A stretch of 63,428 nucleotides of DNA, counting the filler, from Jimgerdemannia flammicorona (lineage: Eukaryota): the NCBI GenBank assembly GCA_003990765.1. It is 3 parts of 3 records of this genome, joined end to end, with 100 filler letters (N's around TTAATTAATTAA, not from the genome) between each part and the next. Parts side by side here need not be neighbours in the genome. Positions count along the whole stretch, not along the records: positions 42,357 to 63,428 come from RBNJ01001542.1; 2 more parts are not named here. One strand, given 5' to 3'. Each line of letters starts with the position of its first letter. Position 1 is the stretch's first letter. A program made the position numbers and the translations under genes. Below, piece by piece: positions 1 through 63,428 of the stretch. Under the pieces are notes generated by a model that did not search any database, had not been told where the DNA came from, and saw only the letters and a list, made by a program, of their open reading frames with translations.

Positions 1-388
1 GATAAGGACTTTCCTAGTAGATCGAATTGAGTTTTTGGAAGAGACAACAAGATTGCCGTTTATAAAATTAATTAGAAGAATTGTGAGTGATTTGATGCCA
101 TTGTGGGATGCAGAAGATACTTGAGCGCGCTTTCTTGCACCAGATACTGCATTTGATCTACATTTTTCTTGCACCAGATACTGCATTTGGTCTACATTTC
201 TCTCAACGTCAACAGTGATAGCATTTGGGCCTTTGCCTCGCCTATCTGAAAACGACTAAGTTCAAAGGTGTGACCAGGCGCGGATGCCTTTCTATATCAA
301 TTTTGTGCGAACATGGCAAACTCTGTCCTTTATGCATGCTTATCTTTTATAAATATTTTACTATGAAACTCTGATATAAATATACATA

Positions 389-910
389 CTAATCTCTTAT
401 GTCATTGTCTTCCTATGAAATCACTGGAGAGACCCTACCATATCGAGCACCTATTGGTCAGAATGGAACAAAGAAGGTGGGTTGAGTTCCGAAAAGGGTG
501 GGCCAGGTGTGAGTTCATATGTTATTTTGTCACAGAGTTTTATGAATATGCATGCTAATCTCTTATGTGATTGTCTTACTATGAAAACATCGGAGAAACC
601 TGATGACGAGTGCCTCTGGGTCAAAATGGAACGAAGAAGGTGAGTTCAGGTCGAATATTGTGGGCCGGGCTCGAGAGTTCATGTGTTATTTCCTCGCATT
701 GAATTGTATGAACATGCATGCTAATCTATTATGTGATTGTTGTACTACGAAAAAACTGGTGATACCCTGCCATAACGAGCCTCTCTGGATCAGAACGGAA
801 CGAAGAAGGTGGGTTGAGTTCCGAATAGGGTGGGCCGCATGCGAGGTGCGAGTTGAGTTGTATGTGTATGTGTGCTAATCTCTTATATGATTTTCATACT
901 ACAAAACTAG
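389..910. repeat. Degenerate ~166-bp tandem repeat, about 3.2 copies
   Basis: CTAATCT(C/A)TTAT recurs at 389, 555, 721 and 875. The three full units also share GTCAGAATGGAAC.AAGAAGGTG-like and GTGGGCC blocks. Confidence 0.85.
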
Positions 911-3164
911 AGGAGGAATCCTGCTGTGATGACACCTCGACATGTCGCTGCACTGCAATGTTAACTGATATTGTGGTAGGGTTTTTTCTTTTTCTTTTTT
1001 AAACTCAGCACATTCTTTTACTCACAAATGACATCATCATCAACACAATATAACAACTCAGTGCAGAAAGGCTGTTGCTGCCAGAACAACCATCTCCACA
1101 AACGATGAAAGTGGAGCAAATTGAGTATTATATTTCTGAGCAAAAGCAGGTATATTTAACATTTCCAAAGCAATGCTTCTACTTGTTCACTTCAACGACT
1201 CTTTCTTATAAATGCCTTTATTTGTATTAAGCATCTCTGCAGAGGATGGTAGCGGCAAGAGGGATGCTGGCGCTCTTTCTAAAGCATGAAAATCGAACTT
1301 GAGCTCAAATTTCTTGATTTATAATGTAGAATTATGAAAATTGTAGAATATATATAATATTGTATGTTTTTTGCATCCATCTGTTTAGTTTTAAGTTGAC
1401 ACCCATGGGTGTACATGTATTTGCTCTGTTATAATATATGCAGTTTTATTATTACTGCTTACTGCACCGTCGTGCCGATAAATTCGTCTCAGAAAAAAGA
1501 ATTCCTTATAATTAAGACAAATGTTGAAGCTACAACAGTAAGAATGCAATCTGCTCCCACTTCATTGAGATTCAAGGCACGAAAACGTTGGTCTAAGCCA
1601 CTCATTGGAAAAGCAGTCATACCTGTCTGGACATGTATGACTGCGTTTTAACAGTGAGATATTTAACGTAATACTTCCGTCGTGCCGCTAGTTCACAAGG
1701 TTCAGCTCCGAGATTGGCGCCAGAGAATGGAAAAGGAAATAAATATATATTATTGGAAATTTTCAAGCAGTTAAAGTGGGCGAGTTCGTGACCAGCATGC
1801 AGACGAGGTTCTTTACCTCTGAGAACCAGTCGCACCCAAACAGTCACATGATCACCTGCTTGCGCCCAATGCACGGTGGTCAGATAACCGATCTCAATCT
1901 TGCAAACACAGTAATTATATAAACCCATCCTGTGATTGACATATCGAAGGGCGAACCAACAACCACAAGGCAACTGATACCTTTTACTGCCCTCTCAGCT
2001 ACAACAATGCTGCTTTGTCGAGTGCAACCATTTTAATCAGAGCACCGTCACCGCCTCGAAGCAAAATACTGGCGAGGTGCATCATGACGTTATAACTGAA
2101 CTGCAAGCGCTTGGGTGGATAGGGACAGTGGGCGCTATATAAGTACAGCTGGAATTTGTTAAAGTGATCTAACAGATATGCCGACCTTCCAAAACATATC
2201 CTACTGTAGAGAACATGTTTGTCATTGAAGGGGAAAGTGTTGCGCTATGATCGCAAGTTATCATTAAAACAATCTGCCGTCCTGTGCGTAGTGACGTTAT
2301 AGCTGGGCTGCAGGTACCTACCTGGGTGGACATAGGCCCCTCTAGCTTCTAAACAGAATATTTTCTTCGGACAGTTAAAATGATAAAAGTTGTATTAAGA
2401 GTTAATTCTGTACTTCGGTCTCACAAATCCAGAAATTCACTACACGACATTCGGAATTTCTAATTGCTTTGGTGGTCCCCCGTATCGAGAGAATTGCACA
2501 TTGCAATTATTATTATTATTACTATTATTTGATTCGTCTTTGGAACCGGTATGAATTATTTTTACAATTTACTCTAAATACAGCATTTAATATTATGTTG
2601 TTTTACAGAAAGCGCCTCAATAATAAAGCGGCGACATCACTGGCTTGCTCCTTTTTTGCGTGGTCCTTTCCTTGTTCATCTACTCCACACTATCAAAAGT
2701 AACGGCACTTACCCGTTCCCACGCCCACATTCGTCCGACCAATTGGGCCAAGAGGCGCTTCCGGCGAGGGAGAATCTCCGGGTGGGTCGCAGCTTGACTT
2801 GGCTACAAGACTGGAAAAAACGTAAAACGGACGAATACTCCGCTTGCGGATGCGAGGTCCTCTGCCCCTTGCACGATGTAGAGGAGGAATACAGGCCGAG
2901 ATGGCGGGCAAGTGGTGAAGGACACGGCGGTGCCAAAATAAATGATGACGGGATGTGCCGTTGAGGCAGTGACATGCGCGTGATGGAACCTGACATCACG
3001 ACTGGGTTTTGGAGCAACCTATTGATGTAAGAAAACCAGAGCTGAGTCAGCGATGCTCCAGTTGACTAAAACACGAAGTACTCCCATTTCGGCTCCGTTT
3101 CTGGCCGCGTTGCCCTATCCAATCCACACTCACCTTGGTTAAAAAAATGTGTGTCTACCGCGCT

Positions 3165-3805
3165 GGGTCGATGGTCGACGTCAATTCGTCGAGATACGAG
3201 CGGTTGACGGGCTGGATTCTAAACTTGCGGCTGGATAACTTTCTATCGGATCGGATGGTCGACGTCATTTCGTCGGGATGCAAGCGGTTGACCGGCTGGG
3301 TCTAAACTTACGGCTGGATACCTTTCCATCGGATCCAGTCGGGTCGGATGGTCGACGCCATTTCGTCGAGATGCAAGCGGTTGACCGGCTGGGTCTAAAC
3401 TTGCGGCTGAATACCTTTCTATCGGATCCGGTCGGGTCGGATGGTCGACGTCATTTCGTCGAGATGCAAGCGGTTGATCGGCTGGGTCTAAACTTGCGAC
3501 ATGATACCTTTCTATCGGATCCGGTCGGGTCGGATGATCGACGTCATTTCGTCGAGATGCAAGCGGTTGACCGGCTGGGTCTAAACTTGCGACTGGATAT
3601 CTTCTATCGGATCCGGTCGGGTCGGATGGTCGACGCCATTTCGTCGAGATGCAAGCGGTTGACCGGCTGGTCTAAACTTGCGGCTGGGTAACCTTTTATC
3701 GGATCGGGTCGGGTCGGATGGGCGACTTCATTTCGTCGAGTTGACGGGCTGGGTCTAAACTTGTGGCTGGATAACTCTATCGGATACAGTCGGATCGGGT
3801 CGGCT
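3165..3805. repeat. 93-bp CpG-rich minisatellite, about 7 copies, followed by a T-run
   Basis: Unit approximately GATGGTCGACGCCATTTCGTCGAGATGCAAGCGGTTGACCGGCTGGGTCTAAACTTGCGGCTGGATACCTTTCTATCGGATCCGGTCGGGTCG. ATGs at 3278 and 3371 give the 93-bp period. Confidence 0.95.
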
Positions 3806-4095
3806 GTTTTTTTTTTTTTTTTTGACAAAAATACTGCGTGCGCCGCAGGATTGTTGCAAACAACGTGATTAACATATCAGAACACGGGTGACACCTGCGG
3901 GGAGTAGGAAACCATCAGATTCTGTTTGGTTGCTGACAAACATCACATTACTACAGGGTATGGCTATTTACCTTTGTCATCGCATTCTCTCTTCAACTTT
4001 CATCAACCGTTTTCGGGAGAGGCTCCAGCGGTAATAGTGGCACAGGTACCAAGTCGAATACTTCAAGTTTTCTCTTGACACGGGGGCGCAATTTT

Positions 4096-4905
4096 TCAAA
4101 AACATGCCTTATCGCTCGTTTCAAAACGTGCCTTATCGCTCATTGAGATAAGACAAGTTTTTGAAAAATTGCGTCCCAGATGCTCCGCAGGGAAAAGCTG
4201 GGTATTTGATGGTTGGGGGGCTCGCCAGTCTCGATCTTGTTCGAACAGATGCACATGGGAACCCTGGCACCTCCTCTTCCGCTTCCTGCACGACGCGCAT
4301 GCAACTCCAGGCGCAATCCTCTTGCCGATGAACTTGGTGGCATGAACGCTGCACTTTTGTCTTTTACGGCAATTGTCACATTCGCTTTTTGGAACAATCT
4401 TTGCAGTCAGGGTTGATGACCGTTTCATGCCGTTGGGGATGGGGGCAAATTGAAAAGGCGGTGCCGGAAGGATAGGTTTATAGGTGGTTGGTTGATAGGT
4501 CTGTTTTTGGCCTGCCGGGACAAGGCCACGCTGCCGCGCTTCGACGAAATTCGTGACTTGGTTGGGCGTTTCGCTTATAGGATCGAATTTCTCGTACTTG
4601 GGAATGATTCCGCCGTAGTTAGCTGTCGACAACTTGCAAGGAATCTTGTTGAGCCCGGGGAGCATGTCGCCTTTGAGCTTGGTAATGTCGCAGTTGACGG
4701 ATAGGTCGGCCGAGTTGGGTATGGGGGGAAGTTGGGGGTTGTCGGAAGGTTCGCATTTTATTGGACGTTCTGGGGTGGGTTCGGGGGATAGCTGGGTCAT
4801 TGTAGAGGGAGTTGGTGCGGTAAGGGAGTCGGTGCAGGAAGGAGGTGTTAGGTATGGGGCAAGGGGATAACGAATCGATGTATGGGTGACATTTATATGT
4901 TCCAT
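4096..4905 (-). CDS. Pro-rich protein with Zn(II)2Cys6-like motifs; probably a frameshifted Zn-cluster transcription factor (pseudo)gene
   Basis: 269-aa ORF with normal GC/CpG content. Contains CDNCRKRQKC and ACASCRKRKRRC; a GFPCAS(C) continuation lies in shifted frames. Confidence 0.55.
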   Translation of the reverse strand: MEHINVTHTSIRYPLAPYLTPPSCTDSLTAPTPSTMTQLSPEPTPERPIKCEPSDNPQLPPIPNSADLSVNCDITKLKGDMLPGLNKIPCKLSTANYGGIIPKYEKFDPISETPNQVTNFVEARQRGLVPAGQKQTYQPTTYKPILPAPPFQFAPIPNGMKRSSTLTAKIVPKSECDNCRKRQKCSVHATKFIGKRIAPGVACASCRKRKRRCQGSHVHLFEQDRDWRAPQPSNTQLFPAEHLGRNFSKTCLISMSDKARFETSDKACF

Positions 4906-6519
4906 TGGCTGCAGCCGCCATTGTTCCCATTGGCTGCAGCCGACTACAACTGTGCCACTTAGCTGCCGCCTACATTGGCTAGTTCCACGCTTAATTGGCT
5001 AGCTGTCGCAACCGACTTGTACCACCACCCTCACCTAGCTGCCGCCACCATTTCATTGGCTAGCTGCCGTCACTGTCCCATTGGCTAGCTTCCGCATCAG
5101 CCAGCTGCCGGCAACGGTTCAATTTACTACCGAGTTTCGACAAAGTTGAAACTTGTGAACGTACACGCGCATTTCGTTCACCCTCCTCCCAAGCTCTTGT
5201 TCTTCCTATCATTTGCGGCGCTTGGTATCAATGTATTAGTTTATTATCTTAGAGACAGTATAAGCTACAATCAATTTTCTCGGCTGGGAATGTGGCTGAG
5301 AGATTTGTAATACATATTTGCAGCCATATCAGCCATATCGGAATCATTACGCAATGTTGAATACAATCTGCATCATTGTTCACCTGCAGGTACCCCATTA
5401 AGTACTTTCGTGCATATAAAGATATAACTTCGATTGGGTTTGTCTCATATTACAGATTAAAGACTCTCGCAACTGAGACTTCGCTCCTTTTTTTTTTTTT
5501 TTTTTTGGAGACAACCGTCCAGTTTGAAACATCGTCCCATTTTCCTTGGTTTCTGTCTACACCCCATTTTTTGGCGCAGCCAATTATGGGTGTCACGCGC
5601 AGCAAAATCACGTGTATAGGTGCACGAATCAAAAACTAAGATAATTACATGATATGTGTGGTTCATCATAAAACAAGACAGCATACATTTCGAAATCGTA
5701 TGTGTACATTGTGTACATTACTATTTGTATCTGGTGCAAACCAATATGACTTTCATTATCTATCTTGTATATATAGCCAGGATCTTAGTATTAAATAATT
5801 TAATTCTACACATGTATAATATTATATATATTTCTTAACCTGTAATTATAATATATAAATTTAAATTTAATTTTGTAAAATTTTTTAAATATATATATAT
5901 ATTTGAAGAAGAAAAAAAACATTAATATAAATTTCAAAAAAAAAATTTAATAATTGATTTTTTTTTAAATTTTTTATAGATTTTCATAAAAACTTATAAA
6001 TAATTTTTTATAGCTAAAATTAGTAGTGATACAGAATAAGAGATATATATAATTATATATAAGTATATAAGTATAATAAGCTCAAAAACTAATTATAAAA
6101 GAATTTATATTTAGATCTATATATATTTCTTAATTACAAACTTATTATATATATAAATTTTAAGTTTATATATTTTGAGATCAATAAATAAAAGCTTATA
6201 AACTTAATATATACTTATTAAAATTTTTAAACTCAAAATATTATATATTTTAAATTCTTCTCTATCTCTAAATATAAATTTTATTTATTAATACTATAGC
6301 TTAAAATATAAATCCATCTTGAGCTTAACTCAATATATCTATAAAATATATAATATACTTATATAATATCAGAATTAAAATAATAATAAGTTGTATATAT
6401 TATCTTTCTCTACTACTATTTATATTATATAAATAACTTACAATACCTTTATATAAGTTTTTGAAAAAAGGTATTAACAATATGTTAATAATGAGAGATT
6501 GATAGATATACTAAATCAG

Positions 6520-6566
6520 TTAAAAAAAAAATAAAATAAAATAAAATAAAATAAAATAAAATAAAA
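6520..6566 (+). repeat. Poly(A)/(AAAAT)n insertion flanked by a 16-bp direct repeat
   Basis: AGATATACTAAATCAG (6504-6519) and AGATATACTGGATCAG (6567-6582) flank the A-rich run. Confidence 0.7.
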
Positions 6567-7679
6567 AGATATACTGGATCAGGTAAACCTAGGGTGTTTG
6601 ACTAGTAGTATATAAAGAGAGAATATAGTATAGAGATGGGCTTCTTCAGAGATACTGGTGGGTAGAGAGAAACTAGAGAAAGTTAGTAGCTTAGCTGAGA
6701 TAGTAGAAGGTCTGGGTAGATGAACTTTGTAGCTATATAAAATAAAGACAGGCAGGTGGTCTGGAGGTATTAGGAGTAATCAGCAGGAAGAGAAGAAGAA
6801 GTTGAATACTGAGTGGACTAGAGGAGTGCTGTTTAGTAGAGTTGATATAGAGATTAGAGAGACTGTGATAAGGGATATAAGTATAACGGCTGATAGTAAA
6901 GTAATAGTAGATCTGGAAAAAATCTAGATGTAATAGTTGATAGTAGGGCTAAATAGATGGAAAACATGAAAAAAAGAGACCTAGCTGATAATATGACGAG
7001 TCTAGTGAGAACTCCATTACTTATAAAGTTGATTTTGAAGTTTATAGTTATATTGTATTTCTGAGGGCTTATAGTGACTGCCAAGATAATTTTGGAAATA
7101 CTGGTGAATTAAATATCAAGTGTTATCTCAGTGAAGTTTCTTACATAGACTTGAGAGAGTTGAGATAGGGTTTGAGAAAGGGGAGCCTTTTGTAACAATT
7201 TTACAGTTATATTTTAGTCTTAGTACTTTTTCTTATCTTTTCTTATCTTTTCTTGAATATTCTATTATGTTCTAGTACCTTCTGAATATCTAAAAATCTT
7301 CTCTTGGCATCAAAATATTACTAGAACATTCTTGTCTTTTCTTGGCACTAAGTATCTTGTCTTATATATCTAGTTATAGAACCTTTTAGAACATTGTAAC
7401 TCTTCTTTTCTAAGATTCTTCTAGATCTTCTTTCAATCTTATATAAATATCCTTATTCTCTACTTAAATAAAGCTCAGAATATTTTCTCCTAGAAATTCT
7501 TTGAAAAAACTTAAACCTACAAGTATCTCTTTGAGCTACTTTAGATCTACTAGAATTATCAATCTTAGCTACTTTCTCTTAAAGAAACTAGAACTATTAC
7601 ACTTGATAGCAGTGATGTTATTATACTTTGTCTTATTAAGAAATCTTATATAAATTTAGAAACTAGTCACAACTAGTCA

Positions 7680-10600
7680 CATGAGACCAAAATGAATTAC
7701 AGAAAATCAGTCTACCATCTAGACCTCTCTGTTACAGAAAAAGTAGATAGTGCAGAACTACAAGTTAATCTGAAAAAAATGATTATCACTATGGTTTATC
7801 AAATTTGACAACTTCAAGCACAAATAGGCTATCAGAAAACAAAGACTGCAGCTATATTACATCTTGCTGCTATATTAGTCAGCTTTAAGCCACTTAAGTC
7901 AGATATCTTTGATGGTCACCAAGAAGGACTAACTATAGATACATGGACCTTCCAGTTGGATTAATACTTTGAACTCATAAGAATAGAAGAAGATATATAA
8001 GTCCAATTTGCTACCATACTTCTCTAAGAAAATACAACTATTTGGTGGTATAATCATATTATGACCACTACTATCTACTTAAAAACAAAAATCCAAGATT
8101 GGAAATCCTTCAAGGAGGCTCTTCTCCTGCAGTTCAAGCCTGCTAATGCTATCAAGCTAGCCAGAGACAAGCTAGTGAACATCAAGCAAGTCAAGTCTGT
8201 ACAAGGTTACAATGCACAATTTCTGTCAATTCTACTTGAACTACCAGTGATATCTTGGAAGATAAAAAGATAGATTGCTATATCTGAGGTATGAAAGAAA
8301 ACATGTGAGTCAAGATCAAGCTAAAAAAGCTACAGACTCTCAATGAAGCCATGAGAATTGCCAATAGATTTAATGTCATCATCTTTGACAACTGCTTTAA
8401 ACCAAAATACTATAAGAAGAACTATTTTGAGAACTATCACAAGAACTAACCCAAAGCAGTTGACCCAGCACTAATGGATCTAGATACTATAAATAAGAAA
8501 AATACCAAGCTTACTCTAGAAGAAAAAGACTACCTAAAGAAATCCAGAGCTTATTTCTTCTGTTGTCAAACAGGACACATTGCAACCAAATGTCTTAAGA
8601 AGACCAGTGAACTCTCAAGACCAGTCACTATATTGTCCAAAGATATATCCATCAATTCCACTACCAGTCAACCTGAACTCAAGATTAAGAAGCTTTATCT
8701 AAAGACCCAGATCTCTCAATATCAATCAGAAGGAGTCATTGGTCTTGACCTATACTCTGTCAAGTAAGTTACTATTTCCACCAAAAGCCAAACTCTAGTG
8801 CCTACTAGAATTGTAGTCTAATGTCCTGAAGGACATTATGCTAGAATTGCATTATGATCAGAACTCAGTGTCAAATATTATTTAGATGTTGGCACTGGTG
8901 TCATTGACTCAGACTATTAAGGACAAGTTCAAGTCTTACTTGTCAATCAGAAGGATTAAGACTATACAGTTAAGGAAGGAGACTGAGTTATACAAATGAT
9001 CTTAGAAAAAAGCCAGTCAACTCAAGATCACAGAAGTCTAAAAACTATCCAAAACCAAGTAAGACCAGAAAGGTTTTAATAGTACTGATCAAGCAGCAAG
9101 TCTTACTGAAAACTGAGCTCAAGTCATACTCATTTTCAAAGGTCTAGTCAAAGGAAAAAAAGTTCAAGTACTCATAGATAGCAGAGCTACAGAAAACTTT
9201 ATCAATCAGAACCTCATTGAAAATCTCAAGATTCTCACCATACCTATATTCAAGAATAATAGTATAGTTACTATAGATAGTATACTATATCCTATTAAAT
9301 CAATTGTAGTCAAATTACTCATCAAGATCTAGAAATATTGGGAACAAATAGACTTTGAAATTGTACTACTAGGAGATCATAATCCAATCTTAGGAAAACC
9401 CTGGCTTGCTAAACACAATCCAAACATTGATTGGTACAAGAATGAAGTTATCCTACTTTAAAAAAGAGTCAATATCACTATTAAGATAGATAAGCCTATG
9501 AACAAAACCCAGATTACAATACTGTCAGCAATATAGTATAAGAAAGCACTCAAGAAGGCAGTGCATGCTTTTGTTACAATCATCTATCTCAAGAAACAAG
9601 ATAAGAAGCTGTCAATCAATGAAAGCATCAAGTTATTGCTTGAAAAATTCAAGAATATCTTTCCAGACAAGCTATCTGATTTACCTCCTATATGAGAAGT
9701 TGATCACAAAATTGAACTGACTCTAGGAGTTATACCACTCAAGAAATATATATACTGCATATTATCTCTTGAGATTGAAATAGTCAATAAGGAACTAGAA
9801 GAGTTACTTATACAAGGAGTCATTCAACCAAGCAAATCCCCCTATAGCTCACCAGTCCTATTTATCAAGAAGAAAGATAGTACTCTGTAAATGTACATAG
9901 ACTACTGAGTACTTAACAAGCTTACAGTCAAGAACTGATACATATCTACTACTCTTAATTAATCAAATTTTTGATACTCTCAAGAATGCCAAGTACTTCA
10001 CTAAGCTGGACCTTATGTCAGGTTACCACCAAATTCAAATTAAGCTAGAAGATATCTCCAAGACTATATTCATGACCCTCTTTGAACTCTACAAATTTCT
10101 AGTTCTAGCATTTGGTTTTACCAATGTACCTGCTATATTTTAGACTCTCATGAATAAGATATTCAAGGATCAACTATTTGTCTTCTTGTTGGTATATCTT
10201 GATGACATCCTGATCTTTAGTGCAACTAAAGAAGAATATCACAAGCTCATCTGAGTAGTCCTGGAAATCTTGCAAAAATATAAGCTTTATATAAAGCTTA
10301 AGAAATATGAATTCTTCAAAGAATAAGTCAAATATCTTGGCCACATTGTCTCTGCATAAGAAATTTAAATAAATCTATACAAGATAGAGACAGTTCAAGA
10401 ATGGCCTATTCCATCAAACCTTACAGAACTCTGGTCCTTTCTTGGTCTAGCTAGCTACTACTATTGCTTTATCAGAAATTTCTCTAGCATCACTGAGCTA
10501 CTGACTAATCTCATGAGGAAGGTCTCTCACTCTGATCACTATGTACTCTATACCTGAGACCTCTTTTATTAACAAGCCTTCCAAGAACTCAAGAACTGCC

Positions 10601-12432
10601 TGACCCATGCTCCAGTCTTACATAATGTAGATCCAAGTCTGAAATTCACCATTACTACTGATTGTATTGAATTTTGCCATTGGAGCAGTTCTGTCACAAG
10701 ATGATGGTAAAAGATATCACTCTATTCTCTTTAAGTCCTGTAAGTGGGCCCCAGCTGAACAAAGTTAACCACTTATAAAAAGAAGCTACTGGTAATGCTA
10801 TCTAGAATATATTGAGTTTGATGTTATTACTAATTATCAATTACTCAAGTACATCAACACCCAATCTATTTTGTCATATCTATAAGCTAAGTGGAGCCTA
10901 AAACTTCAAACTTTCAATCTGATGATCATCTATAAGTCTGGCAAAACACTTGTAGTACCAGATGCCTTATCCAGATGTCCAGACCTCACTACAATTATAC
11001 AAGTCACTCTGGTATCAGAATTTCTAGACCAAATTAGGTAAGCTTATAAAGAAGATACTGTTGTTACTAGAATCTTCTCAAACAAGCTCAAGGATATATA
11101 TACTATTGAGAATAACCTGATCTACCATCAAGACAAAGTCTACTTATCTGATAACATAAATCTATACTATAAGATACTATAAGAATACCATAACTCCCCA
11201 CTCACTAGTTATCTTGGAATTGAGAAAATTGTCAAGAATGTCCAATGCCACTACTATTGGCCAAGTATGATCAAGGAAATCAAGAACTATATTGCTAGCT
11301 ATGATCTCTGTTAGTGCAATAAGTCTACTAACTAAATACTAGCCAGTTTACTACTTACTGTCAATTCTAACTAAGGAATTCAAATAAGTTATAATGAACT
11401 TTATAATTTAACTACTATGAATCCAATCTGATGCTGATGCTACTATTGTATTTGTTGACCACCTGACCAAGACTATGGTTGCCAAACCTACTATATATCA
11501 ATACCACTATATCTGAGATTACAAGAATCTTCTTTAAGTCTATCTTTTATCACTATGGCCTACTATGAGTAATTATCAGTAACTGTGACCCCAAGTTTAC
11601 CAGTCACTTCTGGTAAACTCTCTTCAAGACTCTGTGAACCCAATTAGTCATGTCTACCACCTTCTACCTGTAAACTAATAGACAAACTGGGTATATGAAC
11701 AGAACTCTAGAATAAATACTCAGAAACTATATTTCTTATGAGTAAGATGATTGAGACCATTACTTGACTTATATAGAATTTGCATATAATAATACTATTC
11801 AATCATCTACTAGTCTTTCCCCTTTTTAGCTACTCTATGGTCAAGATCCCAAGACCTCTGCAAGTCTAGTTCCTTTTAAGAAAGGCAGTCAAATACAAGT
11901 TCCTACTACCAAGAACCTCACAGACAAGATAGATGAACTACTTAAGATTGCTACTATGAACCTTCAGAAAGTCCAACAGTATTAAGCCAAGTATAATGTT
12001 AAGATATCATATATACTATTAGAGATCAAGTTCTACTGTCTACTGAGAACCTCAAGATATAATCTCAAGTCAACTGTCTATTGAACAAATTTCAACCTAA
12101 GTATATTGGACCTTTGAGATTACTGAATAAGTCTCAGCTTCCTCCTACTATCTTAAGTTATCTGAAATCATGAGAATATATCTAGTCTTTTATGTATCAC
12201 ACCTCAAGACCTGGAACTAGTCACCACTCTACTCTAGTCAAATTCCCAAGCCATCTACTCTTATGATTATTAAAGACTATATCAAGTATGAAGTCAAGAA
12301 AATCCTTGACAAATGAATCTGCTACTATTGTCCTCAATATCTGGTCAAGTGGATGGACTATCCTAAATATAATGCTACCTAGAAACCACTAGTTAACCTT
12401 AAGAACTCCCAAGATCTAGTCCAAGACTTTGA
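7680..12432 (+). pseudogene. Gypsy A gag-pol polyprotein with many stops and frameshifts
   Basis: Zn knuckle (Y)FFCCQTGHIATKC ~8550; protease LIDSRATENF ~9170; RT YLDD 10195-10206; RNase H ~10600-10980; integrase ~11150-11850; chromodomain YEVKKILD..QYLVKW..Y 12288-12432. Confidence 0.92.
8675..9090 (+). pseudogene. dUTPase domain of Gypsy A, between nucleocapsid and protease
   Basis: All five trimeric dUTPase motifs are recognisable: GLDL, *SEL (RSGL), GVIDSDY*G, GD*VIQ and KGFNST. Confidence 0.9.
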
Positions 12433-13141
12433 GGCAAAATGTATTACTCAATTCCTATAGTAACTTCTTTGGATTATTGATGATATATAGTAATAACCAG
12501 TGCCTTATACATTGAAAGTTTACTTTTGGAACTTTGGAACTAGCAGAATATCTAGTAAACAAGAAGTCTATTAAAATGAAGCTACTAGCTAGGTTTGAAT
12601 CTCTCCTAATTGATTAGTTTAGTAATAGACTCTCTGCTCTATATGAGGATGGCCAGTCCTCATCAATACACTGATACAAGTTTGAGAAATTTTGGTTAAG
12701 TATATTTAGTCTTGTATAACTTAAGAACTCAATGAGGATATTAGTTCTTAAGGAGAGAGAGATGTAACAATTTTACAATCATATTCTAGTCATAGTACTT
12801 TTTTGCATTTTTTCTCTAGTCTTTTCTTGTCTTTTCTTAAATATCCTACTATGTTTCAGTATCTTTCAAATGCTTAGAAATCTTCTCTTGGTACCAAGAT
12901 ATTACTAGAACATTCTTGTCTTTTCTCAGTACCAAGTATCTTATCTTAGTTAGTCATAGAACCTTTTGAAATATTGTAGAATCCTATAGTCAGCTTTGCT
13001 GAGAATCTATTTCTTGGCTTTCTCTTCTTTTCTAAGATCCTTCTAGATCTTTCTTTCAGATCTTGTATAAATATCCTTGTTTCCTGCTTGAATAAAGCTC
13101 AGAATATTCAGAACTTCTTCAAGAACACTTGAACCTACAAG

Positions 13142-13599
13142 TTTTTTTTTTTTTTATTTTTTTTTTTATAGTTACTTAGACTTCTATTTATTATCACTCA
13201 ATCTATAAATAATACTACATATGGACCCACAACCCTTCAGTCAATGTCCCTCAGATCCCCCTCCCTACTCTCTATCTCTCTCTACTAAAGGACAACCCCA
13301 CCACCCACTATCTGGACCCTTCCTCTACTCTTCTTGCAAATACAATTCACCAAGTTCTGATGGCCTCCCCCATCTGGTCCCCACCCTCTCCACCAACCAT
13401 TCAAAATGTCAAGTATTAACCATTCCCAATGTGCTACCCTAGCTCCAATTGTAACCTGCTGGCCCTCCTCAAAGACATGAAGCCAATGACTAGCCATCCC
13501 TACCCAAATTGCCAGAGCCCATCCCAAGATCAATCATTCATCCCCCACTCTACCCACTAATCTTCACCAGAGGTCCCCCCATCTCCCTCCTTCTCTCCC
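13142..13599 (-). mobile_element. 5'-truncated LINE (3' end plus poly-A) inserted in the 3' LTR of Gypsy A
   Basis: Poly-T then sequence homologous to the LINE 3' ends at 21184+ and 35600-36039. TSD TGAACCTA(C/T)AAG at 13130-13141 / 13600-13611; the same site is uninterrupted in the 5' LTR. Confidence 0.92.
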
Positions 13600-15145
13600 T
13601 GAACCTATAAGTATCTCTTTAAGCTACTTTAGGCCTATCAGAATTACCAGTCTTAGCCACTTCCTCTTAGAGAAACTAGAACTGTTACACCTTTGGTAGA
13701 GGCCTTAAAGGTTGGGCTATCAGTGGGCAAGATAATAGTACCTATGTCTAGATATTTGAGGTGGGATCTAAGGATCATGTAGTTCTTAGTAAAGGGGGTA
13801 TCTATGGTAATAGCTATTGAAACAAGGAGGAGGGTAGAGGAGGTTATGAAGAAGTATAGTAAGGTGATAGATATTGGATTCTGTATAAGAGGATACTATA
13901 TTCAGAACAGATAATGTAGATGTTAGGCTCTGGCTTGCTGGGAAGGAAGCCACTGGAAAGGCTAGAGACTGGCCTACAGTACTTATATGAGATACTTTTA
14001 TCTGCAAGATAACAAGGGTAAAGGAGAGTAAGAAGAAGAAAGAGGATTTTCTGGAGGCCCTGAAGGAACTAGGTAGAGCAGTGGAGAATTATTCAATAGT
14101 ATACAGACTTATTTGGTATTGATATATTTAAAAGTAGTAAATGATAAGAGAATATATATAAATAAGGTGATGTGGGAGAAGGCTTAGAAAAGAAAGAGGC
14201 AGAGAGAGCTGCTGGCTGATTTGACATAGAGAACAAAGAGCAGAGTGAGAGAGGGAATGAGAGGAGCAAAGAAGAGTAACTGGACTGAGAATAGAGAGGA
14301 AGAGAGGGCAGAAGTTATGGTATTGAGCAAGGAGGCAAGAGGTCAGTAGCTCTATAATAATGGTATACTCAAAGTCTGAGAGAAAGAGGTAGAATATCCA
14401 GTATAGACTAATGTTTAGAAAAAGTATAATATAGAGGATATAAAGATGAGGAGTACTTATAGAATTAGGTTTGGAATACTGGATGTTGAGAAGAGAGAGC
14501 AGGTAGTTAGGGGGGGGAGGATGAGTTGCTTGATGTTCCAGAGGTAGAGTGAGATGAGTCTGCTAGTATTGGAACTAATGCTACTTTGTTGAAGAAAGAG
14601 AGGCCTGTGACTCCAGATGGGAAATATCTGAATAATACTTACTGAATATTTTTAGTAATGAGAAAGTTAGCTACTGATGAGCTAGAAGAGATGGACCTAT
14701 GTATTATCAGTGAGAAAGCCTGAGAGAGAATATTGAGTAGTGAGAGAGTAGTAATGAGGCTGAAGTCTGAAGTTCTAGCTGTAATGTTGAAGACTAAAGG
14801 CTCTGAGATTGATGTGAAAAAGAAGACTCATTTAGTAGTGGTTACTGAGAAATGTGCTAATTTTTAGTAGAGACAGAGAAATAGATTACAGATCTGACTA
14901 GTACTTGGAATAAATCAAATTGAGAGCCAATTTGATTCAAACTAATTCAAATTAGAGTTCAATTCAATTTGAGTTAAATTAAATTGAGGGCCAATTCAAT
15001 TTTGAATCAAATCAAGTCATAATTTGAATTGAATCAAATTCAAAACTAAATATAGTAATTCCAAACACATATAATATAACTTATAATATATATACACATA
15101 TATTCTCCTAAAGTAATTATATCAGATGTACCTTTTACACTCTCT

Positions 15146-15432
15146 ATGGAGAATACTATGACAACAGCCTCAGTGTCAGATATAGCTTCAACAAGTCTAG
15201 CTTCAATAAGTTTAGCTTCAATAAGTATAATCCTATCTGAGAAAGGAAAAGAAAAAGTACAAGAGCAATCTGGTATTTGGAAGAAGTTTACAAAGGAGAT
15301 AAGAAAAATAAAAATATCTAAATTAAATATAACTATTGTAAGATATCATATAAGGCTATTGGTGGCTCAATAACAAATTTGTAAGTACATTTTGACAAAT
15401 TTCATAAGAGTTGTCAAACAGAAGTAATAGAG

Positions 15433-15525
<93 letters not shown>

Positions 15526-17785
15526 AAAATATAGTTTTTATATAACTTATCTGCTTTTTTTTCTTTTCTTATTATTCTTATTATTAATTTATTGCTTCTT
15601 GATAATTCTCTTAATAGTCAAGATTCTCTGTAAAGTTATTTCAAGACATTACTATTTCTTCTGCTGTAACTATATGAAATAAAATTAGACTGATCTTTTA
15701 ATAAAAACATGATGTTGTCAAAATTACACTATATGTAAGATTTAATATTTTAATGTTAAATATGAATTCAAATATTTCAAAGTTAGATAGCTTTGAATTA
15801 ACCTTATTTCAATTTATTTATTTGGAAATAGAATATATCTGGTCAAATATCCTTCACTATTAATATATGAATATCACTAAATATACATACATTTCTTAGA
15901 ATTAAAGCATACTAGATTTGTCAAAATTAGCAACTCAACTATATGTTGATTGCTTTTATCAAGCTATCAGGATCTCATTTGGGTGAAAATCTTGCTGGTG
16001 CCTTTGTAAACTGTATTCAAGATTTTGGTATATAGACAAAGGTATATAAAGAACAAGCCTTTCAAAAGATCACATTTTAAAAAGGTCAGGTTTTCAAAAA
16101 AGGTCAGATTTTCAAAAAAGGTCAGGTTTTTGAAAAAGGTCAGGTTTTTTAAAAAGATTGAGTTTTCAAAAATAGTCAGATTTTCAAAAAAGGTCAGGCT
16201 TTCAAAAAAGGTTGAGTTTTTGAAAAAAGGTTATCTTATATTCAAATTATTGATTTTTCACTCTAGATATTAGCTATAACAACAGACAATACATCCAACA
16301 ATACTATATTTTTTCAAACAATCAGAACAAAGTTCAATTATACTGATCTCAACTATTAGCCAATATAACATATATACTATCTGGCTCATATAATTAATTT
16401 GACTGTTTAGGACTTTTTAGTCTATTTAAAAGCTGATGATGATGTAAGTAAAGATGGTTCTGGAGAAATAATTTCAAAGCTCCAATTAATTATTATCAAG
16501 ATCTGGTCATCACTATAATATTGAGAGAGATTTACTATATAACATAAAGCTTTTGAAGTCTGCAATCCAAAAGAACTTATTTTGGACATTAAAACTCAAT
16601 TAAATTCAACATATTTAATAGTTGAACAGGCTTTAGAATTATCAGAGATAAGTTGATTATATTATTTTTAATTTTTTTATTTTTTAGATTTTTCTTCAAA
16701 TAATCTAATAAATTAATTTATTAATAGCCTTTAACCTCAATGGTTATAGCTGATAAAGATTTGTGAAAATATGCTATAGAAGACTATATTTGGCAGATGC
16801 TAAAAGACATTATTGGTATACTAAAGTGCTTAAAACAAACAATAGATCTTACAGCTTATCATAAATATCCAACAATTTATTCTACTGTTCCTATTTACAA
16901 CTTTCTAATATATATATTGGAGGATAATGATCAAGAAATTTGAAGAGCTGAATATCATTCACCTGGCACTAACTGTAGCTATTACCAAGTTGAAGACATA
17001 TTATTCAATGATAAATACTCTAATTTATTATATTGATACTGATAAGTAAATATTTCAAAATTTACTTAATATCAGAGACAGTGTAAATCTATTTTAAAAT
17101 TCACTTGGTATTGAAAACAGTATAAATCTATTTCAAAATTCACTTGTTGGCCACTACTAATTTATTTTAAATTTTATTTTGTTTTATTGATTTAATGAAA
17201 ACCAGTACTTGATCCCAGGCTTAAGCTAGAATACTATTTATTGCATAATTGGGAAGACATTTGGACTGAAGAGGTTAAAGACAAACTTTATATAGTTTAT
17301 AATAAAAACTATACTTCTCTATCTAGATTAATTAATTAAATAAGTTCTGAAGATCATGAAGAAGTAGAAGATGATATCAATGCTGTACTATATAAATATA
17401 TATTCAACAAAAGACATAAACTGATAACAAATCCTGAGCAGGAGATGGATGCTTATTTAAAAAGTAAAACTATTAAATTTCAAGCAGGAGTTGATATATT
17501 ATCTTGATGACAAGTAAGTTGGGAATTTATATTTGAATTAGGTCAATTCAAAATATTATTTGAGTTTCTCTAATTGATTTAATTAATTGGGAATATTAGG
17601 GCCATAGTGGAGATTTCCCAAATTTAGCAAAAATGACATATGACTACTTAGCTATCCCAGTAATAAGTACTCCAATTGAGAGAGTTTTCTCAAGTAGTAA
17701 AGATCTTGTAGTAGCTAAAAGAGATGCTTTAGACCCTGAAACAATTTTTAAATATATGTATTTAAAGATATAGCAATTAGTCTAG
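15146..17785 (+). pseudogene. Intron-containing hAT transposase
   Basis: BED-like SGIWKKF ~15270; FTINI*IS (FTTDIWTS-like) ~15855; ILAITTDN 16267; decayed TRWNST ~16590; LDPRLK ~17208; FPNLAKM..DYLAIP..S.PIERVFS dimerisation domain ~17610-17760. Introns e.g. 15736-15831, 16042-16266, 17514-17599. Confidence 0.88.
16058..16231. repeat. 18-bp minisatellite (TTTTCAAAAAAGGTCAGG)n inside a transposase intron
   Basis: About 9 visible copies between the intron GT at 16042 and AG at 16266. Confidence 0.85.
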
Positions 17786-18124
17786 TATTCCAATAATAAT
17801 AGCCAATCCCAAATATCAAAATGTAGTTAAATTTTGAAATATCAAATAAATATAGCACTCAGGTATTATATTATACAAGTATCCCAGAACTTATAGATAT
17901 ACTATATCTGAATATAATTTCTAAATACATATCTGATTGTTATATTCAAATATAATTTTTATCATTTTCAGCTCTGATGAGATAAGTGAGATATCATTGT
18001 ATCTACCTGAGAGCACTAGAGACAGATGACAAGTAGTGTAAATTATATAATATATAGAATTTTGAATATATTCAAAGCTTAAAGATATATATTATACATA
18101 CTTGATTGCTATATCTGAAATACT

Positions 18125-18515
18125 TATGCTTATAAGCTTGCAAGTCCATAATTCTATAAGCAATAAGCATAAGCTAAGAGCTTTGAATATTGCAACAAGT
18201 ACAAGCCTACAATCCTGCAAGTAATAAGTATAAGCTAAGAGCTTTGAATATTGCAACAAGAGCAATAAGCATAAGCCAAGAGCTTTGAATATTGTAATAA
18301 GTACAAGCTCCCAATCTTACAAGCAATAAAACCCCTCAAGTCTGCAATCTTATAAGTAACAAGTATAAGTCAAGAGCTTCAAATATTATAATAAGTGTAA
18401 GCCTAAAATCCTGCAAGCAATAAGTATAAGCTGAAAACTTCAAATATTGTAATAATTATAAGCCTGTAAGCCTGCAAGTAATAAGCCTAAGCTGAGAGCT
18501 TCAGATATTATAACA
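18125..18515. repeat. ~60-bp degenerate tandem repeat inside the hAT element
   Basis: Recurring GCAATAAG(C/T)ATAAGC(C/T)AAGAGCTT(T/C)(G/A)AATATT. Confidence 0.8.
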
Positions 18516-18587
18516 AATATAGATAGAATATATATAAATAAGCTAGCTTTAATAATAAAAAACAAACCACAAACCAAAAACCAAAAA

Positions 18588-19330
18588 ATGATCTCATCTT
18601 ATAAAAAACTTCAATTCTATATCAATCATCTTTCTGGAGCCTTTGAGGATATAAACAATACTATCAATAAGGTTGTCATCTGATTGGATGATGAAGAACC
18701 TAAGACTGATGATGAATATAAGAAAAAGAAAAAGATTGAAGAAGTAATTAAGCAATTCATCTTAAGAACTGTACCTGAAGCTACTCCTTAGACTACCTCT
18801 GAAGCCTCCATTCTTGAGGCCTCTGAAGAACTTTCAAGCCCAAGCTGCCACCCAAGCCCAAGCTACTGCTACCCTAGCCCAAACTGCCACCCAAGCCCAA
18901 GTTGCTACTGCTGCCCAAGCTACCACCTAAGTCCAAGCTGCTGCCCAAGTCCAAGTCACTGTCTAAGCTATTGCCCAAGCCCAAGCTGCCATCTAAGCCC
19001 AAGTCACTGCCCAAGTCCAAGCCACTACCTAAGCCCAAGCTGCCACCTAAGTCTAAGCTACCACTTAAGCCCAAGCTACTGCCCAAGCCCAAGCTGCTGC
19101 CCAAGCCACTGCCCAAGCCCAAGCTGCCACCCAAGTCTAAGCTGCCACTTAAGCCCAAGCTACTGCCCAAGCCCAAGCTGCTGCCCAAGCCACTGCCTAT
19201 CTAAAAACTAAAGATCAATCTTATACAAGCTGTAGCAATTGCAGAAGATATAGAAAACTATAGTATACTCTTCTCAAAATCTGTCAACTCAATTCATTGA
19301 TCCCTAATCTTCTATTAAAAAAAGAGGTTA
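18588..19330 (+). pseudogene. Second (cargo) ORF in the hAT with Gln-Ala repeat and a CxxC basic motif
   Basis: ATG at 18588 after an A-rich leader: MISSYKKLQFYINHLSGAFEDINNTINK...DDEEPKTDDEY. Then a (GCCCAA)-based repeat 18836-19200 readable as QAQAAA, then SCSNCRRYRKL at ~19230. Confidence 0.5.
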
Positions 19331-20280
19331 TATAATAATGCTCACCAGATAGCTTCCATTATGGCCAGGTATTGCTGAGATTAGGACCAGGGCCAGGGTT
19401 ACATATATGTGTGAGAATTTTGAAAATATATATTAGTTATGTGTGAATTTCAGTTATATATTTATATATGAATTTCAAGTAATGTATCTTTTAAATAAAG
19501 AACTAATTACCTCATAATATAAACTACTAAAAATCTTAAATTGATGTTCAATTCAATTCAACTAATTTGAATTGGACCCTCGATTTGATTTGAATCAACT
19601 CTAATTTGATTTGATTCAAATTAATTCAATTCATTTGGGAGTACTAGATCTGGTAGCTATTATGTGAGGAGTATAAGGAGTTGATGTAGACCAGGGATAA
19701 TGAGGAGATGGTAGAGATACTGGCTGGATTGAATACTAAGAAGGTTAAGAATATTGAAGCTAATGCAGAACATGACCTGGATATTGCTAGAGAGAAAATA
19801 AGTATAGAATTATAAAGGAGATAAGAATTCTAAAGATTCCATTATTTCCTTATAAACAGTATAACTAATATTTTCTTACTGAATTGAATGGTCTGAGAGA
19901 CTCTATAAGATATTAAAACATTTTTGCTTGACTGCAAGACTTGAAGGCAGATCTCTTTTTAGTATAGGATGTGTACTGTAAGAAGAAATTAGATATATAG
20001 ATATAGACAAGGGAATGGAGGAGTGAGGCAGTTTGGAGAGACAAGGTGGGGATTCTAGTATAGAGGGCAAGAAGGAACTATGTGAGATTGGGAGATGGGG
20101 AGACCACTTGGTATAGGAGGAATAATAAAGACTATAGTGAGATTCAGTGGTAGTAGACTCTTACTATTGTCCAGCTATAAGGAGTGATTGAGTAGAGTAG
20201 CTAAATGAGCTTCTGAAATATGAAGCTCTAGCTGAAGCAGATGTGGATGTACTGGAGAGAGACTTTAATATAGTATATAA

Positions 20281-20540
20281 TGTCACTGAGATCTTTCAGA
20301 GCCTCCAGCAGATCCTTCTTCTCCTTCTCACTCTCTTTCACTCTTATTACCTTATAGATAAAGGCACCTCTCATCAGAACTAAAGACTAGTCTCTAGCCT
20401 TTCTGATAGCCTCCTTCTCTACCAGCCAGAGCTGCACATTCACATTCTCTATTATAAATGAGGTCCCCTCCCACACCCAAAATCCAATATCCACCACCTC
20501 TTTATACTCTCTTATAATCTTCTCTATCCTTCTATTTATA
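20281..20540 (-). mobile_element. Inverted internal fragment of LINE ORF1
   Basis: The reverse complement aligns with ~13830-14075 and ~30990-31240. Confidence 0.75.
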
Positions 20541-20919
20541 TAATAGTAGCTGAGAGATAAAAGAAAAAAAACTCACTAGTAAGAATATTGATATTATTGA
20601 GTAGTATTAGTAGTGAGAGAGCTAAAGTGGTGGCATGGTTGAGAAAGAGATATATTGCAGAAGGAGAGTGTTGTCATATATCAGAAACTAGAGGAGCAGA
20701 ATTATAGTCAGCTGAGTCAGATATAGAGGAATTGATAGCAGGCTATTGGTAGGGCTGAAATAGGTTGAATTGAGTATTGAAGTAATGATCTTATATAATA
20801 AACCTATTTATGATATTCTTGAGAGTGGGGGAGGACATAGTGTCTGAAGTAGAGAGCTTAGATATAGTATAGATAGAGATACATATGAAGTAGTATGTAA
20901 CTGAGCTATCTATATCTAC

Positions 20920-21083
20920 TGTGACGGTACAGCCGAATTTGGAAGAAGGAAATAGGGAATAGACACTTGATCGCACCCATTCCCAAAGTAGTATAGCCTT
21001 ATAGTTAGCAGTCCTCGATTTCGACATTGTCTAATTTCTTAGACATTGTCTAAATTTTAGACATTATCCAAATCGAATACCCC
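20920..21083 (+). mobile_element. 5' part of a Gypsy-B LTR, cut off by the contig end
   Basis: TGTGACGGTACAGCCGAATTTGGAAGAAGGAAATAGGGAATAGACACTTGATCGCACCC... matches the reverse complement of 57915-58060. Confidence 0.93.
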
Positions 21084-21183
21084 NNNNNNNNNNNNNNNNN
21101 NNNNNNNNNNNNNNNNNNNNNNNNNNNTTAATTAATTAANNNNNNNNNNNNNNNNNNNNNNNNNNNNNNNNNNNNNNNNNNNN
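21084..21183. other. Artificial contig linker
   Basis: N44 + TTAATTAATTAA (stops in all six frames) + N44 = 100 bp. Confidence 0.97.
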
Positions 21184-21215
<32 letters not shown>

Positions 21216-24200
21216 GTCTCTTGGACTCCTTTCTTTATTAATATACTAATCTATCCTATATAAATACACTGAGCCCACCCCTTACCCAATCCCCCTAGGG
21301 GGACCTCTCTCTTCTACCCATACTCAATAAAAGATCACTTTGTCTAACACCATTGCCACCTGCCCACCACTCTGTTCACAGATCCCTTCTACCAGACCAT
21401 GATATCATCCATCCTAGAGACCCCAACCCACCCATCACTCAGTTATCAGATCCTCCATCAACTTCTTCCATCTTAACAACTTTTCCTGTAAACCCAACTG
21501 TTACCTCTCCTCAAAGACAAAGAGCCAATGTCCAGCTAATCCCACTCACACTGCTAAAACCTACCCTACAGTGAGCCAACTATTGCCCACACCACCCATT
21601 AGCTGAGATTTCAAATCCTCCCAGTGGCCTTGCTCATCATCCAGCCTCTACTCCACACCTAGCTGATTCCCTACTTCTATCCAAAAGTCCCCCAGCACCT
21701 CACACTCTCCCAGCCAATGTTCTAGCATCTGCACAAATTCCCCAACTTGTCCCACATTATAACACTCCTTACAATCTAATTGGCTACCTTCCACTAAATA
21801 CCCTATATGGAAATTCAACATAATGTTCCTCTATAGCATCCACCACTATACCACCCAGAACTTGGGAGGAAGCCATTTTCACATCTCAGCACTCTATGAC
21901 CAGACACCTGCTTAGTTCCACTCCTCACCAATCCTTGCCACCTGCCATCCACTTGGCCAAAGATTCTGGCCAAGACCCTGCTGATACTCCAATGTCAAAT
22001 GAAGCAAATAAAGCACTCCCCAGAAGCAATCTGTCCCAACACCACATATTTGGACCCCAAGGCACCTCCCCCTCATTGCCCTATCAGTATAGGCCTATTC
22101 AGTGTGCTCCATCCACCACTCCCTACCAGAAGCCCTTAAACCACAGCTGTCAACATCCATTTAGCTCTACCAGAGCAAGCAAATCTCCCAAGGACCCTTA
22201 AGGGAAGAATCTCATCTCCCACACCCTCTGCAGCAGTAGCACCCAACCCCCTTCCTGCAATTCAATAGCTCTCTTCAACCACCAGACTTGCAGGCAGTAC
22301 AATCTCTTAGAGAAATCCACAAGGTCTAGTTCTCCCCTAACTACTGGAGTTACAAGAGTATCCCAACTGATCTGAGACCTCCTCCCAGCCCAAATCCAAT
22401 CTCTAGCCATCTTTGTCAACCTCTTCACCACTCAAGCTAAGAAGTCTAGGTGATATGCCACATACCATAGCTTGGAAAATCAGTAGATATTCAGAATTGA
22501 CATCTGCTCTGTCAGGGAGATATAGCAACCCCCCCAACCTCAAAGGGCCTCCCCCCAAATAGCTACCCTCCTCTCCCACCACACTTGTGGCAAGACAGAT
22601 CCATATACAGAAAGGAAGATGCCCAGATACCACACCATCTCTCCTATAGGGACAATTGTTTCAATGACATCTCCACCCACCAGTCCATTTCCCAACACTA
22701 TTATCTCACACTTATGCCAGTTGAGTTTTACCCCAGAGCGTGCCTCATACCAATCTACCATTTTCTTGAGTGCCCCTATATCTGCCACTGATCCAAGTCT
22801 AACCACCATATCATCTATAAAGGCCCCCACCTTCTACACTACACTATACATAGAGAGCCCTTCCACCTTTCAATATATCCTATCCATCAAAGGTTCCAAA
22901 GAAAGAGCATAGAGGAGAGGAGACAGCAGGTCTCCTTGAGGAACTCCTCTTTCTAAGGGAAATGACAAACCTCTGTGACTATTATACATCAGTGCTGCCC
23001 TGCTACCCTCCAACAAATTCAATATAGAAGTCTGAAATCATAGGAGCACACCAATTCTGTCTAGTACCTTGCCCAGCCATACCTGCCAAACATGGTCATA
23101 GGCCTTCTCTTGGTCCAAGAAGATCAGTCTACCATCTAGTTCACATGCCTGAACTCCTTCAATGATGCTATGCACCCAGGCAGTCCTGTCTCTGATAAGT
23201 CTGTCTCCTACAAAGCCCCACTGCTCCTCACTCAGTACCTGCTAGGCAACCTTCTGTAGCCTCGCAACAATTATCTTAGTCACTATCTTCCTGTCTATAT
23301 CCAGAAGCATGATCAGCCTCCAGTTCTTCCAGTCCTCCCACCTTCTCTTATCTTTATACAATAAGGCCACCAGCCCCAAGTCTTACTCCCCAACCCACTT
23401 ACCATTCAGAAGGACATGGTCACAGAGGGCAGCCATCTCACCTAACACTCCAGGAACTTTCACCATCCTCTTCCAGAAGTCCCAAGGTAACCCATCCTCC
23501 CCTAGTACTGTTCTAAGCTTAGTTACTGCAAGAACTCTCTAGATCTCCTCCTCTTAGACCAGTAAGATCAAGTCACCCAGCCCCTCTACCTGTGGTGGCT
23601 CCCACTCCTCCAGCATGTCTCCAATTGCCTCTTCATCTCCTTACTCTACAGACCCTGCCATCTCTCCTTCAAAACCCCCAAGATCTATTGCATGCTGTGC
23701 ACTATATCTCTCTTAGTATCAAAGACCCCATCCCACTGATGTCACACCCTCTTAGCTTTGAGAAGTCTAGACAAGTACCTAGTAGGCTGCTCTTCCTCCT
23801 CAAGTCCCTGCCACTATAGCCTGGCAGCCATTCCTTTCAAATGAATCTCCTCCTCCTCTCTCAAAACCTATTACAGCTCTATTATCTCCAATTTTGCCCA
23901 CTCTAACCTCCAATCCTCCACCTCTTCAAAAGAAAGCAAATTAACCCATTCTATCTGCAATCTTATCAGTCTATTAGAAGCATACCTTACACACTTCCTT
24001 CTCTATCTCCCAGCCTCCCTACCAGCTCCTCCCTAATAGATTCTCACTATCTCTTTCAACCTCATCCAATAGATATCTACAGATAAATCCTTGTATCTCT
24101 AGATAGGAATCCTCACTTAGATGTTCTCTACCCATGAGTTCCACAATACCTTCTCAGCCAGCAGGGAGGAGTTAAGGCACCAATGTCTGGGTCCATCTCT

Positions 24201-27071
24201 ACTCCTCCCAAACTGTCCCTATCCTAATAGTCTCCAGTGATCAGACCACAGGTACCACTCTACCTCCAAAGTCTTCCAAACATCAACACCCCAGCATTCA
24301 GCCATCATAATCCAGTCAATCCTCATACCTAAGCTATTCACTCAATGTGTGTAGACCCTCTTGTTGCCCCAGCATGTTTGGCCCATATCCCCTAAGGAGC
24401 TAAGATTCTCCACCTCCTCCCATACATTCAGACCACCACTCCTCCCACCTGTATTACTTCCTCCATCAGTTCTATCCAATTGTAAATCCCAAACCATATT
24501 AAAATCACCACTCAGAACATCTACTCCTTCTTCTAAGAGAATACCCTCCTCCAGCAGATCTCTAATCCATGCAATCCTCTCACCCCTAACCACAGGGCAG
24601 TAATAGGAGCCAACTCTCACCAGCTCCCACCCTGGCCAATGCCAATCTCCTCAGACCAAACAGTCACCCCAGCTCTTGACTCTACCCAAGTCTCCTCTAC
24701 CCTTCTTCACCAGAATTACCACTTTACCAAATCAAGCAGTATCTCCTCTCCATTCTCTAGTCCACTCTACTCAATCATTCTCATCCTCACACCATACATC
24801 CTGCAGTAAAAAGAGATCAGCCTCCAATCCTTTAAGCTAAGTAAAAATGTTCCTATGTCACCCAGATCCACTTAACCCATTTACATTCAGAGAGAAAATA
24901 TTAGTTGTACTGTTCATAAGGAATAATATTGTTGATCAATCATATCCTCTACAAATCTGTATACAACTCCTCCTGTGCTAAGTCCAAATCATGTTCTGCA
25001 GCCAGCACTTTCTCTTCAGTTGCCTGGACCTCTAATCCTACCAGAAGTTCAGCCAAAGCCCCATCCTCTTTTTCCTCAAAGTCCTTATGATACTCCAGAC
25101 AAGCCTCCTGCCAGAGTTGCAATCCATTCTGCTCAGTCCAACAGTAGGCAGCTTGCTCACTAGCAACAACTGTTAGCTCTGCCTCCCTTGCCTTATCTAC
25201 CTCATATCCCTCCTCTTTCAGGAAAATTGTAAGAATCTCTGCTTTCAATACCTCCACTACTCTATCTCTATATAGAATCTATGTTCAATACTCCTCTGAT
25301 ATCACATACAGGTCTACTTCCCCCAACTCCTCAGCTGCTAAGTTATTCATCATCTTGCTCATCCACAGTAGATTCCCCACCTCCTTCCCTCCTGACATCC
25401 CCAGCCTCTCTGCATTGAGCATCATGGTGTCTGTCTCTACACTGGTAGTCTTATCCCACCCCTCCTCCAGGATATCCATCAACTCATCCTTGCCAGCAAC
25501 CTTGCCAACTGCTACCACTCAACCACCTTTTGCTACATCAGGAACTCCAAAGTAAACCCTCTGAGCACTCTTCATCAATACATCCTCTATGACCTAACCC
25601 CTTGCAGCCAGACCCTACCTGATCAGAGAGAGAGTGTCCTCCATAACTAGGTCCCATACTTCAAATATGCCATCAGTGAATAGGTCCTTGTACAGCACCT
25701 TCTCAGCCCCTCCCAGGCTCTCCTTCCCAATGCTTCTGCTCTTACCAGTCCAAACACTCACCTCCATGCCCTCAGGCTTCTCAGTACCCCCAGCCTCTAT
25801 CTTTGCCCTTCCTTTCATGCTTGCCAGTAGCTCCCACTGCCTCTTGTACCCTTGAACCCTCTCCCACTACCTCTTGTCAGTGCAAATATACTTTCCATCA
25901 ATAATCTCCAGGTGCATCAACTCCACATAGAGCTTCCAGGCCTTTGCCCACCATTCAACTACACCACTCAACTCCTTCAGCACTTCCAACAAGTCCTCCT
26001 CCTCCTCTTCACTCCTCTTTACTCTTGATATCTTACAGATAAATGCCCCCCACATCAATACTAAGGGCCAGTTACTCACCTTTCCTGTAGCCTCCCTCTC
26101 TGCTAGTTGAATTCTAATATCAACATTACCTATCCTAATTGTAGTTTCCTCTCACACCTAGAAGCCAATATCCACTACATCACTATACTCCACTATCACC
26201 TCCTCTACTCTTCTCCTAGTCTCAACCTTTGTCACTGTAGGTACCCCTTTTACTAGCAACTGCACCACCCTGGGATCCCACCTAAGACAATACACCATAG
26301 GGACCACCACTTCCCTGACTACTACTCTAGTCTTCAGCACCTCATCTAGTGGGCCTGCCTCCTCAAAGCCCACCTCAACCCCCTCCAGCCCCTTCAGAAA
26401 CTTTACTGAGACTGCCCCAGTCACCTGCTATGAGACAAGCCCTAGGACCATCCTTGCAGTCACTACTAAGCCCTAGAAACACAAGATAGCTGCAAACTTC
26501 AAAATTGACTTCTTGAGTAATAGTGCCACTGCTAGCCCCATTACACCATCAGCCAGATCCCCCTTCTGCTTTGGGCCCATCTGTCCAGCCCCACTATCAG
26601 CAGTCACATCTGGATTTTTTTCCTATACTACCATCAGCAGTCCCACCACTACTCCCAGCAGCCACCCCACCAGCCCTATTATCCACCAGCTGAGGTCCAG
26701 CACCTCTAGCTCCTCCAGCTTCTCCAACCTTCTGCTTCTCCTTCCCTCCTGCCTGCCCACCCCAAGTCCCCACCAGCCAATCACTATCCCTCAGCATATC
26801 TGCAAAGCTCCTCTCTGCTCACCCTCCAGCCTTATCACCAGTGCTACTTCCACTGCCCAAGCTATCCTGCCCACTTGGACCACTGAAAGACCCCATCCCA
26901 AGCCCATCCCTTTGTCTAACATATTGCCAGTTGAAGGCCCCAGGTCCACCTGACCTAGTACTTACATCTGCTTATTTGCTGATTGACATTGCCTTAAAAT
27001 CTTTCTCTAATAAATAACTTGAAAGTGTGTTGTAAAAGTGTGTATAATGTGAATTGTAGTAGAGAAAGGTA
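21184..27071 (-). mobile_element. L1/Tx1-like LINE copy 2, full length (~5.9 kb), inserted in the RT gene of Gypsy C
   Basis: Poly-A tail at 21184. ORF2 from 24917 (APE GDFN; RT GVPQGD and AFIDD); ORF1 ~26989-24949; 5'UTR homologous to 6400 and 30140. Confidence 0.93.
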
Positions 27072-28144
27072 TAGTGGGTAATAGTTCTTAATAGTCTATT
27101 TATTGAGGTCTTGGTAACTAATATATATTTATAGGTCTTCTTCTTTCTTGACAACAAAGAAGATTGGTACACCATATGGTAATATACTAGATCTAATGAA
27201 TCCTTACTTTAGGAGTTTATCAATTTCTTTCTTAAGTGTATCAATTTCCCTAGAGGACATATAGTATATTGACTTAAAGACTGATTTGGTATCTGAAATA
27301 GTCTTGATGACATGATCAACTGCTTATTTAGATAGTAAACCTTTTGAAAGTTTCTTTAGGAATATATTTCAAAATTTCTAGAGTAAGGGTTTAATATGGC
27401 GATCAACTTTTAAAAAGTCTTCTTTGAGGTTCTTGGATTCTCCTTTAGATAGTCATATAGAGATAGCAAAGAAAGGACATTTCTTAGTTAGTTTTTTGAG
27501 TTATAGTTTATTGATATAGGTGATCTTTGGGCCTGGATTACTAGAACTGAGTGGGTCTCTTTTACCTTATAGTTTAAAATTGTAACATTCTTTCTTAATA
27601 GTCAGAGAATGATTTATCCAATTGATCATAGGGTTCTCTTATTTTAACCATAGAGTTCTGAGGATAATCTCAATATCAAGAAGTGGTATAATTTGGAGTA
27701 TAACATATACTTAGTAGTAACTAATTCTGAGGGTAGGTTGCAGACTTTCTTACTAATGACATGTGAGATTCTATCAGCTATAGAAACTGCTTGAGTTTAT
27801 TATACCAGAGAGGTCAGAATCTTGAGTCTATTGGCTATTTCTTTATTGATAAAATTGCCTGAAGCACCACTATCTATTAAGATCTTGACAGATACTTAAT
27901 TAATAAAAGCTTGGAGGATAAGTAGTTTGTCTGATCTAATGGTGGTAATTTTGGTTATAAGAGATTTCCTTCTGTTGGTTCTTCTTTGGGTCAGTTCATT
28001 GATACAAGAGAAGCAATTATTGATTATTCAGAAAGAGTATATTCCAATAAAAGGTATTGGCTACTTGATATAAATCTATCTTTAATTTTCTTATAGAATT
28101 GTTCTTCCTTATTTGTAGTAGGTTGTGCTGAGGCTTTGTTTAAT

Positions 28145-28540
28145 GAGCCAAATCCTTTGGATTCTTAAATAGTAGACAGTAGTTCAGAGACTTTCTTAAC
28201 TATCAGAGTTGACTCAATTTTTTTAAATAGGATCTGAGCAATGTAAAAATCAATAGAGATCTTAAATAGTATCTAACTATGGTTTTGGATAAGGACAATA
28301 ATTTCACCTATATAATCTTCATTAATGATTTCTCCTTCTACTGAGAGTTTTTTTAATATTAGGCTGCTGTGACAGTATATTCTTCTAATATATTCTCTAG
28401 GAATTTGAATACAGATCTCTGTATAGACTTATTTGACTTCTCAGTTAAAAACTATAGCTTCTTCTGCTGTATATAGATTATAACCAACTACTTTTGACTT
28501 CTTTTGGTTGGGGCTGTAGTAGTTGGCCTTAACTTGACAA
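28145..28540 (-). pseudogene. dUTPase domain of Gypsy C, between nucleocapsid and protease
   Basis: Manual translation gives VEGEIINEDYIGEIIVLIQN, YIAQILF and T.*ESKGFGS. Confidence 0.85.
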
Positions 28541-30222
28541 AGTCTAGTATTTTGGTTATTAGGTTATTGAGGTAATATAGAGTAGTAACAGTTGCTCATA
28601 TTACTGTTCAGAGATTTTGGTTAGAGTAGATACTGGCTATGTATCCTGTCTTTCAGTAATAGAAGTATGCTCTACTTCTTCAGAGTTCATTTCTTTCTTC
28701 TTTAGTAAGTTTCTTAAAGGTACTTGTTCAGAATTTTGAAGCATCTAAGAGATAGATATAAAGGGAGCTCAGGATGCTTCATATTTAAGTTCTTTTTTCT
28801 TAGTTTAAGTTTTTTCCTTATTATTGAATTATCTTCAAGGCATAATTGGTCCAGTTATTAGGATTCACTTGATTATAGTCTTAATTCTTACTAGGTACTA
28901 TTGTTGGTAATTGCAACCAACTAGGTATCTTTATTCTTGAATCTTTCTTGTGAGCCAGTCTGGTAGTATATCAAATGAATGATCTGCTCTTATACTATTT
29001 CATACTTCATTATTGGTAATATATCTTAGGCCAATAGTATTTATGAGTAACTTGAGCTTTGTATAGAAGATTTTAAATTTCACCTTATTATATATATCAA
29101 ATTTGAGATTGCAGAGTTCAACTTGGGATTTAGCAATCAGAGTTTTGTTATGATATTGAGCAATTATGAGTTGTTTGAGCTCAGGGACTATAGGGTGATC
29201 TCTATATTAGGGGCATTATTTTTTATATTTTGAGTAATATATAACTATAGATCAGATGTCCTATGTGAGGGGTTTTTCAGAAAGGGTTCACCACCATTCT
29301 TCAGCAAGTTCTTGAAAGAATATAACAACTCAACAGATATAAGCTATGGTAGTAGCAAAGAGTTGTTTGATAGTATGGTCTTGGTTATTTATCAAAAGAC
29401 AGTCAGCAACTCACTCATTGGTCCATTGGTTGGCTTTGAAATTGGTATCAACTATACTAATGAAGCTTTAGACTTTTTGAATAGTATTATCAAAGATAAG
29501 TAGGCTCAGACTTTTTGTTTGTCAGATCTGTTTAGCTAAAGTAATAATGGTTACTACTATTATAGCTATCTGGGCTGTAAGTTCTAGAATCTGTTAGTTT
29601 GCTATATTATTTACTAGAGGCAGTTAGATTACTAGTAGTAAAGTTATTAATATGACTTGAAGTACTAGTACAGAGTATAATGGTGTTCTTTGAGTCTGTG
29701 TAAGTTGCTTGAGTAACTATTATTGGTCTGATATAAGGGCTTGATAGATAACTATCTGTTGTGCTATAGGTGTGTTTTATCCTAAGAGAGGTATATTATC
29801 TTTGGTAATATATCTGAGATTGAATTCAGTGAGATACTCCTCCTTCTCTTTGCTTTAGTCTCTATATAGTTGGGTTTTTTCAGCATTAAAGTAGATAGTA
29901 TCAGTTGTATATTAGATTTCAGACAAGCTTAATTCAAAAGCTGGTTTAGGTTCAGTATTGGCTTTAGTTTCAGATAGAGTTATAGCTAAGCCTACTTCCA
30001 GCTCAGAGTTTAATTATTGATGAAGGGTTCCTCTGGCTTTTTTTTTTAAGAATATGATGGATCTTGCAATTCTGGAAATGATAGTATAAAGTGGTCTTGG
30101 TCCTAGTATAGTGATAGTCAATAGTTGAGCCACAAGAAGCCATCTTTCTCCAGTACCATTCAGGTTACACAACCTTTGGAAGGTACTCATGACATCGTTT
30201 TTAGAGCAAAGAGACTAACAAC

Positions 30223-32247
30223 ATGACAACCAATAGGCAAGCTGAGGTGCATACTGGGCAGGGTGGCCCAAGCACTTTTGAATGACAGCAAGTTGGGAGG
30301 GACCCAGGCCTGGGGGGGAGTATGAGGGGGCTGCTGGCAGATGGATGAGGAAGGGGTGGAGGTACTAGTAGAGGACAGGGGTCTGGGAGGGCGAGCTTTG
30401 TGGAGATGGTGAAGGAGAAGCAGCAGGTGTCAGGGCTGGAGGGCTGGCTGAGGAGGGGCAAGGAGAATGAGAAGGCAGTGGTGCGGAGGGGAGTAGCCCT
30501 TGGAAGGGGGAGCAGTGAAGCTGGGGGAGTAGCAGCTGGGGGGAGTGTGACTACTGATGGTGACAGAACTACTAATCTGGAAAAAAATCCAGATGTGATG
30601 ACTGTTGGTGAGGCTGAGCAGCTGGGGCTTAGAAGACAAGGAGATTTGGCAGATGGCATGATGGGCCTGGTGGTGGCCCCATTACTCAAGAAATCAATCT
30701 TGGCATTCACAGTTACACTGTACTTCCAGGGCTTAGCAGTGATGGCGAAAATGGTGCTGGGGCTTATTGCTAAGCAGATAGCAGGAGCTGCTTTAGTGAA
30801 GTTTCTGAAGGGACTGGAGGGTGTGGAGGTGAGTTTTGAGGAGACTGAATCACTAGAGGAGGCACTGAAGATTGGGTTGGTGGTTGGGAAGATGTGTGTT
30901 CTGATGGTGAGGTGTTTGAAATGGGATCCAAGGGTGGTCCAGCTGTTGGTGAAAGGAGTGCCCATGGTGATGGCAATGGAGATGAGAAAGAGAGTGGAGG
31001 ATGTCATGGTGGAGTATGGAGAGGTAGTGGATATCAGATTCAGGGTCTGGGAAGGGACCACGCTCAGGACTGGAGACATGGATGTGAGGATTCAGCTGGC
31101 TGAGAAAGAGGCTACTGGGAAGGTGAGAGACTGGCCTTTGGTAATGGTTTGGGGAGTGATCTTGTGCAAGGTGACGAGGGTAAAAGGAAGTGAAGAAGAG
31201 GAAGAAGATCTGTTGAAAGCACTGGAAGAACTGGATGGGGCTGTGGAGTGGTGAGCAAAGGCCTGGAAGACTTTCAAGGAGTTGACACACCTGGAGGTGG
31301 TGGATGGAAAGAGGATTCAAGTGGACAAGGTGTAGTGGGAAAGGGCTCAGGGGCAGAAGAGACAGAAGGATCGGCTGGCTAAACTGGGGGGCAGACCACA
31401 GAAGGATGCAAGTAAGAAGACAAGTGCGGAAGAGGCCAAAGTGAGTGTCTGGGCTGGCGAGAGGAGTAGGAGTGATGGGGTGGAGACAGGGAAGGCAAAA
31501 GAGGTGAAGATTAGCAATCCATATGCTGATGGTACCTTGGAGGTTTGGGATGAGGTCTGGGAGAACTCCCCCACTCCTTCTCCTCTTATCAGATATGGCC
31601 TGGCTTCCAGAAACAAGACTGGGGAGGATGTGACAATGCTGGGGACCCAGCAGGTGAAATTCAGCATTCCGGAGGTAATGAATGGGGATCAAGTAGTGGT
31701 GGCCAGGGAGGAGGAACTGGTGGATGTCCCAGAGGTGTGGGATGAGGATACGAGTGCTGAAGCTGACACCATGATACTGGATGGAGGGAGGCTGGCGACC
31801 CCTGGTGGGAAGGAGGTGGGGAACCTACTTTGGATGTGCTGAATGATGAATAACCTGGCAGCAGAAGAGTTGGGGGAGGTGGACTTATATATAATGGGTG
31901 ATGAGCACTGGGCGAGAATTTTGCAGGGGGAAGGAGTGGTGATGGCACTGAAGGTGGAAATTCTCGCAGTGTATCTGAAGGAGGAAGGGTATGAGGTGGA
32001 CAAGGAGCGGGAGGCAGAGATGGCAGTTATCGCTAGAGAGAGGGCTGAGTACTGTTGGAACAAGTGTCATGGGTTGCAGCTTTGGCAGGAGGCTTGCATC
32101 GAGTACAGAGAGGAGTTTGAGGAGAAGGCCGATGAGGAGATGAATGAGCTGTTGGCTGGATTGGAGGCTCAGAGGGATGAAGAGGAGGAGGTGATGGCAG
32201 AACATAATCTGGACATGGCACAGGAGGAGATGAGCATGGAGCAGTAG
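30223..32247 (+). pseudogene. LINE ORF1 (~675 codons, in-frame stops)
   Basis: ORF-track pieces 30400, 31441 and 31843 share the frame of ATG 30223; homologous translations occur in LINE copies 1 and 2. Confidence 0.85.
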
Positions 32248-32277
32248 AGATCGACTGAGAACAAACCATATTTTATT

Positions 32278-35200
32278 ATGAACAGTACAACTAACATTTT
32301 TTCTTTGAACATAAATGGGCTAAGGGGCGCAGTTAGACATAGGAACATTTTTATTTGGCTGAAGGAATTGGAGGTCGATCTCTTTCTCTTGCAGGATGTC
32401 AGGTGTGAGGATGATTCTGATAGGATGGAATAGACAAAGGAATGGGGTGGTATGGCAATTTGGAACAGCAAGGTCAGGATTCTGGTTCAGAAAGGCAGAG
32501 GGGAGATAAGAGATGTGAGGAGCTGGGGGGAGAGACTGGTCTGGGGTGAGTGGATCCATGCAGGCTGAGAGCCAGTCACAGTTGGCTCCTGATACTGCCC
32601 TACCATGCAGGGGAAGCATGTGGATTGGGTGAAAGGGCTCCAGGAGAGTGGGATTCTTGCTGAGGCTGGGGTGGATATGCTTAGAGGAGATTTCAATATG
32701 GTTTGGGATATACAGTTGGATAGAACTGATGGAGGATGGGGTGCTGAGAGCAGAAGTGGGGGGCTGGTAATGTGGAAGGAAGTTGAAAGGCTAGGAGTGC
32801 TGGTTGATGCTGGTAGGGAGTACTGGGGGGAGAGGAGAGTATATACACATTGGGCTGGAGGCCTGGGGACAAGGATTGACTGGATTCTGATGGCCAACTG
32901 TTGGGGCCATAATGTTTGAAAGGTGCTAGAGATGGAATGGTGTCTGTGGTCAGATTACTGGAGCCTTTTGGAACAGGGGTATTTTGGGAGAAGTGGTGAT
33001 GGGCCTGGACATTGGCACCTAAATTCCTCCTTGTTGGATGATGAGTCTCGGTGGGAGGAGTGGGCAAAAGATATTCAGCTGAAGGTGGAGAACTGGTGGC
33101 AGGAAGGGGCCTCAATTGGAGTTTGGTGGGTGAGGATGAAAGAGATGGCCAGGATGTACTGGAGCAAGGCTAGCAGGGAGGCTGGGAAGCAGTGAAGGTG
33201 GAGAGTACATTGGGCTTCTACTAGATTGGCTAGGCTCCTGGAGGAGTGGGCGAGACTGGCAATAGTGGAAGGTGAAGAGGATTGGAGAATAATGAGGGTA
33301 AAGATGGAGGTTGGAGAACTACAACAGGTGCTGTGAGAAGAGGAAGAGTCAAGGATGCAAGGCCTGGCAGCACAGCTTCATTGGCAGGGGCTGGAGGAAG
33401 GAGAGAGACCTTCCAAGTTTCTCATTAGGATACATCGAGCGAAAAGGGTACAGCAGTGGTGGGAAGGGGTACTTAACTTGGATGGTGTACTAGTGCATGG
33501 TGTACAGGATATCCTTGGAATGCTGAAGGAGTGATGGAGTGGATTGTGGAGTGAGGAGGAGGGTAGGGCAGATGCTACAGCCATTGACCAAATATTAGAG
33601 GATTGGCACCCACTACAAGCTGAGGGACTAGGTGACCTGGTGATGTCTGTAAAGGAGGATGAGATCTGCCAGGTTTTTGCTGTGACAGTCTTGGGTATGG
33701 TACCTGGGGAGGATGGCCTACCCTGGGACTTCTGGAAGTGAATGGTTGGAGTCCTGGGCATGTTGGGGGAGTTGACAGTACTGTGTGACTTTATATTGCA
33801 GTCAGGGAGATGGGTGGGGGAGCAGGATCTTGGGCTGGTGATGCTGCTTTATAAGAACAAAGAAAGGTGAGAGGATTGGAAGAACTGGCAGCTGATAATG
33901 TTGCTAGATATGGACAGAAAGTTGGTGACTAAGGTAGTGGTCACAAGGCTACAGAAGGTAGCCCAGCAAATTGTGGGTGTTGAGCAGAGGGGCTTCATAT
34001 GTAGGGGGTCGGCTTATTAGAGATGGCACAGCCTGGGTACATAGAGTTATTGAAGGTGCTAGGGCCTGTGGACTGGATGGGTGTCTTGTCTTCTTGGACC
34101 AGGAGAAGGTTTATGACTGGGTGTGGCAAGTCTGGCTAGCAAAAGTATTAGATAGAATTGGAGTTCCAGTCCCATTTCAGTCAGCGATGATCAGCCTACT
34201 GGAAGGGAGTAGGGCTGTGCTTATGTGTAATAGGCATAGAGGGGTAGCATTCCCTCTGGGTAGGGGGGTGCCCCAGGGGGACCCACTGTCCCCCATTTTG
34301 TATGCTCTTTCCTTGGAACCTCTAATGGACAGAATTCAGCAGAGAATAGTGGGGCTCTCTATCTATGGAGTTGGCTGGAAAGTTGGGGCCTTTGCAGATG
34401 ACATGGTGGTTGGTTTGGGAGTGATTGCTGATGTTGAGGAGCTCAAGAAGACAGTGGAGTGGTATGAGGAGAACTCTGGGGTGAAGCTGAATTGGCATAA
34501 GTGTGAAACAATGGTGCTGGGCAATGGCCTGGTGGGAGGAGAGGTTATTGGAACAATTGTTCCCACTGGGGAGGCAGTGCAGTACTTGGACATCTATTTG
34601 TCAGTCTATGGGTCTGTTCTGTCCAGGCTGTGGTGGGAGCAGAGAGTTGGAATTTGAGAGGAGGACCTGTGGGGTTGGGGGGGAAGACACTTCTCTCTGG
34701 CAGAAAGGATCTCGATTTTGAATGTATACTGGCTGCTGAAGCTATAGTATTTGGCTTATCATCTGGACTTCCTAGCCTGGGTGGTGAAGAGATTGGTGAA
34801 GATGGCCAAGGGATGGATTTGGGCTGGCAGACAGAGTCAGATTGGTTGGGAGACCTTGTCCCTACCAGTGGCAAGAGGTGGTCTTAGGCTAGTGGACTTC
34901 CCCAAATGACTATACTGCTTGAGGGCATGGTGGCTTAAGAGGGTGGCAGAGTTGCATGGAGGGGGTTGGGTTCTCCTGCTGCAGAAGGTCTGGGAGAGGT
35001 GGTTATCACCAAGAGGCTCGACTGGTGATCTTCTCTTATTAGTTGGGCTTCAGAACACTGCATAATTGCGATATAAAGGCTTCTAGTAGGGGATAGCAGA
35101 GGGGGCAAACTACATTGGTATTCGCTGGCAAGGGAATGAGGGGGAGAGGACTTGGGACCTGACAATGTGGTGATGGGATGGCATTCTACTGGGCAGCATA

Positions 35201-35938
35201 TCTTTACCTGAGTTAGACATTGGTGATAGAGTAGAATGCCAAAGGGGACTGGGCCAGGATCTGTGGCCTAGTGGTTGGTAAGGAGTTGGAATTGGAGAGG
35301 AGTGGGACTGGCATGGGGTTTGGACCTAGAGTGCTGCAGTGAAAAAATGGATGCCACTGAAGTACTGGGTGGTCTAGTGGCATGTGCTGAGGAGGAATGT
35401 GATGCTTAACTTCTGCTCAGGACACCTTGTCATAGGGGGCTGCTTTGACTGTGAGGAGTGCCATAATGTAGGGCAGGAAGAGAGATTTGTACAGATGCCA
35501 GAACATTGGCTAGGAGAGTGTGAGGTGTTGGGAGACTTTTGGCAGGCCATTGGGGACCACTTGGGGGTGAGGCATAGGGGAGATGATGTATGAGGGAGGT
35601 GGGAGGACCTGAGGGATTAATTGGTAGGAGGGGTAGGGGTGGAGTAAATTACCTTAGGCTGGGCATTGGCTATTTGGGTTGGGCTGACCAGTCACTGGCT
35701 ATTTGTGTTTGAGGAGGAGAGGTGATAGAGCTTGGGGAGCCAGTTATCATAATGGCAGTGCCTTATGGAGGACACCTTGACAGGCTGGTGGCTTGGTTGG
35801 GGGCTGCAGGGGGATCAGAGGCACTGCTTGGTGGTGAAAATCTGTGGTCAGAGTGATGGGAGAGTTGGAGTCATTGGTGAGAGGGTGGTCTTTATATGTG
35901 AAGAGGTGGAGAGGGGCCCTCCTATGGGGATCGGATAG
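32278..35938 (+). pseudogene. LINE ORF2 (APE endonuclease, reverse transcriptase, C-terminal Cys/His region)
   Basis: MNSTTNIFSLNINGLR; GDFN; RIDW; SDYW; PGEDGLP; LDQEKVYD; GVPQGDPLSP; AFADD; C-terminal CEEC...H...C. Confidence 0.93.
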
Positions 35939-35997
35939 TGGGTGGTGATATTGTATACTTATTCATAGACTGGTAATAAAGATGGAGTCTAAGTGAC

Positions 35998-36040
<43 letters not shown>

Positions 36041-36888
36041 GAGTTGAGCCACTTAGCTATAGAGACTTGGGCTTTATGGAAGATTAAGACTAGAAAGATG
36101 GCTGCAGATTGTCTTAGGTTGCTCAGATTTGTAGAGCTGACAAAACTCTTATTGAGGAGAGTAAAGAAGACTTCTATAAGATCTTCTTCATTTTGACTTA
36201 TAGAGTATAGAGTAAGAAGTTTGATATATTAGATTTTACATATCTGCTGATTTAATTGGAGTACTTTTTTTTATAGATAAAGTCTGTCCCACTTGATGTA
36301 GATATGAAGATCAAATTGTTCTTATATATCAGGTTCAATTCTCTCCAGATTGTCAGATGGTTTAGAATGAATTCCAGTTCAGAGGTTGAGCCCTATACCA
36401 ACTTATAGAAATTTCTCATAGAGATTTATAGCAAAGTAAGGAAGCATCTTGAAGTAGAATTGGATTATAAACTGCTGCTACTAAGTTATAAGAGGATTAC
36501 TTTGTTAAAGTATCATTATATAGTTCTGGAAGGATTTTCTGGAAGTTCTGAATATTCTGAAAGACTGTTCAATATTATTATACATATATAGAGTATATCC
36601 TCTATACTTATTGATTTCAAGATTAGATTAATATCTCAACCAAAGTCCTTTTTTGGACTTGTTCTGGATATTCAGGATTTTTTATATTATAGAAAGTTCA
36701 AGAAACTAAAATCAGCTTAGTTGAATTAGTGTATTACTATAGACAATACCCAATTAGAAAATTTCAAAATTTAGTTAAGAGTGAGACCTAATGGGATGCA
36801 GACTACTTAAGAGTAATTTGTGGGTTATTAATAGGTTTATTTGCTATTTATAATATTATTATACTAGGAGTAGTGTATGGAGAAATAT

Positions 36889-38200
36889 TGTGAAAAAGTG
36901 TTCAGGAGTTCTGAGCTGTTCTTGTCTGTTCAAATTTGTTTAAGTCTGAGTTTCTGAGATCTGGAGGAGTGGGTATTTATACTAATAAGAGACTATCTAG
37001 ATATTCTTCAATGAGGTCACTATCAATAATATTATCTCTGATAAAGTAGTCATCTAGAAAGAGTAGTTCTTGGATAACATCTCTTTGTTTATTTATATAA
37101 TAGTAGATTGGAACCATGTCACTATCTCACAGGATGGCATCATCTATCTCATATGCTGGATAGAGTATTGGTGGATAGAGAAGGAGTGTATCATCTTTAC
37201 TTTTATCAGATTCACTATCAGTATAATTTTGGTAGGTTATGACACTATGGATTGCAGGGTTATAGTATACTAGCAGCTATAGTTCATTTCATTCATACTC
37301 AAGAGATGGAGTTGTCAGTTCAATTTCAAGGGTTGTCTAAAGATATAGATTGTATTCTCCAATCTCTTCATTGTAGTTAAAGTAATCAGATATAAATGCA
37401 GATGAATACTCATACCAGTGGTCATTATCCCAATAGGTCTCATAGGTGGTTATGAACTGTTGTAAGTTTATTAGCAAGGTTAGTGGAATAATCAGAGTTG
37501 GTAGAGATTCTTAGCTAGAGGTCATATCAGTATAAAAGAAATCATTGTCTTCTGTTTTATCATTATCAAACTAGATTATATTATAGATATCCTTCATAGT
37601 ATATCTAACTTGGGGTATTTGCAGAATGTGGTCATCAGGATATAGAAAAGGTCTATCTGTAGTTTGAACATATTTGATATAATTGTAGTTGAGTTTTTAT
37701 ACTATATCATCAATTTGACCATAGGATAGAGTAGCAATTATTTCAGTAGTAGTAACTTAGAGATAGGGAATAAAGATATTATACTTATAAAAGAGTTCTC
37801 AGAATTTGTAAGTAATGAGTTTCTGATATTGAGACATTTTAGTAATATCTGTATTATAGTAGTGGCTAACCATATCTTCTAGAAGGCAGCTGATCTGATA
37901 GTAGCTTGAGATTTGAGGCTTTGCTGAGTATGTTCAGGATATTCTATTGGGCTTCTATGAAATAGAGGGGTGCTAGGCTATGGATATTCATGAGAGGCAG
38001 GGGAGCTGTGGCTTAGTTGACAATGGCATTCTAAATATCAGTACAGATGTAGTTGTAGATTTCAGTAGTTATGTTTGTATATATATTTAAGAGTTGTAGT
38101 TATTTGTTTGATTTGTTATAGTTTTCTATTTTGATATATCTATATATTCAGTATCCCTTTGACTGTTTTGTACCTATATTTAGAGGTAAGATTTTAAAAG
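36889..38200 (-). mobile_element. Putative long (solo) LTR containing an ORF; right boundary approximate
   Basis: Ends ...TTCACA on the minus strand at 36889, flanked by ATAT. TATAAATA lies ~90 bp inside; the embedded ORF resembles the Gypsy accessory ORF. Confidence 0.45.
36977..38029 (-). pseudogene. Uncharacterised Gypsy accessory-type ORF (351 codons, in-frame stops)
   Basis: ATG 38029 and TAA 36977 are in the same frame. Contains SYYQISCLLE...SQYQKLITYKF*ELF...IPYL*VTT.EII..LS and an acidic C-terminus. Confidence 0.65.
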
Positions 38201-38618
38201 TTTATAACTTTTAAAATCATAATAGCTTTTAAAAAAAAAATTACCAATAATATTTTATATAATAATTCTACTTTTGGTAAAAATTTTATAAAAAAAAAAA
38301 ATTTTGTTTTTAAACAAATTGATATATATTTTTAACAGAAAAACAATGTTTCAAAAAATCATTTTTTTCAAACTTTAATTTGTCTGCTAAATGATTTTAA
38401 AAGATGATCTTATCTACAGACAAAGGGATATATGTTTTTAGTCCTAATTAGTAAGGTTCTGTTTTTGTAAATCTTATATTCTGTAACTTTGAGTTGACTC
38501 AGCTTTGTAATCTATGACTTTAGTTTAACTCAGCTTTATGATCTTGCATATAGTTTCCAAATTTATTCTGAGAGTAATATGTGATTTCAATAGCTTAGAG
38601 GTTGTGCACTCACATAAA

Positions 38619-41097
38619 GTCTCGCAGATTTTTATTAGAAGAGAACCTAGACTATATAGATCAAAACTCTCTCATACCACTCACCAAACACTACATCTCT
38701 ATTAAACCTAAGCTAGCTATTGTTCAGTAGCTCAACTATATCAGATACAGTAGGACAAAGTTGTCTGTACCTTATTTTGTATATCATACTCTTCCTACTA
38801 TCAGAGAGTAAACAACCATATATCCATAACTGAAAGTATATTTCCAAAATCCCAATATATGTACAAGATTACATTCAAGCTAATTCACATAGTCTCTATT
38901 ACCTCAAGGAGAGTGATAGACAAAGAAATACTCTTCTCAAAGTATAGAATAGTGGATAGGATCTGGTTCTCTTTGATGAGATGAGTAGAGAACTTATATG
39001 TAAGATAAGAGAAGACCTCCAATATTCCACTACTCAAGTCTATAGACCTTGATCATATTGCTATATCAGCTTCTAGGTTTAGTTAAGTATAGCCAAGACA
39101 TCTGATCCAGGTAGTCTCAAGCCCTCTGATCACTCCTAATGACTGGGACCTAATTCCACATATTATCAAAAGTAGTCAAGAGTGATATCTACTATCTAAC
39201 TACTCTGTACCAATCAGAAGGCCCAACCAATGTAGTACCTACCCCAGCCCCAATGACTACCCCCAATCTGACATCCTACTGGTTTACTTTAATCACTCTT
39301 TTTCTTATCTATAATAGTCATCTCTTCTCCCATCTCAATCCTATCTAAAAAACAGTTATCTATACCAGTATTGTTCCCATCAGAAAGCTCATCAAAGCTC
39401 AGAGGGCCCTACTACAGATACCAAAGATCTGCAGATAATCTATACTAATATTTGATATCTAAGATCAGCTAATACTTTATATAGTCTATGATATATCAAG
39501 ATGATATCTTGTTAATAATAGTAAAAGAAAGAAGATGTTGTACCAAAATGTATATATCCCAGATATAGTCAGAGATACCAGAGACTGCAAAAAATTAGAG
39601 AAAGTACTGATCCAATACTAATAAAGAGACAACTTATTATCATTATCTCTCTCTCTCTATATTCTTATAGATATAGCAAACTAATCTGAGATAGAGGAAG
39701 TAAAAGTAGAGAGAAGAGAACTCAGAAGATCACTTATCTATCTTATAACTAGTATGGTAGCAGAGAAAGGGCCATTGTATATATACTTAAGAAGAGAGAT
39801 AATAAAGTTAAGATTTAAAATAAGTAAGCCAAGAGATCTCTAAAAGATTCTCAAGATCTATAATCTAGAAGATGATGTCCTGGCTCTCATCAGATATATA
39901 ACTCATTAAGGATGGATAGAAGATATGTACTATCAACTTTATAGAAGTCTTAGACTCTATTGAAAAAAGTGATATTAGTTACCTTTAAGATCTCTTTATA
40001 GGAGCCAAATGACTATATCTCAATATTAGAGCTTAGAGACTCATAACTATAGAAGTCTCAGCCCAAGGATAACCTGCACTTAGTAAGAATATTACATAAT
40101 ATATCTTGCTATATTTTGAAGTCATTTCTCTAACAAAAGTCTACAACAAAAATATAGACTATAATCTCTATAGTCTCTGAGATATAACTATGAACTCTAA
40201 AAGTATAGTATTTATTACTATAGAACTTTTCATACAACTATCTAAGAGAACTTATATCTAGCTAATCTCAAGATCTGAACTTACAAAATAAGAAGTAACT
40301 ATCAAAGGAGAATCTATAGATCTTAAATATATAGAAAAAATTAAAGTAATCTTAAAAAATAGTAGCTCTAAATAGATTTAAATCTACAAAGATGAAAAAG
40401 TCATCCAAATAGTCTTTATGGAAGTCAAAGTACCCCAGCTATAAGAAGTCTCTAAACTTATCTAAGATATAAGACAGACTAAAAAATTTACAAGCTTAGA
40501 TAAAAAAGAAACATATCTTCTCTATCTCAATATATACTACCAATTAGTTAAACTTTACAAAAACCTTATCTTAGAACTAAGAGTACAGACTATCTTCACA
40601 ATCTTTATTCCATCAGACTCTAGAAATCTCTTTTTTAAACTAAATAAAGACTCAGAAATCTTAATATAAAAGAATATATATTCTCTAATAAGATGAATCC
40701 AGTATATTCTTGAGCAATCAATTAAAGCTGAGACAGTATCATTCTGCTAAAAAGAACTATTATAGGATATTTAGTACTTTACTTTAATTAGATATATATA
40801 TAGAGAAGTCTATAAACTAAATCTATTAAGAAATAGTAAAAGGTCTCAAAAGAAAGAAAAGGCCCCTCTGTGATCTAGGAGAAAGTAAAGTCTTCTACTA
40901 ATATTAAAGAAGAACTGATATCTCAGTAATAATATCAACTAGTAGAACTTCTTCATAAATATCAAGATATCTTTACTACAGACTATAGTAATCTACTATA
41001 TAATCTATTATACTATACTAAGTATAAATATAGAAAATACAACACTCATTCAATAGAACCCCTATAGAATACTACACTATCTAAAGATATTTAAGAA
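38619..41097 (+). mobile_element. Heavily decayed unclassified repeat, possibly the 5' end/ORF1 of a second LINE family
   Basis: 38619-39775 is homologous to the reverse complement of 41098-42256; there is only weak resemblance to LINE ORF1. Confidence 0.5.
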
Positions 41098-42256
41098 ACA
41101 GCTCCTTTCTCCACTACCTTACTGGTCACAAGGTTTGGTAGGCGACCTTCCAAGTCCCCTTTCCCCTAATATTACACCCTCTACCTCAGGTTAGTTTGCT
41201 ATGCCTGCAGGGGCATGATGGGAGGAGGGCAATGGTGATGAGTTGCCCCTTTATCGGTGTCGGATCATTGCTTCCTCCACTTTTTCGCGGATTCTGGTGC
41301 CTTCAGCTGTGTCTGGGGTATACCCGTTTTGGTGCGGCACCTTCTTCCTTTTGCCGTCGCCAATAAGGAGTTATTTTGGTGTGTCTCGGGCTATGTAGGG
41401 AGTTGGCTGACCTTGGGCATCAAGTGCTCAGTGTAGGTTACCTGCAGGTCCTCGGTGCCTGTGGTGGGGCCCTCTGGCTTTGGCGAGCTTCCCGGCAAGC
41501 GTGGTTCTGGCGTAGGTGACTGCTTTTTGGGTGTTGTCAGGATGGGAGGGGAGATGGCCATCACAGATAGGCAGAAGGGCGATTACAGTGAACCAGTAGG
41601 GTGCCAGGCTGGGGGCAGTCATCGGGGTTGGGGCAGGTGCTGCTTCAGTGGGACCTTTTGATTGGTGCGGCATGGTTAGGTGGTAGGTGTCACTATCGGC
41701 TTCTTTTGGCGGTCAGTGGGGTTGGGCCCCAGTTGTCAGGGGGGGTCAGGAGGCCCGAGGCTACCCATTTCAGGCATCTTGGCTGCACTCAACTGGAATT
41801 GGGAGCTGATACGGCAATGTGATCGAGGCCTACAGGCTTGAGTAGTGGGGTATTGGGGGTCTCCTCCCACCTCACATGTAAGTCCTTTACTCACCTCAAT
41901 TGGGAGAACCAGGCCCTACCCACCGTGTTGTACTTTGATGAGGGTTTTTTATTTGCCTGTCATTCTCTTTGGGGTGGCAGAGACTATTCTATTTAGCTCG
42001 GGTGTGGCCTTGTACATATGTTGGGTTCTCAGGCATACGCTTTTGGTTGTTGGCATATGGTTGGATTTCCCCTGGTAGTAGGGAGAGCATGGTGTGCAGA
42101 ATGAGGTGCGGGCTTATTAGCCCTGCTGTGCCTGGTATGGTCGAGCTGCTGGACAATAGCTAGCCTAGGTTAATGGGGGGGCAGTGCTTGGTGGGTGGTG
42201 GGGGAGGGTTTTGGCCTATATAGTCTAGGTTCCCTTCCAATAAAAATCCGCGGGAC
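41098..42256 (-). mobile_element. Less decayed inverted copy of the 38619 repeat
   Basis: Reverse complement starts GTCCCGCGGATTTTTATTGGAAGGGAACCTAGACTATATAGG versus GTCTCGCAGATTTTTATTAGAAGAGAACCTAGACTATATAGA at 38619. Confidence 0.7.
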
Positions 42257-42356
42257 NNNNNNNNNNNNNNNNNNNNNNNNNNNNNNNNNNNNNNNNNNNN
42301 TTAATTAATTAANNNNNNNNNNNNNNNNNNNNNNNNNNNNNNNNNNNNNNNNNNNN
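42257..42356. other. Artificial contig linker
   Basis: N44-TTAATTAATTAA-N44. Confidence 0.97.
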
Positions 42357-42400
42357 TTTTTTGACGACGTGAAGTGTCGAGCCGCCCAACGACACCGATA

Positions 42401-42620
42401 TGCACATGGACAACGCCCTCCAGCCTATCCCCACACCGTCCGCAGCGGACCACCCGTCTCGGCGGTATCATCCACTGCAGTGATCGAGCCACACATGTGC
42501 ACATGGACGATGCCGCTCCAGCCTATCCCCACGCCTGCCCGCAGCGGACCACATATCTCCTGCCGTCTCGGCGGTATCATCCACTGCAATGATCGAGCAA
42601 CTCAACGACACAGATGTGCT
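42401..42620. repeat. ~100-bp tandem duplication, CpG-rich
   Basis: TGCACATGGAC...CTCCAGCCTATCCCCAC...GCAGCGGACCAC...CCGTCTCGGCGGTATCATCCACTGCA.TGATCGAGC occurs twice. Confidence 0.85.
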
Positions 42621-43420
42621 CCCAATCTACCTCCCCCCCCCCGCCACCCACGACAGACCATACACCCCTTGCCGTTTTGGCGGAAGCACTCGCTGAATCC
42701 GTTGCCTTCCCCCGAAACAATCTCAGACGTAATAGAAGATGTGGGGACCGGCGTACCCGTCCAGCAGATCATTATATTCCTACTATCTCGGCGGATCCCT
42801 CCTACCATCCCTCTATTGAACCGGTTGTGCCGCCACCGATAGTAAATGCGGGGAGAGAGTCGTTCCATAAGGGAAAAATCACGCCAACTGAAGAGAAAGA
42901 GCGCGAAGTTTGAACCCCGTCCTTATCCGAAGTACAAGGTTTAGACAATCCACTGGACCGCTGAAGAATTCATGCGTCATTGGAAAACATCGATTCTGGC
43001 TCCATCGACAGACCCGCCAAGCAGATTGGAGATGGGGATTTTCTATTGTCCGAGTTTAGCAACAGGCCAGCGGTGCTGTTAACGGAACTGCGGTGTGCAT
43101 GAGCATCTGTGTTCCCGTCCATGACGCCTTCGCCAGGTCGTCGGAGAGACTCGTGTTATCAGTTCGGGTACCAACTAATGGCAAAACCCTCGAAGAACAG
43201 GGGGTGGGCGGGGTGACAGAGGCGCTTTGTTTCTGATAGCCGACGGTGTGTTTGAAGCATTGGGTTTTTGTATATTTGGGCATTCACTTTGTTCGAAGCC
43301 CATCTTCTCCGTATTTCTTACAATCGGCGATCCTTCACTGAAGATATCGACCCCTCCGGCAATTTCGAAGCCGACAAACCACCGACGAACTGACCCAACT
43401 AGCGATATGCTTGCGATTCA

Positions 43421-44130
43421 ATGATGGTTCAAGCCGTCATTTGTGATGCAACGGAGGAAATCGAGCACCTTCGATGGTCAGAAGGCATCATTGCCACACT
43501 GAGTGAAGAAGTTGATTCCGCTGATTGTCACATCCCGCAAGTCCGAAGGGCAAACAAGGTACACCTTTCTCATGTCCGACATATCATCCCTCATCTAAAG
43601 GATTATGGTCAAATGGCCATTAAAATGCAGGATTTCTTGTTTCTCTGCTTGGCTGAACAGTTTGGTATCTGTACAGTTAAAGGTACCGAGGAACTTGCAC
43701 AATTGGCTATGTGCATATCAGAAGAGACATATGGCAACCTGGGCATATACGACGAGGCGGAGTCACTGTACAAACGGACGCTAATGACCAGCCAGAAAGC
43801 TTTTGGACCAGAGAACAATCTGACCACGACCAGGGCAAATACTTAAGGGCAGAGCTGCTAAACGAGCTAGCGCTGGAGATCTGTGAAAAGATGTTGCAAC
43901 CAAAATCACCCACACACGGCAACATCTATCAACAATCTTGTAGACCTCTACAGTAGTCAGGGAAATTTGGACAAGACGGAGCCGCTGTACGAAAGAGCGC
44001 TGGAGATTAGAGAGAAAGCGTTGGGATCAGAGCACCAGAAACGTCATCAACTCTGAACAATCTGGCTCAACTACGACAGCTGTGGAAAGTGTGACAGGGC
44101 AGAGCAGGTGTACGAGCGGGCACTGACCAT
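43421..44130 (+). pseudogene. Kinesin-light-chain-type TPR repeat protein remnant (type found at the C-terminus of fungal NLR-like proteins)
   Basis: YGNLGIYDEAESLYKRTL..SQKAFGPE; ALEICEKML; NNLVDLYSSQGNLDKTEPLYERALEIREKALGSEH; TLNNLAQ, spread over several frames. Confidence 0.85.
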
Positions 44131-46620
44131 AATAGACATACCTAAAGTGTTTGTCGCCCGGTGAATAAATATCTCGACGGTCATGAGCATGTCGTCCAAC
44201 GGAAACGAGAACAACACTATTTCGATCTGAATAGGAACAGGAATCAACGACCATTGATGGCTGGCCTGTCAATATGAGTATGTAGTGGATATGCGCAATT
44301 GTGATTGTCGAGGAGTTGAAGGCTGGTTGTCTGTTCACCTGTTTAGTAATCCATTGTAAAGATGCGCTATCGCTGACGATTTTTGGCCCTCTTATTCAGT
44401 GACGCAAGTAGATATCATTCTTCATTATTCTATCTTGATTTATATCAATAATATTTTATATATATGCAAAAGATGAAATCTCTAAATTGTTCACGCCCTT
44501 TGTTAACTTGAGATAGAGGATGAAATGAATGATATTATTTACGATGGTGCTAGCGATGGGCAAAATGAGGGCGAACAATGTGGAAAGTAAATTTACAGTG
44601 TGATGACATTAAAAAAAAATACGCGCGGCCAATGTTGTTTGCTTACGTGTTCATCTCGCCGCACGAGCTTCCTCTCCTGCTTCGCCTCCTATATCCCTAA
44701 TTCACCTATAATCTACTCCCAAATCACCTGTCCAGCCAGACATTATCGAATGTTACATCTGTTGTTTTTCTTCTTTTTCACACTGCCAGAGCGGGCGAGG
44801 TCCACGCACTCCCTATTGGCCCTGATCATCCGGCCGACCAAGTAAAAGGACGTCTCCACATTGACGTCGTGCTTGCCCGAGACCTCTTAGAATTCTAAAC
44901 CCGTTCCGATGCGCCATACTGTTGACAGATATACTTGAGAGGTTACAGATAATATATATCTTGGGTAGGTAGAGTTTATGCTGATAATGTAGATAAATAT
45001 GTTAAAGCTACTTGACAAAGTATGATATGTTAGATATATAAATTATTCTTATATTATAAAAAGAATTACTCAAGCTACTTCATTATGAAAGAGAGATTAC
45101 TAATAGAGAGAATGTTCTGTTCTAATAAAGACTATACTGATATAAGTTATTAATATACTTAAGTTATTTGAATAAATAAGAGAGTTATAGATAGATTGAA
45201 TATTTTAATCAAATAGAGATTATACTAACACTATAGAGAGATATACTTAAGCTACTTAATAAAATTAAGTGAAATTATAATCTTCTCAAATATCGAAGTT
45301 CTGAACCTTTTTTTAAATAAAGAGTTTATAATATTACTTACTTTATATAAGTGTAAAAGAGAGAAACTAATTAATTAGATTTATATATAAATTTAAAATA
45401 TATATATATATATAATATTTAAATAGATATAAAGTAAAGTATATAAAGAGTATATATCCAAAAGAAATATAGATCAAGTAAGTAAGTTTTAACATATATA
45501 AAAAGCTTAAATATCTAGATCTATTATTTATATAAAGTAAAGAGATTTGTTTTTTATAGTCTCTAATCTATAAAGAAAAATAGAGAGATATATAAATAGA
45601 TTATAGTATAAATAACTAATTGCTAAATTATTAACTTATTAAATTACTAGTAGAGTATTATAAATTTTTAGATCTATAATAATATACTTATTTGCTAAAA
45701 CATATTGAGTTACTCTATATATAAAGATATTACTAACTATATTTTATATAGAGCTAGTATAAGGCTGAACTCAGCATTAAACTAAATTATAAGAAGTGAA
45801 ATCATAGAGATACTAAATCTAATATATATAATTACTTAAATATTAAGTAGATCTGACTACTTTGCTAAAGTTTGAATTATATTTATAATTTATCAAAGTA
45901 TTTTTATATAGTATTATAATATACTAGTTCAATATAGATAAATTATAAGATTGGTAGTTAATATAGTTTGACTTAAGCCTCTAGTTACTTTGTTAAAAAG
46001 CAATAAAATATTGTAAGATTTTTGGATCCTTATTGATATTTAGTAGTATAATAGTTAAGTCTGAATACAGTCATTAATTTGTATTATTAGGATAGTTCTT
46101 AAGTATAGTGGTGATTTATATAATAGCAAAATGATCTTTATATAATATAATATTCTTTAAAAGTATGTGATTTCTAATATAATGAACTTTTATAGTATGA
46201 GTGAATTCCTTATATGATTTCTGTATAATAATCTTATATAGTGTAAGCAGATTTCTTATATAATTTCTATATGATAATCTTATTCATTATATGGTCAATT
46301 AGTAGTATTTCTTAATAGATGATAGGCTGATAAATTGGACAAAGAACTTAGTTTGGTAAATAACTCAGATAATAATTCAGATAATACTGATTCTTCCTAA
46401 ATTGTTAAATTACTTGAAAATAGTAGTTGATATAGATAACTTGATAACTCAGATTAGTACTTCTAAATAAATTGAATCAATTCAAATTAAATTTGTTAGA
46501 ATGGCAACTCAATATATCAATATATAATTAGTGATTTCATTAGTCTTATATCATCTATCAGTAATATGTGAAATACACATTCCATGTAAGTTTAATAAAA
46601 ATGCCCCTCTTTTGGATAAA

Positions 46621-49600
46621 GGTTATGAGTCTTACTAGTACTAAGCAGATATAGTAATAAATAAATAAATAAATATATCTCATAAATATATATTATATAA
46701 TATATGCTAGAAATGATAGATAGTCAATCTAATAATATAAGCAATATAGATATGCCAACTATAAGTATTCTGGCAATGAGAGCAGTCCCCATTGTGAGTA
46801 TAAATATAATCAAGAGGTCTATCCCAATATTTGACAAGAAAGATTATATTATCTGGATATTCCATATGATGAATCTCTTTAATAAATGCAGCTTGATAGA
46901 GTATATGAAGCCACAAGTACAAATTCAAGACTATAACTCTGCAAATTATTACTAAGTATTATACAAGATTATATTTATATTATCAAACTCACAAACAAAG
47001 CTTGTAATGCATGCAGTGAAGTATGAGAAGCCCTACATAATTATTATATACAAGTATCTGCATTGAATCAATTCTATCTGAAATCTCAACTATTCAATCT
47101 TTAAATAAAATCTAAGAAGAGTATTCATGAATATGTCAGTCATATTGATGATCTAGTGAATCAAGTGAATTCTCTTAGCATGTCTGCAGATTGTATTAGT
47201 AATAAAGATAAGGTTATAATACTTACAAGAGGACTTCTAAATATATATAATATTGTTATCACAGTTATGCACAAGAGTAGCACTCTTACAAACTATATCC
47301 ACATAATAATGAGCCTTATGAATGAGGAAATATACTAAGGAAACAGTACTAAAGACAATAATAACAAAAGGGCATTCTATAGGTTTTATAGATATAGTGT
47401 CAAATAAGGTCAAAAGTATAGTCAACAATAAGGCCAATGATCCCAAACCCAAAATCAATAATATGATAGTCAATTAACCAAGTATGAAGGCTATGGTAAA
47501 TACTGTAGCAAGTATAGATATAGGAAATACTAATGTTATCACTGGAAAAATGAAAATAAGTATAGAAAAAGCCAGTATTAGTAATGAAGAAGCAGCAGAA
47601 ACAATTGAGAGAAATGTGGCAATGCAAATACTGCTAAAACTAATGAAAGTTGTAATCTATTTTTTGCATAAGCTATCAGTCCCTTCACATCTATAAGGAT
47701 GATAATTTTGGATTGAAAAATCCTGTCAAACCTACCACCAATACCAGTTCTGCCAGCTCTGCCAGTAGAAGATTAATACCTATAGCAGTTTGACTGCCAA
47801 ATCCACCAACTCATCATTTACAAATATCAGTCAGTAAAACACTTTTGGGCTGATGAAAAGTAGTGATGATGTCAGCACCACCAGTAGTGTGGATAGAAAA
47901 ACCACCAACTATATGCCTAGCCATACATCTGGCAAATATACAAATACAGCTGATAATAATAATATCTAGTTAATGGATTTCAGAGCCATGTAATATATGA
48001 TACTATATAGGAAATAGTTCTCCATATATCAACTATTTGAATACTCTATACTCATCAAGATTAAAGATATATAATAACATCATCTATGCTTAAGGAAAGA
48101 GAAATGTCAGCATATATATCTCTACAGAAATATTATTGAGCCTACTACTACTCTTATAGACTATATATCCTAGAGATAAGAAAGAACATCTTCTCTATAT
48201 ATAGATAAAATAATGACCTATGGCAATAAAGAGATACACATACATTTAAAGAGTACAATAGTATATGATTTATATGACAATAAGAGATTAGTGATAGCCT
48301 TGAAATGTGGTAATCTTTATATGATCAATAGTATATCAGATAGTGTGAAAGCCTCTATGTATATAATAACTATGTCTGATATATCCAATATATAGCATTA
48401 ATACTTAGGATATATCAGAAAGATGAGCCTCAAATATATAATAAGAAGTAGATCCATTAATAGATTACTGGTATATATATATCTATATGACAGTTTCTGC
48501 AAGAATTACATAGTAAACAAAGCATCCTAGTGACCATTCAAAGAATGATTAAAGTGTGTATCTGAGATCCTTAATCTCATGTATATGGATATGTGGGCTG
48601 ATATATATGCTATCACATTTTGGCAAGAGATATTTTCTCACATTTATCAATGATTATATATATAAAGTATATATATCTTCTATTAGCAAAGAGTGAAGCT
48701 TTGGATAAATTCAAAAAATTTAAAGCAATCTCTAAGAATGAGACAGGACATAGAATATATACTATATAATCAGATAATAGATGCAAATACATCAACCTTG
48801 CTTTCAAGCAGTTCTTAATAAAATATAGTATAATCTATCAAATGATGGCTCTCTATATATATTAACAGAATGGTATGGCTGAGCAGTTTAACCATACAGT
48901 CATAGAAATGGAATATATGATGATCAATACTACTGGACTATTGTATTCTTATTGGACTGAAGCCATAAATACCATGGTATATATCTATAATCAATATATA
49001 TCTCAATCACTAAGTAAGAATTCTGGTAATAATAAGCATTTTAGAGACAATGATCTTATGTATCTCTAAAGAATTATAAAGTAGATCTAAGCTAGATGTA
49101 TCACATCTATATATATTTAGCTGTGAGGTATATATTCTCAACAAAAGTAATACTATCCAGGATAAATTCAAATCTAAGACAAGTAAGCACATATTTCTTG
49201 GATATTCCAACAAGGTATATCAGCTATAGGATTCATATAAGTGGTATATAGTTATCTCTCATGATGTACAGTTCAGAGAAAAAGACTTAGAAATCTATGT
49301 GAAAGTATAAGTTGAAACCTCTACATCTATATTCCAGCTAGTGCAAATGTAGCAACCAGTGCAACTGTCATCCACCTCTCCAGCAGTCATTCAAAATCAT
49401 TTTCAACTACTATATATATCTGAGCCTAAGCTCAGAATAATGGAGATCAAAGATGAAGATGATGGTAAATCCTCCAATGATAAAGAATCCTATATAAAGA
49501 GTAAACAAATATAAAAGTACTCCAATGTTCATTATATAACTTGTTCTGATTTAGAAAATTATTAGGATATACCAACAGACTCTCAGTAGTAATATAAGAA

Positions 49601-51105
49601 CTATATAAGCTATACTGAAGTATATAAATGTATATATATCATAATATCTTCTAGTAAGTCAAGTATATATAATGAAGTTATAACTAATCCTGATGGCAAG
49701 AAATAGAAATAAGCTATGGGTGAAGAATATGATTCACTCATTGAGAACAGTATGTGGGATTTGATATCTCTTCTACCAAACCATTAAGTAATTGGATCAA
49801 GATGAGTATATAGGATAAAGCACAGTATTGATAGTAATATAGAGCAGTATAAAGCTTGCTTTATTGCCAAGAGTTACTTGTAAGATTATAGTATAGATTA
49901 AGCTGAAACATTTTTACTAGTATTCAAGCTTACTTTACTTAAAATACTCCTTGCAATTGGCACACTATATGATCTAGAAATCCATTAGATAGACATTAAG
50001 ACAGCCTTCCTGAACAGTGATATAGATACTAAACAACCATAAGAATACAAACTATATGATAACCAGAATAGCAAGCTCATATATAAACTATATAAAGGAT
50101 TATATAGTATTAAGCAAGTGACATGTCTATAGAATAAGAGAATCAACAAACATCTTCTTGATAAAGTAAAGAAGAGAATTCAAGGTAACTAACATAGGTG
50201 ATATATCCTTCCTTTTGGAGATATTGATTATACATAATAGAAACATGTATACTATATATCTCTTATAAGTAATATATGCCAAAACCATTCTCAAATACTT
50301 TAATATAAATGAATATAAGTCAGTCAGTACTCTTATAGATACTTCCATGAAATTAAAGAAGTCTGACAATATACCTAAGAAAGATGATGATAATATATCC
50401 ACCAAAAATAGTACTAATAATAATATTTCCTATTGACAAGCAGTTGGCTCTCTTATGTATCACATATAAGAATGAGACCCAATATATCATATGCTATTAC
50501 CAAGGTAGTGTAATACTTCTCCTGCTATAATAATTTACACTAGAGTACCATTAAGAGGATTTTCTGATACTTAAAGGAATTGACATACTATATACTCATA
50601 CTGAGCAATAATACTAGATTAAGTAAGAGCAATAACATCCAGCTATCTGGTACTTATGACATCAATTGGGGCAGAGACTTAGATGACTATTGATCATAAC
50701 TGGGTACCTCTTCTATATTAGCAACTAAGAATCCATCATTTCATAGCAAATATATAAGCAGAGTTCTGTGATAACATCCTCAATAGACAGAGTACCAGAT
50801 ACTATCATTGGCAATAAAGAAAGCTATTTAGCTCTGTAAACTATTGAAGGAGCTCAGCTTTACTCAGGAATAGAATCTTATACTAATTAAGTAAGATAAT
50901 CAATTGATGATAGCATTTACCAAGAATCCAGTATATATACCTCAGCAGAACAAAACTTATTGATATACAGTACTACTTTATTTGCAAATATGTAGAAAAT
51001 GGTACTATATATCTGAAATAATTCTCATAGAGTATATAACTACCAATTTACTTACTAAAGCTCTTCCAAAGCTGAAGTTTAAGCTATGTGCTAAGGAATG
51101 GGTCA
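46621..51105 (+). mobile_element. Ty1/Copia internal region, heavily decayed; LTRs not delimited
   Basis: PBS-like GGTTATGAG at 46621; protease *LMDFRA (WLMDSGA) ~47970; integrase QNGMAEQFNHT ~48865; RT AM.EEYDSLIENSMWDL ~49715; RNase H LLTKALPK ~51050. IN precedes RT; the YVDD region appears deleted near 50160. Confidence 0.88.
47694..47923. mobile_element. 230-bp non-autonomous insertion with 8-bp TSD inside the Copia gag-pol
   Basis: CACATCTA (47686-47693) / TACATCTG (47924-47931). Excision restores the frame ...SPFTS-GKYT...I*LMD. Confidence 0.55.
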
Positions 51106-51868
51106 TTCTGATTAATTATGGAATACTTTTCAAACTGTTAAAAGTCTCTCATATTACATTCTATATCCATATATTGATAATATCCCTCATCTATGAGTGG
51201 ATTATGTGGATAATATTATATTATATTTTTGCAAATATTTCAGGTATTTTGGAATACTTTTCAATCTACAAAAATTTCTTAAATATAGGATTTTATATAT
51301 ATATTTAGTTTTTAGATTATATGCAGTTCTAGTTCTGTATTTCTTTTTTGAGTATATTGTATATGCCTTGTATATTGTAACATAGCGGATACTTACTCTT
51401 GAAAGTACATCAGATTTCTGTATCTTGAAAACTTGACTGTTCTGACTCTTGCAGAGTCTCTTGAAGTTGCAGGGGAGGGGGGGTGAGTTCGAAGTGTATC
51501 TGCCCACAGGTTTATTAGTTCCTTTGCTATCTCTTTGCTTTGAACTATTTCGATCTGAGGTTTGATACTGGGTTATTTATACAAGTTTGCTAGCTATGAG
51601 ATGGTTACTGAGTTATGTGACTAAGTTATGAGTCATTTAACACTTTGCAAAATGTTCAGCAAGTTGCAAAATGCTATACTATATCGGAGAGCTCAATCTT
51701 GCACTTTGCGAAATATTTAGCAAGTTGCAAAATCGAGAACTGTTAACTATGTGGCTATACTACTTTGGGACTGGGTGCGATCAAGTGTCTATTCCCTATT
51801 TCCTTCTTCTAAATCTGGCTATACCATCACAACTTCCTCCTGAATAGATGATCTCGTCCCTAAAGCAT

Positions 51869-52330
51869 CTATTCAAACTCCCAAGCTTCAATGGTCTGTA
51901 TGGTCTTGTATTGTGTAATTTGTTGTATCACTATTTCCCAATGGTGTCATCTGACTCAGTCGAAGTCTGAGGGAGTCACTCCTTGCAGGTGGGCTAGTGC
52001 TGATTCATCCTCTCGGAATAGCTTGTGGATTCTTTTGGCAATAGTGATCTGGAAATAGGAGAGCTGACATTCTGTGATCCAGTTTTCTTTAGTCATTTCT
52101 GGGTCTTGGTTGAGTACTTGGCCAAGTTTGAAGTACTCTTGGAATTCGTTCTGATGCTGATAGGCCTTGAAGTGTGAGATCTGAGAGAGATGAGTCTGCA
52201 CAATACTTTGGATACTATCATAAGACTCCTCTATGGTCGGAGGCTCAGTGGTGCACCATTGTCTCTCGATGGCTCTTTGGGCAGCACTAGTGATCTTGAG
52301 TGCCATCATAGTACTTTTGTTACTGGCCAT
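51869..52330 (-). pseudogene. Gypsy B accessory ORF between integrase and PPT; unknown function
   Basis: Own ATG and own frame; 124 aa open, extendable to ~154 codons through two TGA codons (probable CGA). Confidence 0.75.
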
Positions 52331-52371
52331 GATATTTCTTGAGTCAGTTTCAATGAATGGTGGTGGGGATT

Positions 52372-55300
52372 ATTGTACCTGAGGGTTTTCGTGGCCAAAA
52401 GGTAGTTCCTTTTATATCTTGCACAAGGTAAGGTCCTTTCCACTTGGGCTTCAGTTTTCATGACCATGAAGCTTCAACTATATTCCAATATACCAGGACT
52501 TTGTCTCCTATCTTGATAATCTCTAAGGGTTTGTGGGTCTTTTCTGCATTCCTCCATTGTAGTGTCTGCACCTTCATTATGTAATCCTCAGCCTTCTTCC
52601 TGATTTGGTATAGTCTCCATATTTCTATGTCCACATGTTTCCATACAGCATCTCCATTGGATGACAAGGTTCCCTGAGAACATTCTTCTCCGAACAGCAT
52701 TTCTCGAGGGGTAAAGTGGGTACTTTGTAATCAGATATCCCAGAGAGCAGATAATGCTATTGGTAGATAGTGATCCCAGTTCTCGTAGCTATCGCAGATC
52801 TTGGTAATAATGTTCTTGAGGGTTTTGTTAGTCCTTTCTACTTGTCCGTTTCCTTGAGAGGGATATACTGTGGTCCGAATATGCTGGATCTTGTACTTCT
52901 TGTAGAGAACTTCGAAGAACTGGTTCACGAATTCTGTTCCTCTGTCTGTAGTTACTTGTGTTGGGGTCTTGAACTGGCAGATGATTTCCTTGTGGAAGAA
53001 ATCGGTGATTGACTGTGCATTGGCTTCCATAAGGGGTCCTGCTTCTATCCATTTTATAAAGAGGTCTACGATGATGATGATGTATCAGTTGTCAGTCAAA
53101 GTCAAGGGTAGGGGGCCGATTATATCTATTGCAATGTGGGCGAATGATACTGGTTCTATGTGTGCTGATCCTGGGGCTTGATTTCATTAGTCTTGTTTCT
53201 GGCATTTGTTGCAGGTCTTGATGAATTGTCTAATATCTTCCTCCATCCCTAGCCACCATATTGTTCTCCTTACCTTGTCATATGTATTTGTTCCTCCTAG
53301 ATGGCCAAGTTCATGTACGGATTTCATCGCTTGCTTCTTCTTGTGTTCTGGTATAACTAGTAGTTTTTCTTTCTTCAGTGTTTCTCTGTCAGTTTCGAAT
53401 TGTTTCCATATTCTGTTGATAATCATTTGTGTCCATTCCTCCAGATGTTGGGGCATCTTTCACTATCCCAGGTATGTGATAATTCCATAGTAGAGCTCCT
53501 TATTCATGGTGATTTTGTGGGGGTGGAGTCCTTCGGGGTGTCCATGAGAGGGCATCTGCATTGGTACTGGTTCTTCCAGAGTGATGTATGATGGTTACAT
53601 CATAAGCTTGCAACTTCATTATCCATCTGGCATAGATTCCTTTGGGTTGTCCAGTTATCAGTAGCCAGGTAAGAGCTGAGTGGTCTGTTTGGATGGTGAA
53701 GTGTCTTCTAGCCAAGTAGTAGTGGAACTTTTCTACAGCCCAGATGACTGCGAGGCATTCCAACTTATAGGATTCGTATTCTTTTTCAGCTCCTCGGGTT
53801 CCGCGGCTGAGGTATGTAATGACATACTCCACTTTATCTTTCTTTTGAGCTAGGACTGCTCTTAGTCCTTGTGTGCTTGCATCAGTCTGTAGGATGAACT
53901 CTTGAGTCCAGTCAGGTCTTCTGAGGATGGGTGCCTGGGTCAGTCTGACCTTGAGTTCGTCAAATGCTTTTTGTTGTTTGCCAGTCCACTGGAACTTGGT
54001 ATCCTTCTTGTTAAGTTCATAGATTGGTCCCGCGATATTAGAAAATCCTCTAATAAATCTGCGATAATAGGAGGCGAGTCCCATGAAGGCTTGGGCTTCC
54101 GTATCAATGGTGGGTCTTGGATATGCTACCACTGCTTGTATCTTGAGGGGGTCTGTGTGTGTTCCATTTCAGTTGATAATGTGGCTGAGATAGAAGATCT
54201 CGATTTCTGCGAACTTGCACTTCTTGGGTTTGATGTAAAGGCCATGTTGTCTTAGTCTCTCCATTATCTGCTGTATGTGCTGCAGATGTTCCTCAGGTGT
54301 CTTGCTGTAGATGATTACATCATTGACGTAGACCATCATCCATCTTCCCATGTCATAGCGGAAGATTTTGTTCATCATTTGCTGGAAACTTGCTGGTGCA
54401 TTGCACATTTCAAATGGCATTCATAGGTAGACGTAGGTTCCATCTGGAGTGATGAAGGCTGACTTTTCACTTGCTGTGTCTGTGAGTCCGATTTGGTGGA
54501 ATCCTGAGTATAAGTCCAAGGTACTGTAGTATTGTGCTTTGTCTCCCAGTGTTATGAGGATGTTATTGATGAGGGGCAGTGGTTGGCGATCCTTCTTGGT
54601 AACCATGTTGAGTTTTCTGTATTCAACACAGAGTCTTGGGGTGAATTCTTCAGGCTTGCTACCTTTTTTCGGGGCCAGTACAACAGGTGAGGACCAGGGG
54701 CTACTTGCTTCTTTAATGATGCCAGCTTCTTTCATCTGCTTGATTTCTTCTCTAAGCCATTCTCGGTAGGCTGGCGGAACAGGTCTTGCCTTCTGATAAA
54801 TTGGTTCAGTATCTCCAGTGTCTACTTCATGATAGTAGTGTGGAGTCTTTCCCTTGATATCCTTGAAATCTGTGGCAAGGACATCTTTGAATTTGTGGAG
54901 TATTTTCTCGAGTTCTTTCTTGAGTGGAAATTCATTTCCAATGGTGTAGCTATGCTTGCTTGTGTTTTCCTCCTTCTTATACTTGAGTTCGGTGATCTTA
55001 GTGTTAGCAAATACTCCTCTTCCTGTGGATCCAAATCCTTTCTTTCCTCTTCTTGTATCCTCCAGCTTCTTGACTTCTATGATCTTTGGTTGTAGGATCG
55101 GAAAGATCAACATTTGCACCAATCAGTCCTTCTTCTTAACTGGAAATGGGATTGTAGAATTGTGATTCCTAGCAATGAGTAGAATTTCTCCAATATAGTC
55201 TGAATCGATGACTCCTCCTTCAATTGTAATTTTGCTTCTAGCCAGGCTGCTTCTTGTCTTGAGAATCCCAACATGATCCTTTGGGATGGTCATCTCCAAT

Positions 55301-57491
55301 CCGGTTATAAGTAGGGTGGTTGTCTGGGGTTCCAGTATAGTCTCTTCTACTGTAGCAATGTCCATTCCAGCTGCATTTTCTGACTTGTATTCTGGCAAGA
55401 CTGCATCAGGGTGGATCTTTCAGATCTTGACCTTGATTTCTTCTTCATCATCACTATCCTTCAGGAGAGCTGGTAGTTTGTCATCTTCCTCCTTCTCTTC
55501 TTCCCTGATCTGTTTTTCAAGAGCTTTCTGCCTTCTTTCCTGGTGAATCTTCCTGATTCCGATGGTGCACTGGTAGCAATCATTGACGTGCTCCATGCAG
55601 TACATCTTGATCTCATGAGGACAGACTCCTTGTTGGGCATAACCTTCTGTGATCTTCTTACACCATTCTTCTTCACTCATCCATCCGACTTTCTTCTTCT
55701 TTGGAGTGGTCACCATATAAGCTTCCTCTTGCTCACTCTCTTCTTCCTCTATGTCAGGCAGAACTTCTTTGTTGACATTGATGGGAATTCATATCTTCTG
55801 TCCCTGGTAGGTGATCTGCATCTTCTGGACATTGAGGTCAATTACTGCCTTGGCTTTGTGAAGCCATTGGTTGCTGATGAGGATGTCATAGTTGGTGGTG
55901 TTGGTTACAATTACATCTACTGGGATGGTTGCTCCTCCAATCTTGATGGGAACATCTCGGATCTTTCCTAGAGGTGTGGCTCTTGTGCCATCAGCTGTGA
56001 CAAATACCAGCTTAGTTGCTTCTTCCACATCCCAACCTAGGCGGTCTGCTGTCTTCTTGCTGAGGAGACATCCTCCTGCTCCTATATCAATGATGGCCTC
56101 AAAGATTCTATCTTCGATTTGGCATGTGGCATAAGCAGAGGTTTTGCAATTGTTCTCACTTTCTTCTCCTGAGTCCTCTTGAGTATTATTGGCCTCGGTT
56201 ATCTTCCATCTCTGTTCCTTAGTTGTTTTGGCAAGTCCAAACCTCATTTGCTGTCTGAATGTTGGGATTTCTGTGAGCTGACCAAAGGTTGCATTGACCT
56301 TTTATTGGCTGAGGTCCTTGAAGATATCATACTTGAAGGTCTTGGTCTTGCGAAGCTTCTTCTCTTTTTCTCCTTTACTGGCTAGGGTGGTTCCTCAGAT
56401 GATATCTTGAACTGCTTGCTCCAGCTCTGTATCTTGGTCCATCTCTTTGGCTTGGCTTTCCATGGCAGTTTCCATCTGCTTTTCCACTGGGTTCTTCTTG
56501 GGTCTTCCTGGTGGTCTCTTGTAGGGTTCTTTGCGAGCATCCTTCTTAGTGGTCTGAGCAGGGTAGGCCTCCCATTCTTCTTCATCAGAATCTCCAATCT
56601 CCTTGAAGGTGATTGTATTGGCCTGCTTCTTGTTTTGTGTGGCATTGCTTGGTTGAGCCTTACACTTGGTTTTGCTCATGCATTTATAGGAGTAGTGGCC
56701 TTCTTCTCCATAAGTATAGCAGGTGCCTTTCTTCTTGTCTGAGGTGGCAGCAAACTTCTGGACAGGGTGGTGGTCTCTTCCTCGAATTTCCTTTACTACA
56801 TCTCCTAGGTGGGTGATCATTTCGGCAAACCTTTTGGCGAGTTTCTCCATAGGGTCACTGTTCTTTTGCTGCTCTGTAGCTTTTAGCTGAGGTGTGTTTC
56901 AATTGATCATTGTGGTAGGGATCACACTGGTTGCCTTGGGTGCCTTGATTCTGACTCCTGTAATCCTTTCCATTGTATGGTCTTGTGGGTGTCTGGCTAT
57001 CCAATATCGCTGAGCATAGGTGACCTTTTGTGGCAGATCCAGAATTACTGGTGATGAGCAGATGGCCATGGCTATTTCTGGGTGGACTCCTTTCATAAAG
57101 GTTGCCTCGGCTACTTGGTCTTGGATAGAGCAGCATAATCTGCAAGAATTATCTGATATCGAATTCTGGTATAGAATGTGTTTGGATCCTCACTCATTCC
57201 TTGGCATGTTGTGTTGAGCTGATCCTTCAGGGCTTGCTTGATCTCATCTGTGTAATATGTGTTTCAGAGCCAGGTCTTCTGTGCCATCAGTATAGCATTG
57301 GCATCATTTCCTGCATGGGTTGTAGCTATAAATGCTGCTCTGGCAGGACCTTGTAGGCTGAAGGGCATGAGGGCCACTTGCTGTACTGCTGTCAGGGTCC
57401 TTATAGCGGCATACTGCTCGAAATCATCAATGAAGGTGATGATTGATTTGTCTGAGGTATATCCGTGGAATACTGGTGGTCTCATATCCAT
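52372..57491 (-). pseudogene. Gypsy B gag-pol; largely one frame, broken by stops
   Basis: CYT(Y)GEEGHYSYKC; AIIDIGAG; AAGMD/RSSLA/GGVIDSDYIGEI/RGKKGFGSTG; LDLYSGFHQ and YV(N)DVIIYS; LQTDAS; TDRGTEF and GNGQVERTN; WKGPY. Confidence 0.95.
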
Positions 57492-59515
57492 CTTGTCTGG
57501 GTATTGGGGCTCGGTTTGTATGGTGGTGGTTGTTCGTTGTTCAGCTTGAAAGTGAGGGATTCATCTTGAATCACCAGCCAATGGGCACCAAGTTGTAATG
57601 TAGCAGACACTTACTCTTGAAAGTACATCAGATTTCTGTATCTTGAAAACTTGACTGTTCTGACTCTCGCAGAGTCTCTTGAAGTGGCAGGGGAGGGTGG
57701 GTGAGTTTGAAGTATATCTGCCCACAGGCTTACTAGTTCCTTTGCTATCTCTTTGCTTTGAACTATTTCGATCTGAGGTTTATTCACTCAAAGATACTGG
57801 GTTATTTATACAAGTTTGCTAGCTATGAGATGGCTACTGAGTTATGCAGCTAAATTATGAGTCATTTGGACTTTGTCGAAACATTTGGACAATGTCTAAA
57901 TGCTATACTAAATCGGAGTATCTGATTTGGATAATGTTTAAGAATTTAGACAATGTCGAAATCGAGGACTGCTAACTATAAGGCTATACTACTTTGGGAA
58001 TGGGTGCGATCAAGTGTCTATTCCCTATTTCCTTCTTCCAAATCTGGCTGTACTGTCACAATATATAGTATAATATATAGTATTTAAGTAGTTCTTCTAA
58101 TTGTTCAGAGAGTTATAGTCTTAGACTATATTGGTAGTATTTTGGAGATTTGTTCTGAGTTCCTATATGATATTATCGATAGAATATTCTTTTTATTTAA
58201 CTATATATTCAGAGTAGTTCTTGGGTCCACATTTATTTAACTTTGTATTTCTCATAATCATTAATAGTAATAAATATATATGGTTTTTTAATTTAATTAA
58301 AAAATAACTTATTATCATTATCATTATATTGCTTAAGATATTGAATAATGAAGACAAAATGAATCTTAATAGTATCTGATAAGACTAGTTTGTAGAATAT
58401 TAGAGAAATATGAATAAATTTACTATTTGGCTTTGTAAAGAGTCTATACTTAAAGTTATTAACTCAGTATTCTTATATATCTAGTAGGATTTTTTTTTTA
58501 CAAATATTAAAGAATTCTTTTCATTAGTACTAATTAATATACTAAAATTATTGATTTAAGCTTAAGATAGATTTTCATTTGCAATTTGGCTCAAGTTGTA
58601 TGTAGAGAGTTTATTAATAGTTTTGATCAGAGTTAGAGGGGTGTTCAGATTTTGTTCTATGTTAGCAAAGAATGGGGTCATTCTAAGAAAAACTTGATTA
58701 CTATTAATATAGATAAACTCAATCGTAATAATTATTTATCAAAAAAAAAATTTAGTTTATTTTTTTAGTTTGGCTATTAGTTTCAGAGTAAAAAGCAGTA
58801 AAGAATACTAGTTTCATTCTAAGGTATGCAAGTAGGGCTTTCCAGATATAACTGGTGAATTTCAGATCTTAGTTATAAATAATAATCTTAGAGAGATCAT
58901 GATATATAATAGAAGATATTATTGAATAGGAGAGTAGCAATTTTAGATACTATTGTGATTATAGTAGTAGATATAAAGTAGGTTTGTTTGATAATATATT
59001 CTTTGAGATAATAATTATATTTTTCTTATTATTGATTTGAGATAACAGTATAATGAAGTTCATAGAGATTTATTTCCAATTAGTAGAGAATACTGAAATA
59101 GAGTAGAGTAATCTGAGTTTTGTTAAAGTTGAAGACTTGTTATACTATATTCTAAGAAGTGATATAGATTTTTAATTGATCTGACATTTGAGATCAATAG
59201 AGATTTTAGGAGATAATTTTATAGTATTTGTCAAATTTTAGATATCTAGCTATAGGGACATTATAGTATATAATGTAACGGTGATCCCAGAATGATGACA
59301 TCAGCACAGGAGACAGCCTTTCCTTATAAGCCACCAGATCAGAGCACAAGAAGATCATATGGAATATGAGATAAGCAATGATGACCAACTGTAAGTCATT
59401 GTGACCATAGCATAAGTATTCTGAAGAATATAAAAGAAGAATCAAGGAACTACAGTAGCAGTAACCAACAAGAACCACCAATCCCAAAATAGCTCAAAGA
59501 CTTACCACAAACAAA

Positions 59516-60316
59516 ATGCCTGCTGCCTGCCAAATCTCAAGGTCAAGGAATCATCAAGGTATCTTGATCAAGGAAAGGATGTTCCAAGACATCAGAAGAG
59601 CTATGAGGACCCACTCAAGAAGGACTCCTAGTGTCAACCTGGGTACTACAGACCCTTATCACTTTATTCTCTACTGCTGCGAAATGGAAACAAGGATCAC
59701 CATTGCTACCGAATGCCTCCAAATGTGACAGGAGTATGAAATAGAAAACCTCCTCTGCTGGGAATTCCCACAGACCAGCACCCAAGAGCTACAAGATACC
59801 ACTCCCATGAATATACGTGAAATAAGGACAGCTAGGAAGATCCCTCAAATCTTCAGGCATGTACCATAGTTGATCCCCAACTTGAAGTATGTTAGAGTCT
59901 CAGATTTCAGAGACCTATCATTCCACCATATCAATGCACTAGAAGCCAGGGTGGCTACAGAAGCCCAGTCCACTATCACTCTCAACAGCGAAGAAGTAGA
60001 AGACTTCTGGCACCCTATCCTCCAGGACAACCCAGATCAATTCTTGCAAGGATTGATCTCAGTATTCTAAGGCCCAAGCATCCAGATTAGATCTTCCCAA
60101 GACCCCACATTTGTTCCTTATTTTGTGGAAGAGAACCTCATAGACTGGAGAGCTCCAGACCTTGTCCCCAATTTCCCTGCCACAGCCAAATGTGATGACA
60201 TCATTGATGACATCATTCCATGTAACATTGAAGTATGTGAAAATGATGAATTTGTGGATCTCATCTCCTTCAGTGATGATGATGAAGCCCCCATAATTCT
60301 GAACTTTCTGCTCTAA
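59516..60316 (+). pseudogene. Accessory ORF inside the putative LTR of Gypsy B2 (267 codons, three in-frame stops)
   Basis: ORF-track pieces 59516, 59870 and 60125 share one frame, and the stops are single C>T derivable. Contains IRTARKIPQIFRHVP*LIPNLKYVRVSDF. Confidence 0.75.
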
Positions 60317-60883
60317 GTTCTTTGTTATACTGGATAATGCCAGCACCAGTATTCTCATGTAACACTAGATAATACCAGCACTAGCATTTTGAGGTGACGC
60401 GAAATTGTTCCAGTACTGGTATTTTGATGTGATACTAAATAATGCCAGCCCTGGAACTTAGTAGTTTTAGTTATTGAAATTTATATTTAGCTTTATATCT
60501 TAGCAACTATTGAATTATATTTTGTATAAATACCTCTCTTATTTTCTCTGAAATAAAGTCAGTCTTCTCAGTACAATATATACACTTCCTTGCAAGCAAT
60601 CTAAGAGATAATAAGACAGTTAAAGATAAGAAGTTTGAGGACTATAAGACCTTGGGAAGGCACTCCAATAAGAACTTACTTATAACAAACTTGAGTTAGT
60701 CTAAGAGATATACCTTGAAGAGAATCTGGTATATTTGAAGGACTCAGTGACCACTACATGACAACTTGGTGCCCATTGGCTGGTGATTTATGACAAATCC
60801 CTCAGTTTCAAGCTGAAAAACGAACAACCCCCATAATAACTACCCTGACTACAAGAGTCACCCCTGCAAGAATTCAAGACAAG

Positions 60884-63428
60884 ATGGAAATGTGCCCCCC
60901 CACATTCTATGGATATACTACTGAAGAGTTAATCCTGACCTTTATTGAAGACTTTGAACATTTTACCACCATACAAGCCATTGGTGTAGATGCTCAATTG
61001 GCCCTTCTACCAGTCAGCCTCAGAGGACCTGCCAGAAATAAGTTTAATGCAGCCACCATTGCTGGTACAGATGCAGTCAAACTTGCCAACATGAAGACCT
61101 TCCTCAGAACAACATATTATATCGAAGAGATCAAGCAAGCTCTCAAGGATCAACTCAATACTATCTGCCAGGGACTTAGTGAAGATCCCAACTCATTCAA
61201 TACCCGAATCTGCCATCAGATTGTCTTGGCTGGCTATGATGATGCCCTCAAGGAACAAATAGCAGATTCAACCTTCCTTAAAGGAGTTCACCCTGAAATT
61301 ACCCTAGCAATTCAGTCTACCCCAGCTGTACTGATCCTTGATCAGAAAGTGGTCTTTACACAGAGATATTGGACTGCCAGATACCCTGCTGAACACTCAA
61401 TGGAGAAAATAACTGGCATAAAGATGGAGCCATCAAAGCCAACTAGTATCTTACCTGCCACAGTTGTAAACAGACAACCAACCCCACCTACCCCCAAGAC
61501 AGCTAAAGCTGACCCAGTGGAAGAACCTGCCAAGCAGTTCGCTGAGATGACTGCACACCTTGGTGATGTTGTTAGAGAAGTCTGAAGTGCCAACAGGAGA
61601 CTAGTGCAGAGATTTGCAGCTGCTACAGAAGAATGCAATATCACATGTTTCAGATGTGGAGAAGAAGGCCACTATGCAAAGAGTTGCATGACTGAAACAA
61701 GACACAAAGCCCAACCAAGCAATACTAGCAGAACTAGAGAACAAACTAATACAGTAGTCATTGAGGAGATCAGTGATACTAATGATGAAGAATACTATGA
61801 GGAGCTCAAATTCTACCCTGCTACTGAAGGTACCAGCACCCAGTCCAAGCCCTATAACAAGAAGAGCAACAGCAAGCCAGTTGGAAGACCAAAAAAGACT
61901 CCAGCTGTCACTATTCAAAGTAAGACCCAATATGAGGAGATTGATCAAGACATGGAGTTAGATGAGGCTGCCTGCCAAAATATCAAAGGTACTACTCCAG
62001 TCTCAGGAGAAAGTGAGAGCAAGAAGGAACAGAAGCTGCATAAGACTAAGATCCACCAGTATGATATCTACAAGGACCTCAAGGAACAGAAGGTCAATGC
62101 CACTTTTGGGCAGCTAGCTGAAGTCCCTGCCTTCAGACAGCAGTTGAGAGTAGGACTTACAACTACTGTCAAGAATCAAGAGTACAAGATTGTAGAAGCT
62201 CACAATGCACAAGAAGAATCTGAGAACTCAGGTGAAGAATCCGAAGACCAGCACAAGACATCAGCCTATACCCTCTGTCAGATCGAAGACTGTATCTTTG
62301 ATGCCATCATGATACTAGTGCCAGAGGATGCCTCATGAGTAAGAAGGCAATTGACCACCTAGGTTGGGATATTGAAGAGTCCACCAAGATGGTCTATGTC
62401 ACAGCAGATGGTACACAAGCTACCCCCCTTGGCAAAATCCAAGAAGTCCCCATCAAAATAGGAGGAGCTACCATCTCAGTAGATGTGATTGCTACAAGTG
62501 CCACCAACTATGACATCCTCATTGGCAACCAATGGCTTCACAAGGCCAAGGCCATCATTGACCTCAATGTCCAGAAGATGCAGATCAACTACAGAGGAAG
62601 AAAGATACGAGTTTCTATCAATGTCCACAAAGGAGTCCTGCCAGACATGGAGGAAGGAGATAAAGAAGACACAGAGGTCTTCATGTACTTGGTGAACAAG
62701 AATAAGAACAAGACACCCAAGCTCACAGATGAGCAGTGGTATAACAAGATCATCGATGGGTATGCCCCTCAAGGAAGATGCCCCCATGGTACTAGAATGT
62801 ACTGCTCTGAACACCTGAATGACTGCTGGTCCTATATCAGCGAAGTCAGGAAAATCTGCCAATGGAAATACAAGCAAGAAGCTACCGAAGCAAAAAGAAA
62901 AGCTGAAGAAGATGACCAGCCCCCAGAGCTTCAAGCTGACAGTGACAATGAGGAGGAACAAGAATCAGACATTACCCTCAAGGTCAAGAAGTTTTACCCT
63001 GAAGCCAAGATCCCAGAATACAAGATTGAAGGAGCCATAGGAATGGACCTTGCCAGCATTCAAGATGCTACCCTCGAACCACAGACCACCACCCTACTTG
63101 GCACTGGAATTAGAGTCAAGTTACCAGAAAACTATGCCAGAATTATCAAGACCAGGAGCAGTCTGGCCAAAAGTGAAATCTCAGTTGAAGGAGGAGTAAT
63201 TGACCCTGATTACACTGGTGAGATTTTTCTTATAGTCAGAAATCACAACCACATCACCCCCTTCAAAGTCAAGAAGCATGACAGGATTGGCCAGATGCTG
63301 ATCCACGAAATCAAGAAGCCCAAGATCATAGAGGCCACTGAACTTATCAAGACCAAGAGAGGAGAACAAGGCTTTGGATCTACTGGAAGAGGATCCTATG
63401 CTACCACCAAGATTACCGAACTTGAGCA
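60884..63428 (+). pseudogene. Gypsy B2 gag-PR-dUTPase (partial)
   Basis: Gag homologous to B; CFRCGEEGHYAKSC ~61646; frameshifted protease AI(I)DTSA ~62305; dUTPase GMDL, TRSSLA, GGVIDPDYTGEI, DRIGQ, RGEQGFGSTG at 62975-63390. Confidence 0.93.

Follow-up and report, generated by a model that had tools for sequence, protein, structure and literature searches.

In the window, i.e., the whole stretch of 63,428 nucleotides of Jimgerdemannia flammicorona DNA that is analysed here, the segment 59274-60763 very probably represents the 1490-nt 5' LTR of a Ty3/Gypsy element, B2, with a complete accessory gene lying in its U3 region. Along the plus strand the start of the LTR at 59274 is followed by the whole ORF at 59516-60316 and then by the TATA box at 60523. 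In a sibling element on the minus strand of the window, Gypsy B, a homologous ORF (ORF3) is internal. An intact version of the B2 ORF, with 323 codons, is present in a divergent metagenome contig of 1345 nt (L001), which is used in several of the comparisons below. The features of the two elements are collected in Table 1.

Table 1. Features of elements B2 and Gypsy B, with positions along the window
Feature	Position	Strand	Remarks
B2 5' LTR	59274-60763	+	1490 nt, TGTAACG...CATGACA; start uncertain by one base either way
B2 TATA-like box GAATATAAAAG	59426-59436	+	candidate promoter, lying 90 nt before the ATG
B2 U3 accessory ORF	59516-60316	+	801 nt, 266 codons plus TAA; nonsense codons at 59726, 59867, 60068
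B2 35-nt tandem units	60323-60462	+	between ORF stop and TATA box; three detected, a fourth by eye
B2 main LTR TATA box TGTATAAATACC	60523-60534	+	shared by L001 and the two Gypsy B LTRs
B2 poly(A) signal AATAAA	60552-60557	+	adjoins the probable U3/R border
B2 primer-binding site (PBS) TGGTGCCCATTGGCTGGT	60767-60784	+	18/18 bases common to Gypsy B
B2 gag (CCHC), protease and dUTPase	60884-63428	+	element cut by the window end
Gypsy B 3' LTR	51375-51831	-	457 nt; aligned with the 5' LTR
Gypsy B polypurine tract (PPT)	51832-51846	-	TATTCAGGAGGAAG (51833-51846) plus T (51832), up to the LTR start
Gypsy B internal ORF3	51869-52330	-	two premature stops; its homologue in B2 is the N-terminal domain of the U3 ORF
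Gypsy B 5' LTR	57594-58060	-	467 nt

It was claimed in an earlier note on this DNA that an LTR begins with TGTAAC at 59274 and passes through a TATA box and a poly(A) signal to a CA end followed by a PBS, and all these landmarks are indeed present at those places. The 5' terminus is TGTAAC, and the 3' terminus, ...CATGACA at 60763, is followed by ACT and then by the PBS, TGGTGCCCATTGG / TGGTGCCC.... The end of the LTR is homologous to that of the Gypsy B LTR, and behind the PBS and gag the Pfam domains zf-CCHC, RVP_2 and dUTPase are found, with the window end preceding the RT. Since the DNA before 59274 is an unrelated flank (AT-rich, with 23% GC) while PBS and gag come after the repeat, the copy in the window has the signature of a 5' LTR. 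It is noted that the 3' end of B2 lies beyond 63428 and that within the window B2 is represented by its 5' LTR side only; blastn of 59000-61000 against the window matches the PBS region of Gypsy B only, with no second B2 LTR, and tblastx within the window gives nothing significant for the B2 LTR region.

Other copies of the segment are available as contigs from four soil-metagenome runs (X1-X4) of three studies, the runs having been picked with the LTR as the query. In all four runs the contigs that match from 59273 onward, ten of them listed, have a polypurine tract ahead of the match: the unmatched end before 59273 reads ...GATCCTTATTCAGGAGGAAG in X1 (4 contigs), X2 (3 contigs) and X4 (1 contig, with 209 letters upstream), and a variant, ...GTCAGGAGAAAG, is present in X3 (2 contigs). 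The 14-mer TATTCAGGAGGAAG occurs exactly once in the window, one base ahead of the Gypsy B 3' LTR, where it makes up the PPT of that element. With a PPT directly before 59273/59274, those other copies bear the signature of a 3' LTR at this place; the segment from 59274 is thus seen in both LTR contexts, with a PPT ahead of it in other copies and with PBS and gag behind it in the window. From the polypurine junctions in the four runs and the identity of the 14-mer with the PPT of Gypsy B, the start at 59274 that had been read by eye is substantiated, and it would follow that the LTR is 59274-60763 and that the gene lies wholly in U3. The TG...CA ends, the PBS after the 5' LTR and the PPT before the 3' LTR are all found for B2, the last from other copies, and in a full-length B2 the 3' LTR copy would come after ...AGGAGGAAG(A). 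Note also that the PPT-junction contigs are short, the longest listed covering 59273-59450 and ending before the ATG, and that the continuity from the PPT to the ORF rests on the window sequence and on its overlap with L001. In each of the four runs, contig depth summed over the ORF comes to roughly double the value for gag-pol (990-1576 vs 432-759 in X1); this is weak evidence, since contig depth cannot rank the parts of a stretch and the LTR had served to choose the runs. The region 60150-60479 has low contig cover and is hypervariable, and nothing is concluded from it.

Because the LTRs of Gypsy B are short, an alternative has been considered in which the true LTR of B2 is also short, about 440 nt from 60323, with the ORF being an internal 3' gene of an upstream tandem element that is cut at 59274. 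Such a layout would resemble that of Gypsy B, where the LTR is just 457-467 nt long and the homologous ORF3 is internal, and it would be in line both with the alignment of 60320-60763 along the whole Gypsy B LTR beyond its first 17 nt and with the LTR-start-like opening of 60323, TGTTATACTGG...GCCAG (TGTTAT). However, it needs a truncation that falls exactly at 59273/59274, the PPT/TG junction that the other copies show and that is homologous to the proven PPT-LTR junction of Gypsy B; the purine tract is absent before 60323; and no pol remnant is found by tblastx or blastn upstream of 59274 or in 59274-59515. Moreover, a short LTR starting after 60316, an outcome that the earlier note had set against its own reading, was looked for among the contig ends and not found, there being no PPT-like junction near 60322 among 24 of the 304 entries for loose contig ends. 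We consider the short LTR highly improbable. As for the stretch between the ORF and the TATA box, which was said to contain neither a PPT-like tract nor another LTR start, the former part holds and the latter does not quite, as LTR-start-like tandem units of 35 nt are present at 60323-60462.

With the 1490-nt LTR as the preferred reading, the order of its parts is a terminus of about 17 nt, a leader of 225 nt, the ORF, the 35-nt units, the TATA box, AATAAA, U5 and then the PBS, and L001 shares the order of the cassette, i.e., GAATATAAAAG, ATG, ORF, repeats, TGTATAAATACC and AATAAA. Compared with the LTR of Gypsy B, the B2 LTR aligns over the first 17 nt and again, colinearly, over 60320-60763, where the match is strongest around the TATA box, around the poly(A) signal and at the end of U5; the extra of about 1.03 kb that stands between these two parts, just after the first 17 nt, is the gene cassette. 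The repeat region 60323-60462 can be aligned to U3 of the LTR of Gypsy B. The three detected 35-nt copies start at 60323, 60358 and 60428, a degenerate fourth being visible by eye between the second and the third, and read by eye they open with TGTTAT, TGTAAC and TGTGAT, in the pattern TGTxAy...CCAG, so that these openings look like the LTR start. One contig skips 38 nt within the repeat region, which suggests copy-number variation of the units. Their role may be that of enhancers or response elements, or they may be left over from an older LTR start.

The ORF itself had been described beforehand as a single frame with three stops, each one transition away from a sense codon, and this is confirmed, with 266 codons and a stop. 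The internal stops are TGA at 59726-59728, TAG at 59867-59869 and TAA at 60068-60070 (two G>A and one C>T on the plus strand), where the relatives that cover the position read W (3/3), W (5/5) and Q (6/6), respectively, and where the metagenome contigs nearly always have G at 59728 and C at 60068 (depths of 1046/1049 and 2313/2533 in X1). The remaining five frames of 59516-60316 contain 9-25 stops each, and mononucleotide shuffles of the sequence give 13.9 stops on average, with three or fewer in 2 of 5000. A protein search gives six relatives, all of them intact, with E values from 1e-34 to 1e-120 and identities of 56-81%, one of which is full length (271 aa); a profile search over 1.84 billion representatives lists no more than six proteins, of which P0009-P0013 are the five new ones, and the metagenome scan gives one locus, L001. 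As regards the purifying selection for which a dN/dS estimate had been proposed as a check, the comparison of the window ORF with L001 over 262 codons yields dN/dS of 0.19 (NG86), 0.33 (LWL85) and 0.42 (YN00), in accord with such selection, and the identities at codon positions 1-3 are 0.66, 0.74 and 0.52, the third being the lowest. Among the indels listed (with 17 further rows beyond them), two of the three inside the ORF are of +3 or +6 nt, in the acidic tail, and the third is a minority +1 frameshift, while in the non-coding 60562-60687 all seven are of 1 or 4 nt. None of the 679 candidates in a search for longer proteins is a fused form, which is weak evidence, and in viral contigs five stretches passed tblastn but no locus resulted, with no match there to a degenerate DNA pattern for the motif YFVEEN.IDWR.

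Taken as comparative sequence evidence, these data indicate that the U3 ORF is a maintained gene and not a chance frame, and that the gene family is alive elsewhere and under purifying selection. The copy in the window is dead, with three nonsense transitions. RIP was considered as the source of the stops and rejected, as there is no CpA bias in the private changes of the window copy: of the 40 best-supported differences (with 737 further), the window copy shows a C>T or G>A change at 27, with A following just 4 of the 16 C>T and T preceding just 4 of the 11 G>A. The composite RIP index of the B2 LTR is 1.47.

Gypsy B, which offers the nearest comparison in the window, is complete, with the LTR homology starting sharply at TGTGAYRG, with PBS and PPT both within the window, and with a possible 4-bp target-site duplication, ATAT, that is weak, lying in AT-rich DNA. 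Its pol contains, by Pfam, RVT_1, RT_RNaseH, Integrase_H2C2 and rve in this order, and no chromodomain is visible after the integrase in the tblastx reading. Judged by the CCHC of gag, the protease and the order of pol, B2 and Gypsy B are both assigned to Ty3/Gypsy (Metaviridae). ORF3 is located between the integrase and the PPT; its intact relatives reach 153 aa (the longest being P0014), and P0014 terminates at a stop that is present in the window copy, 22 nt before the PPT.

A resemblance between the U3 ORF and the 3' ORF of Gypsy B was noticed by eye in the earlier note. In pairwise form it is weak (BLASTP, 32% over 37 aa, E 3e-4 in a single comparison), but the profiles back it: hmmsearch with the U3 family profile on the six-frame translated window finds 51911-52306 on the minus strand (E 1.3e-6), and hhalign of the same profile gives 93.2% against the single ORF3 sequence and 93.7%, with E 1.9e-7 over 115 columns that include the whole helical domain, against the ORF3 family profile, the level of identity being just 20%. 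The two genes are thus most reasonably regarded as being of common ancestry, the U3 protein extending about 115 residues beyond the part common with ORF3. ORF3 lies upstream of the PPT of its element and the B2 ORF does not; from the homology and the positions together it would follow that one and the same domain precedes the PPT in the lineage of Gypsy B and lies within U3 in that of B2, i.e., that the gene and the LTR boundary have shifted relative to each other. The proposal that an accessory gene was absorbed into the LTR is hence supported as a relationship, and the LTR-start-like motif at 60323 would fit a jump of the PPT/LTR boundary over an older internal gene.

The homologue in another element lineage, Gypsy B and its relatives, bears also on the alternative that the ORF is a fragment of a host or foreign gene, carried in the LTR as a decaying passenger and having no role for the element. 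The three stops in the window copy could be understood in this way, as could the lack of any known retroelement domain among those found and the lack of relationship to the gag of the element. Besides the homologue, however, the ORF is intact in relatives down to 59% amino-acid identity with dN/dS below 0.5, L001 carries the identical cassette layout, and the relatives are found in short, high-copy contigs only. A passenger of this kind is improbable. An origin of the U3 ORF from gag was rejected, as hhalign gives a probability of 0.06% against the gag of the element.

The protein resembles no known family or fold in the profile and fold searches that had been suggested as a check. Pfam gives nothing at E <= 1 for P0001 and P0002 and no family at E <= 0.01 for 13 members of the U3 family (with two stray matches at E 0.026-0.028); the PDB sequence search gives no match at E <= 1; Foldseek against the PDB gives none at E <= 1e-3 (best E 1.4); VIA-align over 48,161 chains gives a best Z of 4.4, which is inside the noise for helical models; and the best entry in the ESM Atlas has a score of 0.83, with a pLDDT of 0.35 for that entry's own model. 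In the intact P0004, residues 1-60 have a pI of 11.8 with 13 K+R, and the last 56 residues, 216-271, hold 17 D+E. The AF2 model was built from 13 sequences and reaches a mean pLDDT of 60; a helical domain at about residues 15-163 has block means of 55-94, mostly above 73, and the C-terminal half is below 50 despite its invariant motifs. The protein is therefore predicted to begin with a basic N-terminus, to continue with a helical domain and conserved linear motifs, and to end in an acidic tail. Because of the basic head, the acidic tail and the helical domain, we infer a nuclear regulator; among its possible functions, we would choose, with considerable doubt, a transactivator acting on the 35-nt repeats, an antagonist of silencing or an RNA-export adaptor being the alternatives.

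Other ORFs of the window were searched as well. For 18 of them Pfam gives a non-LTR RT, a DUF2470 (E 2e-6, above the curated cutoff) and a weak TPR match. By eye, the ORF 4099-4998 on the minus strand contains a CX2CX6C motif; the Atlas clusters closest to it are from Ascomycota, with scores of 0.92 and 0.90, and a Zn_clus cluster is found at 0.85. As no more than a lead, these clusters point to a fungal, perhaps ascomycete, host.

Based on the layout described above, a mechanism can be proposed for the gene in U3. Reverse transcription would place U3 at both ends of the element, and thus the gene would be present twice in each insertion and once in a solo LTR. The gene would be transcribed from its own TATA box at 59426 and the transcript would end at the LTR poly(A) signal, giving an mRNA of about 1.1 kb; its own TATA box together with the LTR poly(A) would make every LTR a gene complete in itself. 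The protein would be a nuclear one that regulates the element, and by duplication of the LTR this regulator would spread through the genome. In its full form, i.e., with each LTR being an autonomous gene that includes response repeats, with the solo LTRs that outlast the interior of the element still expressing a nuclear regulator that trans-activates or shields all copies of the family, and with the arrangement born from a jump of the PPT/LTR boundary across an internal ORF3, the proposal is offered tentatively and is on the whole unlikely to be right in every part.

Another scenario is that the gene is read from a spliced subgenomic RNA of the 3' LTR, in the style of sag or nef, and serves in anti-silencing or RNA export. 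In the standard LTR life cycle U3 sits at the 3' end of the genomic RNA, as this scenario requires, and the protein has an Arg-rich N-terminus and a Leu-rich terminus, LNFLL. Moreover, the homologue in Gypsy B has no TATA box upstream of its ATG, and thus ORF3 must be expressed by other means. By contrast, the 11-mer GAATATAAAAG, 90 nt before the ATG of the B2 gene, is identical in L001 although the adjacent bases differ, which speaks for a promoter of its own. Reading from a spliced RNA is a possibility to be taken seriously, if still somewhat against expectation.

Retrotransposon LTRs are usually regarded as non-coding control regions. If the layout with the gene in U3 is general for the family, the solo LTRs would be potential genes, and TE annotation that masks LTRs would hide a real, selected gene family. 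In addition, B2 and Gypsy B side by side, with the gene downstream of the PPT in one and upstream in the other, form a natural before-and-after pair, which is useful for the study of the movement of LTR boundaries and of the gain of retrovirus-like complexity by retroelements. An orphan U3 protein with strongly conserved short motifs is also a tractable object for studying self-regulation or evasion of silencing by fungal retroelements.

The additional ORFs (aORFs) of Ty3/Gypsy elements, such as those of plants, are functionally uncharacterised extra genes, often lineage-specific orphans, and the described ones occupy either the stretch from the LTR to gag or the one from pol to the 3' LTR (PMC7264820); in the portion of that review covered by a term search, the phrases 'in the LTR', 'within the LTR' and 'inside the LTR' are absent. 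An extra gene of a fungal Gypsy element is brtn of Botrytis Boty/BcGypsy1 (10.1101/2021.04.13.439636). PosPlaTy3-5 of Postia is reported to have a dUTPase between the protease and the RT, and a dUTPase is also reported in Gypsy elements of Tuber (Tmt1) and Phanerochaete (PMC2864245); in the passages of the same paper on these dUTPase-bearing fungal elements an LTR gene is not mentioned. Like PosPlaTy3-5, B2 has its dUTPase after the protease, as found by Pfam. ORF3 of Gypsy B is of the internal aORF kind, whereas the gene of B2 differs in being inside the LTR. Full-text searches revealed no gene wholly inside the LTR of an LTR retrotransposon, which does not prove its absence in print, and the term 'LTR ORF' leads almost exclusively to papers on MMTV.

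A few complex retroviruses are marked out by carrying genes inside U3. The foamy-virus tas/bet and HIV/SIV nef are 3' accessory genes that start upstream of the PPT and run into U3; the foamy viruses have an internal promoter, and their Tas, which carries an acidic activation domain, works on U3 as a transactivator. Unlike tas/bet and nef, with their partial overlap with U3, the B2 gene comes in its entirety, together with its leader, after the LTR start, and no similarity to tas/bet or nef is detected by Pfam, Foldseek, VIA-align or the PDB sequence search. In MMTV, sag is an ORF of several hundred codons lying wholly in U3, upstream of the TATA box, in an LTR of well over 1 kb, and it is consequently duplicated at both ends of the provirus; the Sag protein is a type II membrane protein. 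Pfam on the 13 members, the PDB sequences and Foldseek reveal no similarity to Sag in sequence or fold. The host of MMTV is a mammal while that of B2 is a probable fungus; unlike MMTV, B2 is an env-less Ty3/Gypsy retrotransposon; its protein, unlike Sag, looks soluble, its head being basic and its tail acidic; and a conserved TATA-like box right upstream of the ORF, another difference from sag, suggests a promoter of its own. Like sag, the gene of B2 lies whole within the U3 of an LTR of more than 1 kb and precedes the TATA box; apart from B2, such an arrangement is known chiefly from retroviruses, MMTV among them.

It is noted that the internal 3' ORF (ORF3) of Gypsy B, the sibling element of the Ty3/Gypsy element B2, has nine intact relatives of 98-153 aa, all from short contigs, with a Pfam domain recorded for none of the nine; Gypsy B ORF3 is a member of a separate orphan family. 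Two other open frames in the window (see the table) are described here. The plus-strand frame contains four tandem peptide units of ~32 aa each, which contain ...SDPVGSDGRRHFVEMQAVDRLGLNLRL..., and gives a match to DUF2470 with an E of 2e-6 and 28.7 bits, above the curated cutoff, with no individual stretch passing alone. A CX2CX6C motif in the 300-codon minus-strand frame resembles the first half of a Zn2Cys6 cluster. Pfam gives no match for this frame, whose nearest clusters in the ESM Atlas are from Ascomycota.

Positions and base composition of features in the window
Feature	Position	Strand	GC	GC skew
Open frame, tandem units	3239-3691	+
Open frame, CX2CX6C	4099-4998	-
~6-kb block	21000-27000		44-53%	about -0.5
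~6-kb block	30000-36000		44-53%	about +0.45
RVT_1 (Pfam)	33962-34654
Gypsy B ORF3	51869-52330	-

In the composition scan of the window, the GC skew is extreme in the two ~6-kb blocks and opposite in sign between them, and together they look like an inverted pair. The positively skewed block includes a reverse transcriptase of the non-LTR kind, matched by RVT_1 at E 5.5e-19. The composition count gives 88 N within the negatively skewed block and also 88 N within 41001-44500. An open frame at 42309 begins with a run of 15 X; the N's and the X run are probably assembly gaps.

The AT-rich blocks, 58061-59273 among them, have 19-30% GC and a TpA/ApT of 0.93-1.10, and adjoin 50%-GC blocks and both Gypsy copies. 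Both of these neighbouring copies are little mutated. The private changes of the B2 copy are mostly transitions and lack CpA bias.

For the U3 protein, the predicted product of the accessory ORF inside the B2 LTR, five stretches in the viral contig collection passed tblastn as relatives, but no locus was recovered from them. L001, a 1345-nt metagenome contig with a divergent intact relative of this ORF, carries at 1041-1215, between the ORF and the TATA box, short repeats of TAGTTAGT and TTAGCC types, as read by eye. This set differs from that at the same place in the B2 LTR; what is kept between L001 and the B2 LTR is the repeat architecture rather than the repeat sequence.
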